IMG/VR virus record: IMGVR_UViG_3300025536_000011
Length of the DNA stretch: 64,000 bases
Direction: 5' to 3' (one strand)
Origin: a virus
Shown here one piece after another: positions 1 to 64,000 of this stretch; position 1 is the first letter of the stretch, and every line of letters starts with the position of its first letter. Made by a program: the position numbers and the translations under genes. A model generated the notes under the pieces. That model had not been told where the DNA came from, ran no database searches, and was given only the letters and a program-made list of their open reading frames with translations.

Positions 1-319
1 TTTGTTAAGCCTTTTCTTATTAACATAATACATTTCCGGGTTGAGCACGTTATCTAGCGTATCCTCTATAATTAGGAACTTATATTTAAATGCCTGTAAG
101 CGTTCTGCTTCTCGATACATACGCTCTTTTTCATCAGTCGTGGAGAAATTGTTATATATTTCGTCGATACTAGCTTTCCGCTCTATGATAATTAAATTAT
201 TAGGATCTTTTAAGGAATAATCACCAGCATCAAGTTTTTCGGTTATTACTGAATCAAAATCTTCGTCGCCATAAAAATCCCAGGCTTGTTTTTCTCTGGA
301 ATCAGTTATGAGAGAAGCT

Positions 320-559
320 TTAGTCTTTTTCTTCATTTTTATTAAACCTAAAAACGCTCTTGAGAGCTTTTGGCGTCTCAGGTTCTTCCTTAGTTAAAAG
401 GGTGAGCGTACCAGCTTTAACAGCCTCGACTGGATCAAAATTAACTTGAGTGCCATCGCTAAAAACATAAGTATGATATTTACCAGCACCCCATCTGTTA
501 ACAACCGATAATTCTTTTCCATGAAAAAGTACTTTGTCGCCTACATTTAAATTAGACAT
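320..559 (-). CDS. hypothetical protein
   Basis: ORF; start refined to ATG 559 with AAGGA upstream. Confidence 0.65.
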   Translation of the reverse strand: MSNLNVGDKVLFHGKELSVVNRWGAGKYHTYVFSDGTQVNFDPVEAVKAGTLTLLTKEEPETPKALKSVFRFNKNEEKD

Positions 560-560
560 T

Positions 561-1442
561 TTAATTCCTTTCGTAGAATAAGCGGAGTCCTCCGCCAATG
601 TGATGATAGACTGGAACTCCGATATAACCTGTTAATGCATCTGTTGCTCTGACACGCTCTTGAAAATCTTGCTCGCCATGTCGGGGGTCGCTACCAAAAA
701 TTGGCTCGCGAAACATACCGACTTCATTAAGTAAACTACGACGCACTAGGTTTGGGTTGTTATTAAAGCCGTTTGGACACTCATAGAAATAATAAAGGTG
801 TCCACCAAGAGTAGCTGCTCGCCATACTTTGGCGTCGGGACATGACATAGGCTCATACTCTTTTTTATTTTTGCCCCAATTCTCATATGGATCATAAGGA
901 TCTCTAAGTCTGACAAGTCCTATGTCTTGTTGCTCATTTAATATATCTTTGGCGTGTTGCAAGAAATTAAAATCGGGTATTTGATTTCTGAAATCGTTTT
1001 CGTGGAACATCACGAATTCCCCACGGCTCACAGCTAACATCTGATTGAATCCATGGCAAATCCCGAAGTTTCTACTTTTAATAAGTGTCTTACGCTCGCA
1101 CTTAAACTCATCGAATAATTGCCAATTCTCCTGGCAATCTCCATTTTCCATAAATACCCACTCTAGTTCACCGCCATATAAAGCGGCAGCCTTAGCGGTC
1201 GCTTCTAAACAAAGCTTTGTTATTTTGGACTTACCGCAGGCTAGGAATATGATAGATATTAATTGGGGCTCTTTGAATGGGTCAAATGGCTTAAATTCAT
1301 GCCGCTCATAATTCCATTTATCACCATATGGCGATCTAATGCTCGTGGTCATATAAATTTGTATACTCCATAACCTCATAATCTTTGTGTTCATAAAAGC
1401 CTGATTGACCATCCCAATAAAATGAAATTGATCCAGAGGCAC
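561..1442 (-). CDS. glycosyltransferase family 2-like protein
   Basis: NFGICHGFNQ...SRGEFVMFHENDF, GT-A fold pattern; start uncertain. Confidence 0.75.
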   Translation of the reverse strand: MPLDQFHFIGMVNQAFMNTKIMRLWSIQIYMTTSIRSPYGDKWNYERHEFKPFDPFKEPQLISIIFLACGKSKITKLCLEATAKAAALYGGELEWVFMENGDCQENWQLFDEFKCERKTLIKSRNFGICHGFNQMLAVSRGEFVMFHENDFRNQIPDFNFLQHAKDILNEQQDIGLVRLRDPYDPYENWGKNKKEYEPMSCPDAKVWRAATLGGHLYYFYECPNGFNNNPNLVRRSLLNEVGMFREPIFGSDPRHGEQDFQERVRATDALTGYIGVPVYHHIGGGLRLFYERN

Positions 1443-1555
1443 ATATAGTATATATTGCCGGTTCTTGTATTAAATGTCTGTCAGTGTGCCATACAGAAAG
1501 ATGTTTAACATGAACAATATCTCCTGTCGATAATAGCTTAATCTTACGAATTTTT

Positions 1556-2503
1556 CTAAACTCGCACATAAGCCTGGATTATCCTTTCCCATTCATCTAC
1601 TCTAGCTTTAATTGAATGATTGGCCATTACTTTATTGTACCCATTTAAAGCTATTTGCCTACGCTCATCGTCGTGTTCGATATAATATCTTGCCTTTTCT
1701 ATACACTCGTCTATTGACGAATAGTAAATAATATCTTTGCCATCTTCGAATAAATCTTCAATATGTGTATCTGGAGATAATTTATCTGTCAAAACCATTT
1801 TGCCACAGGCCATGCCTTCAAATATTCGTCTGGTCAACTCCCCGAATTGCGAACATTGTAGCACTATTTTGCCCCTAGACAAAAACTTAGGATGGTCATC
1901 GCCATAAAAAAATCTTTCGTTTTTATATTGGTTGCCTAACGCCTCTTGTAATCTTTCTGTCAATCCTTTTAAGTGACCATACCCTCTTGGTCCACATGTA
2001 GTTATTAGACCAAACTCTTCTTTGATATCTGGGTATGGCTTAAAGATATTCTCGTCGGCGTGATGTGTCCACCAGTACCCCTTAAGTCCCAATCTATTGT
2101 AGTGTTCTGCACAACTATAGTCTGGTGATAGAATAATGTCAAAATTATTTGCCTTTTGTAAATGTAAACGATGTGCTTGCGGTTCGTCGCCCGCCTCTAA
2201 TATCCATAAAGCCTTCCTATAATTATTTTTACTTAAGTATGGACATGCAAAAGGACCATAATCAAGTAAAAATACTATATCTGGTTCATATCCATTGCGT
2301 ATATCTTGAAAGAATAGATTCACTCCTTCGTTAGAATAATGGCGTGTTTTTTTACGTTCATCATATAAGCCATTATTATGGTACAAGTTATATTGGTTGA
2401 TAACATAGCCGCGTCTTTTTAGCTCATCCCTAATTGCGTGCGGAGTGCCCCATCTTTCGCCATATGCTTCCCAGGAAGCAAAAAACATGGTGATATTTTT
2501 CAT
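1556..2503 (-). CDS. glycosyltransferase, CgeB/Glyco_trans_1_2-like (GT-B)
   Basis: C-terminal RIFEGMACGKMVLTD...LFEDGKDIIYY...IALNGYNKVMANHS. Confidence 0.8.
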   Translation of the reverse strand: MKNITMFFASWEAYGERWGTPHAIRDELKRRGYVINQYNLYHNNGLYDERKKTRHYSNEGVNLFFQDIRNGYEPDIVFLLDYGPFACPYLSKNNYRKALWILEAGDEPQAHRLHLQKANNFDIILSPDYSCAEHYNRLGLKGYWWTHHADENIFKPYPDIKEEFGLITTCGPRGYGHLKGLTERLQEALGNQYKNERFFYGDDHPKFLSRGKIVLQCSQFGELTRRIFEGMACGKMVLTDKLSPDTHIEDLFEDGKDIIYYSSIDECIEKARYYIEHDDERRQIALNGYNKVMANHSIKARVDEWERIIQAYVRV

Positions 2504-3120
2504 TAAAGGGTTTCCTTGATATAAGTGGTTAATTTATTAAGCCATATAATTCTATTCTTAGTAGGTATAAACTTATTACATGACCAACATAATATGCCAA
2601 AATTTGACTGCAACCAAATACTTCTATTGATCGCGTCACATGGCTTTTTATGATAAAATAAAGATGGCGTCTGTTGTATTAATTCTTTACCGTCACATCT
2701 ATGATCAAATACCACAGTATCAAAAATATCCTTGCTACGAAACGTTAAACTTTTGTCGCAAATACTGCACCTTGGGCTATTGCCGTATACACTTTTAAAG
2801 AAAACTATCCATTCATTAAGAATATCATCAATATGATTTTTACGATATAATTTATGGCAATTTTTACACCAACTCATATATATTAGCAAATTGTGTCTTT
2901 TGTGGAATTCATTAATTGGTTTTATTAGATTGCACTTCTGACAAATTTTTTGTTTCCACGATAATTCATTTTTTGGTAAATTAATATTATTTTTATTTTT
3001 TAAACAACATTTACATCTTCCCATATATCCATCTTTACAGTTATTACTTTTATAGAAATGGTCTATATTTTTTATTTCTCCACATTTACTACATTGTTTA
3101 AGTCGCTGTAATATTTCCAT
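2503..3120 (-). CDS. HNH / endonuclease VII-like Zn-finger nuclease (probable homing endonuclease)
   Basis: repeated CxxC...CKxC units, CSIC..VFDHRC..GILCWSCN. Confidence 0.65.
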   Translation of the reverse strand: MEILQRLKQCSKCGEIKNIDHFYKSNNCKDGYMGRCKCCLKNKNNINLPKNELSWKQKICQKCNLIKPINEFHKRHNLLIYMSWCKNCHKLYRKNHIDDILNEWIVFFKSVYGNSPRCSICDKSLTFRSKDIFDTVVFDHRCDGKELIQQTPSLFYHKKPCDAINRSIWLQSNFGILCWSCNKFIPTKNRIIWLNKLTTYIKETL

Positions 3121-3917
3121 TACGTTCCTTTCTCCAGTCCAAACACCCCTAGCACATATCCATTGTCCATTAATTTTTGTAACTCTTCATCAGATAGGCG
3201 ACTCAGCCTAATAATCTCTTCTGTGGCAGTAGTCTGGGCACTCTTGCTTGATAATTCGACCGCTAAATCAACAAGCGTCCTCTTTTCGTTCTTAATCTTA
3301 TCAAGACGTTGAGAACGAGACATTTTTAAGTCCGTGACTAGTTTACGATAAGTTTCCAAATGCTGCTGATATTGTTTAGCAAATTTATCATCTGCGAACG
3401 CTCGAAATCTAACATCGCCCTGTTTCCATTTACCAGCCTGTGTTTCTGCATAACACTTCTCTTCGATGGCCTTTAGATCTAAAGCTCTAAAGGCCAGGAC
3501 GTATTCTACGCACGCACTAAACAAAGATTGTTCTTCGGGCTCTGAAATAGAGTCTGTAGCTTTTAGGATCTTCAAATATTCATCTAAGAAGAATTCTTTT
3601 TCAGCCTCAGTAAACGAGTTAAATACCAGAGTCGCTCTAGGAGTTTTCATTACGCTATTTTTTAAATGTTCAAACCTCTGATCACGGGTCATTTGATCAA
3701 GCGTTAAATTGAGATCTTTGGCCTCTGGTGAGGCTATAACAGCGTGCTTATTAGCCTCTTTTAAAATCTTGCCAATCTTCTTGCGAGAATATTCGTTTTT
3801 TGGCCAATTGATTTTTTCGGCTATTTGCATAGAAGATAGCCCCTGGTCATTATATGCAAGCACTTGTGCCTTTAGATCTTCCGAGATATTAGCCATCTTC
3901 CATAATCCTTTTAACAA
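3120..3917 (-). CDS. hypothetical protein with N-terminal HTH (possibly terminase small subunit-like)
   Basis: GLSSMQIAEKI HTH-like segment, helical body; function not established. Confidence 0.5.
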   Translation of the reverse strand: MLKGLWKMANISEDLKAQVLAYNDQGLSSMQIAEKINWPKNEYSRKKIGKILKEANKHAVIASPEAKDLNLTLDQMTRDQRFEHLKNSVMKTPRATLVFNSFTEAEKEFFLDEYLKILKATDSISEPEEQSLFSACVEYVLAFRALDLKAIEEKCYAETQAGKWKQGDVRFRAFADDKFAKQYQQHLETYRKLVTDLKMSRSQRLDKIKNEKRTLVDLAVELSSKSAQTTATEEIIRLSRLSDEELQKLMDNGYVLGVFGLEKGT

Positions 3918-4518
3918 CAGAACGAATGAGTCTTTTGTTCTTATCGCTTACTTCGTTTGCAAAGCCAGATATCATAAGTTGATAATCTGATAATAGATCG
4001 CCTGATAACTTCTGTTTAATGCTTTCGTTTAAAAGTATATAATCCACGTTGGCGTCCCCCTCACAATCAACCATGTCTGTCTCAATAAATGACGGGTGCT
4101 TAATTGCGGCCTTAGTCGCCATATTCTTACGATATTTTAATATAGCATCGCATCCGTCCTCGTTGATCTTACAAGATTTTTGTATCTTGTCCCAAAACTC
4201 GCATCTTACACAAGGGGGATTATTTGGTAGGAACGTGCCACGTTGCATATTATAGAGGCGATTTTTAATACAGGTTTGTAAGTATTTGTAAGGAGATGGA
4301 CCTATCCTATTTGGATCATACTTGTCAATCGCCTTTATACATTCCATTCGGATTTCTTGAGCAAGGTCTTCGGTGTCTATCCCTTGATGGGGATATCTAT
4401 TCACTTCAGTATAAACTAATGCCTCTATAAGACCACTTACCTGTGCGTAATTAAGATGCTGATTCATCGTCCTCGTCTTTATCTTCGGTCTTCTTCGGTA
4501 CAACAATATTTTTTGCAA
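3889..4518 (-). CDS. phage RNA polymerase sigma factor (sigma70 region 2-like)
   Basis: EDLAQEIRMECIKAIDKYDP..YKYLQTCIKNRLYN; true start probably later (MNQHL). Confidence 0.7.
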   Translation of the reverse strand: MQKILLYRRRPKIKTRTMNQHLNYAQVSGLIEALVYTEVNRYPHQGIDTEDLAQEIRMECIKAIDKYDPNRIGPSPYKYLQTCIKNRLYNMQRGTFLPNNPPCVRCEFWDKIQKSCKINEDGCDAILKYRKNMATKAAIKHPSFIETDMVDCEGDANVDYILLNESIKQKLSGDLLSDYQLMISGFANEVSDKNKRLIRSVVKRIMEDG

Positions 4519-4717
4519 TTGCAGCTTTTTGTGCCTTTGGGTCCGGCACTACTTCTTCCTTATACTTCGGGACATTGGGACTAGCCTTAGCAAAGGCTGG
4601 TGTTGCCGCTTCTACTTTTGGAGCAGCGTGTCTCTCGTCAGTACTGGACCTAGTGGAATTAACAACATTACCGCCAGTATTTACTGTGAAAAAATCAACT
4701 TTATTATTTTTAGACAT
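4451..4717 (-). CDS. hypothetical protein
   Basis: ATG 4717 with GGAGG upstream. Confidence 0.55.
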   Translation of the reverse strand: MSKNNKVDFFTVNTGGNVVNSTRSSTDERHAAPKVEAATPAFAKASPNVPKYKEEVVPDPKAQKAAIAKNIVVPKKTEDKDEDDESAS

Positions 4718-4718
4718 A

Positions 4719-4952
4719 TTATCCTCCGTTAAAATTTGTGACCGACATACCAACAATCTTATTAAGCTCGGATTGAATATCCTCGCCTTGTTTGAAAAAC
4801 AAATAAAAACCATTGACTCCAGCAATGATAGCCGGTAATTGTTCTTTACTATTACTTTTTAATGTGTTTGGTCCAATACCAACTAATTTAAGGTAATAGC
4901 CAACTTCGCCGTCTTCAATTACTAAGTCTTGGTCATCTCTAAGGATTCGCAT
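4719..4952 (-). CDS. hypothetical protein
   Basis: ATG 4952 with GGAGG upstream. Confidence 0.6.
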   Translation of the reverse strand: MRILRDDQDLVIEDGEVGYYLKLVGIGPNTLKSNSKEQLPAIIAGVNGFYLFFKQGEDIQSELNKIVGMSVTNFNGG

Positions 4953-5022
4953 GTTTGACCTCCATAATAAGTATAGGTTAAATACACTAATTAGAGTATT
5001 AAATATGTAGGAGGGCTCATTC

Positions 5023-5325
5023 ATGCTATATAACACCTTGGTGCTTATGCACTTATTATGTGCTCCGATGCAACTGACACAGGTGGAACAAATCAAAGAA
5101 GAAATTGTTCTTGAACTTGTTAAATCACATCTTGACACAGACCAAAACGGAATTGTTAGTCTAAACGAGGCTTTAAAACTCCTACAAGAGAAAAAAACCC
5201 TTATGGATTATTTTGATATAGACTTAATGCTCACTATCATAGCAATGTACCTTGGTATAGATATTACGAAGAAGGGGGCAATTAAAGGCTTAGCAAAGTT
5301 GACTAAGAAAGGTAAAGATGAATAA
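5023..5325 (+). CDS. EF-hand motif protein with hydrophobic N-terminus
   Basis: DTDQNGIVSLNE fits the 12-residue EF-hand loop; GGAGG upstream. Confidence 0.6.
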   Translation: MLYNTLVLMHLLCAPMQLTQVEQIKEEIVLELVKSHLDTDQNGIVSLNEALKLLQEKKTLMDYFDIDLMLTIIAMYLGIDITKKGAIKGLAKLTKKGKDE

Positions 5326-5878
5326 ATTATTACTGCTCATAGCGTTGTTCCTAGTAGGGTGCGGCACCACAACCCCAAGTGAACCAAAAATTTATATTCA
5401 ATTCTCTTTATCAGAATCTAATTTTCAAAATACCCCTAACATTAGGGATGCCGTGACTCACGCTATCAAAGCATGGGAAAATACCGGGCTAATAAAAGCA
5501 AATTTATATACTCAGGGATATTTAATTAACACGATTCCTATCTATGTTATAGATTTACAAAATTTTCCATTATTCGCCGAGGACGGTGTTATTGGTTTAT
5601 TCTATAATGGTATTATTTGGTTGGATGATTCAATCGAGACAAACTGGCCTACCCCTATCGGAGGTTATGCTCTAGCAGTGTCGATACATGAAATAGGACA
5701 TGCTCTCGGGCTCCCCCATATTATTGGAGAAGACACTTGTATTAAGATGCCAGGCGATATAATATTACCCACGGATCTAGAAGCACAGCATTCTGTTATG
5801 TATCCAAGATTGCCATTCTTGGCAGAAAAGATTGGTCCGCACGAGATAGAACTTCTCAGGAATAAGCTTGGTTTATAA
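5318..5878 (+). CDS. lipoprotein Zn metalloprotease, metzincin/matrixin (M10)-like
   Basis: lipobox FLVGC; HEIGHALGLPH; Met-turn SVMYP. Confidence 0.85.
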   Translation: MNKLLLLIALFLVGCGTTTPSEPKIYIQFSLSESNFQNTPNIRDAVTHAIKAWENTGLIKANLYTQGYLINTIPIYVIDLQNFPLFAEDGVIGLFYNGIIWLDDSIETNWPTPIGGYALAVSIHEIGHALGLPHIIGEDTCIKMPGDIILPTDLEAQHSVMYPRLPFLAEKIGPHEIELLRNKLGL

Positions 5879-6179
5879 TATACATAAGTATCCACTTTTT
5901 GATGTTGTCGCCGAATACTTCGGCTCCGATAGGACGGATTGTTGGAGCAGCGGGCCAATTAGCTGGCCGCTATTAAATGTTTTGCTTTGTAGAGCATTAA
6001 AAACTGAGAGTGTGTCCGTAATGCTTAATTGCTTGCCCCCGCTAGGCGGTAAAATTTTTCCCTTGACAGGATCGAGCTATGGTGATATAATCGTCTATGA
6101 CGAACAAACGCCATTGCCCACCGGGCACTATTTATCGGTCCTAATAAATGAAAACACATATAAAAGCAATAACGGGTAG
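5868..6179 (+). CDS. hypothetical protein
   Basis: ORF coupled to neighbours. Confidence 0.5.
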   Translation: MVYNIHKYPLFDVVAEYFGSDRTDCWSSGPISWPLLNVLLCRALKTESVSVMLNCLPPLGGKIFPLTGSSYGDIIVYDEQTPLPTGHYLSVLINENTYKSNNG

Positions 6180-6786
6180 TAGAGCTTACGGACTCGCAAC
6201 AGCCGAGTCCGATAATGATTGGGCGGAAGTATTTTCGCCATCGCCAGACCAGTTTTATGGATTCCCTTCTTATGAAGAACGTAGACAAGAAATTTCGCCT
6301 GACGGCACATCAGATGTAAATTATTGGTCAGCAAGATCTTTAGTTATAGCATTATACGCTGGCAACCACTTAGCTCATGAATTGTTATATACAGAAAAGT
6401 ATGAAGCTGACCTGATAGGTAGAAAGATTATAGATTTTGCTCGCAACCAATTATATTCAGCGGCTCTAGGCAAGAGATTACTTGCCTTTAGTAAGGCAAT
6501 GCTAAATAACTTTCAAAGAACAAAAGATTTTAAACAATTGTCTCACGCATATAGAGCCTCGTGTTATTTAGAGGAATTATTATTAGAAGGCCGCTTTCAT
6601 ACCTTTTTATCAACGGAGAATGAAAAAATATGTCGGTCTATTTTACATGAAAAAGATATTCATTATATTTTAGGTACTAGAAATAAACTTGATTTCCTTG
6701 CCCAAGGACTAGAAGGATTAAAGCTGCCAGATTTTAATCTGTATAATGATTTTTGCATTAAAATTCACAAAGAAATATATTCATGA
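6148..6786 (+). CDS. Pol-beta superfamily nucleotidyltransferase
   Basis: GSRAYGLATAESDND motif. Confidence 0.8.
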   Translation: MKTHIKAITGSRAYGLATAESDNDWAEVFSPSPDQFYGFPSYEERRQEISPDGTSDVNYWSARSLVIALYAGNHLAHELLYTEKYEADLIGRKIIDFARNQLYSAALGKRLLAFSKAMLNNFQRTKDFKQLSHAYRASCYLEELLLEGRFHTFLSTENEKICRSILHEKDIHYILGTRNKLDFLAQGLEGLKLPDFNLYNDFCIKIHKEIYS

Positions 6787-7229
6787 AAGAAATAACTGGA
6801 GATATCTGGAACCAGGCTGAGCCTGGTTGGAAAGTCATCACTACGAACCAGGAAGTTCGTAAGGATGGTAAGGCAGTTATGGGCAAAGGTATAGCTGCCG
6901 AGGCTGTGCGTAGGCATCCAGAAATCCAAGGGCTCTTGGGAGCCCTCTTAAAAAAGTATGGTTTTGATAACCCCCAGGTAATGGTATGGCCCGTACAGGG
7001 CCTAATTACTTTTCCAACTAAATATTTTTGGGCAGATGGTTCTGATATAAACCTAATAGTAGCTATGGCTACTCAGCTAAAGCTGAACAATCATTTGGGC
7101 GATAAGCCAGTCTATTTGCCGCGGCTTGGTTGCGGCAATGGTGGATTAGATTGGTTGCGGGATGTTTATCCTGCAATTAAAGACATCCTGGCAGATGACA
7201 GGTTTATTGTGGTGCATCCAAATGAATGA
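6783..7229 (+). CDS. macrodomain (ADP-ribose processing) protein
   Basis: ITGDIW..VMGKGIA..FPTK..PRLGCGNGGLDW. Confidence 0.85.
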   Translation: MKEITGDIWNQAEPGWKVITTNQEVRKDGKAVMGKGIAAEAVRRHPEIQGLLGALLKKYGFDNPQVMVWPVQGLITFPTKYFWADGSDINLIVAMATQLKLNNHLGDKPVYLPRLGCGNGGLDWLRDVYPAIKDILADDRFIVVHPNE

Positions 7230-7461
7230 TTCTCGTTTATGGGATATTCTTAGAAATATTCCAAGACCCGAAGCTGTAATAGCCGGAGAAGAGGGTGTTA
7301 TTTATATTCAGTATAAGAATATTGAAATCACTCTTATTAATGGAAGAGACATAATGACTATTTTTAGTTTTGCTCAAAAAATGCATTTAGAACTACAAAC
7401 CCAGTTTGTAGACGAACTGATCAAGAAAATTAACGATCTGGTAGTAGCTCAGCTTGGTTAG
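7222..7461 (+). CDS. hypothetical protein; 3' end overlaps tRNA-Pro
   Basis: ATG 7222 coupled to upstream stop. Confidence 0.5.
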   Translation: MNDSRLWDILRNIPRPEAVIAGEEGVIYIQYKNIEITLINGRDIMTIFSFAQKMHLELQTQFVDELIKKINDLVVAQLG

Positions 7462-7515
7462 AGTACCTGGCCTGGAACCAGGGGGCCGCACGTTCGAATC
7501 GTGCCTACCAGACCA
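7438..7515 (+). tRNA. tRNA-Pro(UGG) with atypical anticodon loop CCUGGAA
   Basis: acceptor CTGGTAG/CTACCAG, anticodon stem CCTGG/CCAGG, T arm GCACG-TTCGAAT-CGTGC, encoded CCA. Confidence 0.9.
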
Positions 7516-7538
7516 CTTTTTTGCGAACGGAGAGAGCT

Positions 7539-7790
7539 ATGCTTTATTTAGAAACAGATGACGGTGCGTATATGGTGAGAGCAGAACAGATCCAAAAGGC
7601 TCAAGTAAATAGACAGGAAAACAAAATTACTGTTAGTATAATGAGTGCTAATGGTCAACTTTTTGATCAGTTAGCAGTAAAGTTTACAGAAGCAAATGTT
7701 GCGGCTCTTAGAGCCGCAAATGAGCCACGGCCATTGTCAGTTGGCGGCATGACATGGAACAATCCAGTAGGACAAGAATTCATTGATTAA
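7539..7790 (+). CDS. hypothetical protein
   Basis: ATG 7539 with GGAG upstream. Confidence 0.6.
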   Translation: MLYLETDDGAYMVRAEQIQKAQVNRQENKITVSIMSANGQLFDQLAVKFTEANVAALRAANEPRPLSVGGMTWNNPVGQEFID

Positions 7791-8199
7791 AGGATTTTTT
7801 GGCGAATATCGTTGGCTCTCAAACTTCTGGTATTCGTCCGTCGAATACGACGGGCTCATATATCCAACGGTAGAACATGCTTATCAAGCAGCTAAAACTT
7901 ATTCTATTGCTGATCGAGAAATAATTAAACAAGCGAATGCTCCAAGCGATGCAAAGCGATTAGGCAAGAGAGTTAAAATTCGTGATGATTGGCATCTCGT
8001 TAAAATTGACGTGATGAAGGATTTACTTCGTAAAAAATTTACATTACCCGCTTTGCGGGAAAAATTGCTAGCTACGGGCGATAGCCCGTTAGAAGAGGCT
8101 AATACCTGGGGAGATACATTCTGGGGAACTTGTGAAGGTCTTGGCCAAAATAAACTTGGAGAACTTTTAATGGAAGTGCGGAATGAACTACATAATTGA
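7783..8199 (+). CDS. NADAR (YbiA-like) family protein
   Basis: WLSNFW..YPTVEHAYQAAK..AKRLGK..LLATGD..WGDTFWG..N.LG.LLMEVR. Confidence 0.92.
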   Translation: MIKGFFGEYRWLSNFWYSSVEYDGLIYPTVEHAYQAAKTYSIADREIIKQANAPSDAKRLGKRVKIRDDWHLVKIDVMKDLLRKKFTLPALREKLLATGDSPLEEANTWGDTFWGTCEGLGQNKLGELLMEVRNELHN

Positions 8200-8530
8200 A
8201 GATTTTCAAGATCTGGCGGAGCTAAAAGATGGTTGGTTTGATGGAGATGGAAAAGCCTATGATCACGCCCTCTTAGAGCGTGGGGGAAGGCTACTTGCAG
8301 CAGCAGCCGCAATATTTAATTGTCCAAAACTTTATATTTATCCTATGCCAGATAGAGTAAATTGCGTCAGCGTTGAATTTGATTATCCAGAGAATAATGG
8401 TGTTGTGCTTACGTTTAATTTACAAACTCTAATACTTGATGGTTTTATAGTAAATACGAAGCACCGTAATGTGCTGAGTATGAGATTCGACTTGACAGAT
8501 ATCGCCGAAGGCGATATAATAGTGTCATGA
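8183..8530 (+). CDS. hypothetical protein
   Basis: ORF in coupled run; L..LKDGWFDGDGKA pattern. Confidence 0.6.
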   Translation: MNYIIEDFQDLAELKDGWFDGDGKAYDHALLERGGRLLAAAAAIFNCPKLYIYPMPDRVNCVSVEFDYPENNGVVLTFNLQTLILDGFIVNTKHRNVLSMRFDLTDIAEGDIIVS

Positions 8531-8751
8531 CTCTAGATGACTGGTCCATGCGAGATAACTTCCCTCGTTTTTTGCGTCGATTCATTTATGCTTATAATCA
8601 GCATAACTGGAAGTTTATAACGAGAGTCAGCTTTGCCTGGTATTATGCAAAAATGAGCAGAGAAGAAGTTGCTGCCATTAAAGCAGCATATGCAGCTAAT
8701 GCTAAACTTTTTGAAAACTTGTGCCCGGAGAGCAACAATGCTAAAACTTGA
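8527..8751 (+). CDS. hypothetical protein
   Basis: ATGA overlap with upstream gene. Confidence 0.55.
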   Translation: MTLDDWSMRDNFPRFLRRFIYAYNQHNWKFITRVSFAWYYAKMSREEVAAIKAAYAANAKLFENLCPESNNAKT

Positions 8752-8920
8752 GACGCCTTACGGCGTCGATATTATAATTAACCCCAAAGATATAACAGAG
8801 GTTATAATAAATCATAATTTGAAATCAATCACCATTTTTAGTGAAAAATGGCCTCAGTGTGAAATCAAATATGATGCGGAGCATATTAAAAAATTGGAGG
8901 CGTTAGAAAAGAATGGCTGA
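8738..8920 (+). CDS. hypothetical protein
   Basis: ATG 8738 with GGAG upstream. Confidence 0.5.
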   Translation: MLKLETPYGVDIIINPKDITEVIINHNLKSITIFSEKWPQCEIKYDAEHIKKLEALEKNG

Positions 8921-9554
8921 TAAACCTGTAGTTTGGTACAATCAAGCGGGAGATATGCTAGAAGTGCTTTTTAAAAAGCATCCTAATGCATATTATGGTG
9001 ATTGGATAGATGGTGGCCTGACCCTTTTAAGGGATCAGGACACCAAAGAGATAGTTGGCTATAACATAACCGGCGTAATTAATAAGTGGCCAAAGGCCAT
9101 CTTAGCTACTGTCGAAGAAATGGAAAAAAGTCCGACGCCGGACTTAGAACATGTTAAGATGCTACGCATCCTAGCCGAGGCTGGCTTGAAAGATATCCTT
9201 CTGCCGGAAGAAAGGCCATGGGGCAATTATCGAGTAATTGAAAGTAGCGATAGCTACAAGATTAAACTCATTATTATGAAGCCTAATGCTCGTATGTCTT
9301 TACAACGACACGCGAAGCGTTCTGAGCTATGGAAAATTATCGAAGGAAGCGGCTATGTTTATCTCGGTGAATGCCTTGAAAATATACAGCAATATGACTT
9401 CGTTAAACAAGCGGAAATACCAGTTGGTTATTGGCACCGCGTTAAGTCAGGCCCGGAGGGACTGACTTTTATTGAAGTGCAAACGGGCACTTACTTTGGC
9501 GAAGACGATATCGAGCGAGCCGACGATGATTATGGAAGGATAAGCGAGAAATAA
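8913..9554 (+). CDS. two-domain protein with C-terminal cupin (mannose-6-phosphate isomerase type II-like)
   Basis: RPWGNY..KLIIMKPNARMSLQRH..RSELW..IEVQTGTYFGEDDIER.DDDYGR. Confidence 0.8.
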   Translation: MADKPVVWYNQAGDMLEVLFKKHPNAYYGDWIDGGLTLLRDQDTKEIVGYNITGVINKWPKAILATVEEMEKSPTPDLEHVKMLRILAEAGLKDILLPEERPWGNYRVIESSDSYKIKLIIMKPNARMSLQRHAKRSELWKIIEGSGYVYLGECLENIQQYDFVKQAEIPVGYWHRVKSGPEGLTFIEVQTGTYFGEDDIERADDDYGRISEK

Positions 9555-9555
9555 T

Positions 9556-10530
9556 ATGCTAGCAGCATTAGCCTTATGTCTAGCTATGCTAGGCAGCGAC
9601 ATATGGGTCTCTACTAATTGGAATTTTGATTTGCGACTACCACCACAAATAATAAGAGTGGATGCCGATTATAACCAGCACGTGATGCCAGATAATACTG
9701 ACGAATATCATAAGGAAAGCTTTGCAGCACAAAGTAATAGTATAATCACCTTTGGTGGGGTAGCCTCTACTAATCGCAGATTAGAAATATGGAGCGGCGA
9801 TAGCCGTACTGTGTCGTCACTAGTTAGTATCACCCCTTTTATTAGGGAGTCCCATAATATCTCTAATGGAAGAATAGCCGGGTATGCATCTATTACTCAA
9901 AGGGAATCAGCAACATACTTTATTGTTAATGCCGCGACGGGCGTATTGCTTCGCAGGGAAGAGATACCCCAATGCATTAAGATGTTAATTATTGGCGACG
10001 ATATTTACTTTTTTAGTTCCAATGGAACTATAACGTGGTTCGCCTTCGGCGATATACGTAATACTATTACTGTGTCGGCATTAAGTGGTATCAAAGATGC
10101 TGCTTATGACGGTAATCTTATTTGGATTATGAAAAGTCAAGTAGTCACTAGTTATAGAATTATTGATGCAAATCCAGATTCGTGGCAGCCTATAAATACA
10201 TATACAGATATATCAAGACCGCGTAATTTAGCAGCAGATCTTAATGGTAGGGTGCTTATTAATGGAGATCATATTTCACTCTGTTATCAGAATGGTGTTT
10301 TAGTTGGTAACATGTTATGGCCCGAGAGAGAAGATATCGCTGACGCCTGGACACTATCACTTATTCTTAATGATAATAGGGTAGCCATTCCAAGATTAAC
10401 TGTTACTTGGAATGAGGGTAACTTTTACTGGAAATCACGCTTAGATCTATTCGCTTGGCCACAAGGCGGTCAAGTGAATACGATACGCAGCATTAAATTT
10501 GATAGGCCCATTATGAGGATAGCACAATGA
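9556..10530 (+). CDS. predicted exported beta-rich protein, paralog of 44122-45174
   Basis: signal-peptide-like N-terminus; shared WVST..FD..PQ and YDG..IW motifs. Confidence 0.65.
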   Translation: MLAALALCLAMLGSDIWVSTNWNFDLRLPPQIIRVDADYNQHVMPDNTDEYHKESFAAQSNSIITFGGVASTNRRLEIWSGDSRTVSSLVSITPFIRESHNISNGRIAGYASITQRESATYFIVNAATGVLLRREEIPQCIKMLIIGDDIYFFSSNGTITWFAFGDIRNTITVSALSGIKDAAYDGNLIWIMKSQVVTSYRIIDANPDSWQPINTYTDISRPRNLAADLNGRVLINGDHISLCYQNGVLVGNMLWPEREDIADAWTLSLILNDNRVAIPRLTVTWNEGNFYWKSRLDLFAWPQGGQVNTIRSIKFDRPIMRIAQ

Positions 10531-10979
10531 AAATTATTGATCGTTCGCGTCTGTCTTTATCTTTTAGTCTTGATACTGTATCATATAACGGAACGTCTGC
10601 CATGGAATATATAGAAAAAACAATAGCTTACTTGCAGAAGATATACCACGATATAAGCGAAGATTATGAAATTGAACACATAGACGATTATGGTTATCGT
10701 GCTATTTTATTTTATCCTACTCGTGAACAAACACCAGAAGAGATTGCCGCTGATGCTGAGAAAAGTCGTATTAAGTTGAATGATCGTTCAACTGGAGAGA
10801 ACTTTGCAGCCGTAGACCGCAAAGAATTTGATGAATTTAGAGCTTGGCAGCAAGCCAAGTTTGATGCTGCTAATAGAGTTATGCTTACAGAGTTATCCGA
10901 CAATATGACTAAACCACATCCAGTAAGCGAGGCGTATATCGAATGGGAAAAAAATCATGCCGTCAAAAATAACAGTTAA
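10527..10979 (+). CDS. hypothetical protein
   Basis: ATGA coupling. Confidence 0.6.
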   Translation: MKIIDRSRLSLSFSLDTVSYNGTSAMEYIEKTIAYLQKIYHDISEDYEIEHIDDYGYRAILFYPTREQTPEEIAADAEKSRIKLNDRSTGENFAAVDRKEFDEFRAWQQAKFDAANRVMLTELSDNMTKPHPVSEAYIEWEKNHAVKNNS

Positions 10980-11208
10980 TATATCTAAAAGATATAGCAC
11001 AGAGATTACTTACGACCAATTCATCAGCGGCCTAATAGCTGCCGGTGTTAGGATTCCGGCCGATATTAAAAGATTTAACTTTTCCATTAAAAAAGAAATG
11101 TGGGATGGTATAAGAATCTCAAATGAGGCATTAGTTTGCAAAGACTATAGCCAGATTCCAGACAGAATTATGTTTAATTGGGAAGAAAGCGAGCGAAGCG
11201 AGCTATGA
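10957..11208 (+). CDS. hypothetical protein
   Basis: ORF in coupled run. Confidence 0.55.
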   Translation: MPSKITVNISKRYSTEITYDQFISGLIAAGVRIPADIKRFNFSIKKEMWDGIRISNEALVCKDYSQIPDRIMFNWEESERSEL

Positions 11209-11597
11209 AGGTAGCAATTGTCGGACGCCGACAATTTAAAGATAGTGTCCTACTTGAACGGACACTCAAGTGGCTAAGAATTCAGGAGCTTGCGACTGAA
11301 ATAATTAGTGGTGGAGCAGAAGGGGCAGACACTCTTGCTGCCGAATGGGCCCGGCAGCACGGAGTCTCGCTACGCGAGATTAAGCCGGATTATACGAAGT
11401 ATGCTGGTAATCCGAAATTTGCCCCAATAGCTAGAAATATGGATATTGTTCACGAGGCGGACCTCGTGATAGCATTTTGGGATGGGGTGCGAGAGAAGGG
11501 TACATGGAATGTTATACAGCTTGCTCTTGAGAAGAGTAAGCAGTTAGTTATAATACCCTTTTCACCAAAGGTGAAAAATGTATCATTTAGAGAGTAG
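11205..11597 (+). CDS. SLOG superfamily (YspA/DUF2493-like) protein
   Basis: KVAIVGRR..IISGGAEGADTLAAEWA..RN.DIV..ADLVIAFWDG...GT. Confidence 0.85.
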   Translation: MKVAIVGRRQFKDSVLLERTLKWLRIQELATEIISGGAEGADTLAAEWARQHGVSLREIKPDYTKYAGNPKFAPIARNMDIVHEADLVIAFWDGVREKGTWNVIQLALEKSKQLVIIPFSPKVKNVSFRE

Positions 11598-11677
11598 AGA
11601 AGTTTTTCAAGTAAAAAATTATTGCGGCAAATGTAATCGCAAAGAATATCAGTATTTATTTTTGTCGGAGGCTCAGG

Positions 11678-11944
11678 ATGCAGATTGAATCAGCTTGGAC
11701 TTACAAGTTAAATATGATTTTAAGCAAAGAACATTTAAAATACGACAAGCACACTAACTATGTAGAAGATTTAGATAAAAGGTCTATTTTTGGCAGCGTT
11801 TATATAGCTCAGGTACATCGTCGCTGGCGTAAAATAGTTATTACGATTTTGGAAGATCATAGTTATTATGGGTCAAAATTCCAAGCCTTGGACAATGAAA
11901 TAGAGCAGACTCTTAAGAGACCTGTAACTTTAAGGCTCGCTTGA
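11678..11944 (+). CDS. hypothetical protein
   Basis: GGAGG upstream. Confidence 0.55.
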   Translation: MQIESAWTYKLNMILSKEHLKYDKHTNYVEDLDKRSIFGSVYIAQVHRRWRKIVITILEDHSYYGSKFQALDNEIEQTLKRPVTLRLA

Positions 11945-11957
11945 GCCGGAGGATCAA

Positions 11958-13178
11958 ATGAATATCATAGACACTATCAAACAGCTTCTCGCCGAGAACC
12001 AATTTGCTAGTGGCGGCGTTTTCCTTGCAGCCCTTAGCGGCGTGCTGCTTTATTTGCGACGGGTGCCGCAATTTATTTGGCAGCAACTTCGAAGATTGTT
12101 CTTGCTTGAAATAGAAGTATATGATTCGGACCCGGCATTCCATGATATTTATCTTTGGCTGATTAAAAATAAGTATGGAGCTAAAACTAAAAAGATATGG
12201 TTGACTAGCTCTAATAGGATTACTGATAAAATTGATAAATCGGGTTGGGACGAGCTATGGTCTACACGGACGGTTCCCGGTATCGGGCGGCATTTTGTAT
12301 GGTTCAAGCATCGCCTGATGTATATTAATATTTTCAAGAGAGATCTTACCGCTGGCGAGGATACGATTGGCATTCGCCGACACTTTGTTATACAGATACC
12401 CTTTGGTTCCCGCAAAATACTTGATTGCTTCCTCCGAGAAATAGAAACTCTCAGAGCAAAAGATCAAAACCTATATATTAAGGTGCCCGACTCTTACTTT
12501 GGTGGCTGGAATGATATGGTGCATCGTAATATACGCAAGTTATCATATTTAGTCTATCAAGATAGCCTAATAGAGCAAATTATTGCAGATATAGATAAAT
12601 TTAAAAGTTCTGCCGAATGGTATGCTAATCGTGGCATTCCTTATAAAAGAGGATATTTATTGCATGGCCCACCGGGTAATGGTAAAACCAGTCTAGTCTC
12701 TGCTATCGCCGGGCACTATCGCTATAACATATATACTATTAACCTGGCGGCTAAAGACTTATCTGATGATAAGTTAATGGGTTTAATGGCATGTGTACCA
12801 AGCAACAGTATAGTCCTTTTCGAAGATATCGACTGTTTACTAGCAAACAGAGAAGTAAAAAATAAGAATGATGGATTAACCTTTAAAGGATTGCTTAATG
12901 CAATAGATGGCATAGTCTCATTATATGGAGTGTTACTTTTTGTAACAACTAATCATGCTGATACTTTAGATCCAGCATTAGTAAGAGCCGGAAGGCTCGA
13001 CAAGCACTATCTTGTCGGCAATGCCGACAAGGAGCAGATTATGCGGCTTTGTAAAGTCTGGAATCCTAATTGGGATGATTTAAAGGTAGCCGCATTTACA
13101 GAGGCACAACCGGAAGGTTGTAGTATGGCTTATATACAGGAACAACTTATTGTGGCAGAGCCACAGGAGAAAATATGA
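11958..13178 (+). CDS. BCS1-like AAA+ ATPase with N-terminal membrane anchor
   Basis: TM segment; WYANRGIPYKRGYLLHGPPGNGKTS; LFEDID; LLNAIDG; TTNH..LDPALVRAGRLD. Confidence 0.85.
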   Translation: MNIIDTIKQLLAENQFASGGVFLAALSGVLLYLRRVPQFIWQQLRRLFLLEIEVYDSDPAFHDIYLWLIKNKYGAKTKKIWLTSSNRITDKIDKSGWDELWSTRTVPGIGRHFVWFKHRLMYINIFKRDLTAGEDTIGIRRHFVIQIPFGSRKILDCFLREIETLRAKDQNLYIKVPDSYFGGWNDMVHRNIRKLSYLVYQDSLIEQIIADIDKFKSSAEWYANRGIPYKRGYLLHGPPGNGKTSLVSAIAGHYRYNIYTINLAAKDLSDDKLMGLMACVPSNSIVLFEDIDCLLANREVKNKNDGLTFKGLLNAIDGIVSLYGVLLFVTTNHADTLDPALVRAGRLDKHYLVGNADKEQIMRLCKVWNPNWDDLKVAAFTEAQPEGCSMAYIQEQLIVAEPQEKI

Positions 13179-13573
13179 GACTCTACGCAGTTAGTAGCGG
13201 TAGTTACGATGAATATGGCATAGACGCTATTTTTCTTACTAGGCAAGATGCAGAAGCTTATATTTTAAATCAGTTTAGAGATGATTTTCTGTGTTATGAA
13301 ACTCCACGCATAGAGGAATGGGAAACTGGAGTTGCTGTCTCTGATAGAAAGCCATACATCGTTTCGCTTAAGAGAAACGGTGATCTTATTAGTATAAAAG
13401 AAACTACTGTACTTGCAATAGAAGATATTAATCCTATAGAAAGAGAATATCCCGATAATGGAAGTGATCGTCCGACAAGCTTCTCTTTTATTGTGGCGGC
13501 TCGCGATGAGGCTCATGCGATTAAAATAGCGGGCGAATATAGAGCATTAGCTATTGCTATTGAATATCCATGA
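13175..13573 (+). CDS. hypothetical protein
   Basis: ATGA coupling, GGAG upstream. Confidence 0.6.
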   Translation: MRLYAVSSGSYDEYGIDAIFLTRQDAEAYILNQFRDDFLCYETPRIEEWETGVAVSDRKPYIVSLKRNGDLISIKETTVLAIEDINPIEREYPDNGSDRPTSFSFIVAARDEAHAIKIAGEYRALAIAIEYP

Positions 13574-13685
13574 TTCGCAGAATAATAGCACGACTTTTTA
13601 GATTTAATGCTAAGCATTGTTGGGCTCGGGGACTCGCCCATTCTTGGACAACTATTACATGGCAACATCCGTTTGTGACAAATAA

Positions 13686-13919
13686 GTGTATGCGTTGCAA
13701 GCAATTGCATACATGGTTTATACAGCCTTGAAATTATCCGAGTTTATTGATCAGCGATATAAAGATCTTGGCAATTCAATCAATATAGCTCGGATGGCAG
13801 AATGCATTGAACATAATCAGGTGCTCTTAGAGGACGCCGAGACAGGCAAAAGGATTTCTCAGGGAGACGAATTAAACATAATACTATGGGCAGCAGCATT
13901 CTGGTTATGTGTAGAATGA
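13686..13919 (+). CDS. hypothetical protein
   Basis: ORF; start uncertain. Confidence 0.4.
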   Translation: MYALQAIAYMVYTALKLSEFIDQRYKDLGNSINIARMAECIEHNQVLLEDAETGKRISQGDELNIILWAAAFWLCVE

Positions 13920-14016
13920 AATTCCTACCTCTTATCATGTTCCTGGCAAAAAATGTATTAAATGTGCTAAAGAAATACCAGGGTATTTTGAGGAGCCATA
14001 GACTCAAAAGAATGCT

Positions 14017-14219
14017 TACTGGCGGGAGCCGCCAGTAGGAGTCCCTTGCTGCTTTGCAGCAAAATAACCCCCTGGCCTGCCATTTTGGCAGTCTGGAAAC
14101 TGGTGAGCCTGACTTATAATCCCCGTCCCCGGCCCCGGACCAAAGGTCCGGAGCGAGTTATGAAAAAACCCCACGTGGGCTTGAGTTTACACTCAAGCCC
14201 GTGGGCCGCACGGGCTTGC
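14017..14219. terminator. hairpin cluster at the convergent junction of plus and minus gene blocks
   Basis: stems 14017-14037, 14046-14062, 14077-14091, 14135-14151 and two overlapping stems at about 14178-14219. Confidence 0.55.
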
Positions 14220-14229
14220 GTCTAACTCC

Positions 14230-14547
14230 TTACTTCGAAAGAGCGAACGTCGAATCGCATTCGTCGCACGAATCGCTGTCGTCGTCGGGCATCGTCGCCC
14301 CGCACGCATGGCACACAGTCTCGTTACTCTCAAGGGCCATTTCCGCCTCGACTAGTGAAGAGTAGGGGCCGTTCCATTCGGAACAATCGAGGTATCCATC
14401 GGCCGACAGTCGATAGAACGTGCCCGTAGCGTAGCCCGAGACGCCGTCACAGTCTCGGACATCACACGGGAACATGTAGACGCTGCCCTCGGGAGTCTCG
14501 ACTACAGCCATGCGGCCCGTGTAGTATTTCGGCGTCATGAATGTCAT
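14230..14547 (-). CDS. small protein with C-terminal zinc ribbon
   Basis: CHACG..CDEC; GGAGCGA upstream. Confidence 0.65.
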   Translation of the reverse strand: MTFMTPKYYTGRMAVVETPEGSVYMFPCDVRDCDGVSGYATGTFYRLSADGYLDCSEWNGPYSSLVEAEMALESNETVCHACGATMPDDDSDSCDECDSTFALSK

Positions 14548-14605
14548 TTCTCGCTCCGTTCGATTCGGGCCGGATCATTCCGGCCGTGCTATCTACTTCG
14601 GAATA

Positions 14606-14634
14606 ATGATATCACGGGCTTGAACGGGCGTCCA
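14606..14634 (-). promoter_or_regulatory. promoter of the repeated family (degenerate -35)
   Basis: TGGACG-17-TATCAT with TG extension. Confidence 0.55.
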
Positions 14635-14663
14635 CTAGGACGCCCGTTCTTCTCATTTTGAGA

Positions 14664-14861
14664 CTAGATGAGCCCGAGAATCAGAATCCACGAATCCCGG
14701 CCGTGAGTACAACGGCCGTCCGGTTCGACGGTACAGCCACAGGGCGTTTTCGCCTTGCCAGTGGACATCCAACGTTCCATCGTGGCGACGGAAGGGGCTT
14801 TCGTGGCCCGCTTGACGGGCCGTTTCGGAGTAGCGTCATTCCACGAATTCCAGTCGCTCAT
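14664..14861 (-). CDS. hypothetical protein
   Basis: ATG 14861, GGAGCGA upstream; CGCTVEPDGRCTHG. Confidence 0.7.
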   Translation of the reverse strand: MSDWNSWNDATPKRPVKRATKAPSVATMERWMSTGKAKTPCGCTVEPDGRCTHGRDSWILILGLI

Positions 14862-14933
14862 GATTTTCGCTCCGTTGCGGGCCGCACTATTGCGGCCCGA
14901 CAAAGAGTATATCGGCACGTTTCCCGAAAAGCT

Positions 14934-15200
14934 TTACTCCGTTTCCCAGAAAATCTCAATGTTTTGCTTATCGCATACCCAGTCAGGAATTACGTCGATA
15001 TCAGCATATTCCCATTCGGCCCTATCGGGCCGAATGATTAGGTGGGCTCTGCCCTGCCCAATGTCCCGATAGTGCGGGCTTGTGCTAGGCTCATGATCCC
15101 GGACCGGATTGATATAGATATGCGGCCCGTGCGGAATATCGCCGATACAGTCGGCGATATAGTAGGTAGCAATTGCCCGGCCGAAGTAGTGTCGCGTCAT
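14934..15200 (-). CDS. hypothetical protein
   Basis: ATG 15200 just after upstream stop. Confidence 0.5.
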   Translation of the reverse strand: MTRHYFGRAIATYYIADCIGDIPHGPHIYINPVRDHEPSTSPHYRDIGQGRAHLIIRPDRAEWEYADIDVIPDWVCDKQNIEIFWETE

Positions 15201-15201
15201 G

Positions 15202-15318
15202 TTATTGTCCGATTTTCTGGCAAGCCTCAAGCGTAGCATAGGCAGCTGCCATGATTTTCAGGCCCAGAAAGACAAGCCCGACGCATCCGAGAATCAGGAG
15301 GGCCGCTCGCGTTTTCAT
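15202..15318 (-). CDS. small membrane peptide
   Basis: GGAGCGAAGC upstream; hydrophobic core. Confidence 0.55.
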   Translation of the reverse strand: MKTRAALLILGCVGLVFLGLKIMAAAYATLEACQKIGQ

Positions 15319-15379
15319 CGTTGCTTCGCTCCGTTGCGTCGTCGGACGATTCCGAACGACGCAAAAGAATATCACGTTT

Positions 15380-15595
15380 TCAGGCCCCGTCAAATTTGCC
15401 GAAACGATTTTCGTTAATGGCGAAACTATCAGGGTTTATCGCAGCCCAACAAGCGGCCGCTTCCAATAGGGGCTTCGCCGGATTCGAGCCTAGCATCATC
15501 ATAGCCCGGACGGCCGTTTCGCATGTTACGGCATTGCACGCTACGGTTTGCGGGCCGCATTCTTCCGCTAGGGCAATCCATTCGGCGATTGTCAT
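15380..15595 (-). CDS. hypothetical protein
   Basis: ATGA coupling. Confidence 0.55.
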   Translation of the reverse strand: MTIAEWIALAEECGPQTVACNAVTCETAVRAMMMLGSNPAKPLLEAAACWAAINPDSFAINENRFGKFDGA

Positions 15596-15891
15596 GATGT
15601 CGAATCCTCTTGATCGGTTTTCAGGGAATATCCCTCAAGCCCCTTAACAGCTTGAGCGGCCGGATTAGAACGTAACCAAGTATCGGTGGATTCGCAAAGC
15701 CCGGAAGCGGGGCCATCGTCTCGAATGTCGGCCCGACCATACTGGCCACTGTCGAGATAGTGGCGACGGCCCGTCGGGCCGACTAGCACGACGGTTTCCT
15801 TATCCGGCCGACATTGGACGTATCGGCCGGATTCTAGCGTCCCAATGGGCCGCTCAAGAGCCGTCATGAGGGTAACGTTTCGGTATTCCAT
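15592..15891 (-). CDS. hypothetical protein
   Basis: GGAGCGAAGC upstream. Confidence 0.65.
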   Translation of the reverse strand: MEYRNVTLMTALERPIGTLESGRYVQCRPDKETVVLVGPTGRRHYLDSGQYGRADIRDDGPASGLCESTDTWLRSNPAAQAVKGLEGYSLKTDQEDSTS

Positions 15892-15939
15892 GTTAGCTTC
15901 GCTCCGTTTGCCGTCCCAACGGGAATTAACTTCGGCAAA

Positions 15940-15968
15940 AGAGTATCACGGGCTTTAGCCCGTGTCAA
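15940..15968 (-). promoter_or_regulatory. hairpin-spacer promoter
   Basis: TTGACACGGGCTAAAGCCCGTGATACTCT; stem CACGGGC/GCCCGTG. Confidence 0.8.
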
Positions 15969-15976
15969 ATAATTCT

Positions 15977-16237
15977 TTAAACCGTTTGGTAGCTTAGGAT
16001 TCGGCCCGAATACTTTGCAAATTTCGCCCGAAGCTTTCGGACGAGAATCACGTTTCCGTTTGGCATGAGCCTAACATGGGAACAGATACCATTTCCAAGG
16101 CCCATGAAATAGTCAATCCACGGCTGCCATACGTCGTCAGTAAAATCCCAAATACCGCGATTGCCGTCCGCACGGCACGCGAAAGCAATAGCTTTGTCGT
16201 GGTCGGCAAAACGACGACGATTGCGATTCGTCTTCAT
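15977..16237 (-). CDS. hypothetical protein
   Basis: ATG 16237, GGAG upstream. Confidence 0.6.
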   Translation of the reverse strand: MKTNRNRRRFADHDKAIAFACRADGNRGIWDFTDDVWQPWIDYFMGLGNGICSHVRLMPNGNVILVRKLRAKFAKYSGRILSYQTV

Positions 16238-16266
16238 GTTAGGGGCTCCGTTTACATTGACCGAAA

Positions 16267-16295
16267 AGAGTATCACGGCCCATGCGGGCCGTCAA
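16267..16295 (-). promoter_or_regulatory. hairpin-spacer promoter
   Basis: TTGACGGCCCGCATGGGCCGTGATACTCT; stem ACGGCCC/GGGCCGT. Confidence 0.8.
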
Positions 16296-16296
16296 A

Positions 16297-16527
16297 TCTC
16301 ATTTTGAGAGAAACGAATTCTCATTTTGAACGTGATATGGTTCATTCTGACGCAAATTCCTGAAAATCAATGATTTATAGGCAAATTGAACGTATTTCAG
16401 GAGTTATCGCATCGGCTGAAAGCCGAGCGATTCCGCACGGCAAGAATTGCCGATTGCACCAAAACGTGCATTCTCATTCTGAGAAACGTTACCGTTAGGT
16501 AACACTCAAATTGATTCTCAAAGTGAG
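16297..16527. repeat. cluster of TCTCA-N3-TGAGA palindromes in a non-coding gap
   Basis: perfect copies at about 16297, 16472, 16515, partial copies at about 16320 and 16503. Confidence 0.6.
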
Positions 16528-16578
16528 AGGGGCGGGATTCGGTCGTCCTCGCCCCTTATGTCGATTTTCTGGATACTT

Positions 16579-16746
16579 CTAGCAATTCTGCGAATTGGCA
16601 TAGCTTAAAGCTTGCGTTTTCAATTTCTGGGCTTTAACTCCGTCTAGAAAGCCCTGAATATACGCTTGAGAACCGCTTGCATAAAGCCCCCCATACTGTC
16701 TCAAGCCCGCTTGAAAGCCCCGATTGTATTCCGCTTCGCGTTTCAT
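16579..16746 (-). CDS. 55-aa protein absent from the ORF track (MKREAEYNRGFQAG...), probably leaderless
   Basis: translated by hand; ATG 7 nt after the -10 box. Confidence 0.6.
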   Translation of the reverse strand: MKREAEYNRGFQAGLRQYGGLYASGSQAYIQGFLDGVKAQKLKTQALSYANSQNC

Positions 16747-16752
16747 GCTAGT

Positions 16753-16780
16753 AGAATATCCCGTTTTCAGGCAATGTCAA
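16753..16780 (-). promoter_or_regulatory. sigma70-type promoter
   Basis: TTGACA-16-TATTCT. Confidence 0.65.
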
Positions 16781-16790
16781 GTGGGGAAAT

Positions 16791-17012
16791 TTACCCAATT
16801 CGCTCGAATGCGGCCGATACTGCCCCGCTCCATTCTTGATAGTCAAGCGATTGTTCATTAAAGCTAGCTCGCCTAGCCCCAGCTTGCCAAGCTTTGTCAA
16901 ATCGCATATTAGGGTTTTCCCTAAGCGTTTGGGCAGTCTCGACTACCATATCTGTAAACGTTTCAAAGCCAGTCTTTCGCTCGAATCGGCTAACTTTCTT
17001 AGAATAATCCAT
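16791..17012 (-). CDS. hypothetical protein
   Basis: ORF downstream of promoter and leader hairpin. Confidence 0.6.
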   Translation of the reverse strand: MDYSKKVSRFERKTGFETFTDMVVETAQTLRENPNMRFDKAWQAGARRASFNEQSLDYQEWSGAVSAAFERIG

Positions 17013-17066
17013 ATTCGCTAGCTCACTTAAAGGGCCGCACTATTGCGGGCCGCTTGAGACACTAGA

Positions 17067-17094
17067 ATAGTATCACGGCCGAGTCGGGAGTCAA
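17067..17094 (-). promoter_or_regulatory. promoter of the repeated family
   Basis: TTGACT-16-TACTAT; -35 contains the stop codon of 17091-17384. Confidence 0.7.
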
Positions 17095-17384
17095 GTGCGG
17101 GAAATATTATCGAACGGACTCGAATTCACTAGGGCCGTGCCGATATACTTTTCGACGAATTCCTTACTTTCCTTGAGCCCAAGCCCGGACACGGCCCGAA
17201 AAGCCTTAATCGCTCCGATAACGTTTCCGCCATTATTAACCTTGGGAATAAGAGGCAAAACTTCCATGAAACAAATTCGGACAATCTCAAGTCGCTTGCC
17301 TTCCTCATTCCCAATAACGTCAAGCAAAATCTTATTCTTATCACAATCGGACATATTATTGATAATCTGATTAAGATAGCTCAT
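17091..17384 (-). CDS. ribosomal protein L7/L12 C-terminal domain-like protein
   Basis: IGAIKAFRAVSGLGLKESKEFVE. Confidence 0.75.
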   Translation of the reverse strand: MSYLNQIINNMSDCDKNKILLDVIGNEEGKRLEIVRICFMEVLPLIPKVNNGGNVIGAIKAFRAVSGLGLKESKEFVEKYIGTALVNSSPFDNISRT

Positions 17385-17430
17385 TATTCGCTTCGCTCAT
17401 TTTAAGGGCCGCACTATCGCGGACACCTAG

Positions 17431-17458
17431 AGAGTATCACGGTTCAACGGGAAGTCAA
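17431..17458 (-). promoter_or_regulatory. promoter of the repeated family
   Basis: TTGACT-16-TACTCT. Confidence 0.7.
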
Positions 17459-17743
17459 GCTTACAGCATCGGAAAGTGACATAGAAGCATAGCGATACCC
17501 GCTAGTGCCGTCCCAAAGCCATATAATGCCAGTATGGGGCGGATTAGCCTCAAGCTTTTCCCATGCTTCGCTTGCCGCATTAGAGCCTGCCCGTATTCCC
17601 TGAAAATAAGCTTTAGAGCCTGTAGGGGCATTCGGGCCGCTTGACATATACCATTCCAGGGAATAGAGCGTAAAGCCCCTAAGAAAGCCCCTATCATAAT
17701 GGGTTAAGCCACGATATCGGCCACGTTTGGATTTATCAGGCAT
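17444..17743 (-). CDS. hypothetical protein (YxRGF..G / AYxQG motif)
   Basis: ORF coupled to upstream gene. Confidence 0.55.
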   Translation of the reverse strand: MPDKSKRGRYRGLTHYDRGFLRGFTLYSLEWYMSSGPNAPTGSKAYFQGIRAGSNAASEAWEKLEANPPHTGIIWLWDGTSGYRYASMSLSDAVSLTSR

Positions 17744-17952
17744 TACTTAGGCTCCTCAATAGCGGCAATCCGCCAAGTCTCGAATGGGGCGGTGGGCTTT
17801 CCCTGCCGGTCGATCCAAGCTTGACATTCTCCGACATTGGCGAACGGGCCAACAAGCTTTTGAAGCCCGTCCGGCGAGTCTAGGACCGCGACGATATTTC
17901 CAGGGAACATGAGGAAATCTCCCATAGAAGAGAATGAGCGGCCCATACCCAA
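17743..17952 (-). CDS. hypothetical protein
   Basis: VGPFA...CQAW motif; start uncertain. Confidence 0.5.
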   Translation of the reverse strand: MGMGRSFSSMGDFLMFPGNIVAVLDSPDGLQKLVGPFANVGECQAWIDRQGKPTAPFETWRIAAIEEPK

Positions 17953-18015
17953 CCGGAACCCGTGTCGGGCATAGCTGGCAGACTATTCTTAAGTGCCGCT
18001 CAATTGGACGCTAGA

Positions 18016-18044
18016 AAGGTATCACGGCAGGACGGGAAAGGCAA
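18016..18044 (-). promoter_or_regulatory. promoter of the repeated family (degenerate -35)
   Basis: TTGCCT-17-TACCTT with GCCGTGA. Confidence 0.55.
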
Positions 18045-18154
18045 GTTTCAAGGTGATAATTTGTCGCTTGAGCGACATTGTGTATTATAAACCCTTATTT
18101 GCCTTAAAGTTATCAAAGTGATATCATTTCGATATCGTTATGATATTAAAAGAG

Positions 18155-18370
18155 TTATACAAAGCGAGACCAACAGCCAGAATCATCATCGGAAGAAATA
18201 TGCCAACCCAAAGCCTCAAGCCTAGCGATATCCGACTTACTTATCGGTTTATCAGGCACAATCCCATAAAGTATATCATGATCCGCTCCGCCTAAACTTT
18301 CTTCTAAACCCTTATTACAATAGGAACTTAGAATAGAAAGCCCGGCAATAATCTGTTGAATTGATGCCAT
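18155..18370 (-). CDS. hypothetical protein
   Basis: ORF; GADHDILY..LEALGW pattern. Confidence 0.65.
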   Translation of the reverse strand: MASIQQIIAGLSILSSYCNKGLEESLGGADHDILYGIVPDKPISKSDIARLEALGWHISSDDDSGCWSRFV

Positions 18371-18391
18371 AACTTCAATTCCTTGAAATAG

Positions 18392-18589
18392 TTAAAAGTC
18401 ATACTCCTTAACGTCAATGCCCTTTGCGTTTAGGTCCAACATCTCACACTTAAACGGTTTACGGATTGATGCCTTTAAAATTTGAGGCGACCTAACATAT
18501 TGCCAGAAATGCTCTCTAATATGTTGCTCGAAAGGCACTTGCTCGAAACTATCAGGCACAATAAATTCCATTACTAGGATTTTCGCCAT
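18392..18589 (-). CDS. hypothetical protein
   Basis: ORF in run. Confidence 0.55.
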   Translation of the reverse strand: MAKILVMEFIVPDSFEQVPFEQHIREHFWQYVRSPQILKASIRKPFKCEMLDLNAKGIDVKEYDF

Positions 18590-18593
18590 AACT

Positions 18594-18884
18594 CTATTCC
18601 TCGGAAATACTTATCCTCCGCCACCCCGGAAATTGTATTTTAAGTTTTCCCATAGCACGTTGACTAGAACGAGCATAAATTGTGCCAACGTGGCTTTTCT
18701 CTTCTATCGTTACAGAATATCGAAAACTCTCCGCCGTGCAAGGAATAAGCGATAAGTTATTGCGGGCAAAATACTTAGCATGAAAATTGCAAATATATTC
18801 ACCCTGATAAAATCCGCCCTTAAATTGATAATTCGCCGGATATCGGCAGAGTCTATTCCTAGACGTTCGGCATTGGCATTGCAT
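18594..18884 (-). CDS. Cys-rich hypothetical protein
   Basis: ATG 18884 directly after a GGA-triloop RBS hairpin. Confidence 0.6.
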   Translation of the reverse strand: MQCQCRTSRNRLCRYPANYQFKGGFYQGEYICNFHAKYFARNNLSLIPCTAESFRYSVTIEEKSHVGTIYARSSQRAMGKLKIQFPGWRRISISEE

Positions 18885-18901
18885 TTGCTTCTCCGAAGCA
18901 A

Positions 18902-19117
18902 TCAATCAAGCTTTATATAACCCTTAGCCGTTCCGCCCGTTCTAGTGATAGGGATATTCATTTTACTAACTTGGATATCCCAATTAGCCCCAGCCCTTTG
19001 AATCAATAGATCGTCGGCATAAATCAATGCAGCGTCTATATTTACAAAGGGACCGAAATACGTTTTCTCGCCCGAAGCCAGAAAACCGTCCCGATATGTT
19101 TTAATAACTAGGAACAT
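18902..19117 (-). CDS. hypothetical protein
   Basis: GGAGCGA upstream. Confidence 0.6.
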   Translation of the reverse strand: MFLVIKTYRDGFLASGEKTYFGPFVNIDAALIYADDLLIQRAGANWDIQVSKMNIPITRTGGTAKGYIKLD

Positions 19118-19146
19118 TTTATTTCGCTCCGCTCAATTACGCTAAC

Positions 19147-19175
19147 AGTGTATCACGGCCCTTGTGCCGTGTCAA
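19147..19175 (-). promoter_or_regulatory. hairpin-spacer promoter
   Basis: TTGACACGGCACAAGGGCCGTGATACACT; stem CACGGC/GCCGTG. Confidence 0.8.
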
Positions 19176-19330
19176 GTGCCGGAAAAGATTTCCACTTCGA
19201 TTCTATGCCATAATGGCAGTCGCCGCTTGAGTTTAAATAAAGCCCATTTAATGCTACGGGCTTGCATAAATCCCGTTTTAACTTGTCCGGTTTCTAATTC
19301 CACCCAAAAAGTGTAAATTTTACTTACCAT
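19172..19330 (-). CDS. hypothetical protein
   Basis: ATG 19330; stop lies within the next -35. Confidence 0.5.
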   Translation of the reverse strand: MVSKIYTFWVELETGQVKTGFMQARSIKWALFKLKRRLPLWHRIEVEIFSGT

Positions 19331-19631
19331 CGCGGCTCCAATATTTTTCAGCGTTACGCATAGCGAAACGAATATTCTCTGCTCCAACCGGATTAGCCGA
19401 ATGGATTGCCCAAGCAAGCTTAGGCAACGTGCCGAAGTATGCCATAAGACTAATAGATTGAGCTACAGTGTAGCCGGTTTCCTCTTTAGGCGAGCTATCG
19501 CCTAAGTCGTGGTCGAAACTAATAAAGCTTACTTGGCCAGTCGCAAGAGCCGCCCTAGCCTCTTCCGCAGTTCGGCAGTGCCGGTCAAAATCCTCGGGCA
19601 TCGGCCGAACGTCGTCAAGCCAAAGTCTCAT
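19320..19631 (-). CDS. cyclic-phosphate processing receiver-domain-like protein
   Basis: MRLWLDDVRPMP..ISFDHDLG..HSANPVG. Confidence 0.75.
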   Translation of the reverse strand: MRLWLDDVRPMPEDFDRHCRTAEEARAALATGQVSFISFDHDLGDSSPKEETGYTVAQSISLMAYFGTLPKLAWAIHSANPVGAENIRFAMRNAEKYWSRDGK

Positions 19632-19663
19632 ATTTCGCTCCGCTTAATTTTAACTCCACTAAG

Positions 19664-19691
19664 AATATATCACTTCCTAGCAGATTGTCAA
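19664..19691 (-). promoter_or_regulatory. promoter of the repeated family
   Basis: TTGACA-16-TATATT. Confidence 0.65.
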
Positions 19692-19895
19692 GTTAATAAA
19701 ATAATCGGCCCGGATTGCTCCGGGCCGATGCCTTGTCCTAGCACGCTTTAGGCTATGCCAATATTTACTTTGCACTAAATACCGTCTAGGTCGATACTTA
19801 GCAGGGATTCATTCGCTCTTTACATATTTATATACATTGCCGGGAGAATCCTCATTTTAAGCTTCCGCTAAGCGGCTTATCCCTAAGACACTAAA

Positions 19896-19923
19896 AGCCT
19901 ATCACGCGGGCTTAGCTTGTCAA
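19896..19923 (-). promoter_or_regulatory. promoter whose -35 lies within an 11-bp hairpin
   Basis: CACGCGGGCTT-gacaagct-AAGCCCGCGTG-ATA on the minus strand. Confidence 0.65.
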
Positions 19924-20607
19924 GCCCGCGTGAACAAATCCCGTATTATCTTTCTTAGCACGGGCTTTCGGAGAAAGCCCGACGATACAAGGGCTTAAGT
20001 CCAAAAATCTTAGATCGTGGATATCGCCGTCTATAACGGCATAGCCGTTAAACCATTTAGGAATATCGTCTCGAAAGACGATAGCAACGTTAAACCCACG
20101 CTCAAGAGCCGCTTTGCATTCCAGCCAATTATTTTCGCTTGCCGAAAACGTCAAGTGATAATTAGTGGGCAAAGTATAGCCCGACTTGAGCCTATGCGAA
20201 AGCTTTGTATAGTCGTAGAATTGCAGTGTCGGGAATTCGGCAAAAATTTCCGGCATACGCTTTTCCCATACGATATCAGAAGTGCCGTTTAGCCTGATAG
20301 CGGGAATTAAACCTTGCCGCTTAGCGGCCCGCACAAGAGCCGCTAAATCGTTTCTAAGCAACGTTCGGAATTCTTCCGGCTTCTGGTACAAAAGCCGGGT
20401 TTTCCTCACGCGGGCCGCTTGCACGGGCCGATATTTCCCATATCCCGAGGTATTCAGGCAAGCGGCCCGACATCCGGCCGACGATTTTGGGCAGACGTTT
20501 CGCCCGCTCAAGCTTGCCGGTGCTAAGTGTAGGATAGCATTTAAATAGCCGAATGCCTTAGCCTTTTCTATCTTATGATTATCCAAAGTGATAAGGGCAA
20601 AGCCCAT
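19912..20607 (-). CDS. GP88-like phage protein (Cys-cluster, radical-SAM-like)
   Basis: VCPKSSAGCRAACLN..RLNGTSDI..FYDYTK..DGDIHDLRFLD. Confidence 0.7.
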   Translation of the reverse strand: MGFALITLDNHKIEKAKAFGYLNAILHLAPASLSGRNVCPKSSAGCRAACLNTSGYGKYRPVQAARVRKTRLLYQKPEEFRTLLRNDLAALVRAAKRQGLIPAIRLNGTSDIVWEKRMPEIFAEFPTLQFYDYTKLSHRLKSGYTLPTNYHLTFSASENNWLECKAALERGFNVAIVFRDDIPKWFNGYAVIDGDIHDLRFLDLSPCIVGLSPKARAKKDNTGFVHAGLTS

Positions 20608-20609
20608 AT

Positions 20610-20792
20610 TTATTCGCCCCCTTTGAATAACTTGATATAGAGCCCGACAATGCTAATAAGAATAACCCATAGCAGAGTCTCCCATATAACCCTAATGGGA
20701 TTTTCCAGCCCGTCCGAATCAAGCCCGGCCGCTTCATCGCGGCCGGGCTTAGTTCTACTCACGGAACGGGCGAACGCTCTGCCCCCGATCAC
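20610..20792 (-). CDS. small membrane protein
   Basis: C-terminal hydrophobic helix; ATGA overlap. Confidence 0.4.
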   Translation of the reverse strand: MIGGRAFARSVSRTKPGRDEAAGLDSDGLENPIRVIWETLLWVILISIVGLYIKLFKGGE

Positions 20793-21148
20793 GCGGGAAG
20801 AACCGCCCCGCTATTCTCGGGCACCGAATAATCGACTCCTCCAATGCGAAGTGTGAGGATACCTTCAACGGCGATAAAACGCCGATTCTTACTGGCATCA
20901 TCGGGATTATATCCCGAATCGCCGGGCATGAGATATACCATAATCAGCCCGTTAGCACCGGGCGAGAATCCCAACTTTCCGCCCTTGAGCCCCTTAGTGA
21001 CGTTTTCTGCCAGTCGGCAACGATATTCGCGTGCCGTATACTGGCCCGTTTCCTTATTCGGCGTTCGCGGCCGGACGATAGCAGAGAAAATCTTACCGTT
21101 AGTCGATCCAATAAGATTAACCGCCTGAACTTGCGAGATAACTTTCAT
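20789..21148 (-). CDS. hypothetical protein (possible SH3/Sm-like fold)
   Basis: ATG 21148 with GGAGCGAAGC; fold is a guess. Confidence 0.55.
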   Translation of the reverse strand: MKVISQVQAVNLIGSTNGKIFSAIVRPRTPNKETGQYTAREYRCRLAENVTKGLKGGKLGFSPGANGLIMVYLMPGDSGYNPDDASKNRRFIAVEGILTLRIGGVDYSVPENSGAVLPA

Positions 21149-21189
21149 TAGCTTCGCTCCAATTATGAGCCGCACAATCGCGGCCCATT

Positions 21190-21217
21190 AGGTTATCACG
21201 TTCTAGCCTACTGTCAA
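21190..21217 (-). promoter_or_regulatory. promoter of the repeated family fused to the arm of a 14-bp hairpin
   Basis: TTGACA-16-TAACCT; hairpin about 21215-21246. Confidence 0.65.
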
Positions 21218-21260
21218 GCCCGGCCGCACGATTGCGGCCGGGCTTGCGAGACTCCAAAGC

Positions 21261-22262
21261 TTAGCTGATTCCGGCCGCTTCGGCAAGGAAAGCCCAGGAC
21301 TGGGCCTCGAACTTTCCAGCCGTGCCCCCGAGAATACTTTCGAGCCGCTTTTCGGCCGTCCGATTGCCCTTATTACCAGCCCAGTTAGAGTTAAGATAGG
21401 TGATACCCTGGAAAATCGCCCCGAACGTCTCGGGCTTGCCAGCATAATTGATAGGATTGCGGGCCGCTCCGACGATACGTTCCGCGAGATTGATTTTCTG
21501 GGCCGAAACGTTATCCAAGTCGTTTCGGTCAATCCCGAGAAGCTTATCAACGGTAGACTCCACCGAAGCCGGGCAATCCATGAGAAGACCCAACTTTTCG
21601 GAATGAGCCGCAATTTCCTTCCGGGCCGCTTCCCAAGTCGCCCGAGCGAATTGGAGTTTATCCTTGATATCGCCCGTGTGACGGATCGAACCATCGGCAC
21701 CGCCACTAAAACCCGTCGTGATCGTATTATGGCAAACGACACGGTGCCGAACAAGCTTATAACGGATTGCGTTTCCGTCGTGAAAATTCTGGAAAACGAG
21801 ATAATTCTCATAGGGCGAAGTGTCGCCCGGCACGGAAAGAGCCGCATCGTTCCCATAATCGAGACGGAGGGCGATAACTTCGCTCTTTCCATCATAGAGA
21901 ACGAAAGCCGCATCGGTTGACCCAAAACCCTCGCGGGCGAAATAATCGAGAATCTCTGCCATATCGGCCGGATTGCACGGGCTATATCGCTCCGTAACCG
22001 TGGCGTCCGACAGAATGAATCCGTCGTCACTTCTTACGATATGGAATTGATTCGGAACTTCCGAGAACGTAGGACCATCCGGCCCAATAATACATTGATA
22101 GGCGGGCCGCTTCTCGACATTATAGCCGAGTCCAACAAGCTTAGCGAATTCACTAGGGACCGGGATTCGGCCGTTATCGTCCGGCTCGATAACCCGGCCC
22201 TTATTATGCCATGCGGCCCCTCGGGCATAGCCCGCTCGACTCTTGACTACCATATCGGCCAT
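21261..22262 (-). CDS. DUF932 family protein
   Basis: AAWHNKG..VRSDDG..Y.LVFQNFHDG..RVVCHNTI..IRHTG. Confidence 0.8.
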   Translation of the reverse strand: MADMVVKSRAGYARGAAWHNKGRVIEPDDNGRIPVPSEFAKLVGLGYNVEKRPAYQCIIGPDGPTFSEVPNQFHIVRSDDGFILSDATVTERYSPCNPADMAEILDYFAREGFGSTDAAFVLYDGKSEVIALRLDYGNDAALSVPGDTSPYENYLVFQNFHDGNAIRYKLVRHRVVCHNTITTGFSGGADGSIRHTGDIKDKLQFARATWEAARKEIAAHSEKLGLLMDCPASVESTVDKLLGIDRNDLDNVSAQKINLAERIVGAARNPINYAGKPETFGAIFQGITYLNSNWAGNKGNRTAEKRLESILGGTAGKFEAQSWAFLAEAAGIS

Positions 22263-22317
22263 TGTTATTTATCTCCGTTGGGCCGCACTATTGCAGCCCG
22301 CTTTTGAATTCGCTTGA

Positions 22318-22346
22318 ATCTTATCACGGCCCTTGCGGGCCGTCAA
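22318..22346 (-). promoter_or_regulatory. hairpin-spacer promoter
   Basis: TTGACGGCCCGCAAGGGCCGTGATAAGAT. Confidence 0.8.
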
Positions 22347-22348
22347 GT

Positions 22349-22555
22349 TTAATCGAGCGGAATCGCGTCGGGCAAATTATTGCCGGAAAGATTTTCCGGC
22401 CGATACCGAATAACATAACTGCCGTCGTTGCAGACATCATAACCCGAACACCGCTCGAAAATAACTCCGTTCCACGAAATACGCTTAGGATAAGCTTTAT
22501 CGACAATGTTTCGCGTCTCGAATCGCAATGCTCCAATAAAGGCGGCGGGCTTCAT
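22349..22555 (-). CDS. hypothetical protein
   Basis: ATG 22555, GGAGCTAAG upstream. Confidence 0.55.
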   Translation of the reverse strand: MKPAAFIGALRFETRNIVDKAYPKRISWNGVIFERCSGYDVCNDGSYVIRYRPENLSGNNLPDAIPLD

Positions 22556-22590
22556 ATTCTTAGCTCCGGCCGGATTATTCCGGCACCGAC

Positions 22591-22619
22591 AATCTATCAC
22601 TGCCCGACAGGGCAGTCAA
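22591..22619 (-). promoter_or_regulatory. hairpin-spacer promoter with covarying stem
   Basis: TTGACTGCCCTGTCGGGCAGTGATAGATT; stem ACTGCCC/GGGCAGT. Confidence 0.8.
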
Positions 22620-22849
22620 ATTTCTCTTGCAATATTATCACTTCGACGATAGGCGACACTACCAGTATCCGAATTGAACGCGGAGCGAACATAGGTCAAG
22701 CCCTGATATTCCAGGCACAACGGCAAGCTTGAAAAGCTTGCATAATCCCGACAGTCGATATCAGGATAGATGAAACTATCGCTCGAATCAAGATCGGCAA
22801 TGACAATCTTAATCGGCAGGGCTTCGATTCGCTTCGCAGTCGTTTCCAT
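22616..22849 (-). CDS. hypothetical protein, probably leaderless
   Basis: ATG 7 nt after -10; stop within the next -35. Confidence 0.65.
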   Translation of the reverse strand: METTAKRIEALPIKIVIADLDSSDSFIYPDIDCRDYASFSSLPLCLEYQGLTYVRSAFNSDTGSVAYRRSDNIAREI

Positions 22850-22855
22850 GCCACT

Positions 22856-22884
22856 AAGATATCACGGCCCGCAAGAGCCGTCAA
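22856..22884 (-). promoter_or_regulatory. hairpin-spacer promoter
   Basis: TTGACGGCTCTTGCGGGCCGTGATATCTT. Confidence 0.8.
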
Positions 22885-22938
22885 ATAAATCTAGCCTCTA
22901 CATATATAGACGGATCGAAAATATTTTCAGGCAGTCAC

Positions 22939-22966
22939 TTGACGGCATGAAATACCGTGATACTCT
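22939..22966 (+). promoter_or_regulatory. promoter of the repeated family
   Basis: TTGACG-16-TACTCT. Confidence 0.65.
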
Positions 22967-23029
22967 GCTAGTGTCAATCGGGCACCTTGACCAATCGGCC
23001 AATGGCTCGAAATGTCGCGTGCGGCTCGA

Positions 23030-23058
23030 TTGACGCGGCCCGGTTCGCCTGATACCGG
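23030..23058 (+). promoter_or_regulatory. possible degenerate promoter of the family
   Basis: TTGACG-17-TACCGG (weak -10). Confidence 0.35.
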
Positions 23059-23116
23059 AACGGTGCCGATTATTGGCGTGGCCGGGCGGATTATCAGGAA
23101 TTCGCCCGGATTTTCC

Positions 23117-23145
23117 TTGACGGCCCGCACGGGCCGTGATACTCT
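23117..23145 (+). promoter_or_regulatory. hairpin-spacer promoter
   Basis: TTGACGGCCCGCACGGGCCGTGATACTCT. Confidence 0.8.
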
Positions 23146-23157
23146 TCTCGTGAATTA

Positions 23158-23237
23158 GTCGCCCGCCTAACCTAGTATCGCTCAATTGGTAAAGCCAGCG
23201 AGAAAGGGAAGTCGCCCAGAGCGGCCAGGCGGGCGAC
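23158..23237 (+). ncRNA. candidate 80-nt structured RNA
   Basis: 11-bp closing stem 23158-68/23227-37; internal GCTCAATTGGTAAAGC resembles a tRNA D arm; upstream promoter. Confidence 0.45.
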
Positions 23238-23409
23238 ATTTTCTCATATTGACAACCTGTGCGATTTCGCACGGGTGCGTGCGTTTCCGCTCGGTCCCGC
23301 CGCCGCGTGCGTTCCCCCGGCCGGGCCGCCCGACGAGCCCCGAAACTAATAGTAAGGCATTTCGGGAGGCTCCTGAAAATTTCCCCCCGTAAGGGCGAAT
23401 CTCTCACTT

Positions 23410-23727
23410 CTAGTATTTTTGCGGCATCGCTGCAAAGTAAGGGAAAATCTCTTGCTTACGCGATTTTTGCGTAAAATATAGCCCCATGCTATTTTTCTGC
23501 ATCGGCCCGTCGTTCGAGTCGAAAACAATATGACGATTACAGCTACAGCGAGACGGCATAAGCTGCCGCTCAATCACACGCACCGTGCCGCAAGGGCATT
23601 GTGCCCGTACAACAGTCGCACGCCATACGTCGGCCCGCTTAGTGGCTTCCTCCACCATAACGTTAGGACGGCCGCTATTGATGTCCATAGCGGCCGTAAA
23701 GAGCCGGTCAAGATCACTCATATTCAT
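23410..23727 (-). CDS. Cys-containing hypothetical protein, probably leaderless
   Basis: CPCG..CSC; ATG 7 nt after -10. Confidence 0.6.
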   Translation of the reverse strand: MNMSDLDRLFTAAMDINSGRPNVMVEEATKRADVWRATVVRAQCPCGTVRVIERQLMPSRCSCNRHIVFDSNDGPMQKNSMGLYFTQKSRKQEIFPYFAAMPQKY

Positions 23728-23733
23728 GCTAGC

Positions 23734-23761
23734 AGTATATCACTCCCTAGTCGTGAGTCAA
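23734..23761 (-). promoter_or_regulatory. promoter of the repeated family
   Basis: TTGACT-16-TATACT. Confidence 0.7.
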
Positions 23762-23777
23762 GTGCGGCATAGCCGCA

Positions 23778-24134
23778 CTAAGGAATTAATTCATGTGCCT
23801 TAGCAAATTCAGTCAACATAAGTGGCCATTCTGAAACTTTAACATAAGTGTTATCATGAATTGCTTGTATATTTTGTAAGAAAGGTATTGATACATCAGG
23901 AGCTAATTCTTCTCCAAAAATATCAATAGGAGTATAGATACCAAGTAATACGTGGATTCCTTTACTGCCAAAATCAAATTCCGGCCGATAACACGAGTCA
24001 GGAATAAGAGCCCCGATAGCACATTTGGTTCCATTGCGACCGCGATAAAGACACTTTGCACCATCTATAGCTCTACAATTTTGCTTTAAAAGGTGATCGC
24101 GGACACGATCATAAATAATTTGGCGAGTTAGCAT
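23778..24134 (-). CDS. hypothetical phage protein
   Basis: HLLKQ..CLYRG..G.KCAIG.LIPD. Confidence 0.7.
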   Translation of the reverse strand: MLTRQIIYDRVRDHLLKQNCRAIDGAKCLYRGRNGTKCAIGALIPDSCYRPEFDFGSKGIHVLLGIYTPIDIFGEELAPDVSIPFLQNIQAIHDNTYVKVSEWPLMLTEFAKAHELIP

Positions 24135-24592
24135 AGATGAACCTCGATATTTTCCTTAGTAAAGTAAAACTGATCTAGACTAACCCACGAGAAAATGTAA
24201 TTACCATCACAATAACCAAGATATTTATATTGCTCACGCGAGGAAATGTTTGTCATTGGCCAAATTTTGTTCTTATCAAGAGCCATTACTTTGATACTTT
24301 GAGTAAGTTTAAATTGCTGACCTGGCTTTATGGTGCTAATTAACACACTACTCATAACAATATCTACTGTTTGATCCTTAATAATCCATTTACGATCTTG
24401 ATACACAACATCTTGCACAACAACTAGATCGCCATAAGAATGAGCAACTTGGCATAGTTCTTCACTATCAAGCGTATCTTCTGCGTCATCATAATGGCCT
24501 TTGGCTATATAACTAACATAAATACGCATCTTTGGACTCACATTAAACTTGAACTTCTGACCTACGCTAAGTTTAGAAAGTTGAATTAGCAT
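24128..24592 (-). CDS. hypothetical protein with two LxxG(Q)xF repeats
   Basis: SKLSVGQKFK / STIKPGQQFK. Confidence 0.55.
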   Translation of the reverse strand: MLIQLSKLSVGQKFKFNVSPKMRIYVSYIAKGHYDDAEDTLDSEELCQVAHSYGDLVVVQDVVYQDRKWIIKDQTVDIVMSSVLISTIKPGQQFKLTQSIKVMALDKNKIWPMTNISSREQYKYLGYCDGNYIFSWVSLDQFYFTKENIEVHLC

Positions 24593-24620
24593 GATAGTTT
24601 CCTTTGTCGCTACGCGACAA

Positions 24621-24863
24621 TTACTCTAGTTCAAAGTTAGTACCAATATAATAATAGGCTTCGCCAGTCACTATATTGACAAAGTCAATAAGAATATTGT
24701 GTTGCAAAAAATGTTTTACGAGTTTAGCTTTAAATACCCAAATTGTTTCTACATGGATAGGGTCGCCACAAGCATATCCAGATATGTTTAATGGATGAGC
24801 CTTAAGAGGCTCTTTAATTACAAAAGCATCGCCTACTTCAAGATCGGCAGATGTTCTTTGCAT
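24621..24863 (-). CDS. hypothetical protein
   Basis: ORF in run. Confidence 0.5.
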   Translation of the reverse strand: MQRTSADLEVGDAFVIKEPLKAHPLNISGYACGDPIHVETIWVFKAKLVKHFLQHNILIDFVNIVTGEAYYYIGTNFELE

Positions 24864-24883
24864 AGCAATTATCCCTAACGGGT

Positions 24884-25243
24884 TTACCCGTTAATAAACA
24901 CTCCCTCATTCGTCGAGTAAGAGGTACGCAAGCCAGCCTCCGCCACAGTCTTTGCACAATCTCGGCAAGGCCGCGACATCTTAATTTCTCCTTGCCGGTT
25001 AATACGGCAACAAATAATACGATAACCGGCAAGACTTTGCCGGTTCAGCATGGCACGGGCCTTAGCAATGGCTCGTACTTCGGCATGAGCGGCCGAGAAG
25101 CAGCCGGAGCCTCTAGGATGCGTCTTATGGACAAGGTTACAGGCAGCGGCAATGACTCTTCCGCCCTTCCCTACGATAAGGGCGGAATGACGGAATTGGT
25201 CTCCGTTGCTTTGCAAGGCAGTACGAAGGGCGATCCGCACCAT
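24884..25243 (-). CDS. cytidine/dCMP deaminase-fold protein
   Basis: HAEVRAI and SRPCRDC Zn-binding motifs. Confidence 0.85.
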   Translation of the reverse strand: MVRIALRTALQSNGDQFRHSALIVGKGGRVIAAACNLVHKTHPRGSGCFSAAHAEVRAIAKARAMLNRQSLAGYRIICCRINRQGEIKMSRPCRDCAKTVAEAGLRTSYSTNEGVFING

Positions 25244-25269
25244 TGAGCTACGCTCACTTTCTTAACATA

Positions 25270-25298
25270 AGTGTATCACGGCTCGCAAGAGACGTCAA
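25270..25298 (-). promoter_or_regulatory. hairpin-spacer promoter (one mismatch)
   Basis: TTGACGTCTCTTGCGAGCCGTGATACACT. Confidence 0.75.
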
Positions 25299-25343
25299 GT
25301 ATTTTATAGTCGCCATCCAAAACATTCAATATGATGTTTTAAA

Positions 25344-25419
25344 TGGTGAGCCGCCCCGGCTTTGCTCCGGGCACCTAAAAGTTAAGAGCTTTTTGCTCTA
25401 CTGAATGAGCTAGCGGCCC
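25344..25419 (-). tRNA. tRNA-Lys(CUU) with atypical D and T loops
   Basis: GGGCCGC/GCGGCTC acceptor; AAAAG-CTCTTAA-CTTTT; T loop AGCAAAG; encoded CCA. Confidence 0.85.
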
Positions 25420-25439
25420 ACGCTTATGTTACAAGTTGC

Positions 25440-25883
25440 TTAGGACGGAAGAACGTCCTTTTCGACCCGCATAAGGCGAAGCCTCAAATATTCGAATACA
25501 TTAGGCTTCGGGTCGCCAAGGTGGTGAGTAAAGGTGTATGTTACTAGAGTAATAAAATTGCTTCTAGTGCCTAGAAGCTGCTCATCCACAATGTTATTAA
25601 GTAGGTCGCGTAGCTCCCTAGCGAATTGAAGAAACTGAAAATCGTCAGTTGTAGGAGCTAGAAATACAGTCTCGCCAGTAATTTGACCACGACGGAATGC
25701 TTTGGCTAGTCGGCCAAGCGAAACGTCTCTACCAATTCGGCGATTAAAGCCATCTCGCGGAAAATCCCGCGACACAAAATTCTTTGCGAATGCAAAAGAA
25801 ATACCAATCGCGTTAATTGGCTCGATATAACCAAGACACACCGTTGCACCGGCACGGGGCAAGTGAATAAATTCGGTTCGCAT
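25440..25883 (-). CDS. hypothetical protein, paralog of 61327-61686
   Basis: shared EFIHL.R.G.T..L..GISF/VS..F.R.IGR....GR. Confidence 0.65.
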   Translation of the reverse strand: MRTEFIHLPRAGATVCLGYIEPINAIGISFAFAKNFVSRDFPRDGFNRRIGRDVSLGRLAKAFRRGQITGETVFLAPTTDDFQFLQFARELRDLLNNIVDEQLLGTRSNFITLVTYTFTHHLGDPKPNVFEYLRLRLMRVEKDVLPS

Positions 25884-25936
25884 TACATGCTCACTTTCTT
25901 TTGCCGTCTCTCGGCAAATTTGAGGCTTAAGCCTCG

Positions 25937-26158
25937 TTATTGTTCGTACTGAAAATCTCCAAAATTCTGAAGAGCCTGAATTGCTTGCTGGATAATTGGA
26001 CTAGTGTAAGAGAACGCAAAAGCACAAGCCGCCGCTTGAAAAACAAGGATATGGTTGCTATTAAAATTAGCCATCATATACTCTACGGTTAATCCAACGT
26101 TATCTACCAGGATACGTCGGCACTCCTCGCGTAATGACTTCTTCGTGTAGGTAATCAT
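25937..26158 (-). CDS. hypothetical protein, probably leaderless
   Basis: ATG 7 nt after -10. Confidence 0.6.
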   Translation of the reverse strand: MITYTKKSLREECRRILVDNVGLTVEYMMANFNSNHILVFQAAACAFAFSYTSPIIQQAIQALQNFGDFQYEQ

Positions 26159-26164
26159 GCTAGT

Positions 26165-26193
26165 AGCTTATCACGGCTGCAAGCAGCCGTCAA
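26165..26193 (-). promoter_or_regulatory. hairpin-spacer promoter
   Basis: TTGACGGCTGCTTGCAGCCGTGATAAGCT; stem ACGGCTG/CAGCCGT. Confidence 0.8.
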
Positions 26194-26649
26194 GTGATAA
26201 TTTCGATCTCATGCTCAATATTCGCTACAATATATTTTGATAATGAATTTTCGCGTTGAATAGTAATTGAATCTTTTCCCTTAAATACTACTTCAAATGT
26301 CTCAATTTTATGTGATTGTTGATAACTGCCAATAATAACACATAACATGTTAGTAGGATGACAAAACCTAAATTTTATTTCATAATTTAACGTGTCAAGT
26401 TTTCTTTTAACGGAGCATGTACTAATTTTAATGTCCGCGTTGCCAATGCCTAGAACGTAAGAATGTTTAGTATCGCAATGCGAAAAGAATACTAAATTGT
26501 CGCTACAGGCTGTGAGACTAAATTTGGCTCCAATAATCGGGCGTCCTACTCCCCGTCTTTACAATCATATATTTGACAGGTATCATCTCTAAAGTGAAAA
26601 ATAGTGCCCGGCTTTATATTCTGAAAAGGGTTCATATCGCTATGCTCCA

Positions 26650-27048
26650 TTACTTACAAGAGTCAGGGATTGGCCAGGTAATTTCAGGCTCGATCCAATG
26701 GGATTCTTGGCCATCAAAATATACGCGAACAACGTCGCAACCCTCATATGCTAATTCAATCCAGCTACCCTTTTCTACAAATGGTGCAATCTCTTCAAAC
26801 ATTGTTTCTTCATCATAGGAAGAATATTCAGTATTTAGCTCCAACGTAAACGTTGGCCCAAGTTTAGGGTTAGCTAGGTAATCATCAATATCAATGTCTG
26901 ACGACAGGCACCAATCAGGATTTTCTACTTCTTCTGGCTTGCAACGAAACGATCTAGCCGAGTATTCAAGGAATATATTATTGATTTTAGCAACATTTTC
27001 AGGCTTTACGCTGAATTCTGCTTCTCGCAGACAAATAGAAACGCTCAT
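26650..27048 (-). CDS. hypothetical protein, related to 33532-33825
   Basis: FEEIAPFVEKGSWIEL..YFDG. Confidence 0.65.
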   Translation of the reverse strand: MSVSICLREAEFSVKPENVAKINNIFLEYSARSFRCKPEEVENPDWCLSSDIDIDDYLANPKLGPTFTLELNTEYSSYDEETMFEEIAPFVEKGSWIELAYEGCDVVRVYFDGQESHWIEPEITWPIPDSCK

Positions 27049-27057
27049 GAGCGTAGC

Positions 27058-27276
27058 TCAACCTTTCTGCTTTGGCGTAGCCAAAGCAAGCGAATTATAG
27101 CCATTTAAAACATATTCTTCTGTCCATGTTGCTCCGCAACATGTGCAACTACAGTCACGACAAATTACTTCATCGAAAGTTTCTGCTGCATCGGCGTCGA
27201 TGCAGTCTTTCTTTTTACAGGAAGGACAAGTAAAGCCGCGTAAAGCGGCATATTCGCTGTCACTTAAAGGACGCAT
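27058..27276 (-). CDS. zinc-ribbon protein
   Basis: CPSC..CSCTCCG.TW.E.Y. Confidence 0.65.
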   Translation of the reverse strand: MRPLSDSEYAALRGFTCPSCKKKDCIDADAAETFDEVICRDCSCTCCGATWTEEYVLNGYNSLALATPKQKG

Positions 27277-27281
27277 TATTT

Positions 27282-27476
27282 TTAATGTCCCTGCTGTTCA
27301 TGATTAAAGTCTGACAGCATACAAATAAAATCTGTCATATCTTTCTCTGGAATAACCATAGCTAGGCTATTTTCATCCTCGTCTAAAATATGGAACTCGC
27401 GTTCATTTTCGTGAAATTCAATGCAGTAAGTACAATCATTACTAAACGTAAATACGACTCTATTTTGGATTTTCAT
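27282..27476 (-). CDS. hypothetical protein
   Basis: GGA-triloop RBS hairpin upstream. Confidence 0.6.
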   Translation of the reverse strand: MKIQNRVVFTFSNDCTYCIEFHENEREFHILDEDENSLAMVIPEKDMTDFICMLSDFNHEQQGH

Positions 27477-27490
27477 GTTGCCTCCGGCAA

Positions 27491-27766
27491 CTAAAATGGC
27501 TCATCATCCCAATCTTCTGGATAATAAGAAGGATCATAAATTAAATCTTCGCTATCAAAATATGGATCTTCATAATCATAATCATCATAATCATCATAGC
27601 TATCTTCATTAGAGATAGCCTCTTCCTCCCACTCACAAATACTGTCCAGAATTTGCGTTAGAGGTAATGACGGGTTTCCGTCAGTATAATCAGCAATCAA
27701 ATATAACATACTGGCATCAGTGATGCCATAGTCAGTTTGGATTTGTCGAATTCTATGAATTAGCAT
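27491..27766 (-). CDS. small protein with highly acidic C-terminal tail
   Basis: D/E/Y-rich tail; N-terminus similar to 27753-27923. Confidence 0.6.
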   Translation of the reverse strand: MLIHRIRQIQTDYGITDASMLYLIADYTDGNPSLPLTQILDSICEWEEEAISNEDSYDDYDDYDYEDPYFDSEDLIYDPSYYPEDWDDEPF

Positions 27767-27923
27767 CTTCGGAATCCTCCTCAGATTTTACAGCAACATC
27801 CAGCACTTGATTAAACTCTTGGACCAATCCCTTGAATTCTAAGAATTCACAGAAAGTAGCAATAATAGTGGCATCGTCAATATCGAAACTCTCTTGAATT
27901 TCACGAATGCGTGCCCAAAGCAT
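27753..27923 (-). CDS. small acidic protein
   Basis: ATG 27923 after GGA-triloop RBS hairpin. Confidence 0.6.
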   Translation of the reverse strand: MLWARIREIQESFDIDDATIIATFCEFLEFKGLVQEFNQVLDVAVKSEEDSEDANS

Positions 27924-28093
27924 TATTTGCCCTCCGGGCAATCCATCCTATCATTATAACCTTGCTGATAAGGGGCTAACATTTTTCGGTCATTATATTC
28001 TTCATACTTAACTCTATCGCCATACTTTTTAATGTATTGCTCAGCGTCACGACGACCGGCCGCATATTGTTCGGCCCATTCTTTGGGTGTCAT
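27923..28093 (-). CDS. hypothetical protein (QYAAG..PYQQGY motif)
   Basis: ATG 28093 after GGA-triloop RBS hairpin. Confidence 0.6.
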   Translation of the reverse strand: MTPKEWAEQYAAGRRDAEQYIKKYGDRVKYEEYNDRKMLAPYQQGYNDRMDCPEGK

Positions 28094-28221
28094 TTGCTTC
28101 TCCGAAGCAATTAATTTTAATGGTCGGGTGACAGGGAATCGGACCCTGATGAATTTCACGGGATTTTATAAGAATCCTGGGCGTCCACCGCCCACTCACC
28201 CGTAGCGATCAAGACACATAT

Positions 28222-28249
28222 AGCTTATCACGGCGTTGCCATGAGTCAA
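28222..28249 (-). promoter_or_regulatory. promoter of the repeated family
   Basis: TTGACT-16-TAAGCT; -35 holds the stop of 28246-28503. Confidence 0.7.
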
Positions 28250-28503
28250 GTAATATTATTTCTAGCCAGCCAGCAATCCAGCATTTGTTCCTCGGCAATT
28301 ATTTCGTTGATAATGTACTGGGAAATAAGAATTTGAATCGCGTGGTCTCGCGGCATATCACAATGGCCACTATCAGACGAATAGCAGAATCGTTCGTTAT
28401 GCCAAAGTTCACACTTTTCAAGATTTGCAAGTTCTTGAATAGAAGTGGCATAGCCAAGACTACGCCCGCCATATTCATTAATGAGACTTAGATGAATTCT
28501 CAT
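28246..28503 (-). CDS. hypothetical protein
   Basis: ORF in run. Confidence 0.55.
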   Translation of the reverse strand: MRIHLSLINEYGGRSLGYATSIQELANLEKCELWHNERFCYSSDSGHCDMPRDHAIQILISQYIINEIIAEEQMLDCWLARNNIT

Positions 28504-28514
28504 TTTATCTAGCT

Positions 28515-28724
28515 CTAGCAGAAAATATCATAATCAATATTCGGCAGCGAATAAAAGTCGCTATTCATTAAATTCTGGATAATGACATAATCTGCACTAG
28601 CACCGATAAGCCGCATACCGTCGCCGGGCTTAATAGTAACCTTTGCTCCCGTTTGGCAGCATAAGCCTTTAACGCGAGCATTAAAATCGAATTCGCAATC
28701 AGGTTCCAGGTCGGAGATTATCAT
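28515..28724 (-). CDS. hypothetical protein
   Basis: ORF in run. Confidence 0.55.
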   Translation of the reverse strand: MIISDLEPDCEFDFNARVKGLCCQTGAKVTIKPGDGMRLIGASADYVIIQNLMNSDFYSLPNIDYDIFC

Positions 28725-28870
28725 ATAATGTTATTCCTAATTTGCTGCTTAAACCGACGACGCAACGCTCTGTTGTGCTTAGCACGATCATATTCAGATT
28801 TACAGCAATTACACTTAATCCCGCCTTTACCGGGGGACCAGTGCGTTTTTTCTTTGCTCATGATGCTTAT

Positions 28871-28899
28871 AACATATCACGGCCTATATGCCGTGTCAA
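28871..28899 (-). promoter_or_regulatory. hairpin-spacer promoter
   Basis: TTGACACGGCATATAGGCCGTGATATGTT. Confidence 0.8.
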
Positions 28900-28962
28900 G
28901 CTAATTAATTGTTCTGCTCCCTTAAACTATCTAATATTGCTCGTCTCTCCTCTTCAACTTTA

Positions 28963-29310
28963 TTATTTGCCCTTCGTATTAAAGTTTACCTTAAATAACA
29001 CGTTTGCTAGTACGCTGATACCAAACATTTGCCAGAAAGTAACCTCGTTGCACCCTACGGCTGGCACTAGGCAAGAATTCCATAGAAAGACTGCTAGAAA
29101 ATTAAACAAGAAGAAGAATAATACAAAAAGCCCCATCCCGACAATAAAAAGAATAAACTTATCCATTTCGCTTTTTAGCCTTTCGTTTAACTGGCGTATG
29201 TGTCGTTTCTTCCGTCCAATTCCACATTGGATAATTTTGCGAGTGCTTGCACTCGTAATAATAGTTTTTAGTAATTGGCGGGCTATTTCGCCGAGTATAA
29301 AAATATTCAT
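28963..29310 (-). CDS. membrane protein (true start probably later)
   Basis: two hydrophobic segments; EVTFWQMFGI. Confidence 0.5.
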   Translation of the reverse strand: MNIFILGEIARQLLKTIITSASTRKIIQCGIGRKKRHIRQLNERLKSEMDKFILFIVGMGLFVLFFFLFNFLAVFLWNSCLVPAVGCNEVTFWQMFGISVLANVLFKVNFNTKGK

Positions 29311-29383
29311 CTATAATATGATAGCCGAAGAAACCAATTGCTACTATAATGACTGTTAAACAATACCACGCATTATCACTCAT
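29159..29383 (-). CDS. small membrane-anchored protein
   Basis: N-terminal hydrophobic helix; ATGA coupling. Confidence 0.45.
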   Translation of the reverse strand: MSDNAWYCLTVIIVAIGFFGYHIIDEYFYTRRNSPPITKNYYYECKHSQNYPMWNWTEETTHTPVKRKAKKRNG

Positions 29384-29586
29384 ACAATCTTATCTCCTAG
29401 CCATAAATGACTGCTGCCACACTTAGTATATGTGAGTTTAACAATATCGCCAACTTTTGCACCGCGAACGCGGTCGAGCCCTGAACAAAGATGGACAATT
29501 TCGCCAGTGCTAGTAACAACGATTTTTTGGTTATTCCACTTATCAATGGCTTCTACGCGACCATATTTAGTATGAGCCTTGCTCAT
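29380..29586 (-). CDS. hypothetical protein
   Basis: coupled ORF. Confidence 0.55.
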   Translation of the reverse strand: MSKAHTKYGRVEAIDKWNNQKIVVTSTGEIVHLCSGLDRVRGAKVGDIVKLTYTKCGSSHLWLGDKIV

Positions 29587-30206
29587 TAGTATGCCTCTCC
29601 ATAAATATACATGTCGCTAAAATCACCTTCGGAAGTCCAATCGACACGGCGATTCCCACATTCGCAGCGACGACTTAACCCGTCCCATCCTTTACAGGGA
29701 CCATCACAATTTTGACCATTAAAACTATGCCACTTTTCATCTTTAGTGGCTGCTGCTTTTAATTCTTCAAATTTGACTTCGCGGGCATCATAGAAGGCTG
29801 ACTCGCTAGTAAAATCTTGTCCAAATTTCTTACCGCGTTCCAGTAGGAACGCGATAGCCTCGTCACGCACTTTAATAGCCGCACTATTAGCATTCTTTGT
29901 TTGTTCTGCGAGTAAGACCTTTTTACGAGCATCTTCAATTCGCCTAGTAAGTTCTTCAAATTCGATACGGTATGGACACCACGGAGCCCCGGCCTTACTT
30001 AAATATCTATATTCTTTGGAAGTATTGCCCCAAATTTCGTTGGCCAGCAATACTAGGCTCTTATACTTGTTCGCCAATTCGTGGCGAACTTGCTTATTAT
30101 GGGCGTTTACGCTCTCGTAAAGCGTCTTTAGATCATTTAATTGCTCAGGAGTGATTTTAAGCAATTCTCCGTCAGAAATATATGGGACACCTTTGTAATT
30201 ACTCAT
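29586..30206 (-). CDS. hypothetical protein with C-terminal Cys cluster
   Basis: CDGPCKGWDGLSRRCECGNRRV; ATG 30206 in a GGA-triloop hairpin. Confidence 0.7.
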   Translation of the reverse strand: MSNYKGVPYISDGELLKITPEQLNDLKTLYESVNAHNKQVRHELANKYKSLVLLANEIWGNTSKEYRYLSKAGAPWCPYRIEFEELTRRIEDARKKVLLAEQTKNANSAAIKVRDEAIAFLLERGKKFGQDFTSESAFYDAREVKFEELKAAATKDEKWHSFNGQNCDGPCKGWDGLSRRCECGNRRVDWTSEGDFSDMYIYGEAY

Positions 30207-30207
30207 T

Positions 30208-30432
30208 TTACTCCGTAAAATTAAAACATCCGTCCACTTCAAGGTCAATTAATGCCTGACGCAGCATATCAGAATCCAAATTCTGTACAAAAGCAACAGA
30301 CGCAGCGATTTGACATGCTTTAGGCAGATGAATTTGATTGCCAATAATTCCAGTGGCTAATTCTAGACCAGGAGCTATTCGCTTAATTTCAGCAAGTAAG
30401 TTTTCACGGGAGTAACGATATTTTTCGCTCAT
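30208..30432 (-). CDS. hypothetical protein, probably leaderless
   Basis: ATG 7 nt after -10. Confidence 0.6.
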   Translation of the reverse strand: MSEKYRYSRENLLAEIKRIAPGLELATGIIGNQIHLPKACQIAASVAFVQNLDSDMLRQALIDLEVDGCFNFTE

Positions 30433-30438
30433 GACCTA

Positions 30439-30467
30439 ACTATATCACGGCGGCGAGCCGCCGTCAA
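30439..30467 (-). promoter_or_regulatory. hairpin-spacer promoter (left member of a divergent pair)
   Basis: TTGACGGCGGCTCGCCGCCGTGATATAGT; stem ACGGCGG/CCGCCGT. Confidence 0.8.
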
Positions 30468-30554
30468 CCTCCTTAAATCCCACAACACGAAACACAAAAT
30501 GTTCATTATGATATTTTCAGAAAATGGCGATTTTCACGCCATGTGGAAATTGGC

Positions 30555-30582
30555 TTGACACGCGGCAAAACCGCGTTATAAT
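30555..30582 (+). promoter_or_regulatory. consensus sigma70 promoter with hairpin spacer (right member of the divergent pair)
   Basis: TTGACACGCGGCAAAACCGCGTTATAAT. Confidence 0.85.
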
Positions 30583-30648
30583 AGCTCATGTTCCTGTAGT
30601 TTAATACATCGGCTCTTAACTGAGTCGCTGAAAACAGCACGTTTTAAA

Positions 30649-31050
30649 GTGAAGATGCAGACGGAGATTCTGCCGGGAACATTTTTGATCGGAGATCAAA
30701 TGAAAATCTTAGATAAGATGGAAACCCTACAATTGCTTTGCAAGAGCAATAAAAAGTGGGGCATGTTTATTTCGTGGGTTGATTCAGGGGGAAATAGGCC
30801 AGTCTTTAGATATGACTTAAAAGACACGCTAGAGACTCCTGTTCCATATCTTTGTTATAAAAATGACGCACAAGCTATTATGGACGGCGAGGCTTATCTA
30901 TTGTTTAATGATGAGTCCGAAATGTGTAATCATTATGATCTAACAGTTGGTGACGATGGACCGACGCAGCTAAACCCATATAATGGACCCTTTAGAGTCT
31001 ATGCTATTACTTGCTCGCCTAAAGGGCAATTGATGAATGAAAACACTTGA
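30649..31050 (+). CDS. hypothetical protein
   Basis: ORF; stop within the next -35. Confidence 0.65.
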   Translation: MKMQTEILPGTFLIGDQMKILDKMETLQLLCKSNKKWGMFISWVDSGGNRPVFRYDLKDTLETPVPYLCYKNDAQAIMDGEAYLLFNDESEMCNHYDLTVGDDGPTQLNPYNGPFRVYAITCSPKGQLMNENT

Positions 31051-31075
31051 CTCACGCCTGACGGCGTGATACAAT
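31047..31075 (+). promoter_or_regulatory. hairpin-spacer promoter
   Basis: TTGACTCACGCCTGACGGCGTGATACAAT; stem TCACGCC/GGCGTGA. Confidence 0.8.
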
Positions 31076-31211
31076 AATAATCCTTCGTAAGAGGTTGAGC
31101 TACGCTGTAAATGCGGGCGATTGCTGCGAAAGCGGCAAACGTAAGACCCGCTGGCGGAGGCCGTTCCATTGGGCCGGGATTCCCCCGGCCCATCTATTAA
31201 CTAAATTATAT

Positions 31212-31339
31212 GCCCGTCAACCTAGTATTAGAATTCTAGGAAGAGACGCGAAAACGGACTTAAGTAGCGTCTTTGTAGCCATCTAGGCCCGGTTCGGGGT
31301 ACAATGGTTTACCCGGTGCAATTCCGGGGGCGGGCTCCA
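31212..31339 (+). ncRNA. 128-nt tRNA-like RNA (acceptor stem, T arm, CCA; expanded central arms)
   Basis: GCCCGTC/GGCGGGC, CCCGG-TGCAATT-CCGGG, TCCA end. Confidence 0.55.
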
Positions 31340-31348
31340 AAATATGAC

Positions 31349-31376
31349 TTGACAGCCTTAAAATAAGTGATATAAA
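31349..31376 (+). promoter_or_regulatory. promoter upstream of tRNA-Leu
   Basis: TTGACA-16-TATAAA with GTGA. Confidence 0.6.
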
Positions 31377-31382
31377 TACAAT

Positions 31383-31469
31383 GGCGGTATGGAGGAATGC
31401 AGACTCGATGCCCTCAAAAGGCATTGCCCTTAATCGGGCGTTCCCGTGCAAGTCGGGATACCGCTACCA
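31383..31469 (+). tRNA. tRNA-Leu(CAA)
   Basis: ATGCC-CTCAAAA-GGCAT, long variable arm, T loop TGCAAGT, encoded CCA. Confidence 0.9.
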
Positions 31470-31493
31470 TTTACCTAAAAATGGCGAAGCCAT

Positions 31494-31721
31494 ATGACTA
31501 TTAAAGAATTCATCGAATATTCCAAGAAATATGGACATTTAGCTCCTGATAAAGAAGCATTATGTTGGGAGCGTGACGTTAAAATATTATGCGGTAATAA
31601 AACTAAACTGCATCATTTTACTGCAACCGAACGTAGCACTATGTTATGGTTCTTAGAATGGGCAGCAGCTTATTGGAGTCTAATAAATCATGACGACGAA
31701 CCATCGGATTGGATACCATGA
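31494..31721 (+). CDS. hypothetical protein
   Basis: ORF in run. Confidence 0.5.
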   Translation: MTIKEFIEYSKKYGHLAPDKEALCWERDVKILCGNKTKLHHFTATERSTMLWFLEWAAAYWSLINHDDEPSDWIP

Positions 31722-32020
31722 AAGAAAGCGAAGCTGAGAAACTTTCCGAACAAATTGCAAAACTTGGTAAATTTGGCGATACCTGTAAATTAGATAAAAG
31801 TCTTTGGATCGACTGGCCCGACGAACATGGATATTATTGGCTGGCTGAAATCAATAATGATGATATTCCGTCACTTGTACTAGTGCATTACTTTTCACAT
31901 GGCGGTGACTTTGAAGTATATGAATTTGAAGCCGAACAGGCAACGCCATCAGAAGCTTATAATCATCCACATTATAGATGGATGGGACCGATCCGCATAC
32001 CAGAAAGGCCGAAGGCATGA
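31718..32020 (+). CDS. hypothetical protein
   Basis: PDEHGYYW..WMGPI..P. Confidence 0.6.
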   Translation: MKESEAEKLSEQIAKLGKFGDTCKLDKSLWIDWPDEHGYYWLAEINNDDIPSLVLVHYFSHGGDFEVYEFEAEQATPSEAYNHPHYRWMGPIRIPERPKA

Positions 32021-32208
32021 ATTATCCATACGGATACGATGCGACCGAACATGACAGATTTACTAAGGATCTTTACGCCAAGTATGGCGTAAGTGATAAT
32101 CCTAAGCGTGATAAAGCATATAGTATTGCCTGGGAAATGGGTCATGCTTACGGCTATTCCGAAGTAGAAAGTCACTTTTCAGATATTGTAGCACTAATAA
32201 AGGATTAA
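32017..32208 (+). CDS. hypothetical protein
   Basis: KRDKAYSIAWEMGHAYGYSEV. Confidence 0.65.
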   Translation: MNYPYGYDATEHDRFTKDLYAKYGVSDNPKRDKAYSIAWEMGHAYGYSEVESHFSDIVALIKD

Positions 32209-32212
32209 TTAA

Positions 32213-32383
32213 ATGCTTCCTTTTAAGGACCGTTGTAGCTTCGCTACAGATACGGAACGAAATGATTGGGATGAGGGTTATGACCATGCTGTTAATGGTG
32301 TAGACTTTGATGACGAATATGCAACTGACGCATATGCGGCAGGATACGATGCCGGTCTATATGATCTACGGGGCGACAAGTAG
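32213..32383 (+). CDS. 56-aa acidic protein absent from the ORF track (WDEGY..AYAAGYDAG)
   Basis: translated by hand; followed by a GC-rich hairpin. Confidence 0.55.
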   Translation: MLPFKDRCSFATDTERNDWDEGYDHAVNGVDFDDEYATDAYAAGYDAGLYDLRGDK

Positions 32384-32433
32384 TCGCCCCGTAAGGATTT
32401 ATCTGTCACTTCACGAAATTTTACGGGTTAGGC

Positions 32434-32461
32434 TTGACAGAAGCCGAACCCGTGTTATAAT
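32434..32461 (+). promoter_or_regulatory. extended -10 sigma70 promoter with -35 enclosed by a hairpin
   Basis: TTGACA-16-TATAAT with TG extension; ACGGGTT-A-GGCTT/AAGCC-G-AACCCGT. Confidence 0.8.
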
Positions 32462-32537
32462 GTTAATTAACTAAGGTCGCTCATCGTGAGCGTCCATGAC
32501 TAAAAGTAGGAAGTAAAAATACCCCATAGGAGATTTT

Positions 32538-32753
32538 ATGAGCAATTCTCGCCTTGTAGGCCATAAGTTCCGCGATCTTCATTCGCTGCGACGAAGCCGA
32601 ATTGTTACTGTTCAGGAAGTTTCAGACACTTTTTACGATCATTATACTTTTGTAAAAGTAACTTCAAATCGTGGACGCACCACACAAATTTCTTACCCTC
32701 GCTTCACAAATAATTCACGTTTCCAGCCTATTAAAACACGAAAGGGCAACTGA
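32538..32753 (+). CDS. small basic protein
   Basis: AGGAG upstream. Confidence 0.6.
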   Translation: MSNSRLVGHKFRDLHSLRRSRIVTVQEVSDTFYDHYTFVKVTSNRGRTTQISYPRFTNNSRFQPIKTRKGN

Positions 32754-32758
32754 TTACC

Positions 32759-32929
32759 ATGTCAGAAATTAATTTCGATGGACTCACACTTGAAAACTTT
32801 AGCGAACGTACAGGGCACCGTTATCGAATGACGAAGGCTCAGAAGAATCGTGGGCTTACACGCGAGGCTGCATTTCAGGAATGGTTGTCTGCCGCAACAG
32901 CGACAGCTAAGACAACACAAGGAGCTTAA
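32759..32929 (+). CDS. 56-aa protein homologous to the C-terminus of 40693-41097
   Basis: LTLENFSERTGHRYRMTKAQKNRGLTREAAF; absent from the ORF track. Confidence 0.6.
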   Translation: MSEINFDGLTLENFSERTGHRYRMTKAQKNRGLTREAAFQEWLSAATATAKTTQGA

Positions 32930-33206
32930 TCATTTGGGGGGCTACGCTCCCCAGAGCTTATTATGCAGCATTTAAAGCCTATCGGCTTGCCTATACGATG
33001 GACTATCAGCATTTTATTTGCTGCATTAGTTATGTTCGGGATAGGCGGAGATATAGTGGCGGTGTTCATTGCTTTCGCCCTCATTAATTGTACTCTTAAA
33101 CATAATTAAAATAGCTATTGCTATAATGGTGATTATATGTATCATAAGATACAAAAATACCGAATGTTAATTAAGAACTCCGTCCTTAGCCGAGAATTAG
33201 TGTCAC

Positions 33207-33545
33207 TTGCAAAATTTTTTCTACTTTTCGGCCTCCCACTCATTATCATCTTTTATTACTGTATACTATAAAACTATGTTTAATCAAGATTTCGTAGAAA
33301 AGGCGTGTTCTGAGCCAGAAGGATGCATTTCTGCTGGTGGACCATATATGAAGCCAGGACGTATTATCCTGGCCGAAGGCTATATACACCCGGTAGGGGC
33401 TGTGCCATTTAAAGAAGTGGCCTGTTCGCATGAGTTGCCACATAGCGGTAATAAGACAGAATTTGTGGCACTTGACGTGCCGCAAGGCATGTCTCTTAAA
33501 CGGTGGCGTTTAGTTATTGAGGAGATTACGGATGAGAATTCTTGA
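33207..33545 (+). CDS. hypothetical protein (start uncertain)
   Basis: ORF. Confidence 0.5.
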   Translation: MQNFFYFSASHSLSSFITVYYKTMFNQDFVEKACSEPEGCISAGGPYMKPGRIILAEGYIHPVGAVPFKEVACSHELPHSGNKTEFVALDVPQGMSLKRWRLVIEEITDENS

Positions 33546-33825
33546 TCAGAATTTTAAAGTTAGCTCATCTAATATGGCTAAATTTTGGGATATTTTAGAC
33601 AAGTACGATGAAGTAGGTGAGTGGGACGCTATTATTGATTTAAATAATGGTAACATTGAAAGCTTAGTGCTTGTTTATGATAGCACAGATCCATACCAAG
33701 CTTTTGCTATGTTTCAAGAGGCTGCTCCGCTCGTATCCAGCGGTAGCCAGATAGAGCTTGATATTAATGGACATATCGAAAAATGGATCTTTGATGGTAC
33801 GACGATTCATAGGATCGGAGTATAA
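33532..33825 (+). CDS. hypothetical protein related to 26650-27048
   Basis: FQEAAPLVSSGSQIEL..WIFDG. Confidence 0.55.
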   Translation: MRILDQNFKVSSSNMAKFWDILDKYDEVGEWDAIIDLNNGNIESLVLVYDSTDPYQAFAMFQEAAPLVSSGSQIELDINGHIEKWIFDGTTIHRIGV

Positions 33826-33884
33826 GGTATATTGATGGTATGGAATGGTTTATAGGGCCATTAGAAGAACCAGAGGAAAAGTAA

Positions 33885-35162
33885 TTGGCACAGAGACATT
33901 TTTTAATTAGATTCTTTCAAAAGGTTAATTTTAACACCAATAAATTCTGGGATGGAACAGAATGTTGGGAATGGAAGGGATCTAATGACTATTATTATGG
34001 ACATTTTTCTTTTAATGGTCGCCAAATCAAGACTCACAGATTCTCATATCAATATTTTGTAGATGAAGATTTAAAACCATATTTAGAGGTAGGACATTTA
34101 TGTAATAATACTTTGTGTCTAAGGCCATCACATTTAAAAGCAATGACTCCTAAAGAAAACGTACATTATAGCAATACTACTGCACATTTAAATTCCTTAA
34201 AAACCCACTGTAAGCACGGTCATGAATTTACTCCAGAAAATACATATATACGTAAGGATCGCAATGGCAATAGAGAGTGTATTACGTGTCATAGAATAGC
34301 AACAGGATATTGTGGCGGTATGCTAAATAGCGAAAAAACCCACTGTATTAATGGACACGAATTTACAGAAGAGAACACATACATATATAGCAAAAGTAAT
34401 TATCGAGCATGTAAGGCGTGTTCTAAAAATCGTTATCTACAAAAGAAGAGAAAAATGCAAATTTTAATTTTGGGAGACACGCACGGAAAGTATGATTTGG
34501 AGCATTTAATTATACAAAAAGTTATTAATAAAAATTCCAATATAAAAGCTATATTTCATTGCGGTGACTGGGGATATGCGTGGCCAACAAAATATGGTCC
34601 TGCTATTTGGGAGTATCCATTTAAAATACCATTCCATGTTACTTTAGGCAATCATGATCCATACTCATTCTATCAAACAGCAAAATTACCAGATTGGCTT
34701 CATATACAGGAACGTGGCAGTACATTAAATATTCATGGTAAAAAGATACTTTGGTGCGGTGGGGCATTTTCAATTGACCGTGCCTATCGTATCTTAAATC
34801 AAAGCTATTGGCTCGAAGAAACCATTAAACAGTCTGATCTTGATAAGTGCTTGGCTCAAGAAGGGCCAATTGATTTATTAGTAACTCACGAAACAGCAGA
34901 GTATTACCCTTTAAAAGCCAAGAGGCCGGAATTTACAGAAGGTAGATCGGATCGAATTGCTGTGCAAACAATAATAGATAAATTTAAACCTAAGTATCAT
35001 ACGTTTGGCCACTGGCATTCTCCTGATAATGGAGATTATATCCATCAAGATGGTAGTATAACTAAATGGGCCTGTATCCCCGAAGTAGATTCTGGGCACT
35101 TTGCCGTGTGGGATGGAGAGAATTTAGAGCTAAGCTGGCTTGACACGACCGGAAGGCCGTGA
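33885..35162 (+). CDS. HNH endonuclease fused in frame to a calcineurin-like metallophosphoesterase
   Basis: ECWEW..HRFSY..GHLCNN..C.RP.HL, two KTHC..GHEFT.ENTY repeats; from M at 34455 GDTHG, GDWG, GNHD, THE, GHWH. Confidence 0.85.
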   Translation: MAQRHFLIRFFQKVNFNTNKFWDGTECWEWKGSNDYYYGHFSFNGRQIKTHRFSYQYFVDEDLKPYLEVGHLCNNTLCLRPSHLKAMTPKENVHYSNTTAHLNSLKTHCKHGHEFTPENTYIRKDRNGNRECITCHRIATGYCGGMLNSEKTHCINGHEFTEENTYIYSKSNYRACKACSKNRYLQKKRKMQILILGDTHGKYDLEHLIIQKVINKNSNIKAIFHCGDWGYAWPTKYGPAIWEYPFKIPFHVTLGNHDPYSFYQTAKLPDWLHIQERGSTLNIHGKKILWCGGAFSIDRAYRILNQSYWLEETIKQSDLDKCLAQEGPIDLLVTHETAEYYPLKAKRPEFTEGRSDRIAVQTIIDKFKPKYHTFGHWHSPDNGDYIHQDGSITKWACIPEVDSGHFAVWDGENLELSWLDTTGRP

Positions 35163-35168
35163 TACGAT
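35140..35168 (+). promoter_or_regulatory. hairpin-spacer promoter (one mismatch)
   Basis: TTGACACGACCGGAAGGCCGTGATACGAT. Confidence 0.75.
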
Positions 35169-35184
35169 AATACTGTCAAAGAGC

Positions 35185-35320
35185 GGCTGCGGACCCTGGA
35201 GCGTTCCAGGGAACCGAAACGAAACTAACCCCCGACTGAATGCGGGAGACGACGAACGACTGGCGTGCCGGTTAGTGCTGTTCGCCAGTACCGGGAATTG
35301 ACCCGGCAGCCACTTTTTTT
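35185..35320 (+). ncRNA. candidate multibranch RNA with possible pseudoknot, ending in a T7 run
   Basis: closing GGCTG/CAGCC, four internal stems, ACTAACC/GGTTAGT long-range pair. Confidence 0.55.
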
Positions 35321-35341
35321 AAATTGAGCGAAGAGAAAACA

Positions 35342-35539
35342 ATGCTTGAAACGATTCGCGGTGCCAGAATTAAAGTTGTGCCAGAGCAAGTTCGATATAT
35401 CCGTGCGAGCACGGAAACTCTCGAAATTTACCTTCTAGACACGAGCGAACCTGATTTCCATATCTATGAATGGGTGGCTCTTAAGAGTCACCAAAAAAAC
35501 TTTACCGCCCTAGTGGAGCTATTTAATGCGAGGCGATAA
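35342..35539 (+). CDS. hypothetical protein
   Basis: ATG 35342 after GAGCGAAG motif. Confidence 0.55.
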   Translation: MLETIRGARIKVVPEQVRYIRASTETLEIYLLDTSEPDFHIYEWVALKSHQKNFTALVELFNARR

Positions 35540-35684
35540 ATGGACTACATAGCAGCCTATGTTACTTTAGTAATATACTTAATGTTGCGTATTATATGTC
35601 GAGCCATTAGCAAAGAAAAGATAAGTTATGGAGATATAATCTTTGGTATAATTTTTTCAACTCTATGGGGAATGTTTAAACATT

Positions 35685-36137
35685 ATGTCCTTTAAGCGAA
35701 GCTTAATTATTATTCGTGGTCCATCAGGGTCCGGTAAAAGCACTATTGCACGCCACTTAGGCGGAATTGCGAAGCAAAATTGGTTCGAAGCAGATCAATT
35801 CTTTGAAAAGAACGGTCATTATGATTTCGACACTAAACGCCTTGGATTAGCTCATAAGTTTTGCCAGGAACAAACAAAAGCGGCAATGGAACACTGCGAA
35901 CCTATGATTATAGTGTCAAATACGTCTATGACTATAGCCGAGCTAACTCCGTATTTACAGGCTGCCGAGCAGTATGGCTACGCCGTTACTATCTATCGCA
36001 CGCCGAAACCGTGGCCGGTTGAGGCGTTGAAAGAGCGTAATAAGCATGGGGTGCCTTATCAAGTAATTGCGAAGCAAATAAACAAATACCAGGCTTCGCC
36101 TGGTGAGGTGGAATGGACCAACCTTTCTATATTCTAA
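35685..36137 (+). CDS. P-loop polynucleotide kinase-like protein (AAA_33)
   Basis: IIRGPSGSGKST..EADQFF..IVSNTS..RNKHGVP. Confidence 0.85.
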   Translation: MSFKRSLIIIRGPSGSGKSTIARHLGGIAKQNWFEADQFFEKNGHYDFDTKRLGLAHKFCQEQTKAAMEHCEPMIIVSNTSMTIAELTPYLQAAEQYGYAVTIYRTPKPWPVEALKERNKHGVPYQVIAKQINKYQASPGEVEWTNLSIF

Positions 36138-36158
36138 TTAAATTGGAGCTAAGCGACA

Positions 36159-36575
36159 ATGCAAGAATTAACACCCGATCTCAAAGCAGAAATTTTCCAG
36201 CGTATTGATGCACTTGCAAGCAAGTTAGGCGTAGCGAGTGGTGAGTTATGGCGTATTCTTTGCCAGCAAGGGTTTGTGGCAAGCCTTATATGGATTACTG
36301 CATCAGTAATTCTTTTCATAGCATTGCTCGCAAGTGTTAAATTCCTGCATAGCACACTAATCGGCCTAAGCAAACCTGAGAACAGACATAATGAATATAA
36401 TAATAATATAATAAATGAATCTTATGTTGTAAGAACAGTTATAAGCGTAATAGTCACCGCTGGATTAACTGTCGCATTCGCGTGTGTGTTTTTTAGTCAC
36501 TTAGAAGTTATTTACACGGGATTCTTCAATCCCGAATACTATGCGTTTACACAGATTAAGGATTTACTAAAGTAA
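36159..36575 (+). CDS. membrane protein
   Basis: two TM segments; ASKLGVA..LW..L.QQ; FFNPEYYA. Confidence 0.7.
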   Translation: MQELTPDLKAEIFQRIDALASKLGVASGELWRILCQQGFVASLIWITASVILFIALLASVKFLHSTLIGLSKPENRHNEYNNNIINESYVVRTVISVIVTAGLTVAFACVFFSHLEVIYTGFFNPEYYAFTQIKDLLK

Positions 36576-36590
36576 TTGCCCGGAGGGCAA

Positions 36591-37775
36591 ATGATAACTA
36601 ACCAAAAGCTAGAATTCTGGATCAAAAACAATTTAAACGTCCTATTTATAGGCAAACACGGGGTAGGCAAATCTGCTCGCGTTATTGATGCCTTTAATAA
36701 GGCAGGATTAAATTGGCTTTATTTTTCAGCGGCTACACTTGATCCTTGGGTAGATTTTATTGGTATCCCAAAAGAATGCACTGACGCCGAAGGCGTCAGG
36801 CATATTGATCTTATTAGGCCCAAGCAATTTGCCGAAGATAAAGTTGAAGCGATCTTTCTAGACGAGTTTAATCGGGCTCCTAAGAAAGTCCGAAACGCAG
36901 TTATGGAACTTATCCAGTTTAAATCTATTAACGGCAAGAAGTTCAATAACTTAAAGTTTATATGGGCGGCTATTAATCCAGAGGACGAGGACAATAAGTC
37001 CGAGTACGATGTTGAAAAACTCGACCCTGCTCAAAAGGACCGATTCCAAATTATCGTAGAAGTGCCATGGAAAGTCGATAGTGCATATTTTACCAGTAAA
37101 TTTGGCGATGAACTAGCTGGTAATGCTATAAATTGGTGGACTAATCTATCAAAGGAAGAACAAAATGGCGTGAGTCCACGTCGCTTAGAATACATAGTAG
37201 ACATTTACCAGCGAGGCGGTGACGTAAGAGACGTGGTGCCTAATAATATTAATATCAAAAAGCTGACTAAAGAACTTAGCGGCGAGTCGCCGCTAAGAGA
37301 ACTTGTTAAACTTTTTAAGACTAAAAATATTGCAACGGCAACCGCGTTTATCCGTGACTCGAACAATCTATCTGATTGTGAGAGTAAAATCCTCGAACAA
37401 TCGGCATATCTGGAATTCTTTTTTCCCCTTATGCAAGAAGAACAACAGGTCAGGCTGATATCTAATAATAAAAAAGTATATCAACACGTTGCTAATCATA
37501 TTGCTGATTATAGACCTCTCATCGAATCAATTACTAAAACTGATCCTTATTCGAAGCTTGGTCGCAAGATGCGGAGACTAATACAAGATCCTACGCCAGC
37601 TAATACTGGTAAATCAAGATACATTCTCGCAAATGAGTACCGTGCTTTAAGCGGCAAACACTTCAAGAGAACAAATGAAGAAATAATAAAAGGACTGTCT
37701 TATGGACAGGCTATTGAGGCTCGTATTGCCGCACTAAAGGCAGCAACTCAACCAGTGGCATTATATCGTGACTAA
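36591..37775 (+). CDS. MoxR-like AAA+ ATPase (module 1)
   Basis: GKHGVGKS, IFLDEFNR, WAAINP, LDPAQKDRF. Confidence 0.85.
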   Translation: MITNQKLEFWIKNNLNVLFIGKHGVGKSARVIDAFNKAGLNWLYFSAATLDPWVDFIGIPKECTDAEGVRHIDLIRPKQFAEDKVEAIFLDEFNRAPKKVRNAVMELIQFKSINGKKFNNLKFIWAAINPEDEDNKSEYDVEKLDPAQKDRFQIIVEVPWKVDSAYFTSKFGDELAGNAINWWTNLSKEEQNGVSPRRLEYIVDIYQRGGDVRDVVPNNINIKKLTKELSGESPLRELVKLFKTKNIATATAFIRDSNNLSDCESKILEQSAYLEFFFPLMQEEQQVRLISNNKKVYQHVANHIADYRPLIESITKTDPYSKLGRKMRRLIQDPTPANTGKSRYILANEYRALSGKHFKRTNEEIIKGLSYGQAIEARIAALKAATQPVALYRD

Positions 37776-39006
37776 CGAAGATTTCATTTTAATAGCTAGA
37801 GACTTAGAACAATATCACGGTATCTTTTCTAAGATTTGGCAGATTGGAAAGCCACATTTTACAGAAGATATTCCTACTGCGGCAGTAAGTTTTAATAAGG
37901 ATGGTCAGTATATAGATTTCCAGTTTAATCCCAAGTTTTGGGCAAAATCTTCTCATTATGAGAGGCTTTTTATCATCTGTCACGAGTGCCTACACGTTAT
38001 ACTTAATCACGGGTTGAGGCTCGCGGGGCTTAATCCAGAGCTAGGCAACATAGCTGCTGACGTGGTTATTAATGAGGGTTTAGTGAGTAACTTAGGTTTT
38101 GATAGGAGCCGACTAGGCTCTTTAAACAAAAAAGGATGCTGGCTAAACACAGTTTTTACGGGCGAAGATGTCGAGCCCGCAAAATCAATGGAGTATTATT
38201 ATAATTTGCTAAAAGAAGATATATTACAAAAGTTGGCTACCGGCCAATTAGTATTGATAGATCAACATGCCGGTTTATCCGGCATAGATGTTTCAGGCTT
38301 AGTTGATTCATTAAATCCAAGCGATAAAGAAAGTTTAGGTCGCTTGTTCCAGGCAATAAAAGACGAAACAGAAGCGTGCGAAAGTGTCTCTGCCGGAAGC
38401 GTAGCGGGCTCACTCGCCATAACAATTCGCCTGGACAAAGTCCAGGTGAAACGTAAATGGGAGACTGTTATTAAGAAATGGGCTCTTAAAAGTATGAAAG
38501 AATCTGATCGTGAAGTGTCTCAATGGACCCGTGTGAATAGAAGATTCGCAGCGATTACAAGCGATTTAATACTTCCAACGGAAGTAGTCATCGAAGATAC
38601 TAACGACGAGCAGGATAAGATTAAAGTTGTATTTTTTCAGGATACATCAGGAAGCTGTCACGGTTTCGCCAAGCGTTTCTTTGCGGCGGCAAAATCACTA
38701 CCGCAAGATAGATTTGATATAGAATTATACTGTTTTGATACGAGAGTATATAAAACTTCGCTTGAGTCTGGTAAGCTATATGGCTTTGGCGGGACATCAT
38801 TTGATATCTTAGAACGATACGTTATGACTCAAATTGCTAAAAACGATTCGCGTCAGTATCCAAAGGCAATTTTCGTCATTACGGACGGCTACGGCAATAA
38901 AATTAATCCAATTAAACCTAAAAATTGGTACTGGTTTTTGTCGAGCAGTTATAAAAGTTGTATTCCAGATGCGTGTAATATTTTTCAATTAAGGGATTTT
39001 GAATAA
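37768..39006 (+). CDS. HExxH metallopeptidase-like plus vWA domain protein (DUF2201-like, module 1)
   Basis: HECLHVILNH..NIAAD..IN; DTSGS, GFGGTSF, VITDGY. Confidence 0.85.
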   Translation: MTNEDFILIARDLEQYHGIFSKIWQIGKPHFTEDIPTAAVSFNKDGQYIDFQFNPKFWAKSSHYERLFIICHECLHVILNHGLRLAGLNPELGNIAADVVINEGLVSNLGFDRSRLGSLNKKGCWLNTVFTGEDVEPAKSMEYYYNLLKEDILQKLATGQLVLIDQHAGLSGIDVSGLVDSLNPSDKESLGRLFQAIKDETEACESVSAGSVAGSLAITIRLDKVQVKRKWETVIKKWALKSMKESDREVSQWTRVNRRFAAITSDLILPTEVVIEDTNDEQDKIKVVFFQDTSGSCHGFAKRFFAAAKSLPQDRFDIELYCFDTRVYKTSLESGKLYGFGGTSFDILERYVMTQIAKNDSRQYPKAIFVITDGYGNKINPIKPKNWYWFLSSSYKSCIPDACNIFQLRDFE

Positions 39007-39297
39007 ATGGTCATTATATTCCCATCCGGCTATGGGCTTTATAGGATATGCACTAAATCTCAAGGCTGGCTTGGCCCGATACGGGCCAATAATATGCGGT
39101 GGCTTTACGCTACAGAAATTAATGGCACTAGAGATGTTGTGATTTTAAGGCAGACGAACCCCTGGACCAAACATGCCAAAGCATGTGGGGATTTCAGTAA
39201 GACTTACTTTGATCTAATGTTAGATGAACGAGTAATTTGGACGTGTGACTACTCTGACATGTTATGTTATATTTCGAGGGACGAAAATGCAGGATAA
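39007..39297 (+). CDS. hypothetical protein
   Basis: ORF in run. Confidence 0.45.
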   Translation: MVIIFPSGYGLYRICTKSQGWLGPIRANNMRWLYATEINGTRDVVILRQTNPWTKHAKACGDFSKTYFDLMLDERVIWTCDYSDMLCYISRDENAG

Positions 39298-39790
39298 AGA
39301 CATATTTCTTCTAGCTATAGAGCATCATGCAATTATGCAACTAGCTGGTAGATTTATGTCTAAGATCAATACTAAATCAGGTATATTCGGAGAAAATGGA
39401 GATTACCCAACAGAATGCTGGATTTGGACTGATACGCCTAATACAGATGGTTATGGAGTTTTTAGTATTGATAATAAAAATACTGGAGCCCATAGGATTG
39501 CATATAAGGTATTTAATGGTCCATTGATAGACGGTTATGAAATAGATCATTTATGTCGTAGACGAGATTGTGTATGTCCAGATCATTTAGAACAAATCAC
39601 AGGTCCAGAAAACGTAAGGCGTGGCAAATCTGGAGAATATAATAGAATAAAAACGCATTGTCACAAAGGACATGAGTTTACAACAGAAAATACTTACGTC
39701 TATATTAGAGACGGACTAATAGAAAGGCAATGTAGAACATGCAAAAGAGAGACGCAAATTGCATATAGGAAAAGAAAACATGAATTATAG
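39245..39790 (+). CDS. HNH homing endonuclease, paralog of the 33885 N-terminus
   Basis: ECWIW..GYG..AHRIAY..IDHLCRRRDCV.PDHLE..EN; KTHCHKGHEFT.ENTY. Confidence 0.85.
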   Translation: MTTLTCYVIFRGTKMQDKDIFLLAIEHHAIMQLAGRFMSKINTKSGIFGENGDYPTECWIWTDTPNTDGYGVFSIDNKNTGAHRIAYKVFNGPLIDGYEIDHLCRRRDCVCPDHLEQITGPENVRRGKSGEYNRIKTHCHKGHEFTTENTYVYIRDGLIERQCRTCKRETQIAYRKRKHEL

Positions 39791-40415
39791 TATAATAATG
39801 GCTCTGATACAAAAAGCGGATAAGCCGTCCGATGTTTTTCTGCACAATTCTTTTGTAATAGAAATTCCAGAATTATATACGTTGCAAGGAATCCCTCAAC
39901 CAGCAAAATATCACCCCGAGGGGGACGCATTCGTTCATACTTTACAAGTAATAGATAGAGCCAAAGAATTAGGAGGCAATGATATAACTATATTCTCATG
40001 TTTACTACACGATCTTGGCAAAGCTTTGACTCCAAAAGAAGAATGGCCGCACGCCTATAATCACGAGTCCTTGGGCTTGCCAATAGCTGCAAAGATTTGC
40101 GAGCGTCTGAATGTTCCAATAGAACATCGTGACTTTGTACTTAATGTTGTTGCTGAACATGGAAATGCTCATCGGTTCCTTGAAATGAGACCCACCACAC
40201 GAGTTAAGTTCTTGAAAAGAATATGGCTATGCAATCTATACGATTTTACTCTGGCTTGCAAGGCTGATTCGCAGGGCAGAGGCGAAGAAAACTGGTTGCG
40301 GGAATACCCGCAAAGTGAAGCCATTATGGATGCGGCTCGCCGCATCGGTAAAATAGAAATAGCTGGCAAAAGCCACGAAAAGTGGCTACAGGAGGCAGCA
40401 AAAGCAATATCGTGA
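39780..40415 (+). CDS. stand-alone HD phosphohydrolase resembling the HD domain of multifunctional CCA enzyme
   Basis: PQPAKYHPEGDAFVHTLQV..LLHDLGKA.TP..HE..CKADSQGR. Confidence 0.8.
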   Translation: MNYSIIMALIQKADKPSDVFLHNSFVIEIPELYTLQGIPQPAKYHPEGDAFVHTLQVIDRAKELGGNDITIFSCLLHDLGKALTPKEEWPHAYNHESLGLPIAAKICERLNVPIEHRDFVLNVVAEHGNAHRFLEMRPTTRVKFLKRIWLCNLYDFTLACKADSQGRGEENWLREYPQSEAIMDAARRIGKIEIAGKSHEKWLQEAAKAIS

Positions 40416-40572
40416 TTACAAGCATTTTAGTTATTATTTTTGGCATATTATTCGCACTATCTTTAATAGTATCTTGTTTAGTTTTATGGGACATAAAGTG
40501 GAGCAAATTATATGAAATTAAAATTGTTGCGAAGCAACAAAAAATCGAACAGCCGTGCGAAAAATAACGCAC

Positions 40573-40601
40573 TTGACACGGCCTAATGGCCGTGATATCG
40601 T
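40573..40601 (+). promoter_or_regulatory. hairpin-spacer promoter
   Basis: TTGACACGGCCTAATGGCCGTGATATCGT. Confidence 0.8.
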
Positions 40602-40692
40602 GTAAGTGCCAGATGCGTGGACGGTCGGTCGTGAAGGTGGACCATGCCGGGCGGTAAATCGAGCCGCCCGGCAATTTAATTGGAGCTAACAA

Positions 40693-41097
40693 ATGCCTGA
40701 AATAGTAATTATAAATGATGCTGGGCAATTCTGGAATGGCGAGTCTTATTCGCCGGAAATTAATGATGCACGCACCTATACCGATAGGTCACTAGCTATT
40801 GGGCTTGCATCGGCTCGTAAGGGCCGAGCCATCATTGGCCACGGCACTAGCGAGCAACGCGAGCTAGGCAACGTACCGGCTCCTGAGCCTAATCCTGCGG
40901 CAGTGGCCGCAGTGGAAGCCACGGCGGCAGCCGTAGAGCGTGTCCAAGCAGCCTTCGATGTTGGCCAGCTTACATTGGACAATTACGAGGATTTAATGGA
41001 CGAACGATTCCGCTTAACTAAAGCGGAAAAATTGAGTGGCATTAGCCGCGAAGAGGCTTTACGTGCCCGTATTAAAAAGGGACTTATTAAACTATGA
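40693..41097 (+). CDS. hypothetical protein with Ala-rich linker; C-terminal domain shared with 32759-32929
   Basis: LTLDNYEDLMDERFRLTKAEKLSGISREEAL. Confidence 0.65.
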   Translation: MPEIVIINDAGQFWNGESYSPEINDARTYTDRSLAIGLASARKGRAIIGHGTSEQRELGNVPAPEPNPAAVAAVEATAAAVERVQAAFDVGQLTLDNYEDLMDERFRLTKAEKLSGISREEALRARIKKGLIKL

Positions 41098-42323
41098 AAA
41101 CAACACTCTATCAGCTTAAAAAGACTGGCAAAATCTGGCAATGGTCCTGTTGGGCACAAGGCCCAAAAGTTTATACTAGTTATGGCTATGTAGATGGTGC
41201 CCAACAAGAAACGCACGAAACTGCTACCGCCGTAAACGTCGGAAAATCTAACGAAGTTTCTCCTGTCGAACAAGCTCGACTCATCGCGGAGCGAAAGATT
41301 AAAGAGAAACTGGAAAATGGATATGCTCGCTCCCCGAGCGAAGCCAAACTAGAGCCCGAAGGGCTCGACTATGATAACTTGCCGAAGGCGTTTACGCCAG
41401 CGAAACCGATTTCGTCGATTGACGAAGCAAAGCTTCGGAAATTATTTGACGCTGGAAATTTGAGCGTGCAGAGAAAATATGATGGCTGCTGCCTTCTTGC
41501 CGTGCGGGGATCAAGCGGTATTAAATTACTGACCAGAGGGAAGTTAGAGGATAAAACAGGACACTTCCCACAAATTGTGAATGAGCTAAAAGATATTCCC
41601 GTTGGTACAATTCTGGTTGGCGAATTAATCGGGCAGAATTTTAAGACTGTCACAAGCATCTTACGCTCCAAAGATCCCCATGACGCTCTAGAGAAGCAAA
41701 GAGAAGCCGGTAGGCTGAGCTACATGATTTTTGATGTTCTGCATTGGGACGGAGAAGATATTACTTCGTGGCCATATAATAATCGTATAAATAAAATATT
41801 GGCTCACCTTGATGATAAAGATAATCCTTGTGTCCAAGTGACACATAATTTACTCGACTATAATAGTTACGACGAGCTATTCGGTAAAATCAATATCGCC
41901 ATAGTGAGAGGCTACGAGGGATACGTTTGTTGGCAGCTAGACGCACCGACTAAGGTGCGACTAGACGGCAAAGAGGAGCGTACCGGAGCCTGGAAATGGA
42001 AAATAACGCATAGCGAAGATGTTTGGGCCGAATGCCCGACCGAAGGGAAGGGCAAGAACGAAGGCAAGTTAGGACAAGTTAAGGGCTATCAATTTTCGCC
42101 TACTGGCGAAAAAGTGTATGTCGGTGATATCGGGGGCGGCTACTCAAACGAAGAAAGGCTTGCCTTTTGGCAGCAACGTGATACACTATTCCCATGCGTC
42201 ATTGAGATCGAAACTTCTTCCCGCCTAATAAGCGGAAAATTACAATTTCCCGTCTTTGTCAGGCTGCGTCCCGATAAGACGGAAGCAGAATGCCTTATGC
42301 AACTTGAATATAAGGGAGATTAA
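41094..42323 (+). CDS. ATP-dependent DNA ligase
   Basis: VQRKYDG, ILVGEL, IFDVL, GYEG, WKWK, OB-fold VG..GGGYS..FPVF..LRPDK. Confidence 0.9.
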   Translation: MKTTLYQLKKTGKIWQWSCWAQGPKVYTSYGYVDGAQQETHETATAVNVGKSNEVSPVEQARLIAERKIKEKLENGYARSPSEAKLEPEGLDYDNLPKAFTPAKPISSIDEAKLRKLFDAGNLSVQRKYDGCCLLAVRGSSGIKLLTRGKLEDKTGHFPQIVNELKDIPVGTILVGELIGQNFKTVTSILRSKDPHDALEKQREAGRLSYMIFDVLHWDGEDITSWPYNNRINKILAHLDDKDNPCVQVTHNLLDYNSYDELFGKINIAIVRGYEGYVCWQLDAPTKVRLDGKEERTGAWKWKITHSEDVWAECPTEGKGKNEGKLGQVKGYQFSPTGEKVYVGDIGGGYSNEERLAFWQQRDTLFPCVIEIETSSRLISGKLQFPVFVRLRPDKTEAECLMQLEYKGD

Positions 42324-42341
42324 TATGAACCGGAGGTTCAA

Positions 42342-42569
42342 ATGAAAGTCGAAGTCTACGACGCTAAAGTTGTTAGAACACACGCAGGGCTCAAGGTAAT
42401 TTACAAGGGCACGGACGGGTTTACTTATATTTCAAATGTCAGTAATTATTCATATGACAAAGAAGGTCCGTTCTTTACACAACCAGATGCTATTGATTTT
42501 CTTGAAAACGCAAATTCTTTTGAAAAGCAAAGTGTCTATTTGAAGAAAGCCTCGCCAGAGGCAACGTGA
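42342..42569 (+). CDS. hypothetical protein
   Basis: GGA-triloop RBS hairpin upstream. Confidence 0.6.
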   Translation: MKVEVYDAKVVRTHAGLKVIYKGTDGFTYISNVSNYSYDKEGPFFTQPDAIDFLENANSFEKQSVYLKKASPEAT

Positions 42570-42570
42570 T

Positions 42571-43050
42571 ATGGACCTCAAAAGTATTCAACGTACTATT
42601 TTGGACCAAATTAAACCAGTAGAATGTAAGGTTTTCTGGTACGATAATGCGATTAATTTTATAGATAATCCAGACTGGAAACACCTATCATATTATTGTA
42701 GTGCATATCATCCAGCATCAAGATCAGCTTATATCCGTAGACTAAAATCCAAATTACATGAGAATTACTTTCTATTGCATGAAATATGCCATGATTTAAC
42801 CTGGGACGGGCCTCAAGAAGAAGTAGAATATAGAGCCGAGAAAAAACTCAGAGAAATCTCTAAAGAACACGGATGGCACGAGTTTATAGATATATCAAGA
42901 ATGAATTTCTTTTACTTTATTCCTAAATTCTTGTGGGTCGATGGAGTAGAACCAAAGATGACTCATAGAACATTAAATAGCTTAGACGAGCGAGTAGACA
43001 TAGCAATAGAAAAGTTAGGAGAAGAAGATAATGAGTACGCATCTTATTGA
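42571..43050 (+). CDS. HExxH-containing protein (zincin-like)
   Basis: LLHEICH..EVEYRAE. Confidence 0.5.
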   Translation: MDLKSIQRTILDQIKPVECKVFWYDNAINFIDNPDWKHLSYYCSAYHPASRSAYIRRLKSKLHENYFLLHEICHDLTWDGPQEEVEYRAEKKLREISKEHGWHEFIDISRMNFFYFIPKFLWVDGVEPKMTHRTLNSLDERVDIAIEKLGEEDNEYASY

Positions 43051-44014
43051 GATAGTGCCCGTGGCACTTGAGCCGCATCCAAATGCCGATTCTCTTTCTA
43101 TTGTGAGAATTTACGGTTATATTATTGTCGCACGCACCGAGGATTGGCTTGGGATTACAAAAGGAATATACATACCGCCAGATTTCCTGGTTAAGACCAG
43201 TCGTCCAGAATTCACATTTTTAGATGATGGAAAAGGCACTGGCACTGTCCGTATTAAAACGAAAAAGCTTCGTGGCATTATAAGCCAAGGATTGCTGATC
43301 CCTGTACCAGAATCATTAAAAGAACTGCCGTTAGGCAGCAATGTCATCACAGAACTTGAAATAGAAAGATATGAGCCTCCTATACCATTAAGCACGGGCG
43401 GCGAGACCATGCCAGCACCGTCAGGCTCGCCACCATGCTATGACATAGAGTCCTATGAGCGATACTGTGGAGGGCTTATTCACGGTGAAGAAATTGTTGC
43501 CACGGAAAAAATTCATGGAGCCAATGCTCGCTTTGTATTTGATGGCGAATTAATGTTCTGTGGTAGCAGAGTAGAATGGAAACGCGAAAGTGACGGAAAT
43601 CTATGGTGGCAATGCTTGCGGCAGAATGCCGCAATAGAAGAATTTTGTCGAGCAAACCCTAACTGCGTAGTTTATGGTGAAGTATTCGGTAAAGTCCAAT
43701 CGTTTACTTACGGAGCTAAGCCAGGAGAAGTTAGATTTGCAGCATTTGATATTTTGGACCTTAAAAATAATAAATGGCTAGATTACGATGCGGCTAAAGC
43801 CGCAGCGAATAAACTTCCTTGGGTTCCAGAGCTATATAGAGGCCCATTAATTGATGCAGAAATCCGCAAATATGCATCTGGCCGCTCCATAGTGGAGCGT
43901 GCCGATAATATCCGTGAAGGATGCGTGATTCGTCCAATTAAAGAACGCTACGACGAGTCCTGTGGACGAGTTGTACTTAAGATAGTTTCTCCAGAATACT
44001 TAGAAAAGAGTTAA
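43031..44014 (+). CDS. RNA ligase, DRB0094-like family
   Basis: HPNADSL..IPPD..LRGIISQGL..TEKIHGAN..YGEVFG..REG.V..LKIVSPEYL. Confidence 0.88.
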   Translation: MSTHLIEIVPVALEPHPNADSLSIVRIYGYIIVARTEDWLGITKGIYIPPDFLVKTSRPEFTFLDDGKGTGTVRIKTKKLRGIISQGLLIPVPESLKELPLGSNVITELEIERYEPPIPLSTGGETMPAPSGSPPCYDIESYERYCGGLIHGEEIVATEKIHGANARFVFDGELMFCGSRVEWKRESDGNLWWQCLRQNAAIEEFCRANPNCVVYGEVFGKVQSFTYGAKPGEVRFAAFDILDLKNNKWLDYDAAKAAANKLPWVPELYRGPLIDAEIRKYASGRSIVERADNIREGCVIRPIKERYDESCGRVVLKIVSPEYLEKS

Positions 44015-44030
44015 CGGCTGCCATTCGTGC

Positions 44031-44065
44031 CAATGCCGGACAAATTCCATACTTGTCCGGCATTT
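44031..44065 (+). terminator. probable terminator hairpin
   Basis: AATGCCGGACAA/TTGTCCGGCATT inverted repeat; boundaries approximate. Confidence 0.5.
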
Positions 44066-44121
44066 AGTGTATGTTCCTAATAGTGTTGTTTACATTTTAA
44101 CCTATTAAAAGGAGAATTGGC

Positions 44122-45174
44122 ATGAAATTATTACGAAATATCTTACTCGGAATATCGTTAATATTAGCTTCGCCAGCAAATGCTGGCGAAAGTGTCTGGG
44201 TCACGACCGACTTTGACTTCTTGGGTCATGAGCCACAGGTACTTACATTTGATGCCTCTTGGCATAGAAGCCTTCTTGCAGATTTTACAGGCGGTTATCG
44301 TCGAGACCAAGTTATATATAATCATATAAATGATACCGTTATTACTCTCGGCGGAAGTTACGCCGTTAGGCGTGACATGAATTATTTTAGCCGAACAGGC
44401 GAACGACTATCCTATACTTTTGATTTAACTGGCGTTCCAGCATGGATTCACGATGCCATGATAGTTAAAAATAAGTTCGTAGTAGGATGGGCCGGATCAG
44501 GCTCCGAAAATGAAGTTGTTTTTAGCTCAGCTTTAAACAATCCAGAAGATAGATTAAAAACGCTAGACTTAAATTCCATTTTGCCAGATGGGGGTTTTAT
44601 CGTTTCTATGTTTTGTGTCCGTAACTGCGTTTTCCTATTCGATTATGCCGGAGGCGTAATCATGATTAATTTCGACGCTGACTCCCCATCAGAGCGTGGA
44701 CCATTTTATTTTAATAAGCCAGAATTCGCTGGCATACAATGGGCATCGTGCGATGGACAAATTCTATGGATCGTTAAGGATTTAACGCTAGAAACATGGA
44801 ATATGTCAACAATGTTTCCAGACACATGGACCTTGAGCAAAGACCTATCAGATCAAGTGCCGTCCGCCGCATTTTATGTATATTCTACTTTAGATGGCCA
44901 CACTATCGTATATTCCTTTGATAGAATAGATGGGTTTGTGGATGAAAACCACACAGGATTTATTAATTTAAATGGTGCAGATGTACATAGAAGTAAACCT
45001 ATCGTCATTAATCATCATAATATCTTAATTGCCAGAAAATATGGTGAAAACAATAGATTAGAAGTTTATGAATGGCCCTCCTCAATTGGTGGAGATATTC
45101 CTGTTGATGTGATTAATATTGAAAATCCTATCGTCGGCTTATTTACAGACTTTAATCCACGGAGACCACACTAA
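44122..45174 (+). CDS. predicted exported beta-rich protein
   Basis: signal peptide ending PANA-G; similarity to 9556-10530. Confidence 0.7.
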   Translation: MKLLRNILLGISLILASPANAGESVWVTTDFDFLGHEPQVLTFDASWHRSLLADFTGGYRRDQVIYNHINDTVITLGGSYAVRRDMNYFSRTGERLSYTFDLTGVPAWIHDAMIVKNKFVVGWAGSGSENEVVFSSALNNPEDRLKTLDLNSILPDGGFIVSMFCVRNCVFLFDYAGGVIMINFDADSPSERGPFYFNKPEFAGIQWASCDGQILWIVKDLTLETWNMSTMFPDTWTLSKDLSDQVPSAAFYVYSTLDGHTIVYSFDRIDGFVDENHTGFINLNGADVHRSKPIVINHHNILIARKYGENNRLEVYEWPSSIGGDIPVDVINIENPIVGLFTDFNPRRPH

Positions 45175-46124
45175 TGTTTAAAATACTATTACTGGCGTTA
45201 ATCTTAACAGATCCTTTTCAGGGCATAGTTGGTACAGAAACAGAACTTAGTCAGGTTCATCAAGAATCTTTATGTATATTAGATGATGCAGACAACTGGA
45301 CTGTTGGTGCGTTTGAGCCAACTAGTGCAGGGTTTACCGTTCTTCAACAAATTATAGGATTCCAAACAACATATCTGAAATTAGATCGTAACGGGGTGCC
45401 TATTAAAACAGCACAATTTGAAATTCATGGACAGATAAAAGATTTAAAAAGGGTAAGTACAGAACATGTAGCTGGATATTCTACCTCTTTTCAATTAATA
45501 GATGGACAAACCGTAAGAAAATCTTGGATATGGGGATTTAATTTAAATAGAGCCCGCAATTTAAGAGAAGATTATTTAGAGGGAGTAACCATTCATGCTA
45601 TGGCGACTGTCGGTGATAGAGCCTACTTTTTTGCCCATAATGGCAATGTATACGAGGCTAATGTCGAGACCCGTGAGGTATTTCTATTTCTTAGAGTGGT
45701 ACCACCAGGGGTAGTAGATGTATCTTACGATAGCCAGCGTTTATGGATTGTTGGTAACGGAGTATCTTTTAGTTTGTTAACAATGGAATATGACAGTATG
45801 TATGATTCTATAGATCATTGGCATATAGATAATAAATCTGAATTATTTGAGCCTGGCACCGGGTTCGTAGCCTGTGACTCCTATTTTAATAGAACCGTTT
45901 TGTTAGGTCATAATAAAATATTATCTTTATTAGACGGTAACATTATTGCAGAACGACCTATCAGACCAGTAGGTTATGGCGGGATTTCACTTGACAGGCT
46001 AGGCAGCGTATGGTACCATATAGGTAATGAACGAGCGTTGCATCGAGACAGTTATGATCTAACCTCTCGGTGGAGTATAGAAACGACACATAAAATTAAC
46101 TTTGTAGAAATGGTAAAATTTTAA
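45174..46124 (+). CDS. predicted exported beta-rich protein
   Basis: hydrophobic N-terminus; DVSYDSQRLWIV motif shared with paralogs. Confidence 0.65.
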   Translation: MFKILLLALILTDPFQGIVGTETELSQVHQESLCILDDADNWTVGAFEPTSAGFTVLQQIIGFQTTYLKLDRNGVPIKTAQFEIHGQIKDLKRVSTEHVAGYSTSFQLIDGQTVRKSWIWGFNLNRARNLREDYLEGVTIHAMATVGDRAYFFAHNGNVYEANVETREVFLFLRVVPPGVVDVSYDSQRLWIVGNGVSFSLLTMEYDSMYDSIDHWHIDNKSELFEPGTGFVACDSYFNRTVLLGHNKILSLLDGNIIAERPIRPVGYGGISLDRLGSVWYHIGNERALHRDSYDLTSRWSIETTHKINFVEMVKF

Positions 46125-46687
46125 TGAACTCGTCACAACTTAGTCAATTTATTGCATTCGCAGCAACGAAGCATCGTCACCAGAAGCGTAAGGGTAATGG
46201 CCTTCCGTTTATCGTGCATCCGCTATCTGTGATGAAACGTATTGTTGATGCTGGTATAACCGAGGTATCCATACTGGCTACAGCAGTAGGCCACGATCTT
46301 ATAGAGGATACTGGTACGACAGTATCACAAATTAAAGGCTTTCTTGAGGAAGCACATATTCATCCTAAAGAGGCAGACTGGATCGCAAGTCGCATTTATG
46401 AACTAAGTAATATTAAAGAGCGTAAGCTGAAAGATACGGCCGACTACTTCGGCCGTATGAGTCAAGAATCTCTACTTGTAAAAGTATTTGATGCAATCGA
46501 CAATCTAACAGATACTTTAGGTGCTAATGCGGCAAACCAGATACACTATAATAAATATGGTGAATACTACGATTTAATTATATTCAACCTTAAAGACTCT
46601 AAATATCAGTCAACTATAGAAGAAAACACAAGAATACTATCTAATTTAATTGGCAATATTTATGCGAGCGGAGCAAGCAATGGTTAG
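46124..46687 (+). CDS. RelA/SpoT-type HD hydrolase (Mesh1/SAH-like)
   Basis: AATKHRHQKRK..PFIVHPLSV..GHDLIEDT..VKVFDAIDNL. Confidence 0.85.
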   Translation: MNSSQLSQFIAFAATKHRHQKRKGNGLPFIVHPLSVMKRIVDAGITEVSILATAVGHDLIEDTGTTVSQIKGFLEEAHIHPKEADWIASRIYELSNIKERKLKDTADYFGRMSQESLLVKVFDAIDNLTDTLGANAANQIHYNKYGEYYDLIIFNLKDSKYQSTIEENTRILSNLIGNIYASGASNG

Positions 46688-46786
46688 CTATCGTTTCTCA
46701 AAATTCGGCACAATGACTGTACGTAAAACAGGCACCTGGATCAATAAACTTTTAAAACTTGGCTCTGTCGGTGAGCGTCAGCGAAC

Positions 46787-47140
46787 ATGAAGCCCTATAT
46801 CCACGCCAAATCATCAGCACGCCGTTATGGTGGTAAGCCCGAGGATTATCTTGCAATACATGATTTTATGGACTCGACTAAGGCAAGTATGCCTGATGTT
46901 AGACATAGAGCTATCCTACATACAGCCTTCGGCTGCTTTTTAGTCGAGAAAGTGTTTGGCACAGTCGCTATTAATAGCGACAACAAGGAATATAGCCCGC
47001 GAGATATCGCGGAGGATCACTGTATTGAAGATATGGGCACTATTCCCACTATGGAACGCTTTTTAAGCCTCATGCCTATTGAGGCATGGATGGGGCGACC
47101 CAATACAAAAAAGACATTTATACCACTCGAACAAGACTAA
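46787..47140 (+). CDS. DUF6915-like phage protein
   Basis: HAKSSARRYGG.PEDYLAIHDFMDSTK..HRAILH..IAEDH..ED.G. Confidence 0.7.
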   Translation: MKPYIHAKSSARRYGGKPEDYLAIHDFMDSTKASMPDVRHRAILHTAFGCFLVEKVFGTVAINSDNKEYSPRDIAEDHCIEDMGTIPTMERFLSLMPIEAWMGRPNTKKTFIPLEQD

Positions 47141-47156
47141 ACGAAAGGACTGAGTA

Positions 47157-47618
47157 ATGAGCGATAACGCACTAGACCGTCTAACAAGTCTTACTGATGA
47201 ATTGTCAAGTTTACGAGCTAAGGCTGCGACAGAAGGCAAGACTCTACTTAAAGACGCTGCCAAAACAATATTTAGTAATCACCCAAGTCTCCAATATATT
47301 ACTTGGAATCAGGGTGTTCCATCGTGGCGAGACGGCGACCCATGCACCTTTGAAATTCATGATATTTGGGGGCGTGTTGGTGATTGGCCAAAAAATAAAG
47401 ACGGTGACGAAATCTGGCCGAGCGAGCTAGGCGGATATAATGGCGAAGAATTTCATAATGTTGACGGATGTAAGGATCTCGCTCTGATAGATGCATTTGA
47501 AGCTTTCTGTAAGGCTGTCGTGAATCTCGGCGATCTATTAGCTGAGATTCTTGAACAGGATTGCACGGTCTTTATTACTAAAGGTGGTATCGAAACTGAA
47601 TATTACGAGATGAATTGA
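47157..47618 (+). CDS. hypothetical phage protein
   Basis: ITW.QG.PSW.DGDPC.F. Confidence 0.7.
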   Translation: MSDNALDRLTSLTDELSSLRAKAATEGKTLLKDAAKTIFSNHPSLQYITWNQGVPSWRDGDPCTFEIHDIWGRVGDWPKNKDGDEIWPSELGGYNGEEFHNVDGCKDLALIDAFEAFCKAVVNLGDLLAEILEQDCTVFITKGGIETEYYEMN

Positions 47619-47643
47619 TCGCTGGATTGGCCAGCGATAATTA

Positions 47644-48054
47644 ATGATTGATGTTTTACGGAGAAAACAAACAATGCGTAATTGGCTTACAACCGGGATT
47701 GTACTAGCTTCGCTGGCAATTGGTGGCGTTTTTGCGGTCGGTCGTCTTTCGCCGGCTTTTGCGGGCGAAAACGATCACAGTCGAGACGGCGAGATTATGT
47801 TCGTAGATGTTGATACAAATGAGCGAATTCCAAGCTGCCGTCTGCACGGGGCCCAAATTTATCGGCTTGTAAAATCAGATCATATTCAGGTCTTTACGCC
47901 CGATGGCGAGAAACTTTGTAAGTACCGTGTTGAGGATGTAACTTTTACTGCCACGCAGTATTCGAGGCCGGTCGGCGGCTCTTTATTCTGTTGGGGGCCT
48001 CCTGTTAGAGCTACACATGTTCGGATGGTTGTGAGCGTTAAGACAGTCGATTGA
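47644..48054 (+). CDS. exported or membrane-anchored protein
   Basis: N-terminal hydrophobic segment; start probably 47674. Confidence 0.6.
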   Translation: MIDVLRRKQTMRNWLTTGIVLASLAIGGVFAVGRLSPAFAGENDHSRDGEIMFVDVDTNERIPSCRLHGAQIYRLVKSDHIQVFTPDGEKLCKYRVEDVTFTATQYSRPVGGSLFCWGPPVRATHVRMVVSVKTVD

Positions 48055-48118
48055 GCGGCATAGCCGTTCATGTTGGTTAAGCGGTCAGGGTGGCCACCCG
48101 GCCGCTTTAATTTTTAGC

Positions 48119-48147
48119 TTGACACGACCGCTAGGCTGTGGTAAAGT
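48119..48147 (+). promoter_or_regulatory. promoter of the RNA/tRNA cluster
   Basis: TTGACA-17-TAAAGT with TG extension. Confidence 0.7.
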
Positions 48148-48151
48148 ATAG

Positions 48152-48350
48152 GTGAAGTGACTGGCGTGGCCGGACAGCGGCCAATAGTATCTTGCCGAGA
48201 GCCGCTTGGGGTTCGTGGGCATTAAAAGTAAAGCTACCAAGATATGTCGGTGACATCTGGATTTAGTTTAACGGAAGAACGCCGCCCATGAGGTTGGAAA
48301 TGTGGGTTCGAATCCCGCAACGCCAGATTAGACCGATACAGTCACTTCAC
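48152..48350 (+). ncRNA. candidate 199-nt structured RNA with an embedded tRNA-like domain
   Basis: 12-bp closing helix; D arm and canonical T arm at 48257-48326; degenerate anticodon arm, no CCA. Confidence 0.6.
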
Positions 48351-48360
48351 AATTTTAAAT

Positions 48361-48436
48361 GGCCCATTCGTCTAGTGATCTAGGATTCCGCCCTTTCAAG
48401 GCGGCGACCGGGATTTGAATTCCCGATGGGCTACCA
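48361..48436 (+). tRNA. tRNA-Glu(UUC)
   Basis: CCGCC-CTTTCAA-GGCGG; encoded CCA. Confidence 0.9.
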
Positions 48437-48469
48437 TTTTGCAAACTGAATATAGGAATTAGAACATGA

Positions 48470-48545
48470 GCGGGTTTAATGTTTAATGGTAGCATTTCTG
48501 GCTTCCAACCAGACCGTAGGAGTTCGAATCTCCTAACCCGTTCCA
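48470..48545 (+). tRNA. tRNA-Gly(UCC)
   Basis: TCTGG-CTTCCAA-CCAGA; U73; encoded CCA. Confidence 0.92.
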
Positions 48546-48642
48546 TTTTTTACTATCGTAACCTTCGCAACAATGGCCAATCAAGGCTCTCGTCATTTAA
48601 ATGGGCAATTAAAGCCTGTATACATATAGGAGCAAAGCGACT

Positions 48643-49227
48643 ATGAAATTTAAGCTTCGCTGGCTTTGGGCCGCTCATTATCAACAAGAAGTCCCCCAAT
48701 GGACTCGTGATTTTTGTAATTGGGGACCGCGTAAGTGGCTTCGATTTCGGCGTTGGGATATCCAGCGATTCTTTTGGGATTATTTTTATTTGCTGCTCTT
48801 TAAGGGCTACAAAAGCAAAGACATGTGGGGCGTGGATCATGCCATGTTTGCCTGGGTTTTACCTCGATTAAAGGCATTTAAAGCCTTGAATCGAGAGAAA
48901 TATCCCGGCTGGTGTGAGAATGAAGATAACTATGCTCATAGATGGGAACGCAAAGGCGAGTGTACTCTTGAAGCCACGGGTAAATGCACCATTTGTAAAT
49001 TTGATGAACAGCGTGCTGTTCAGAAATGGGAGGGTATTCTTGACGATATGATATTCGCCATTCAAAGTTATGTTGATGGTCATTGGGATGGCCCCGCATT
49101 TGGTGGATATTCTATCGGATTCTGGTATCCTGAAAAGAGTAAATGGATTAGTGGTACTCCCGAACATAAGAGAGCCGAACGCGGCTACGAGTTATTTTGT
49201 AGACATATTTTTTCACTGTGGGATTAG
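48643..49227 (+). CDS. hypothetical phage protein
   Basis: D.W..DH.....LPRLKAFK..W..ILD.MIFA. Confidence 0.7.
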   Translation: MKFKLRWLWAAHYQQEVPQWTRDFCNWGPRKWLRFRRWDIQRFFWDYFYLLLFKGYKSKDMWGVDHAMFAWVLPRLKAFKALNREKYPGWCENEDNYAHRWERKGECTLEATGKCTICKFDEQRAVQKWEGILDDMIFAIQSYVDGHWDGPAFGGYSIGFWYPEKSKWISGTPEHKRAERGYELFCRHIFSLWD

Positions 49228-49243
49228 CCCGGAGGGCTAAAAA

Positions 49244-49486
49244 ATGCTAATTGAAAATGAGCAACAAAAAAAAGCGATAGGTGATGCGGCTATTGCCCTT
49301 TTAAATTCTATGACAATAACAGGCGTTCCTTCGGCTCACTTAACATTTAAATGCAACGACGGAACCAAGTTAATGATTTTAATTGCACACGACGAAGAGG
49401 CTGATTATATTAAGGATCTTTTGGCAGACGCAGACGATATCAAACTGAGTTATAAAGTTGGAGAAGATAATAATGGGTCTAACTAA
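49244..49486 (+). CDS. hypothetical protein
   Basis: GGA-triloop RBS hairpin upstream. Confidence 0.6.
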   Translation: MLIENEQQKKAIGDAAIALLNSMTITGVPSAHLTFKCNDGTKLMILIAHDEEADYIKDLLADADDIKLSYKVGEDNNGSN

Positions 49487-49643
49487 CGAAGAAGTAAAAG
49501 ACGAAATCGAGAATGACGAAATCGGTTATGTCGTACTTAACCTATTAAATCCAAGGGACATTAACGATCCGAGGCTAGCCGAATTAGTGGCTAAGGCTGC
49601 TAAAGCCTTAAATGATATCGAATCTTATTTAGGTATCGAATAA
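49473..49643 (+). CDS. hypothetical protein
   Basis: ATG 49473, GGAG upstream. Confidence 0.55.
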   Translation: MGLTNEEVKDEIENDEIGYVVLNLLNPRDINDPRLAELVAKAAKALNDIESYLGIE

Positions 49644-49659
49644 TCGGAGGTTATGGGAA

Positions 49660-50007
49660 ATGAGAATACTAGACAGAAATAGAAACATCAGATTCCGTCT
49701 AAGCAAATTTGATAACGCATATCCAGACAATCCATTAGCTATTGCCACTATAGATGAAATGATTCATGGATTAACAGAAATTAAAGCTAAGCTTGATTCA
49801 GATTCTATAGCAACATTTGTCTCATCAGAGGATGAGCTAGATCCAGTTTGCTATGAAATACAATTCCGCTCTTATAGAGAAGAAACGCCAGACGAAGAGT
49901 CTCATAGAATTAAAGGAGAAGCATTGTGCAAAGAGCGTGAGCTAGAACGACTAAAGAGACAGGCAGAACAGCTTGGCTATCAATTGAATCCGAAGGAGCA
50001 ATCTTGA
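49660..50007 (+). CDS. hypothetical protein
   Basis: ORF in run. Confidence 0.6.
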   Translation: MRILDRNRNIRFRLSKFDNAYPDNPLAIATIDEMIHGLTEIKAKLDSDSIATFVSSEDELDPVCYEIQFRSYREETPDEESHRIKGEALCKERELERLKRQAEQLGYQLNPKEQS

Positions 50008-50372
50008 ACATCCCAAAGGGATTCATTAAAATAGGCTCTTTCGGAGTAGACGCCGGGCTTTGCTGGATTGGAGATCCGTGCTACATTCTGCATAAAGATC
50101 AGCCCCCAAAAGACATTGGAAAAGATTGGAGCGATTTTTGTGATATTCTAGGCGATAAACATGAAGTATCTGGAGATTATCAAACTGCTGAATTTAACTA
50201 CGATAAGGGACATTCTGGTTTGGGACTTTGTATTCAAAGCGGATCTGGTGATGGCTGTTATGATGTTTATATTAAAAAGGGATCGGACGGATATATCCAA
50301 CAGGCCCTAATAGATTTCGTCGGGTATCCCGACGAAAATGAAGAATGCGACGACTCGATAGAGGAGGAGTAA
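50004..50372 (+). CDS. hypothetical phage protein
   Basis: IGSFGVDAGLCWIGDPCY..SG.GDGCY.V. Confidence 0.7.
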   Translation: MNIPKGFIKIGSFGVDAGLCWIGDPCYILHKDQPPKDIGKDWSDFCDILGDKHEVSGDYQTAEFNYDKGHSGLGLCIQSGSGDGCYDVYIKKGSDGYIQQALIDFVGYPDENEECDDSIEEE

Positions 50373-50710
50373 TGCTAATTAAATTTAAACTAGCTCTTAA
50401 TAACATGAATGATACCTGGATCGTAAAATTATGTAAATTTATGATAGATGGAGAACACATTACAATAGATGCCAAGTATATTGTTGCAATAGGTTTACCT
50501 GATACTCCCCGGCACCTTGAGGGTCTCTTATGTATTTGGACAAAGTTACGAGATGAGAAAGGAATCGGAATTCCACTATGTTTAATCAGTAAGGCTGAAA
50601 ATATTGAGGCTCTAGAACAATGGCAAGCGTTTTTAGATACTAACAAAACCAGCAAAGTATTCCCTGAAATCAAGAAGCCTAATCGTCCGCGAGGATTATA
50701 TGGAAATTAA
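50372..50710 (+). CDS. hypothetical protein
   Basis: GGAGG upstream of ATG 50372. Confidence 0.55.
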   Translation: MLIKFKLALNNMNDTWIVKLCKFMIDGEHITIDAKYIVAIGLPDTPRHLEGLLCIWTKLRDEKGIGIPLCLISKAENIEALEQWQAFLDTNKTSKVFPEIKKPNRPRGLYGN

Positions 50711-50945
50711 AGCAGAGTGCTCAGCTTGTGGGGCTACAGGACTTTATAAAGGATTTGCAGAACCGGAAGGAACGGCGGTAGTTTGTCATAATTGTAATGG
50801 CACCGGATGTCAGACTATGAAATATACGCCATTTACAGGCCGTAAACGAAAACGCGGAATTAAGCGTGTCATAGGTGATGGCGGGCTTTGGTTTGCCCGC
50901 AAGGGCAACGAGCAAACTATCTCGATAGAAGATTTTTACGCTTGA
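50700..50945 (+). CDS. DnaJ-type zinc-finger small protein
   Basis: CSACGATG and CHNCNGTG. Confidence 0.75.
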   Translation: MEIKAECSACGATGLYKGFAEPEGTAVVCHNCNGTGCQTMKYTPFTGRKRKRGIKRVIGDGGLWFARKGNEQTISIEDFYA

Positions 50946-50969
50946 CACTGCCGCTGGACGTGATATCAT
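50942..50969 (+). promoter_or_regulatory. promoter upstream of tRNA-Arg
   Basis: TTGACA-16-TATCAT; -35 contains the upstream stop. Confidence 0.7.
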
Positions 50970-50986
50970 ACTAGCGTAATCAACGT

Positions 50987-51061
50987 GCGGGCATGGTATA
51001 ATGGATAGCACGCGGAGCTTCTAACTCCGAGATTCCCGTCCGATTCGGGGTGCCCGTACCA
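50987..51061 (+). tRNA. tRNA-Arg(UCU)
   Basis: CGGAG-CTTCTAA-CTCCG; T loop TCCGATT; encoded CCA. Confidence 0.9.
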
Positions 51062-51083
51062 TCTTATATATTGAAAGGTTCTT

Positions 51084-51281
51084 ATGGATATTCATATTGA
51101 TAAAGCGTTTGTTAAAATTATAGAGCCGGTCGCCAGCCCACGAGGGCTTGATCCAGTCGCCTTTATTAAAAAGGCATGTTCTTTGACAATCTTTATCTAT
51201 AAAGAACTAGACAAAGGTAATGAAATCCTAATTAAAAATAAAGATGGTAAATTAGAAAAAGTGAACTTCTCTCAATCATGA
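51084..51281 (+). CDS. hypothetical protein
   Basis: ORF in run. Confidence 0.55.
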   Translation: MDIHIDKAFVKIIEPVASPRGLDPVAFIKKACSLTIFIYKELDKGNEILIKNKDGKLEKVNFSQS

Positions 51282-51463
51282 GCCGCCAAACTAAAGTACG
51301 CTGTAGTAATGTAACTTGCCTTGCGATCATCCATAAGGATGACGCAAAGTTCGTCGCCGAAGTTATTGATGGCCACGAAGTGGCCAACATCTATTGCCCA
51401 ATATGTTATAATAGCGAAGCTGTGAAACAGCGAGATATTAACAGAAACGAGCGAAGCGAGTAA
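51278..51463 (+). CDS. small Zn-finger protein
   Basis: CSNVTC..CPIC. Confidence 0.55.
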   Translation: MSRQTKVRCSNVTCLAIIHKDDAKFVAEVIDGHEVANIYCPICYNSEAVKQRDINRNERSE

Positions 51464-51822
51464 TGCATATTAATCGGATACAGCACCTATTAAATGACGC
51501 CTTGACAAAGCCCGAGAAACATGATAAGCTATCTGCGGTCTTAAGCAACTGGAAGAACCTTAAGCCCGAAATTAGAGGCCCTTTTACAAATTTGTATGCC
51601 CTCCCTATAGAGGAATACGCTTTTAAGGTTCGTGAGATAGACCCTGAAAATCTAATCGTGAATCTTAATAAAGAAATTGGAGCAATGCAAAAGGCACTTA
51701 TTGCGAAGCAATATAACGAAGATTCAGAAGATACTATCCTAGATATCTTAAAACAACTCTGTGAGTACAGGGAACAACTACGGACAAAACTCTTGAAAGG
51801 TGAGAAAGTCGAGCTAATATGA
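51463..51822 (+). CDS. hypothetical protein
   Basis: GAGCGAAGCGAG upstream. Confidence 0.6.
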   Translation: MHINRIQHLLNDALTKPEKHDKLSAVLSNWKNLKPEIRGPFTNLYALPIEEYAFKVREIDPENLIVNLNKEIGAMQKALIAKQYNEDSEDTILDILKQLCEYREQLRTKLLKGEKVELI

Positions 51823-52421
51823 GCGAACCGAATATTCTAAAGCCACAAGTACGCACTCGTTATAACGAGAAACTCGGGAAAACTATGAAGCACTCGGCAA
51901 CGTTTCGATTCAATATTAGCAATCTTAATGACATTGCCCGAGAATTCGGAGTAACAAAAACTAACGAGAAGGCCACCACCATTGTTAAAGGATGCCAGGC
52001 TGTCGGTAACGCCGATATTGCGGCTAAACTGATTGGTCGTCGATTCTTAGTTGATACTTCTGGCCGGGAACTCCCCGCGTGCGTTGGACACTTCGATGAT
52101 TTAACGGTCAGCATAGCCGATAGTTTTAGCCCGACTTATGATAACGAGCTATTCGAGACCGATCTTACCGGATCAGTTTTTGAAGCTATTAAATATAAAC
52201 TATTGCTGAAAGCAATCGCTCTTTATGGCAAGCTTCTGCACGCTAATGCTAAAGATGATAAACTTATGACATTCGAAGTTATGTCAGAGCCAGTCGGCGG
52301 CGGATTAATCGAAGCACTATTCCAGAGTGGCACTTCTGAAACTCCAATTGATATCTCACTTACAGAAATCACAAACTTTAAACTAATGGAGCAGGAAACA
52401 AATGAAGTTTCACCTTCGTAA
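51819..52421 (+). CDS. hypothetical protein upstream of AAA module 2
   Basis: coupled ORF. Confidence 0.65.
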   Translation: MSEPNILKPQVRTRYNEKLGKTMKHSATFRFNISNLNDIAREFGVTKTNEKATTIVKGCQAVGNADIAAKLIGRRFLVDTSGRELPACVGHFDDLTVSIADSFSPTYDNELFETDLTGSVFEAIKYKLLLKAIALYGKLLHANAKDDKLMTFEVMSEPVGGGLIEALFQSGTSETPIDISLTEITNFKLMEQETNEVSPS

Positions 52422-53742
52422 TTTTGTCCACGGGTATGACGAAATCGAGCCATGTATTTTTGCGGCTATTGCATTACGCCGTAATGTTTTCATGAGCGGG
52501 GCTCACGGTATTGGTAAGTCGAGCCTGGGTAAGCTTCTTGCCAAAGCAATCGACGAAACAGGTAATGGCTTCCGTTATTTCTCTGCCGATAAAGCAAATA
52601 TTATCACACTTGGAGGCTTGCCTGATATCGAAGCCACTAAAAAGTCTGGCACAATGGCTTTCGCCAAGACAGATAAATGTCTTTGGGGAGCCAAAATCAT
52701 CCTTGCGGACGAACTTCCGCGAGCAGACAAAGAGCGTCAGAATTATTGGCTTGAGATTTGCGAGGAAAAATCTTTTCAGGGTATCCCAATTGGCTATGAA
52801 ACTTTAATTGCCACTGGCAACGACGTTACTTATAAAGGCAATTTCGATATTGATGCGGCTCTTGCGAGTCGCTTCTTGTTCTGGCTGCCTACTCCTAAGT
52901 TTGATGATATTCAGTCCGAAGATGTCCGAGCAATGATTGCACTTAATATTGGTGATCGTAGAGATATGGCAAAGACGGCTCATGAGATTCGTGACCTTAT
53001 CCAATTAATGCGTGATAAGATTGCAGAATATTTCAAGAATGAAAAGTTAGTTGAGCAGACATCTACATTCATTGGCGTTTTCACTCAATGGATTAAAGAG
53101 AAGATTTCCTATAATAAGGAACTTGCTGAGAATCCTGAATCATATGTCTCTCCGCGAGAGTTCGCTAATCAGCTAATCCATGCTATCTTTGGGCTTAATG
53201 CTTATTATGATCTACATGGTTATGAGAATTCCCTGCAAGAAGCAGGAGCTAAAGCTATTAAGTACGTTATCGAAACTCGTCACGCTGCCGCTGGCGTAGA
53301 GTTTACTAATATTTGCAATATGGCCTGGAAGCAACTACAGGGAATGCTTTGTACGAAACTGGACACGCCCGAGGGCAATCTCAAGTGGCTCTTTGCCGCA
53401 AGTATTACTCCTAGCCAGAAGGTTAGTTTCTGGCGAGAGTATATTGGCGAAGCTGTAAAAGTCCTTGGTGCTGGAGACTTAACCTATATGACGGGCGAAA
53501 CTTTAAACCAGATCCGGGGCGACGATATCCAGCAAATTGGCCCGTTCTGGCACATTATGATGAAGGACGATAAGACAAAGCACATAGGTCGAGAGATCGA
53601 GGGCTTCCTGGTGAGCGAAATCGCACGCAAACTTCTCACCGGCAAAGCTGCTGGTCCTGGTAACGAAGAATTCACTCTTTATAACAAGTATGGTAATGTT
53701 GAAACGCTATCACCTAGCGAGGTAGCAGAAATCCTAAAATGA
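52402..53742 (+). CDS. MoxR/RavA-like AAA+ ATPase (module 2)
   Basis: GAHGIGKS, ILADELPR, IATGN, DAALASRF. Confidence 0.85.
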   Translation: MKFHLRNFVHGYDEIEPCIFAAIALRRNVFMSGAHGIGKSSLGKLLAKAIDETGNGFRYFSADKANIITLGGLPDIEATKKSGTMAFAKTDKCLWGAKIILADELPRADKERQNYWLEICEEKSFQGIPIGYETLIATGNDVTYKGNFDIDAALASRFLFWLPTPKFDDIQSEDVRAMIALNIGDRRDMAKTAHEIRDLIQLMRDKIAEYFKNEKLVEQTSTFIGVFTQWIKEKISYNKELAENPESYVSPREFANQLIHAIFGLNAYYDLHGYENSLQEAGAKAIKYVIETRHAAAGVEFTNICNMAWKQLQGMLCTKLDTPEGNLKWLFAASITPSQKVSFWREYIGEAVKVLGAGDLTYMTGETLNQIRGDDIQQIGPFWHIMMKDDKTKHIGREIEGFLVSEIARKLLTGKAAGPGNEEFTLYNKYGNVETLSPSEVAEILK

Positions 53743-55595
53743 GCGATCTTAGACAAAATATAAATTCTCCCTTCCCTGTATCATATGATGGCACCGCTGC
53801 CGTCAAGTGCGACAAGTGGGGCGTGCCCAACCCAAAGGGCCGTTGGATAACCTGGCAAGTTTTACTACCAGGAGACCCGTTCCCGGCAGTCAAGATTGCG
53901 AAGCTATTCGATCCGCACTCAAAGATTAAGCCGCTAGATTATGATGAAATGCGTAAGCTGGTTGACAATGAGCCGCGTTTTAATCCGAAGCTTTCTAAAT
54001 ATCGGGCTAAGATGCAAGCTAAAATTACTGCCATTTACGGTCGGTTAGGCATAGCTTATACCGATGCACTTAACTCTACTAATGTTTCCAAGGAAATTGA
54101 TACGGCGTGTTGGGGCGTTACTCACGATGGCAAAGAGTTTATCCTGATTAATCCTTACATGCTTATGTTCAAGCGGCAATGGGCGTCATTCTTGCTTCAA
54201 CATGAGTGTATGCATAAGGCGTTTTATCGTGGCCGCGAGAACATGTCGGACCAATTCCTTAAAAATATTGTGCTAGATATCTGCATTAATCGCATCCTGG
54301 CGGCAACACCATCAGGTAAACAGAGTACGTCTTGGCTTAAGTTTTGCGAATGGGTTTATCCTGCCGAGTCTAAGAAAACCGTGCTTGCACTTTGTAACGC
54401 TTCGCTCACGCGAAAAGAACTTAATACTCTTGAGCGTGTGAATCCCGCCTATGTAGTTATTTGGAAAGAAATCTATGAAAAAGAACAGGGGTTTATAAAC
54501 GTAGGCGTCGGCAAGAAAGGTAAGCCGAAGCGTCGTAAGATTGAGGGAATGCTTTCATTCAAAATCAAGGACTTGTCGCCGGACGATCTCTATTTCCGGC
54601 TCAAGCGTCAGCTTACCAAGGAAGATTTAGCGGCTATTAAGAGCCCACTCGAAGGCGGACTAAATCCTTTTGGTCAGCGTGTCAAGGGAATTAATATTGG
54701 CGGCGGTCACGAGATTAAACTTCGTGATGAGATTAACCATACTCCGCCAGAGCAGAGTAATCGTATGGAGAATGCCTTACGTAAAATACTTGTACCTAAA
54801 AGATTCCGTGGTATTGCGTGGCGTCAGTTTTCTGATTGTCGCACGGAATGGTGGGATAAACACCTTGTAGACCCAAAAGATATCCATGACGAGGATCTAG
54901 ATAAGTACGTGCGAAAGATCCGCACAAATAAGATCATGGATAATGTTGTTGGGCGTGTAACGGAGGCATTTAGAGCACAAATTGTTAATCAGATTTATCC
55001 GTATAACCTAAGCGAAGATGGGATTTTACTAGCGGCTCTCGGCTTCCATCCTCCGGTGTTTCCATTTTATCAGAATCTTAATGGCCCGGAAGGCAAACGT
55101 CGAGTCATCGTTATGTTTGATCTTTCGCCAAGCACTTATTATTTCTGGCCTTATATGGCTTACATGACAGATGCCTTTGAAAATTGTATGGATATCACTT
55201 TCGCCAGAAACGCAAAGGGCGATCCCGGCGTCATGACTTTTGCTGGCAGTATTAAGATACTATCACGCGAGGAGTTAAATGCGATGAAGCGTGGTGAATT
55301 ACAAGTCGGCTATTCAACGTGCTTTGATTCAGTAATCGAATACTGCAACGCAGAAGTCAAAACAAGAGACGTGGATACACTTATTATATTTACCGACGGT
55401 GAATCAGATTTATCAGATGCTAACGCGGACGAATTTAATCGTTCGGGCAAGAAGGCGTTTCGAATTTATCTTAATTTGGATGATAAATGCAATCCTAATC
55501 GTAACAAGCCGATTACATCGGCTTTGGACAAGTTAAACGGTACGAGCTACACACTCCTATTAAGACGGTCGGACGCCTTGACAGCACCGACATGA
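53739..55595 (+). CDS. HExxH metallopeptidase-like plus vWA domain protein (module 2)
   Basis: HECMH..NIVLDICIN; FDLSPS, YSTCF, IFTDGE. Confidence 0.75.
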   Translation: MSDLRQNINSPFPVSYDGTAAVKCDKWGVPNPKGRWITWQVLLPGDPFPAVKIAKLFDPHSKIKPLDYDEMRKLVDNEPRFNPKLSKYRAKMQAKITAIYGRLGIAYTDALNSTNVSKEIDTACWGVTHDGKEFILINPYMLMFKRQWASFLLQHECMHKAFYRGRENMSDQFLKNIVLDICINRILAATPSGKQSTSWLKFCEWVYPAESKKTVLALCNASLTRKELNTLERVNPAYVVIWKEIYEKEQGFINVGVGKKGKPKRRKIEGMLSFKIKDLSPDDLYFRLKRQLTKEDLAAIKSPLEGGLNPFGQRVKGINIGGGHEIKLRDEINHTPPEQSNRMENALRKILVPKRFRGIAWRQFSDCRTEWWDKHLVDPKDIHDEDLDKYVRKIRTNKIMDNVVGRVTEAFRAQIVNQIYPYNLSEDGILLAALGFHPPVFPFYQNLNGPEGKRRVIVMFDLSPSTYYFWPYMAYMTDAFENCMDITFARNAKGDPGVMTFAGSIKILSREELNAMKRGELQVGYSTCFDSVIEYCNAEVKTRDVDTLIIFTDGESDLSDANADEFNRSGKKAFRIYLNLDDKCNPNRNKPITSALDKLNGTSYTLLLRRSDALTAPT

Positions 55596-55631
55596 CATGA
55601 TATACTGCCTATCGGCAGTAAGAAAGAGAAC

Positions 55632-55916
55632 ATGACTAAGAAAATAAAAGGATTTGATAGACTTGAAGTTGGAAAATATTTTCCTTGGTATGACGACGAT
55701 TCTGGACAATGGGTTGTAAGCTTAAGCATTGATGATAAAATATATGCAGAGGTTGCTCGTACAGATGATGAAGCTGTAGCAAGTGCGATAGCCATTGGAC
55801 TTATTTTATTCAGAAAATACCGCGATCTTGTTCAATTAACTGCCGACCTAAATATAGATGATTCTTTTAATGTTGAAGATGGACATAGACTTTTCGCAGA
55901 AGAAGATGTAGAATAA
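55632..55916 (+). CDS. hypothetical protein
   Basis: ORF in run. Confidence 0.55.
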   Translation: MTKKIKGFDRLEVGKYFPWYDDDSGQWVVSLSIDDKIYAEVARTDDEAVASAIAIGLILFRKYRDLVQLTADLNIDDSFNVEDGHRLFAEEDVE

Positions 55917-56161
55917 TGTGCCAAGGATTCAGCATAAAAATTAATGATGAGCCAGCACAAGAGATTGCTACGATTGGTCAATTAAGAGCATTAATTGTTA
56001 ATCATTACGACAATTTGGGCCTAGAAGATACACTAGAAGATCAGCATTATCGACCAGAAGATCATCATTGTCTTTGTTGTATTGACCTCCTAACGATTTG
56101 TGGAGCAATAGTTAATTATCATATTGGCTGTATGGATAAAATCGTCATTTCGGGTATGTGA
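55916..56161 (+). CDS. hypothetical protein
   Basis: coupled ORF; HCLCCID. Confidence 0.5.
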   Translation: MCQGFSIKINDEPAQEIATIGQLRALIVNHYDNLGLEDTLEDQHYRPEDHHCLCCIDLLTICGAIVNYHIGCMDKIVISGM

Positions 56162-56172
56162 GCGAAGCGAAC

Positions 56173-57198
56173 ATGAAAGATTACACGCTTTTTAATGCAG
56201 TTAAAAAAGAAGTAGCAGAAGGCCGAGTACGCGAGAGCATACTGGGAGACCTAAGACTATTTAAGTATACCGAGACTTGTGCTAATGATAGAGTCTGGAA
56301 TGACTGTAATAAAAAGTGTCGCGGGCTGATTATGAAGGAAGATGGCACGATAATTGCACGTCCGTTTTCCAAGTTCTTTAATTTGCAAGAAATGCCAGAA
56401 ACCCAGGTGGATAATCTGCCGACAGGCAGTTATGAGATAGCTGAGAAGCTAGACGGCTCGTGCCTAACCCTATTTTATTACGATGGTAAGTGGCAAGGTG
56501 CGACCCCAGGCTCATTTGTTTCGGAGCAAGCTATTGTCGGCACTAAGATGCTTGAAAATTATAATTTGGAGCATATGCCAAAAAACGTAACCCCGGTTCT
56601 GGAATGCATATATCCGGCCAACAGGATAGTTGTCTCGTATGCAAATGAGCATAAATTAGTATTGCTTGCAATCAATGAGCTAAATGGCGAGGAATGGCAT
56701 TCTGATAGAGTGGACCAAATAGCTGAAAAATGTGGCTTTCCAAGGCCCATTCGTTATAACTATAGTTCTCTCTTGGACTTACCATTTCCAGACAATTTCG
56801 AGGGTTATGTAGTTAAATTTGAGAATGGACTAAGGGTTAAAATTAAGAGCCCGCTTTATGTTAAAATTCACAGGCTCTTAAATTATATGACCCCTAAGAA
56901 TGTTATTGAATTAATGCGTGGTCGGGAATACCGTGCCACGCTAGAGCAATTGCCGACTGATTTACAGGCGGCAATGGACGACATCAGGGCAGCCGTACAG
57001 ACGGCCCATTATAATCATATGGCGGCTATCACTGCCATTTTTAATGCGGCTCCTGTAGGCGAACGTAAGGCTTTTGCGTTATGGGCTAAAGCCCATGCAC
57101 CAGTTAAGTATCTCGGAGCCCTATTTTCGTTACTCGATGGCAAAGACATCGAGGATTTTGTTTGGAAAATTGTTTTAGAGGAGATTAAAAATGAATAA
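56173..57198 (+). CDS. RNA ligase 1 (T4 Rnl1-like)
   Basis: CRGLI..IARPFSKFFN..EKLDGS..ATPGSF..ECIYP.NRIVV.Y..EGYVV..VKIKS..Y. Confidence 0.9.
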   Translation: MKDYTLFNAVKKEVAEGRVRESILGDLRLFKYTETCANDRVWNDCNKKCRGLIMKEDGTIIARPFSKFFNLQEMPETQVDNLPTGSYEIAEKLDGSCLTLFYYDGKWQGATPGSFVSEQAIVGTKMLENYNLEHMPKNVTPVLECIYPANRIVVSYANEHKLVLLAINELNGEEWHSDRVDQIAEKCGFPRPIRYNYSSLLDLPFPDNFEGYVVKFENGLRVKIKSPLYVKIHRLLNYMTPKNVIELMRGREYRATLEQLPTDLQAAMDDIRAAVQTAHYNHMAAITAIFNAAPVGERKAFALWAKAHAPVKYLGALFSLLDGKDIEDFVWKIVLEEIKNE

Positions 57199-57529
57199 AA
57201 AAAGAGTATTCGCTAAAAGTATTAATATAAGTTTTGATTCGCAATATCAAGAACCATTTAAAAATTATGTATCTAGAATTAAAGCTATGTTAGATGAGAC
57301 GCTTACTAAGGTAAGCGAAGATGCGACCATCTGTTCAGAAACGCCAGGATATGATTGTCCCACAGAATATATTATTACTTTATGTAGAGATGAAACTCTA
57401 AAAGAACAAAAAACCCGAGAAAAGGAAGAAGCGGAGCATATTGCACGTCAGCTTGCTGACAAGAAGTTAGACGAAAAGGCAGAGCGAGCACTTTATAATA
57501 AGCTAAAGAAGAAGTATGAAAATGATTAA
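57191..57529 (+). CDS. hypothetical protein
   Basis: coupled ORF. Confidence 0.6.
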   Translation: MNKKRVFAKSINISFDSQYQEPFKNYVSRIKAMLDETLTKVSEDATICSETPGYDCPTEYIITLCRDETLKEQKTREKEEAEHIARQLADKKLDEKAERALYNKLKKKYEND

Positions 57530-57794
57530 TTGCAAAGTAATCGAAGATATTTTAATCGACGAAGATCCAGAACGCCTCATTGCAATGGGGTGCCCAAAAA
57601 ACGAATATTCACTTGAAGCTCAGATAATTTACGATATGTTAAATGGTGACGATGCAGATTGGCACATTGATGCTATACGTTTTGTTGTTGCTGCCGTATT
57701 CCAGCAGACGTTCGGTAGTAGTGTTAAATTACGTTGGAACCACGATAACAAAGCTATCATAAACATAGCGGAGCGAATATATGCAATTATATGA
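57516..57794 (+). CDS. hypothetical protein (DUF1871-like)
   Basis: DP..L...G.P..EYSLEA..I. Confidence 0.55.
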   Translation: MKMINCKVIEDILIDEDPERLIAMGCPKNEYSLEAQIIYDMLNGDDADWHIDAIRFVVAAVFQQTFGSSVKLRWNHDNKAIINIAERIYAII

Positions 57795-58137
57795 ACTAGA
57801 ACCCGGATCACTTTTTAGGTTTACCAGAGAAATAGAAACCTTTACTCCTGACGAAATATTATATAAATCTTCTAAAGAATCTTTCCAAGACCTGTATCTG
57901 GAGCATGATTGGTGGATAGATTGCAAATGGCACCTGGGCCAAGAAGAGGTTATTTTAGTAGGTGAGCAAGTCATGATAGAACACGCTCCGCAGGGTACCC
58001 TGCGGAGCTACTTAAAAGATATGACCTCTGAAATGAAGAATTTAATAGAAGAATTCGGGTTAGATGCAGAAATTATAGAACTCGGCGGCGATTACGATTC
58101 GCCGCCGAGTTATTGTGTGAGGAAATATTATGAATAG
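57781..58137 (+). CDS. hypothetical protein
   Basis: coupled ORF. Confidence 0.55.
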   Translation: MQLYELEPGSLFRFTREIETFTPDEILYKSSKESFQDLYLEHDWWIDCKWHLGQEEVILVGEQVMIEHAPQGTLRSYLKDMTSEMKNLIEEFGLDAEIIELGGDYDSPPSYCVRKYYE

Positions 58138-58327
58138 CATTCTTACCTCATTTGTTTGTGCTGCGATTATTATGTATTCATTTGCCATGCTATTTAACTA
58201 CAAGACAAAACTTTGGTGGGCTCGTCTTATTATAATTATAGGTATGGGACTTTTAAATTATATTGTTTGGAGTGCATTTTATTTATGGATAGAAAATCAC
58301 CAGTCTTGGAACGGGCTAGGTTTTTAA
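58130..58327 (+). CDS. small membrane protein
   Basis: two hydrophobic helices. Confidence 0.5.
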   Translation: MNSILTSFVCAAIIMYSFAMLFNYKTKLWWARLIIIIGMGLLNYIVWSAFYLWIENHQSWNGLGF

Positions 58328-58474
58328 TTTTAAATGGCTCCCTTATGGCCGAATTATGGATACTTCTGGAAAATGAATTTGGCCACTTGACATCACCCGA
58401 AAGAGAAGCTATAATGGATATGTATTGCCAGGAGCAAATGCTACAGACTTATTTAAGTGCGAGGACACCGAGCA

Positions 58475-58804
58475 ATGAAACTTTGTGATGTAAAAGTCGG
58501 ACAAGTATTTAGAGAAATATTCTCTGGTAAGGCTCAAAATAATCGTATGTGGTTCCGTACTAACGATTTTTATGGATTGCCAGTTTATGCACAAGTAGAT
58601 GGTACAGATTGTGTATTAGAAATTAATAATGATCCCACATTATATAAAGAACAGGAAGTAGAAATTGTGGTTTTCCCATGTTCAATATGCAAGGGCAAGG
58701 GCCGATATGCCTTATTTAGTGGCAATCATTACTGTAGTTGTTTGATAGGTCAAGCGTTAAATGGTACTTATAAAATGGATAGATTACATGTGCCGACTGG
58801 TTAA
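58475..58804 (+). CDS. hypothetical protein with C-terminal Zn finger
   Basis: CSICKGKG..CSC. Confidence 0.6.
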   Translation: MKLCDVKVGQVFREIFSGKAQNNRMWFRTNDFYGLPVYAQVDGTDCVLEINNDPTLYKEQEVEIVVFPCSICKGKGRYALFSGNHYCSCLIGQALNGTYKMDRLHVPTG

Positions 58805-58994
58805 TAAAGCATGGTCCGGTTATGTTGCTCGCATAGAAACTATTGCTGGCAAGCAATATGTGATTTTGGAGCTATATGCCGTCGCAGACAGCGAAGGCTA
58901 TCAGGAACTTCCGGTCCCATTAAATTGGTTTGAGCAGGAGCCGACTATTGGCGAAGCTGTAACTTATACGCACTCCATAGAAAGTGAAGGATAA

Positions 58995-60044
58995 ATGAAC
59001 CTTACTAATCGCCAAAAGGCGATCATAGTCGGCCTCCTGGTCGGAGGCCGTGGAAAAATACAATGTGCTTTCGCTGATAAAGCTTATTATTTTGCCAACG
59101 GGATTGGCGAATACTTGCCAGACCTATATTTCGATGCTTGGCTTGGCCAAGAATTAGCTGGCGTCCAATGGGACGCCAAGGAAGTACAGGGCTGGCTCGC
59201 AGAAGCTTGGTATCAATTCTATGCACAAATAGATAGTAATGACGCAAAGTCTCTTAGAGCCGATGACGAGCCGATGCCGCCGACCGAATGGATTAATAAG
59301 ATGTCGCCACTAGCCTTAGCGGTGGCATATAAATGTTCGGCTATTAAGCCAAACCAGATGGTTGTTGAGCAATTCGGTGACGAATATTATGCCACTATTC
59401 TAGTGGATAGCATAAAAACTAAGTGGGGTATTACCCTGCAAAATAATGACGGAGTGATAACTCCGGCATCCGAAGATGATATGATTAACTGGTGGTTGCT
59501 TTTACGCAAGCACCTATTCGTCTTTGCTCCAAACTTAATTCCTCCTCTTGAGGCAAAGTATCGCAGGAATGGCAAGCAAATCTATCTCTCAGGGCCGCAA
59601 CAGTTTGCAAAAGATGGTGGCCTTGGATGGCGAGTAAAAGTCAGTCCAGAGCTATTTAAAGCTGGTTTTCATCCTTATTCCCCGCCCTATGAAGAGGGTA
59701 AAGCTAGTGATCTTTTTGGAGTAAACTTTAAACAGTTAAAAGAAGAAGAATTTGAAAGATTCTGTGAATTAGGAAGTCACTTTGTTACTAAAGATAGATC
59801 GGCAGTGCTTGAAAGTGATATAATTTTAGCATACTATGATCCAAGAATACTTTCTGCTGGCACGATTAGTGAGATTACTTGGACTCACGACTTTAATAAA
59901 GAAGTATTTCTAGTAATACCAGACGATGTTAAAATGCAAGATATTCCTCTGTGGATTTTAGGTTCGGTGCGTAATCCTCACAGAATATACAATTGCTTTG
60001 AAAAAGCAACAAAAGATATTATTGGAATTTTTGGAGAAAGATAA
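58995..60044 (+). CDS. degenerate LAGLIDADG-like domain fused to a nucleoside 2-deoxyribosyltransferase-like domain
   Basis: LTNRQKAIIVGLLVGG and MSPLALAVAY; IYLSGP..GWR..SDIILAY..SAGTISEI. Confidence 0.6.
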   Translation: MNLTNRQKAIIVGLLVGGRGKIQCAFADKAYYFANGIGEYLPDLYFDAWLGQELAGVQWDAKEVQGWLAEAWYQFYAQIDSNDAKSLRADDEPMPPTEWINKMSPLALAVAYKCSAIKPNQMVVEQFGDEYYATILVDSIKTKWGITLQNNDGVITPASEDDMINWWLLLRKHLFVFAPNLIPPLEAKYRRNGKQIYLSGPQQFAKDGGLGWRVKVSPELFKAGFHPYSPPYEEGKASDLFGVNFKQLKEEEFERFCELGSHFVTKDRSAVLESDIILAYYDPRILSAGTISEITWTHDFNKEVFLVIPDDVKMQDIPLWILGSVRNPHRIYNCFEKATKDIIGIFGER

Positions 60045-60310
60045 TGAAAAAACTAATTGCTTTCGCAATGCTCTTGCTGGCTTTAGCCAGTTGTAACTAT
60101 CCAGCCCTTGAAGGCACTGTAAAAGTTTATAAAAACGAAACCCTGGTAGACGAGTCTACAATAAAAACTGACCAAGTGATTATACAGCCGGACAATAATA
60201 GTGTTAGTTGGTGGGACGCAAATGGCGAACTTCATATAGTAAAACCGGCCAATAATTACAGATTTATTATAGAACTTAAGGGGGAAAAGTATGAGCCAGA
60301 AAAAGACTAA
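60044..60310 (+). CDS. lipoprotein
   Basis: lipobox LASC. Confidence 0.7.
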   Translation: MKKLIAFAMLLLALASCNYPALEGTVKVYKNETLVDESTIKTDQVIIQPDNNSVSWWDANGELHIVKPANNYRFIIELKGEKYEPEKD

Positions 60311-60929
60311 GTTTATTGCCCTTGCAGGGCATAAGCAAACGGGCAAGGACGAATCTGCCAAAATACTTACTCGGCTACTCGCTGAGCGTGGCTTAACAAG
60401 CCGAGTTACTTATTTCGCTACCCCGTTAAAAGAATTCTGTATCGCGGTACTAGGATTGCCCCGCGACAAAGTATATGGGAGTGATGCTGATAAGAGTGAA
60501 CTTTCCTTTATTCAATGGGATAAGTTACCTCATATGCTTAAACTTAAATATCATCCAAGTAATATGGCGTCCGAGACCAAAAGCCACTATCGGGAAGGAT
60601 ATATGAGTATTAGGGAAGTTCTCCAAATAGTCGGTACAGATATAGTTCGAGAAATGTTATGGAGTGATGCCTGGTCCAGCTACCCGTTTCGTCAGAAATG
60701 GGCAGAGGACGTTATTTTAATTCCCGATTGCAGATTCGAGAACGAAGTTGATGAAGTTTTAAAGGCTGGTGGTACAATTCTAAGATTAGAGCGTAATACA
60801 GGACTCACAGACAATCACGCTAGCGAGCTAGCGTTGGACAATTATAACTTCGATTTTAAATACGAGAATAATGGCTCGATAGCAGAGCTAGAGAGCTATT
60901 TGAAAGGCTTTTTAAATGCAATTCTGTAA
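60291..60929 (+). CDS. deoxynucleoside monophosphate kinase
   Basis: IALAGHKQTGKD..FA.PLK..RE.LQ..GT..R..IPDCRF.NE..NHASE. Confidence 0.88.
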   Translation: MSQKKTKFIALAGHKQTGKDESAKILTRLLAERGLTSRVTYFATPLKEFCIAVLGLPRDKVYGSDADKSELSFIQWDKLPHMLKLKYHPSNMASETKSHYREGYMSIREVLQIVGTDIVREMLWSDAWSSYPFRQKWAEDVILIPDCRFENEVDEVLKAGGTILRLERNTGLTDNHASELALDNYNFDFKYENNGSIAELESYLKGFLNAIL

Positions 60930-60955
60930 TCTAAAAATGGAGCGGAGCAATTATA

Positions 60956-61324
60956 ATGCTTAAAGATAAAACGATATATTCTGATGGTCAATATGACTAT
61001 GTAATTATTGTGGACCCTGAAAACTCATATATGTGTCGTTTAGTCAGCCTAGCTAATGGTAAAGCTACTAAATGGGTATATGAAAATGAGATAGAAGAAA
61101 TAATAAAGAAGAAACGACTTACGCCAACCAATAATATATTTTATGAACCGGCTCCCATGCCGGTAAATAATAACAATTTTAATCTCTCGGGCGACGAAGC
61201 ACGTTTAATTTTAACTGCTCTACTGGCAGAGAGCATAAAGTTTTCTGGTAACATGATCCCAATGATTTTAAGTTTAGTCCAGAGGCTCAACGAAATTAAT
61301 TTAAATCAGCCACCGAAGGGATAA
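60956..61324 (+). CDS. hypothetical protein
   Basis: GGAGCGGAGC upstream. Confidence 0.55.
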   Translation: MLKDKTIYSDGQYDYVIIVDPENSYMCRLVSLANGKATKWVYENEIEEIIKKKRLTPTNNIFYEPAPMPVNNNNFNLSGDEARLILTALLAESIKFSGNMIPMILSLVQRLNEINLNQPPKG

Positions 61325-61326
61325 TA

Positions 61327-61686
61327 ATGGAATTTATTCATTTATCACGCTTAGGCGTAACAATAGGGCTCGCGTTTGGTAACACTCCTAATGAGCTAGG
61401 CGTCTCTATTGCTTGCACACGAAAGCCAGACCAGTTTGCCAAGTTTATTGGCCGGCGTATTACAAGCGGACGTATCAATGCGGCCTTTACTGAAAATAAA
61501 AATATTCCTAATACTAAAAAGTATGCACTTGCGAAGCCATTCGATCAACGCGACCTAGCTAATAAAATCCGCAAACTAATTAGAGAGCAAAGTAACGTAT
61601 TAGAGGCCCAAGTATTGCGAGATCAGTTGGTCGGGCAATTATTTTATCTAATTGATAAGGCTGTCACCGAAGGTGACTCAAAGTGA
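61327..61686 (+). CDS. hypothetical protein, paralog of 25440-25883
   Basis: EFIHLSRLGVT..GVSIAC..DQF....GR.I..GR. Confidence 0.65.
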   Translation: MEFIHLSRLGVTIGLAFGNTPNELGVSIACTRKPDQFAKFIGRRITSGRINAAFTENKNIPNTKKYALAKPFDQRDLANKIRKLIREQSNVLEAQVLRDQLVGQLFYLIDKAVTEGDSK

Positions 61687-61917
61687 TAAATTTAACTCCT
61701 TATGCCGCATGGTCATGCGGCATTATCATTGTGAGAGCAAGCTCTCAATTTGAGAAACTAGGTTAAAAATTATGGGTTTTTTTCATTATTTCGCCGCCCG
61801 CAGCAAGCGAAAAAATCGCCCCTTATAGCCAATAATCCGCCACTTCTAGAAAAATCAGAAGTCAAAATAGGCACAATAGCACTTATTCGAGACATTATTT
61901 ATCAGCATGGATTTTAT

Positions 61918-62127
61918 ATGGAACATGCTACAGAAAATAATGGATATCTTACATACCCCATATATGATCACAAAGACTGTTATCCATGGCATTTGAGCGG
62001 ACATTTATTTACTAAAAAAGATGAAGAAATAGTAGGACTGAGACCTAATGCTGGTTACTTAGGATCTTTTGTGCAAATATGCAGTGCAATTAAAACACAG
62101 TTAGGAATAACGGTAGACATTTTATGA
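61918..62127 (+). CDS. hypothetical protein (start uncertain)
   Basis: ORF. Confidence 0.35.
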   Translation: MEHATENNGYLTYPIYDHKDCYPWHLSGHLFTKKDEEIVGLRPNAGYLGSFVQICSAIKTQLGITVDIL

Positions 62128-62140
62128 TTGGCAAAGCCAA

Positions 62141-63142
62141 ATGAAAATAAAACGCGACATCAAATTAGATTTCGACGACGTATTACTAGAGCCGCAATGG
62201 TCAGACATTAGGAGTAGAAGCGAAGTCGATCTAACTAGAAAATTCAAATTTAGATTTAGCAAGGCAGAATTAACTTGTACTCCATTAATCTGTGCAAATA
62301 TGGATGTACTAGCTACAATAGATATGGCAAGAGCGATGTCCAAATACGGATGTCTAACAGCATTACACAAATTCCATAAAATAGAAGATATTAAACAAAT
62401 ATATGATGAGGGGATTATCGCATTCTATACTATGGGATCATCCGACGAAGATTTTAATAGGCTGAAAAATTCTGGACTATATCCTGCATTCATTTGTCTT
62501 GATATAGCTAACGGTTATAGCGACCATTTCCTCGATGCCGTAAAGCGTGTCAGGGATAATTTTCCAGCATCTACTATAGCGGCGGGCAACGTGGCAACCC
62601 CCGCAATGGTACAAGCGTTAATCTTACATGGTAAGGCGGATATTGTAAAAGTGGGCATTGGTCCGGGATCAGTATGTGAAACCCGACAAGTCACTGGTGT
62701 TGGAGTACCACAATTAAGCTGTTGCGAAGAAGCGGCTAATGTCGCACATGGATTGTCTGCCCATATTATAGCTGACGGAGGCTGCAAGAGCGGGGCCGAC
62801 ATTAGTAAGGCTCTGGGCTGTGGTTCCGACTTCGTAATGTTGGGCAATTTATTAAGTGGTCATACAGAATGTGCTGGAGAACTTATTGAACGTAATGGCA
62901 AACAATATAAGCAATTCTATGGCATGTCTAGCAAAATAGCGAACGATAAATATAATGGTGGCCTTAAAGGTTATAAAGCCGCCGAAGGCAAAGAAATACT
63001 CGTAGAGTATAAGGGGCCTGTCAGCGGAACGCTGGAACATATTTTAGGCGGACTACGTAGCACATGTGCGTATATTGGGGCCCGCTCAATTAAGGACTTG
63101 CCAAAGTGTGCAACATTTTTAATGGTTAATCGGCAAAAATAA
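62141..63142 (+). CDS. guaC: GMP reductase
   Basis: KLDFDDVLL.P..S..RSRSEVDL.R.F; CANMD; DIANGYS; KVGIGPGSVC.TR; AAEGK; GGLRSTC.Y.GA; no CBS domains. Confidence 0.88.
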   Translation: MKIKRDIKLDFDDVLLEPQWSDIRSRSEVDLTRKFKFRFSKAELTCTPLICANMDVLATIDMARAMSKYGCLTALHKFHKIEDIKQIYDEGIIAFYTMGSSDEDFNRLKNSGLYPAFICLDIANGYSDHFLDAVKRVRDNFPASTIAAGNVATPAMVQALILHGKADIVKVGIGPGSVCETRQVTGVGVPQLSCCEEAANVAHGLSAHIIADGGCKSGADISKALGCGSDFVMLGNLLSGHTECAGELIERNGKQYKQFYGMSSKIANDKYNGGLKGYKAAEGKEILVEYKGPVSGTLEHILGGLRSTCAYIGARSIKDLPKCATFLMVNRQK

Positions 63143-63429
63143 TGAAAATTAATAAATTCTGCTTAGGCGATCACGTCAAACACATTGGCAAGCTTAAAAC
63201 TGGTCTTTATGGCGAGGTTATAGCTCTATTCGATCCGCGAGCATTATCGGTTATAGGTATGTCGAGCTATTTCGATGGCAAAGAACATGTTTATCTGGTT
63301 AAATCTAAAATGCCAAGTAAAACTACTATTAAAGGTAAGAAAGTTCTAATGGAGCATACCTATCTAAAAGAGAGTGATCTGACGCTTTGTGACTGGATAG
63401 ACGAGATGAACAAGGAGATTAATAAATAG
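63142..63429 (+). CDS. hypothetical protein (SH3-like)
   Basis: KF.LGD.V.H. Confidence 0.5.
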   Translation: MKINKFCLGDHVKHIGKLKTGLYGEVIALFDPRALSVIGMSSYFDGKEHVYLVKSKMPSKTTIKGKKVLMEHTYLKESDLTLCDWIDEMNKEINK

Positions 63430-63431
63430 CT

Positions 63432-63938
63432 ATGCTGTTTCTAACAGCCGATCAGCATTTTAACCACACCAATATTCTTAAGTACGAAGCTAAGAACCGG
63501 CCCTTCGAATCGGTCGAAGCCATGAATGCCGAACTTATTCGGCGTTGGAATGATGTCATTAGCAAGGACGATCAAGTTTTTCACCTTGGTGATTTTTGCT
63601 TCGGAAACAATAGAGGCCGGGAAATTCTAAAAGAATTACACGGCCACAAAATTATCATTAAAGGTAATCACGATCCATCAATTAAGAAGCTGCTTGAAAT
63701 GGGATGGGACGAAGCATATAAAGAATATATATTGTATGACGATCATGTAGCGAAACTATATTTAAAACATAATCCTGATAAAGTGGTGAATCCACCATGC
63801 AAAAATATCATCCATGGACATGTCCATGGCTTGTGGGCGTCTCTGGAAAGAGACGGACACAAGTTTATTAATGTTGGGGTAGATGTTAGAGACTTATCGC
63901 CAGTCAGTTTGCTGACGATAGAAAAGGAACTAATCTAA
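63432..63938 (+). CDS. calcineurin-like metallophosphoesterase
   Basis: TADQHFNH..LGDF..KGNHD..HGHVH..INVGVD. Confidence 0.88.
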   Translation: MLFLTADQHFNHTNILKYEAKNRPFESVEAMNAELIRRWNDVISKDDQVFHLGDFCFGNNRGREILKELHGHKIIIKGNHDPSIKKLLEMGWDEAYKEYILYDDHVAKLYLKHNPDKVVNPPCKNIIHGHVHGLWASLERDGHKFINVGVDVRDLSPVSLLTIEKELI

Positions 63939-64000
63939 TGCCATATATTACGGAAGAAAAAAGAGCAGTCTTTGATAAGTGGCTCGCACAGTGCCCAGAT

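Follow-up and report, generated by a model that had tools for sequence, protein, structure and literature searches.

What occupies a stretch of 525 bases (22885-23409) that carries promoters and no evident gene, in the middle of a tightly packed array of minus-strand phage cassettes? The surrounding block is made up of small minus-strand genes, each with its own promoter, and the gap is exceptional because elsewhere in the block the stop codons often touch the next promoter. An earlier note had placed two or three plus-strand promoters in this gap, and had suggested that they might serve a small-RNA locus related to an RNA encoded at 31212. Our best reading, held tentatively from the sequence features described below, is that the gap encodes two lineage-specific early small RNAs that would be transcribed convergently with the upstream operon.

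The DNA analysed here (the window, 64,000 nucleotides) corresponds to bases 127-64126, reverse-complemented, of an IMG/VR virus record of 177 kb that is judged to be about 75% complete. This giant phage is uncultured. It is highly abundant in one subsurface metagenome and occurs at low depth in another; these are the two sequencing runs that contain it, both of them DNA, and neither joints nor variants were seen at the locus. The GC content of the genome is about 40%, and that of the block at 13-25 kb is 45-52%.

Searches for relatives returned little. No near or distant relative was found by blastn among 50,697 phage records, tblastn with one large neighbouring protein found none in the phage collection, and three neighbouring or conserved proteins used as queries against IMG/VR gave no close relative. 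None of the T4 core genes that were scanned for occurs in the window. A homologue of the 118-aa neighbour gene, 50% identical, lies on a 181-kb Logan contig from a sister phage, and this contig is absent from IMG/VR, the JGI metagenomes and the GTDB genomes. The 29 metagenome loci that we compared are distant and lack the promoter family. In IMG/VR the element motif had no match and the promoter motif had five single matches, all in records without the neighbouring gene, and Rfam had no match at gathering score, with nothing beyond noise at E <= 10. The 105-aa neighbour gene, for which no homologue was found, is an ORFan, and its stop codon is spanned by a 35-nt direct repeat (23389-23423 and 23437-23471) with 74% identity. 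The gene caller makes this protein 103 aa long, or 98% of the ORF that opens with the first ATG, at 23727. Should the two residues left out be N-terminal, translation would begin at the second ATG, 23721, and the choice between 23721 and 23727 bears on the leaderless start claimed at 23727.

The gap holds two plus-strand promoters, not three (Table 1). The pattern TTGAC-N14-GTGATA, with one mismatch allowed, has 23 copies in the window, as against about one expected. A two-block position matrix built from 15 exact promoter copies and used with a threshold of 12 bits identified 28 strong sites in the genome, whereas shuffled genomes contain 0-2 sites at or above that threshold. By their sequence, the members of this family are host sigma70-type early promoters of the phage. 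Nearly all of them lie between 6 and 51 kb in window coordinates, with a single outlier at -91427, and this range presumably marks the early region. The minus-strand promoter that had been placed at 22856 (P22884) is confirmed by its boxes and by its score of 32.1 bits; it drives a leaderless 77-aa gene, whose ATG at 22849 lies 7 nt past the -10, and stands back-to-back with P22939. The plus-strand copies proposed at 22939 and 23117 are true members of the family, with scores of 28.5 and 35.1 bits to be read against the shuffled background given above. The weak third copy proposed at 23030 is not: its score is below the threshold, its -10 is incomplete, and its TTGAC forms the 3' arm of a stem (22973-22983 with 23024-23034) whose 5' arm is formed by the first 11 bases of the predicted P22939 transcript. 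The spacing of about 90 bp noted between the copies does not reflect a tandem repeat, as none was found.

Table 1. Features of the gene-free gap and its left border, in window coordinates.
Feature	Position	Strand	Description
Promoter P22884	22884 to 22856	-	TTGACG, 17-nt spacer, TATCTT, TG before the -10; 32.1 bits
AT-rich spacer between divergent -35 boxes	22885-22938		54 bp; GC 0.35-0.40
Promoter P22939	22939-22966	+	TTGACG, spacer one base shorter, TG-n-TACTCT; 28.5 bits
Unit A, predicted non-coding transcript	~22973-23116	+	~145 nt; from P22939 to hairpin 23082-23109
Promoter look-alike	23030-23058	+	One mismatch to the pattern; <12 bits; -10 TACCGG without the final T
Promoter P23117	23117-23145	+	TTGACG; 35.1 bits; directly after the predicted unit A terminator
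Unit B, predicted non-coding transcript	~23152-23246	+	~93 nt; from P23117 to stem arm 23227-23237
Local 7-bp GC hairpin	23211-23237	both	GTCGCCC...GGGCGAC; T-rich run on either strand
GC-rich spacer	23248-23345		Not significantly folded on either strand; no coding-like ORF

Both plus-strand promoters score within the range of promoters that drive genes, and they are the sole plus-strand members among the 22 promoters of the minus-strand block at 15.4-30.5 kb. The one-base-shorter spacer of P22939 recurs in five other family members, with which it forms a sub-family, and its initial transcribed CTAGTGTC is common to P17094, P17458, P19923 and P28249, the last of which drives tRNA-Ile. P23117 has the second-highest score in the genome, behind P19175 only, and is 94-96% identical to P16295 and P22346 over 26-34 nt. 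Its spacer is a perfect palindrome (ACGGCCC-GCAC-GGGCCGT). GC-rich palindromes anchored by AC...GT are found in the promoter spacers at 15968, 16295, 22346, 22619, 23117, 26193, 30467 and 40573; the spacer sequences differ among copies yet are self-complementary (GGCCCGCATGGGCC, GGCTGCTTGCAGCC, GGCGGCTCGCCGCC, CGGCCTAATGGCCG), which points to selection for a hairpin or cruciform within the promoter and not for one operator sequence.

All other members of the family precede a Shine-Dalgarno (SD) sequence (GGAGCGAAGC) with an ATG, a leaderless ATG, or an RNA gene, the RNA genes being those for tRNA-Ile, tRNA-Arg and the RNAs at 31212, 35175 and 48152. Downstream of P22939 and P23117 we found neither an SD sequence nor a start codon at the right place. 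Codon scores are negative for all but one of the ORFs in the gap, compared with +0.26 +/- 0.06 for the training genes. The exception is a 67-codon minus-strand ORF (22927-23130) with a score of 0.10, for which we found no homologue and which is absent from a collection of 5.8 billion protein clusters. On the plus strand, an SD-like GGCTCGAAATG at 23002-23014, which resembles the GGAGCGAAAT-ATG of the phage, leads a 48-codon ORF (23012-23158). The real product of the locus could in principle be a micro-protein made from one of these two ORFs. The score of the minus-strand ORF is like that of some accepted small genes nearby, and the plus-strand ORF starts after the SD-like remnant. However, neither ORF has an SD sequence of the phage type, and no ORF in the gap has a PHROG match. 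The plus-strand ORF scores -0.10 and runs through both the predicted unit A terminator and P23117, while the minus-strand ORF lacks any counterpart in the protein searches just mentioned. A micro-protein is thus the most remote of the explanations considered here. A 169-aa minus-strand ORF across the gap was rejected, being Arg-rich and having a negative codon score. A pseudogene was rejected as well: no remnants of paralogues were detected, and six-frame pieces of the gap match only other promoter copies.

Each plus-strand promoter is followed by a folded element that ends in a terminator-like hairpin, and the predicted start sites of both units lie just 5' of their terminal stems. Unit A consists of the 5'-terminal 11-bp stem described above, a middle part and a 3' hairpin, and its predicted fold has a free energy of -64.3 kcal/mol (z -2.4). 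The hairpin at 23082-23109 has 11 pairs (-19.3 kcal/mol, z -3.1) and is followed by ATTTTCC, which abuts the -35 box of P23117; GC-rich hairpin and T run together have the layout of an intrinsic terminator. The same terminator-then-promoter junction is present before P19691, P48119 and P6063. This recurrence argues that the hairpin is a working plus-strand terminator, which in turn argues that something is transcribed into it.

In unit B, the earlier note had described an 80-nt element with an 11-bp closing stem, and a perfect inverted repeat is indeed found there (23158-23168 with 23227-23237). It encloses a 58-nt interior and is followed by ATTTTCTC. The interior contains a weak first hairpin, which holds the D-arm-like string, and then a second hairpin. 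At the start of the element, the GCCCGCCT-AACCTAGTAT string is present as described. The D-arm-like GCTCAATTGGTAAAGC is also present as a string, but the 5' half of the unit, in which it lies, has no structure of its own (z +0.5). The 95-nt stretch folds with -40 kcal/mol and z = -4.5 relative to its own shuffles, although this is only within the top ~3% of GC-matched windows genome-wide, and the significance is carried by a single long stem and a single hairpin.

The 3' arm of the unit B stem can alternatively pair with the nearer GTCGCCC at 23211. The resulting hairpin (23211-23237) has a predicted energy of -18.9 kcal/mol on the plus strand and -14.3 kcal/mol on the minus strand, where the terminator site is at 23231-23213 and is followed by TTCCCTTTCTC. 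Either this hairpin or the 11-bp stem, with ATTTTCTC behind it, has the layout of an intrinsic terminator. Because the hairpin carries a T-rich run on both strands, it could terminate both of the converging transcripts. The T runs of both units are short, with four T's followed by C, and terminator-like sites are not enriched in the 4-kb region, where 5 were found and 4.3 are expected from shuffles. A duplex scan for targets in trans gave no outlier. Within unit B, CGCTCAATTGG (23179-23189) is a perfect 11-nt complement to the 5' leader of the P18044 mRNA (17997-18007), and 9 nt of this complementarity recur in the P19175 leader; the match is a lead only, because chance alone is expected to give complementarity as long as this across the genome.

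Unit B resembles tRNAs and tRNA-like RNAs, including the 31212 RNA, in its GC-rich terminal stem built from the 5' and 3' ends and in its D-arm-like string with GG in the loop. It differs from them in having no cloverleaf, T arm or CCA, and the D-arm-like hairpin is unstable alone. Its last hairpin has a 5-nt loop, CCAGA, and ATTTT follows the stem. ARAGORN identified 7 tRNAs in the window, none of them at the locus, and Rfam gave no tRNA or clan match at E <= 10 over 22600-23700.

Unit B could nevertheless be related to the tRNA-like RNA with a CCA end at 31212-31339, as a paralogue or as a trimmed version, sharing with it an acceptor-like stem and first hairpin and entering the same pathway. 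The two RNAs match at 17/18 positions (GCCCG-C-AACCTAGTAT), or at 21/26 when the 5' flank AATTA is included, with a pairwise p of ~0.001. In both, the shared string occupies the same structural position, comprising the 5' strand of the terminal stem, AA, and the CCU(AG) start of the first hairpin. Unit A and the 31212 RNA also have a second 11-mer, GGCCCGGTTCG, exactly in common, and the two loci have a parallel layout of promoter, RNA, promoter, RNA. However, four unrelated sites in the genome, mostly in coding DNA, match unit B equally well or better, and the second 11-mer has p = 0.06 and stands in reverse order. A covariance model made from unit B and run without filters fails to recover 31212-31339 at E <= 10, and GCCCGNC-AACCTAGTAT has only five matches in IMG/VR, which are chance matches in coding DNA. 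Taken with the missing T arm and CCA and the absence of an ARAGORN or Rfam tRNA signal, these results leave the proposed relation to the 31212 RNA unsupported, and we consider kinship of the two RNAs improbable. Slightly less probable again is the broader proposal that the units are early small RNAs of a new type that act as a convergent-transcription and antisense insulator, with unit B and the 31212 RNA sharing an acceptor-stem-like module (GCCCGYC-AA-CCUAG) as a family of tRNA-end mimics. Between P31047 and the 31212 RNA, the stretch 31111-31198 (+) is rich in hairpins and ends in GGGCCGGGATTCCCCCGGCCC with a T-containing tail. Its best Rfam match, SorY, is not significant (E = 0.54), and the stretch may represent another small RNA or else a processed leader.

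The earlier idea of a small-RNA locus without a credible ORF therefore survives in part. The top-scoring promoters, the stems at the start sites, the terminator-like ends and the non-coding ORFs bear it out, whereas the promoters number two and not three, and the link to the 31212 RNA is not supported. From the promoters, stems and T runs present in the DNA, and from the lack of a coding signal, we infer the transcription of the units, the ends of their transcripts and any regulatory effect. Our tentative proposal, which we regard as a real possibility, is that the gap consists of two tandem, self-contained early units opposite to the genes, each with a promoter, a short folded non-coding RNA and a terminator-like hairpin, and that these have a role in convergent interference or antisense control. 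Each RNA would have its 5' end within or beside a long terminal stem, and this may stabilise it. Because the units converge on the minus-strand unit that starts from P23761, their most likely job would be interference together with 3'-end antisense pairing. Head-on transcription would damp read-through from P23761 into the P22884 cassette, the 3' end of the RNA would be antisense to that of the convergent mRNA, and the converging transcription would be stopped from both sides by the 23211-23237 hairpin.

Known systems show parts of this arrangement. The lambda pO promoter and its OOP RNA (PMC3985674, PMC5869508) are alike in that a host-polymerase promoter lies inside an early operon and points against it, and in that a short non-coding RNA runs to an intrinsic terminator, a feature seen here by sequence only. 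In lambda, convergent pO lowers transcription from pR (PMC3985674); lowering of the opposing promoter and 3'-end antisense overlap, which the convergent layout provides there against pR and cII, are by analogy what we propose for the present units. The differences are that the units have no sequence or structure similarity to OOP, that there are two of them in tandem, that the genome is large and of virulent type, and that no cII-like target is known. A second parallel is with the small RNAs of giant phages 201phi2-1 and phiKZ (PMC11512511), which in 201phi2-1 were defined as short units from start to termination site. These too are promoter-proximal termination units of less than 250 nt, in intergenic positions in very large phages. 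However, they were mapped by RNA sequencing, and one is kept across genera, whereas the units here are predicted from the genome sequence and have no homologue in the collections searched; 201phi2-1 and phiKZ also use their own polymerases, whereas the phage here has sigma70-type promoters. Most likely, the units extend the known class of short phage promoter-terminator RNA units by a new, lineage-specific member.

A third comparison leads to the main rival of the small-RNA reading. Promoter-early stem-loop (PeSL) elements (PMC2839356, PMC4122927) are repeated strong sigma70-like early promoters joined to stem-loop terminators in ORFan-rich regions, as here, and the module of hairpin, T run and promoter at 23082-23145 and the junctions at 19691, 48119 and 6063 have such a layout. 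In contrast to PeSLs, which carry the SD sequence and the start of the downstream ORFan and follow the orientation of their block, the modules in the gap are inverted and drive no ORF. The copies here are moreover conserved only over ~35-40 bp of promoter, and the hairpin is often inside the promoter spacer. Recombination between PeSLs is documented in T4-type phages (PMC2839356). Similar recombination among promoter and stem-loop modules could have left inverted promoters without ORFs, in which case the transcripts would be functionless and the hairpins would merely terminate them.

Several properties of the gap are consistent with such cassette debris. The intact copies at 22939 and 23117 are interspersed with decayed look-alikes, one at 23030 and another at 23250, where TTGACA and a palindrome stand without a -10. 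The SD-like GGCTCGAAATG ahead of the 48-codon ORF, with its negative coding score, may be vestigial. Inversion could be mediated by the 30-nt inverted repeat that P22884 makes with P23117, in which 80% of the bases are complementary, and the near identity of P23117 to P16295 and P22346 suggests recent exchange. The lack of any homologue of the neighbouring 105-aa gene marks a hyperplastic region. However, both promoters have the full strength of the family, with P23117 nearly the best in the genome, and each unit is closed by a hairpin and T run on the correct strand. In addition, the gap contains no detectable remnant of any paralogous gene, and the contigs of the two runs, which drop rare variants, include no inverted or deleted form. 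We therefore judge debris to be somewhat unlikely, and keep to the reading of two small RNAs.

The composition of the gap raises one further explanation, namely that it is a transcription-activated replication origin or another DNA-level site, at which the promoters, the AT-rich spacer and the GC-rich stretch would open or prime the DNA. Promoters without genes are classic at phage origins, as in T7 and T4, and count in favour of such a site, as does the AT-rich spacer between the divergent promoters. No other 95-nt window of the 177-kb genome is as rich in GC as 23248-23342, at 74% with a peak of 82% (mean 40%, sd 6.7%), and CAATCG(G) occurs three times within 60 nt at the locus. However, GC skew tracks the direction of transcription, and its cumulative curve has minima near 4.8 kb and 30.5 kb, which are strand switches, and no turn at the gap; an origin is thus not indicated. 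The GC-rich stretch shows no structure on the plus strand (z 0.0) and only a weak one on the minus strand (z -1.9), and its strand skew is weak. The locus has no iteron array or tandem repeat, and both plus-strand units would terminate before the GC-rich stretch. An origin or similar site is thus very unlikely.

In summary, the outcome is modest: the promoter count has been corrected, the reading as a tRNA-like element has been removed and that as a 31212 paralogue made unlikely, and two exact units have been defined. If the gap is cassette debris, it is an instance, outside the T4 group, of repeated promoter modules that were inverted and lost their ORFs. If instead the two units are transcribed, they are two of several promoter-driven non-coding RNAs of this phage, alongside those at 31212, 35175 and 48152, and the sole ones among these that point against an early operon. 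They would then offer a simple test case in a large phage for how head-on transcription and short RNAs may insulate or time early cassettes.

Follow-up and report, generated by a model that had tools for sequence, protein, structure and literature searches.

Between the gene for an HNH-metallophosphoesterase fusion and the operon that follows it, the phage DNA analysed here carries 146 nt that fold strongly behind an early promoter, which raises the question of whether this element is an RNA gene, a regulatory leader of the operon or an inert insert. The window, i.e., the whole 64,000-nt stretch that was analysed, corresponds to bases 127-64126, read on the minus strand, of an IMG/VR virus record that is 177,274 bases long, has an estimated completeness of 75% and was assembled from a subsurface metagenome in which the phage is very abundant (depth ~1173). 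The mean GC content of the phage is 39.8% (SD 6.3 in 120-nt windows). Two blocks of 50-69% GC occur within this 40% GC phage, at 13990-16300 and 20280-23740; they are rich in minus-strand promoter copies and small ORFs, and the proteins noted with them include a DUF932 protein (21261-22262) and a GP88-family protein (19912-20607). The genes flanking the element are as follows.

33885-35162, plus strand: HNH-metallophosphoesterase fusion, upstream of the element
35342-35539, plus strand: ORF B (65 aa), the first protein gene 3' of the element, 54% identical to ORF B of a sister phage
35685-36137, plus strand: AAA_33/polynucleotide-kinase-like protein
36576-37775, plus strand: MoxR-type AAA protein
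37768-39006, plus strand: DUF2201/vWA protein
39245-39790, plus strand: HNH endonuclease
39759-40415, plus strand: HD protein, matching the C-terminal part of tRNA nucleotidyltransferases
41094-42323: ATP-dependent DNA ligase

RNA-handling genes are plentiful around the element; two RNA ligases, one Rnl2-like and one T4 gp63 (Rnl1)-like, are encoded farther along the phage, which also carries seven tRNA genes. The annotation bears out the original prediction in placing the element upstream of kinase, MoxR-AAA, vWA and HD genes. The fusion of an HNH N-terminal domain with a calcineurin-like phosphoesterase (412-429 aa) is kept in three phage lineages (window 33885-35162, L002:4260-5498 and L024:5910-7199), which argues for a stable fusion and not for a recent homing-endonuclease insertion. 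ORF B is preceded by a weak SD-like GAAGAG, and a search for its relatives in a 5.8-billion-protein database matched ORF B itself only.

The element lies directly behind a promoter, and the limits of a transcript can be predicted on both sides.

35140-35168, plus strand: phage early promoter, consisting of TTGACA, a 17-nt spacer and a TG-extended -10 (TACGAT) that ends at 35168
35175-35320, plus strand: predicted transcript of ~146 nt (58% GC), from G35175, a start placed by promoter geometry, to the end of the U-run

The promoter spacer holds an imperfect hairpin, and the HNH-phosphoesterase gene upstream ends within the promoter, with its TGA stop at 35160-62. This promoter, already proposed in the original prediction, proved to be real: its motif, TTGAC-N12-16-TGNTA, is present in 34 copies in the window against 2.4 expected by chance, and the copy at 35140 is conserved in the sister phage (L002 5487-5513). 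The predicted start, G35175, lies 7 nt past the -10 and 3 nt ahead of a closing helix, P1, whose 3' strand, CAGCC-A-C (in the region 35307-13), runs straight into U7 (35314-20). The start and the end of the predicted transcript coincide with the ends of one closed five-helix domain. P1 and U7 together are terminator-like; the stem encloses a 117-nt multibranch loop, and the first five U's also pair with AAAGA. Since the "loop" of such a terminator is 117 nt, the site at 35314-20 is not called by a simple terminator scan. No credible ORF covers the element, in agreement with its earlier description as ORF-free: the overlapping ORFs have only 46-54 codons, one of them starting at the -35 TTG, and none of the three overlapping frames was found as a called protein in a 15-billion collection. 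A small peptide was rejected, the sole internal ATG opening 11 codons without an SD. An RNA from the minus strand is disfavoured by the promoter, the U-run and all the neighbouring genes, which are on the plus strand, folding energy being non-discriminating in this respect.

Folding with RNAfold gave a minimum free energy (MFE) of -60.6 kcal/mol, and pair probabilities are 0.72-1.0 for all helices. The predicted stems GGCTG/CAGCC, CCCTGGA/TCCAGGG, CCCG/CGGG, ACTGGCG/CGCCAGT and CCGGG/CCCGG, followed by T7, were all recovered in place, and P1 is lengthened by AAAGAG (35178-83) pairing with CUUUUU (35313-18). The parts of the fold are listed below.

35178-35189, plus strand: 5' strand of P1 (AAAGAG, C, GGCUG), with partner 35307-35318 and pair probabilities of 0.72-1.0; the core is GGCTG 35185-89/CAGCC 35307-11
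35190-35216, plus strand: P2 hairpin in the MFE fold (CGG-A-CCCUGGA, loop GCGU, UCCAGGG-AA-CCG); the core, CCCTGGA 35194-200/TCCAGGG 35205-11, is extended by CGG/CCG
35217-35230, plus strand: J2/3, an A-rich single strand, AAACGAAACUAACC, in which the final 7 nt, 35224-30, would supply the 5' strand of a possible pseudoknot
35231-35246, plus strand: P3 hairpin (CCCG 35231-34, loop ACUGAAUG, CGGG 35243-46)
35247-35258, plus strand: J3/4, a purine-rich single strand, AGACGACGAACG
35259-35289, plus strand: P4 hairpin (ACUGGCG 35259-65/CGCCAGU 35283-89) with a 17-nt loop, L4, containing GGUUAGU 35270-76 (3' strand of the pseudoknot) and UGCCGG 35266-71 (alternative pairing)
35291-35306, plus strand: P5 hairpin (CCGGG 35291-95, loop AAUUGA, CCCGG 35302-06)
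35307-35320, plus strand: 3' strand of P1 (CAGCC-A-C), then U7 (35314-20)

The five helices are closed by a 12-bp helix between the two ends of the predicted transcript. As read from the sequence, the junctions are A- or purine-rich, and the helices are GC-rich and almost free of mismatches. In stepwise folding of the growing transcript, P2, P3, P4 and P5 appear in order, and the 5' strand of P1 stays essentially free until its partner is made, at which point P1 adds 11.4 kcal/mol; no competitor for this strand was found in the stepwise folds.

Compared with shuffles of its own dinucleotides, the element has a z of -4.1, and 0 of 200 shuffles fold as well. Among the 1277 150-nt windows of the stretch, its raw folding energy ranks 13th, and its rank after regression of energy on GC is 97th. 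Thirteen of 76 GC-matched windows (53-62% GC) fold as well or better, and the reverse strand is nearly equal (-59.3 kcal/mol, z -3.2). Once corrected for GC, the stability of the element is unremarkable for its own genome. The lowest energies for GC content in the whole window are found at 57975-58124, 32325-32474, 59375-59524 and 7075-7224; these four 150-nt windows, most of them inside ORFs, deviate from the regression by 3.0-3.8 SD towards lower energy, farther than the element does.

These values bear on the reading that the element is inert, i.e., a GC-rich foreign fragment caught in a promoter-mediated exchange that deleted a protein gene, ORF A, and, with its fold unselected, doing no more than terminate leakily or stabilise a 5' end. 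Such an insert would show the ordinary stability among GC-matched windows and the strand-symmetric folding energy described above. Its composition, ~3 SD off the phage mean, is as expected of recently acquired DNA, and the element is unique to one genome, the closest relatives being without it. On the other hand, the z of -4.1 was obtained against shuffles that preserve its own dinucleotide content, and the boundaries of the fold coincide with transcription signals, the helix beginning 3 nt past the predicted start and ending in the U run. The A-rich junctions and the clean helices with almost no mismatches also speak against an inert fragment, as does the lack of a donor sequence in the phage, plasmid, genome and metagenome collections searched. 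On balance, an inert insert is considered somewhat unlikely. The structure seems plausible and tidy, of which thermodynamics alone is no proof.

A second reading takes the element as a cis-acting leader or attenuator, which would set transcription from 35140 into the 5-kb operon or switch it in response to a ligand or protein. In this device, P1 and U7 would be the terminator, the pseudoknot between L4 and J2/3 would leave this terminator on, and the pairing of L4 with CCGGCA would turn it off. After promoter 35140, the next promoter of the family is at 40573. Therefore, the downstream 5 kb must be expressed by read-through, and the predicted terminator is probably partial; given the weak SD-like GAAGAG and the promoterless 5 kb, the element cannot be a strong terminator without harming the operon. 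This dependence on read-through favours an attenuator, as do the sister phage, in which the same promoter drives the operon directly, and promoter 40573, where a structured leader of 86 nt with a terminal 11-bp hairpin likewise lies between promoter and ORF. Two competing complements of L4 do exist, as originally proposed. The pseudoknot, ACTAACC 35224-30 with GGTTAGT 35270-76, is a 7-bp duplex of -10.5 kcal/mol, and the alternative, UGCCGG 35266-71 with CCGGCA 35303-08, is a bare duplex of -11.7 kcal/mol. However, the pseudoknot energy is matched in 9% of within-loop base shuffles, so that the pseudoknot lacks significance on its own terms, and the alternative pairing relies on the palindromic CCGG and forces a fold of -48.0 instead of -60.6 kcal/mol (12.6 kcal/mol worse). 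In addition, the 5' strand of P1 is never sequestered in stepwise folding, no Rfam riboswitch matches even at E <=10, and a conserved aptamer is absent in all the relatives; an aptamer limited to one phage lineage would be unusual. The proposed switch looks weak in these models, and an attenuator of this design is judged unlikely.

Comparison with related phages shows what occupies the same place elsewhere. Homologs of the kinase are numerous and lie on phage contigs of 150-180 kb; one is close (72% identity) and belongs to a 181-kb Logan contig, the sister phage. The sister retains the HNH-phosphoesterase gene and the promoter (TTGACG...GTGATATCAT), and an ATG exactly 7 nt past the -10 opens a leaderless 67-aa ORF A (L002 5520-5720), whose stop overlaps the start of ORF B (TAATG). 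The same stretch, L002:5487-5920, is also present in L027 and L028. Similarity between the window and the sister is lost from the start site onwards and picks up again ~15 nt ahead of the ORF B start codon (ATG), so that the 146-nt element fills exactly the slot of ORF A. A third and more distant relative (L024/L025), with a phosphoesterase 44% identical, has a 70-aa ORF A homolog (L024:7196-7402; 27.5% identity, E 1e-4) directly after the phosphoesterase gene, with no intergenic gap. The presence of an ORF A homolog at the same place there implies that ORF A is ancestral and that the RNA is a derived replacement in the lineage of the window. Judging from these alignments, the RNA appears to have replaced a protein gene as a cassette. 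A relationship of the sister ORF A to DUF551-like proteins was not borne out by Pfam. The possibility that the element is an intron in ORF B was rejected as well, as the upstream sequence of the sister belongs to a separate gene read in a different frame and the window has no exon 1.

The operon differs between the two phages at another point. The MoxR-AAA/vWA pair and the HNH gene (window 36576-39790) are missing in the sister (L027:5878-7769), which has three small ORFs (213, 122 and 119 aa) in their place; this is another cassette-level difference in the same operon. A second MoxR/vWA-like pair is kept in both phages (window 52402-55595; L029:12340-16143).

Searches for a second copy or a known family found neither. 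Rfam 15 at gathering score gave only tRNAs over the window, and with the element alone at E <=10 the best matches had E values of 0.8-6.5 and 11-16 bits against cut-offs of 36-90, in line with the statement in the original prediction that the family was not recognised. ARAGORN found no tRNA or tmRNA in the element at default or 80% thresholds and only noise at 70%; a tRNA-like identity was rejected, as no tRNA-like shape or domain was detected by this program. A single-sequence covariance model of the element (R1; self-score 195 bits) and blastn had the element as their sole match in the 177-kb record of the phage, and R1 detected nothing in 25 loci or in 17 related IMG/VR records searched in full. 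With filters off, R1 reached at best 11 bits, versus 195 for the element, in 69 kb of the sister (contig 103,818-173,045) that are the counterpart of almost the whole window. Blastn for distant matches against cultured phages and plasmids gave 24-30-nt chance matches at E = 5. Pattern scans of viral, metagenome and genome contig collections were empty, both exact and degenerate; the patterns covered the P2 hairpin, the pseudoknot, L3 with junctions and the L4 loop, and needed 19-25 conserved positions. These scans would miss relatives as far off as the sister, and the searches overall would catch near-identical or moderately diverged copies. With the kinase or the phosphoesterase as a single-protein anchor, no related loci were retrieved from the viral contig collection, and the only sequencing run containing the element is the probable source sample. 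In particular, no riboswitch aptamer conserved across lineages was found in the relatives, the phage's own genome, the 25 loci, the 17 records, the 69 kb of the sister, phages, plasmids or the pattern scans. The collection of homologs for covariation, proposed earlier as a check, thus yielded none in any collection searched, and the fold is accordingly unsupported by covariation or signs of selection; the source-sample contigs showed no variants at a depth of ~1173, and so no population-level covariation.

The other copies of the promoter offer a comparison within the phage. At most of the 34 promoters, an ORF begins 0-50 nt downstream, and several of these ORFs are leaderless. Long ORF-free gaps occur mostly behind promoters of RNA genes, namely 31047 (a folded RNA at 31083-31339, then a tRNA-like RNA), 48119 (a 200-nt RNA at 48152-48350, then tRNA-Glu and tRNA-Gly) and 50942 (tRNA-Arg next). 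By analogy, the 168-nt gap after promoter 35140 would belong to this long-gap, RNA-gene class. Paralogy of the element with the other promoter-proximal RNAs was rejected, since there is no significant sequence similarity; the best local match, to the 48152 RNA, is 15 nt long (p 0.017 before correction for five comparisons). Three promoter-proximal stretches stood out. After promoter 31047, a GC-rich RNA-like stretch of ~130 nt (window 31076-31215; fold -51 kcal/mol, z -2.6) ends with a 9-bp hairpin, GGGCCGGG(G)/CCCCGGCCC, upstream of the tRNA-like element at 31212 and tRNA-Leu. The GC-rich leader of promoter 40573 (window 40573-40692; 86 nt, fold z -2.3) ends in its 11-bp hairpin (40645-40673) plus AUUUAAUU, immediately 5' of the RBS and ATG 40693, and may be a simpler version of the layout of promoter, structure and ORF. 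Behind the minus-strand promoter copy 19923 (window 19640-19923), ~200-260 nt carry no ORF of >=35 codons up to copy 19691; the minus strand of 19640-19923 may be another non-coding cassette.

Several known systems resemble this arrangement in part. In T4-type phages, recombination between repeated early promoter/stem-loop units, the PeSL cassettes, swaps the genes in between (PMC2839356, PMC4122927). The phage described here likewise has many copies of one strong sigma70-like early promoter with a hairpin in a plastic early region, and the content behind a shared promoter is swapped between related phages (ORF A versus RNA) with the next gene kept. Both signs of PeSL-type exchange were found, namely the 34 promoter copies and a window and sister (L002) that share the promoter and ORF B and differ in the content between them. 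In contrast to PeSLs, which swap protein ORFs, the swapped-in content is a 146-nt non-coding folded RNA, and the hairpin lies inside the promoter spacer instead of beside the promoter.

The tRNA region of T4 encodes the small stable RNAs C and D. Like these and the phage's own RNAs at 31083-31339 and 48152-48350, the element is a non-coding, GC-rich folded RNA that opens a transcription unit right behind an early promoter, in a large phage with tRNA genes; unlike them, it has no tRNA-like domain, does not adjoin tRNA genes and has its own terminal U-run.

Bacterial Y RNAs and YrlA RNAs are ~100-150 nt long, have a structured module on a long closing helix made of the paired 5' and 3' ends, and are found in RNA-repair or RNA-decay gene neighbourhoods, some of them in phages (PMC4201824). 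The size of the element, its end-pairing closing helix and its RNA-repair-type gene neighbourhood are similar to those of YrlA, whereas the enclosed domain is a five-helix junction without tRNA features. No Ro60/TROVE gene (PF05731) was detected in the 177-kb record, which is ~75% complete, by a search that matched control genomes. Identity as a Y RNA was therefore rejected on three grounds: no TROVE gene, no Rfam Y RNA match and no tRNA-like module.

Riboswitches and attenuators share with the element a structured leader between promoter and operon, a stem plus U-run, and a possible pseudoknot and an alternative pairing that overlap the terminator strand; they differ in that its terminator stem also closes the entire domain and is not a separate expression-platform hairpin, and no family match or conservation was found. 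The 6S RNA of lambda is a short transcript made from the constitutive promoter pR' and terminated at tR', just upstream of an operon that needs read-through, in a Q-linked system. The element is similarly a short terminated transcript ahead of an operon needing read-through, but its structure is far more elaborate than a terminator requires. By this analogy, the promoter-proximal RNA might be the by-product of an antitermination device in which a phage factor lets polymerase past the terminator at the right time. The layout of promoter, short structured transcript, U-run and operon fits such a device; however, the sister runs the same operon without one, and the leaders at the other promoters of the family are mostly short, making antitermination very improbable.

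Of the two alternatives in the original prediction, a stand-alone small RNA or a riboswitch-like attenuator, the former gained support from the ORF A slot in two relatives and from the long-gap promoters, which mostly drive RNA genes, and the latter was left unsupported. Most probably, a genuine discrete transcript is made from the element, as suggested by the conserved promoter, a predicted start and terminator bracketing a closed domain, a distribution of GC and A like that of structured RNAs, the replacement of a gene by a cassette and the similarly placed RNA genes. Its interpretation as a small RNA gene peculiar to its lineage, placed as a cassette at the start of an early operon, is given a probability of roughly 45%. 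Counted against this interpretation are the lack of a homolog in the collections searched, the GC-corrected rank of 97 among 1277 windows, the near-equal fold of the reverse strand, a terminator whose stem closes a 117-nt multibranch loop, which is unusual, and the dependence of the operon on read-through, which leaves no room for strong termination. Because read-through is needed and the terminator is probably partial, the RNA-gene and attenuating-leader readings overlap and are not exclusive.

If the element is a small RNA gene, transcription would start at G35175, and hairpins P2 to P5 would form successively. The emerging CAGCC-AC would then close P1, which with U7 would act as an intrinsic terminator and release a compact RNA with both ends protected. 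A fraction of polymerases would read through and allow expression of ORF B, the kinase, MoxR-AAA, vWA, HNH and HD proteins, as expected from the lack of another family promoter before 40573. The cassette may have been acquired via recombination at the repeated promoter, as in the PeSL cassettes of T4-type phages (PMC2839356, PMC4122927). The most speculative step is that the released RNA would act in trans as a protein-binding or decoy RNA within an uncommonly rich RNA repertoire of the phage, which includes seven tRNAs, two RNA ligases, at least two further structured RNAs close to promoters, and kinase, phosphoesterase and HD enzymes. From this context, our guess is that the RNA might bind or decoy proteins of an RNA-repair or defence interface. 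It is doubtful whether the element founds a new class of phage-encoded structured RNA, released by its own closing-helix terminator and acting with, or protecting against, RNA-targeting activities. As such, it would serve the neighbouring repair enzymes (kinase, phosphoesterase, HD and ligase) as their partner or scaffold, or act as a decoy for host RNA-cleaving defence, with the J2/3-L4 pseudoknot as the recognition surface.

The element is a candidate for a new RNA with a single member, within a known category, the phage-encoded small structured RNAs. Large phages with many tRNAs and RNA-repair enzymes are increasingly seen to encode folded RNAs, and this phage has at least three folded RNAs behind copies of one promoter. 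As the promoter is of the sigma70 type, the RNA, if made and stable, would be tractable for expression in E. coli and a search for partners; if it is not made or not stable, the element would be a warning that GC-rich DNA inserted into AT-rich phages gives impressive folds as a matter of course. The swap of a non-coding RNA for a protein gene at a fixed promoter slot suggests that RNA genes travel as early-gene cassettes, as ORFs do.

What the first reader, a model, noticed from the sequence alone, without database searches (positions are those of the whole stretch)
48152..48350. 199-nt RNA carrying a tRNA-shaped domain on an extended stem
Seen: just after promoter 48119, GTGAAGTGACTG (48152-63) pairs perfectly with CAGTCACTTCAC (48339-50). 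Inside are a hairpin TGGCC/GGCCA, a helix TATCTTG/CAAGATA, and an arm TGTCGGT/ACCGATA then ATCTGG/CCAGAT capped by a cloverleaf with D arm GTTT-AACGGAA-GAAC and T arm GTGGG-TTCGAAT-CCCGC. The anticodon arm is collapsed (CCGCC-CATGA-GGTTGG), the acceptor is imperfect and there is no CCA. It heads the tRNA-Glu/Gly cluster. Known: bacterial Y RNAs (YrlA) and tmRNA mimic tRNA but with different topology. Inference: a tRNA-elbow mimic that may decoy anticodon nucleases or recruit tRNA-processing enzymes; a decaying tRNA gene would not be expected to keep 12+7+7 bp of outer helices.
Basis: partly seen in the sequence, partly recalled or inferred. Interest (0 to 1): 0.8.

Follow-up and report, generated by a model that had tools for sequence, protein, structure and literature searches.

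The report
Phage scaffold RNA capped by tRNA
A large uncultured phage makes a roughly 200-base folded RNA at the head of its tRNA operon; the base of the fold is conserved in a sister phage, but its tip, here a complete non-decoding tRNA body, is a different structure there, so this is a new modular RNA of unknown job and not a decaying tRNA gene.

Summary

**What it is**
- It is single-copy and has no credible ORF.
- It starts just after a conserved extended -10 promoter and ends 10 nt before tRNA-Glu.
- Rfam assigns no family. The tip scores 27.4 bits against the tRNA model, just under the threshold of 29.

**The sister phage**
- I found one homologue, in a 181-kb sister phage.
- The scaffold is 87% identical there, against 64-78% for neighbouring genes.
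- All 44 scaffold base pairs are kept. Six changed on one side to G·U or G-C, and three changed on both sides.
- This shows a plus-strand RNA under structural selection, probably with a pseudoknot.
- The tRNA-shaped cap is not conserved; the sister carries two unrelated hairpins on the same arm.

**The cap**
- It is a whole tRNA body with an intact elbow core, a 6-nt "anticodon" loop and no free acceptor end.
- Its nearest kin are the sister phage's tRNA-His and an anticodon-less tRNA look-alike in a more distant relative.

**Excluded in the 75%-complete genome:** Ro60, reverse transcriptase and the YrlA motif.

**Function (inferred):** a stable RNA released by tRNA processing, with a conserved core and a swappable tRNA-shaped handle.

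Earlier notes of this scan report anticodon-less phage tRNA look-alikes on other DNA. They do not report this scaffold.

The parts
48119..48147 (+). Sigma-70-type promoter: -35 TTGACA, 17-nt spacer, extended -10 TGnTAAAGT
   Evidence: Consensus scan gives 10 of 12 matches plus TG. It is conserved in the sister phage as TTGACA...TGCTATAGT.
48152..48163 (+). P1, 5' strand of the 12-bp closing helix
   Evidence: Pairs perfectly with 48339-48350. In L001 four positions changed on the 3' strand, all to G.U or U.G.
48167..48183 (+). P2 hairpin (6 bp, loop GACAG)
   Evidence: Present in the MFE fold. Conserved in L001 with one C-G to U.G change and an identical loop.
48193..48221 (+). P3 (48193-96 / 48218-21) enclosing hairpin P4 (48199-203 / 48210-14)
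   Evidence: RNAalifold consensus. All pairs are kept in L001, with one G.U to G-C change.
48205..48241 (+). Probable H-type pseudoknot: P4 loop CUUGG (48205-09) with CCAAG (48237-41). The span includes the conserved A-rich linker 48222-48236.
   Evidence: In L001 the pair is CUUAG with CUAAG. G-C became A-U at 48208/48238, a change on both sides. One covarying pair only, so this is suggestive and not proven.
48245..48251 (+). P5, 5' strand of the long arm (pairs with 48332-48338)
   Evidence: Seven pairs, identical in L001.
48255..48260 (+). P6, 5' strand (pairs with 48323-48328). It continues into the acceptor-like helix of the cap.
   Evidence: TCT/AGA is conserved. The distal GG/CC is AA/UU in L001, two pairs changed on both sides.
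48257..48327 (+). tRNA-derived cap: an acceptor-like helix with a bulge, D arm, 5-bp stem with 6-nt loop, 4-nt variable loop, canonical T arm. No free 3' end and no CCA.
   Evidence: Rfam tRNA model scores 27.4 bits against a threshold of 29. ARAGORN calls it only at relaxed threshold, as tRNA-?(His|Ser) with a 6-nt loop. Best matches are L001 tRNA-His and the L004 tRNA-like RNA.
48323..48350 (+). 3' strands of P6, P5 and P1
   Evidence: 78% identical to L001, and every change keeps pairing.
48351..48360 (+). 10-nt spacer to tRNA-Glu. It holds no promoter or terminator, which implies co-transcription.
   Evidence: Sequence. The promoter and terminator scan finds nothing between the RNA and tRNA-Glu.
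48361..48436 (+). tRNA-Glu(UUC) with encoded CCA. RNase P cleavage at its 5' end would set the 3' end of the scaffold RNA.
   Evidence: ARAGORN and Rfam at 51 bits. The processing step is inferred.
48470..48545 (+). tRNA-Gly(UCC), second tRNA of the operon
   Evidence: ARAGORN and Rfam at 39 bits.

Best explanation
This is a genuine, lineage-specific, plus-strand non-coding RNA of about 200 nt. It is the first product of a transcript that also carries tRNA-Glu, tRNA-Gly and probably the downstream genes.

**Scaffold.** The conserved scaffold has these parts:
- closing helix P1;
- hairpin P2;
- a P3/P4 domain that probably forms a pseudoknot with an A-rich linker;
- a long arm, P5/P6.

**Cap.** The tip of the arm is exchangeable. 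In this phage it is a whole tRNA body grafted on through its acceptor helix. The elbow (D loop, T loop and core tertiary nucleotides) is intact. The anticodon loop is one base short, and there is no free acceptor end. It therefore cannot decode or be charged.

**Proposed working (inferred).**
1. RNase P cuts at the 5' end of tRNA-Glu, 10 nt downstream.
2. Exonucleases trim the trailer back to P1.
3. Both ends are then locked in a helix, and the RNA accumulates as a stable species.
4. The conserved core binds a constant partner, a phage or host protein.
5. The cap is a swappable handle. Here it is an L-shaped tRNA mimic that engages proteins which read the tRNA elbow and acceptor/T-arm stack. 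Candidates are RNase P, T-loop modification enzymes, or a tRNA-directed host nuclease.

This logic resembles that of Y RNAs, where a constant protein-binding stem carries a variable effector module.

**Shown:** the RNA-level structure, its conservation, the promoter, the tRNA origin of the cap, and the non-conservation of the cap.

**Inferred:** expression, processing, stability, and any partner.
For: - The fold is better than chance: z = -4.77, and 0 of 200 shuffles fold as well.
- A sister phage (L001/L002) has the same element at the same place, after the same promoter.
- The scaffold 5' part is 87% identical, against 64-78% for eight neighbouring genes. The cap is 41% identical, which is no better than unrelated sequence.
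- All 88 cells of the 44 scaffold pairs are standard pairs in both sequences. Six pairs changed on one side and three on both sides, with no disruption. Versions with partners slid by 1-3 columns pair only 28-40%.
- The four changes in P1 are C to U or A to G on the 3' strand. They preserve pairing only in the plus-strand RNA.
- It is single-copy and has no ORF above 51 aa on either strand.
- The cap scores 27.4 bits on the Rfam tRNA model. Relaxed ARAGORN draws a full cloverleaf with a 6-nt loop.
- By my own numbering on the sequence, U8, A14, A15:U48, G18, G19, A21, G26:A44, U54, U55, C56, A58 and G53:C61 are all present.
- Compared with the L001 tRNA-His, the D and T arms differ only at variable loop positions or by G.U to G-C changes.
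- No terminator or promoter separates the RNA from tRNA-Glu.
- Other phages carry anticodon-less tRNA look-alikes, one of them directly after a promoter inside a tRNA cluster.
Against: - Only two homologous sequences exist, so covariation statistics are weak: 51 of 500 shuffles reach the observed counts.
- No transcript data were found, so expression, ends and stability are untested.
- The cap is absent from the only relative, so it may be a neutral passenger.
- By nearest-neighbour energies the cloverleaf is not the minimum-energy fold of the cap: -11.1 against -19.4 kcal/mol.
- More distant relatives with the same gene neighbourhood lack the scaffold, so it is not essential to this phage group.
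- No candidate protein partner was identified. The neighbours are ligases, beta-propellers, an HD phosphohydrolase and a MoxR/vWA pair.
Confidence: 0.45

Rival explanations
1. It is a cis-acting leader of the tRNA/early-gene operon. The conserved scaffold would act on the transcript or on RNA polymerase: as a processing platform, a 5' stabiliser, or a put-like anti-terminator that lets transcription run through the tRNAs into the downstream genes. The tRNA-shaped cap would be a dead tRNA that landed in a tolerant hairpin tip.
For: - The RNA is the very first transcribed element after the only promoter found in 47600-48800. It is followed without a gap by tRNAs and then by genes.
- In L001 the tRNA-like gene after the scaffold is followed at once by an RBS and an ORF.
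- The cap is not conserved, as expected for a passenger.
Against: - Loop and junction sequences of the scaffold are highly conserved, at 87%, not only its helices. That points to a specific ligand.
- The tRNAs between the leader and the ORFs would be excised, cutting the leader off the mRNA.
- The elbow nucleotides of the cap are all intact, while only the decoding part is damaged.
- No match to any known leader or anti-terminator family.
Confidence: 0.3
2. It is a decaying tRNA pseudogene whose flanks happen to pair, with no function.
For: The cap falls just under the Rfam tRNA threshold. It has a one-base deletion in the anticodon loop and a bulged acceptor helix. Standard ARAGORN does not call it.
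Against: The flanking helices and a further 100 nt are conserved above the level of neighbouring genes, with only pairing-compatible changes. The promoter is also conserved. Fold z = -4.77.
Confidence: 0.05
3. It is a bacterial-type Y RNA (Yrn1/YrlA-like) that binds a Ro60 (Rsr) protein through its terminal stem and tethers it to a partner through the tRNA-like module.
For: The overall design matches: a long terminal stem plus a tRNA-like module. D. radiodurans Yrn1 has the same D, 'anticodon' arm, T order and a 6-nt loop (PMC4201824). RNA-repair genes (two RNA-ligase families in this phage group) lie nearby.
Against: - No TROVE domain in the 177-kb record, while the control genomes gave hits.
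- The nearby vWA protein is a DUF2201 metallopeptidase-vWA, not TROVE-vWA.
- No GNCGAAN0-1G motif near the 5' end (sequence; motif from PMC4201824).
- The RNA is about 200 nt, whereas Y RNAs are 80-130 nt.
- The sister phage's copy has no tRNA-like module.
Confidence: 0.05
4. It is a retron-like msr/msd RNA, with terminal inverted repeats, short hairpins and a long variable hairpin. Or it is a DNA-level inverted repeat such as an origin or a mobile-element end.
For: A terminal 12-bp inverted repeat, two short hairpins, and a long arm whose tip varies between relatives.
Against: No reverse transcriptase in the record, while the control genomes gave hits. The G.U-only substitutions in P1 keep pairing in plus-strand RNA but would be mismatches in DNA or in minus-strand RNA. 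It is single-copy.
Confidence: 0.03

Closest known systems
Bacterial Y RNAs: D. radiodurans Yrn1 and the YrlA family (PMC4201824)
   Same: An RNA whose paired 5' and 3' ends form a long stem carrying a tRNA-like module with canonical T and D features. Yrn1 also has the D, 'anticodon' arm, T order and a 6-nt loop. The logic is modular: constant stem, variable effector module. Y RNAs also occur in phages.
   Different: No Ro60/TROVE gene in the record and no GNCGAA motif. This RNA is about twice as long and has an extra pseudoknotted domain. YrlA is circularly permuted (T, closed acceptor hairpin, D), whereas this cap is not. In this family the tRNA-like module is not conserved.
Phage T4 RNAC/RNAD (species 1 and 2 RNAs of the tRNA region)
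   Same: Small stable phage RNAs encoded with the tRNA genes, of unknown function (PMC9697503). That they are produced with the tRNA-processing machinery is from my own knowledge.
   Different: No sequence relation was tested or expected. The T4 RNAs are shorter and, from my own knowledge, are not described as a scaffold with a grafted full tRNA body.
Anticodon-less tRNA look-alikes of phages
   Same: They keep the acceptor, D and T parts of a tRNA and have lost a decoding loop. They sit in or beside tRNA clusters. Examples seen here are L004:1055-1127 and L034:12104-12175. Earlier notes of this scan (e1-3299259, e1-3439980, e1-3837414, e1-1908529) describe such RNAs elsewhere.
   Different: Those are free-standing tRNA-sized genes, some ending in CCA. 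Here the module has no free ends and is mounted on a conserved 130-nt scaffold.
tmRNA and viral 3' tRNA-like structures
   Same: tRNA mimicry embedded in a larger RNA.
   Different: In those RNAs the mimic is formed by, or ends at, the RNA's own 3' end and is aminoacylated. Here the acceptor end is closed into a helix. ARAGORN finds no tmRNA.
Spacer-derived RNAs of tRNA operons (for example E. coli 3'ETS-leuZ; from my own knowledge)
   Same: Functional small RNAs released as by-products of tRNA-operon processing.
   Different: Those are short, unstructured sponges from a 3' spacer. This is a large structured 5' element with its own conserved fold.

Membership tests
tRNA (Rfam RF00005) | Score at or above the family's gathering threshold | tested here: not met
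   27.4 bits against 29. The match covers model positions 6-65 only. Nothing is reported at gathering threshold.
tRNA (Rfam RF00005) | 7-nt anticodon loop on a 5-bp stem | tested here: not met
   6-nt loop CAUGAG and a C.U mismatch in the stem.
tRNA (Rfam RF00005) | 7-bp acceptor stem with a free 3' end (discriminator plus CCA, encoded or addable) | tested here: not met
   The acceptor-like helix carries an A/CG bulge. It runs on into P6, P5 and P1 with no single-stranded 3' end.
tRNA (Rfam RF00005) | D-loop/T-loop elbow nucleotides (G18 G19, U54 U55 C56, A58, U8:A14) | tested here: met
   All are present in the cmscan alignment and in the sequence.
YrlA / bacterial Y RNA | Encoded within a few kb of a Ro60 (TROVE) gene on the same strand | tested here: not met
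   No TROVE match in the 177-kb record, while the control genomes gave hits. The nearby vWA protein belongs to the DUF2201 family. The record is about 75% complete, so absence is not absolute.
YrlA / bacterial Y RNA | GNCGAAN0-1G motif near the 5' end (PMC4201824) | tested here: not met
   Absent from 48152-48260 on reading the sequence. Motif taken.
YrlA / bacterial Y RNA | Module order T arm, closed acceptor-like hairpin, D arm | tested here: not met
   The order here is D arm, 'anticodon' arm, T arm, as in a normal tRNA and in Yrn1.
tmRNA | tRNA-like domain formed by the RNA's ends, plus a tag reading frame | tested here: not met
   ARAGORN, which also looks for tmRNA, finds none in the window. 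No tmRNA family hit in Rfam.
Retron msr/msd RNA | Adjacent reverse transcriptase gene | tested here: not met
   No RVT_1 match in the record, while the control genomes gave hits.
Any Rfam 15 family (for the scaffold) | Covariance-model match | tested here: not met
   Nothing plausible up to E = 10 in the window copy or the L001 copy.
T4 RNAC/RNAD-type stable RNAs | Accumulates as a stable processed RNA during infection | not testable with these tools
   No RNA run was listed for this DNA.

The most novel reading that the evidence does not exclude
The RNA is a natural display scaffold. A constant, pseudoknotted, end-locked core carries interchangeable bait modules on a long arm. The bait is a non-cleavable, non-chargeable tRNA mimic in this phage and a different two-hairpin module in its sister. 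Each bait would be tuned to trap or redirect a different host factor, for example a tRNA-directed defence nuclease or a tRNA-processing enzyme. That would make it an RNA-based, modular counter-defence platform.
Probability: 0.15. Interest if true: 0.85.

Novelty: new variant of a known kind. Interest (0 to 1): 0.6.

Why it matters
Phage tRNA regions are turning out to hold many RNAs that look like tRNAs but cannot decode. None of them has a known function, including T4 RNAC and RNAD after fifty years.

This case adds a new architecture: a full tRNA body mounted on a conserved, probably pseudoknotted scaffold whose tip differs between sister phages. It gives a clean experimental handle, because core and cap can be separated and swapped. 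That lets one ask whether tRNA mimicry in phages serves as bait, as a processing signal or as a stabiliser.

It also shows that standard tRNA finders and Rfam miss this class.

Tried and rejected
**Searches for further homologues that found nothing**
- blastn of the region against 50,697 phage records found only the tRNA-Glu and tRNA-Gly parts. The cap alone gave only generic T-arm hits.
- Exact-pattern scans for the cap and for two scaffold motifs found nothing in IMG/VR, JGI metagenomes or GTDB genomes. The two hits were chance matches: the covariance model gave no hit on them, and on reading their sequences they look unrelated.
- Single-protein locus searches with three neighbouring proteins found nothing in IMG/VR.

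**Relatives that could not settle the question**
- A third, closer relative (Logan SRR21686414; L003 and L006) breaks off just before and resumes after the RNA locus. 90%-identity cluster look-ups of ten neighbouring proteins gave no further contigs.
- More distant relatives (L004, L007, L008) have no scaffold within 10 kb of the shared genes.

**Sequencing runs**
- No RNA holder was listed.
- Laying contigs of the second DNA run gave only a 227-nt identical piece upstream and short tRNA-Glu pieces.

**Readings rejected**
- Ro60 partner.
- Retron.
- Thg1 link: present in relative L007 but absent from this record.
- Small ORF.
- A specific tRNA-His origin for the D arm: the same D arm occurs in phage tRNA-Trp, Cys, Gln and Arg. 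The His link rests only on overall similarity and the shared UGAG loop residues.

**No paralogue found**
- A paralogue in the genome.
- A counterpart of the L001 cap anywhere in the genome or loci.

Full report
**Where it lies.** The window is the reverse strand of bases 127-64126 of a 177-kb uncultured phage record. CheckV rates the record about 75% complete. Its reads come from a subsurface metagenome. The region is an early-type block of plus-strand genes:
- a DNA ligase, a PF09414 RNA ligase and an HD phosphohydrolase;
- two proteins that the ESM Atlas models as beta-propellers;
- a MoxR ATPase and a DUF2201 metallopeptidase-vWA protein;
- seven tRNA genes in the window.

**The observation.** The 199 nt fold at -77.1 kcal/mol against -56.8 +/- 4.3 for shuffles, z = -4.77. 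A promoter, TTGACA-17-TGnTAAAGT, ends at 48147. The transcript therefore starts at about 48153-48155, inside the first bases of P1. Ten bases after P1 comes tRNA-Glu, then tRNA-Gly. No promoter or terminator lies in between. The element is single-copy in the genome. No ORF longer than 51 codons overlaps it on either strand.

**Known families.** At gathering thresholds Rfam 15 reports only the neighbouring tRNAs. With permissive settings, the only meaningful extra hit is the tRNA model on 48262-48320, at 27.4 bits against a threshold of 29, covering model positions 6-65. ARAGORN misses it at default settings. At a relaxed threshold it draws a complete cloverleaf, 48257-48327, labelled tRNA-?(His|Ser), with a 6-nt loop.

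**The cap as a tRNA.** By my own numbering on the sequence, the cap has U8, A14, A15:U48, G18 G19, A21, G26:A44, G53:C61, U54 U55 C56 and A58. The whole elbow and core are therefore intact. Three things are wrong for a working tRNA:
- the loop CAUGAG is one base short;
- the anticodon stem has a C.U mismatch;
- the acceptor helix has an A/CG bulge and runs on into P6, P5 and P1, leaving no free 3' end and no CCA.

**A homologue.** Pattern and blast searches found none. The 194-aa protein downstream has one close relative, at 64% identity, on a 181-kb Logan contig (L001; L002 is the same sequence). The gene order matches the window. At the corresponding place sits the same promoter followed by a 189-nt RNA, L001:9285-9473, which folds with z = -3.6.

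Identity differs sharply along the element:

| Segment | Identity to L001 |
|---|---|
| 5' 110 nt of the scaffold | 87% |
| 3' 27 nt of the scaffold | 78% |
| Eight neighbouring genes | 64-78% |
| Cap | 41% (chance level for this kind of alignment) |

**Structure conservation.** On a structure of seven helices and 44 pairs, all 88 cells are standard pairs in both sequences. Six pairs changed on one side and three on both. Versions with the 3' partners slid by 1-3 columns pair only 28-40%.
- The four changes in P1 are all C to U or A to G on the 3' strand. They keep G.U or U.G pairing in plus-strand RNA, but would be mismatches in DNA or in a minus-strand RNA.
- The distal two pairs of P6 changed from GG/CC to AA/UU.
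- With two sequences the shuffle control is weak: 51 of 500 shuffles reach the observed counts. No single statistic is decisive. The pattern as a whole is what one expects of a selected RNA fold.

**A correction to the fold.** The P4 loop CUUGG (48205-09) can instead pair with CCAAG (48237-41). In L001 these read CUUAG and CUAAG, a change on both sides. This would be an H-type pseudoknot, with the invariant A-rich stretch 48222-48236 as the long crossing strand. It rests on one covarying pair and needs probing.

**The cap is not conserved.** In L001 the same arm, with P5 identical and P6 kept, ends in 53 nt that fold as two plain hairpins. That module has no tRNA hit in Rfam even at E = 10. 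It has no counterpart anywhere in the window's genome or the fetched loci. So the family's conserved function lies in the scaffold, and the tRNA body is an exchangeable or optional tip. Which state is ancestral cannot be told from two sequences.

**Origin of the cap.** Among all tRNAs of the genome and the fetched relatives, two match the cap best.
- *The tRNA-His(GUG) of L001.* Against it, the 5' acceptor strand plus D arm and the T arm are close. The loops read UUGUGAG and C-AUGAG. [quoted passage not shown]
- *An uncalled tRNA-like RNA in a more distant relative, L004:1055-1127.* It has a perfect 7-bp acceptor, CCA, almost the same D arm, and a 4-nt 'anticodon' loop.

The window's genome has no tRNA-His. 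The D arm itself is not diagnostic, because a scan of IMG/VR found it in phage tRNA-Trp, Cys, Gln and Arg. I therefore call the cap tRNA-derived, possibly from tRNA-His, and no more than that.

The same scan found another anticodon-less look-alike, identical in three viral contigs. It sits directly after a promoter inside a tRNA cluster. Earlier notes of this scan describe such RNAs in other phages. Non-decoding tRNA bodies are thus recurrent in phages. What is new here is the mounting on a conserved scaffold.

**Distribution.** The scaffold was not found in three more distant relatives that share the ligase and MoxR neighbourhood (L004, L007, L008). A third, closer relative exists (MoxR 90% identical), but its contigs stop just short of the locus on both sides.

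**Rivals tested.**
- *Y RNA.* The design is similar, and Yrn1 even shares the D, 'anticodon' arm, T order and 6-nt loop (PMC4201824). But there is no TROVE gene, the nearby vWA protein is DUF2201-type, the GNCGAA motif is absent, and the sister copy lacks the tRNA-like module.
- *Retron.* There is no reverse transcriptase.
- *tmRNA.* ARAGORN makes no call.
- *Pseudogene with chance helices.* The conservation pattern contradicts it.
- *Cis-acting leader (processing platform, stabiliser or anti-terminator).* This remains a serious rival, because the RNA is the first element of a transcript that continues into tRNAs and genes.

**Mechanism.** What is shown: a conserved promoter, a conserved plus-strand fold, a tRNA-derived and non-decoding cap, and its exchange in the sister phage.

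What I infer:
1. RNase P cleavage at the 5' end of tRNA-Glu frees the RNA.
2. P1 locks both ends, so the RNA is stable.
3. The conserved core binds a constant partner.
4. The cap offers an L-shaped handle to proteins that read the tRNA elbow and the acceptor/T-arm stack.

I give this about 45%, the cis-leader reading about 30%, and the rest small shares. No expression data could be found.

**Verdict.** This is a real and previously uncatalogued phage RNA with two known members. It is a new variant within the known kind of tRNA-mimicking non-coding RNAs. Its interpretation is partly supported, with the important revision that the tRNA-like domain is the variable part and not the conserved one.

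Noticed in passing
window:31212-31339: A second non-canonical tRNA-like RNA after its own promoter and before tRNA-Leu. It has a 7-bp acceptor, an encoded CCA, an 8-bp stem with a 17-nt loop in the anticodon position, a long extra arm, and T loop UGCAAUU. It folds with z = -3.1 and has no Rfam hit.
   Followed up: partly
L001:9485-9560: In the sister phage the gene after the scaffold RNA is a full cloverleaf with anticodon UUC (Glu) and an ACCA end, but with non-canonical D and T loops. Its T arm, GCGGG-GGCGGCA-CCCGC, resembles that of alphaproteobacterial tmRNA. Neither ARAGORN nor the Rfam tRNA model calls it.
   Followed up: partly
L001:9738-9760: Only the first 13 or so bases of the tRNA-Gly gene survive in the sister phage. 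Small ORFs, one of them Cys-rich, take the place of the rest.
   Followed up: no
L004:1055-1127: A free-standing tRNA-like RNA with a perfect acceptor, CCA and a 4-nt 'anticodon' loop. Its 5' strand overlaps the last codons and the stop codon of the RNA ligase gene.
   Followed up: partly
L034:12104-12175 (identical in L012 and L027): An anticodon-less tRNA look-alike directly after a TTGACA/TATAGT promoter, inside a tRNA cluster of a 214-kb viral contig. It has a 7-bp acceptor, the same D arm as the window's cap, a collapsed middle arm, T loop CUCUAAU and no CCA.
   Followed up: partly
window:44122-46124 and 52402-55595: Two adjacent proteins are modelled as 7-bladed beta-propellers. With the MoxR ATPase (which also hits Pfam bpMoxR) and a DUF2201 metallopeptidase-vWA protein, they look like the parts of a MoxR-vWA-beta-propeller system spread over this block.
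   Followed up: partly
L001:14267-14884 and L006:1622-2212: Relatives carry an HNH_3 endonuclease gene inserted between the MoxR and vWA genes. These two genes are adjacent in the window.
   Followed up: no
L007:17392-18171: A more distant relative encodes a Thg1-family protein (a 3'-5' nucleotidyltransferase that acts on tRNA-His). The window's genome has none.
   Followed up: partly
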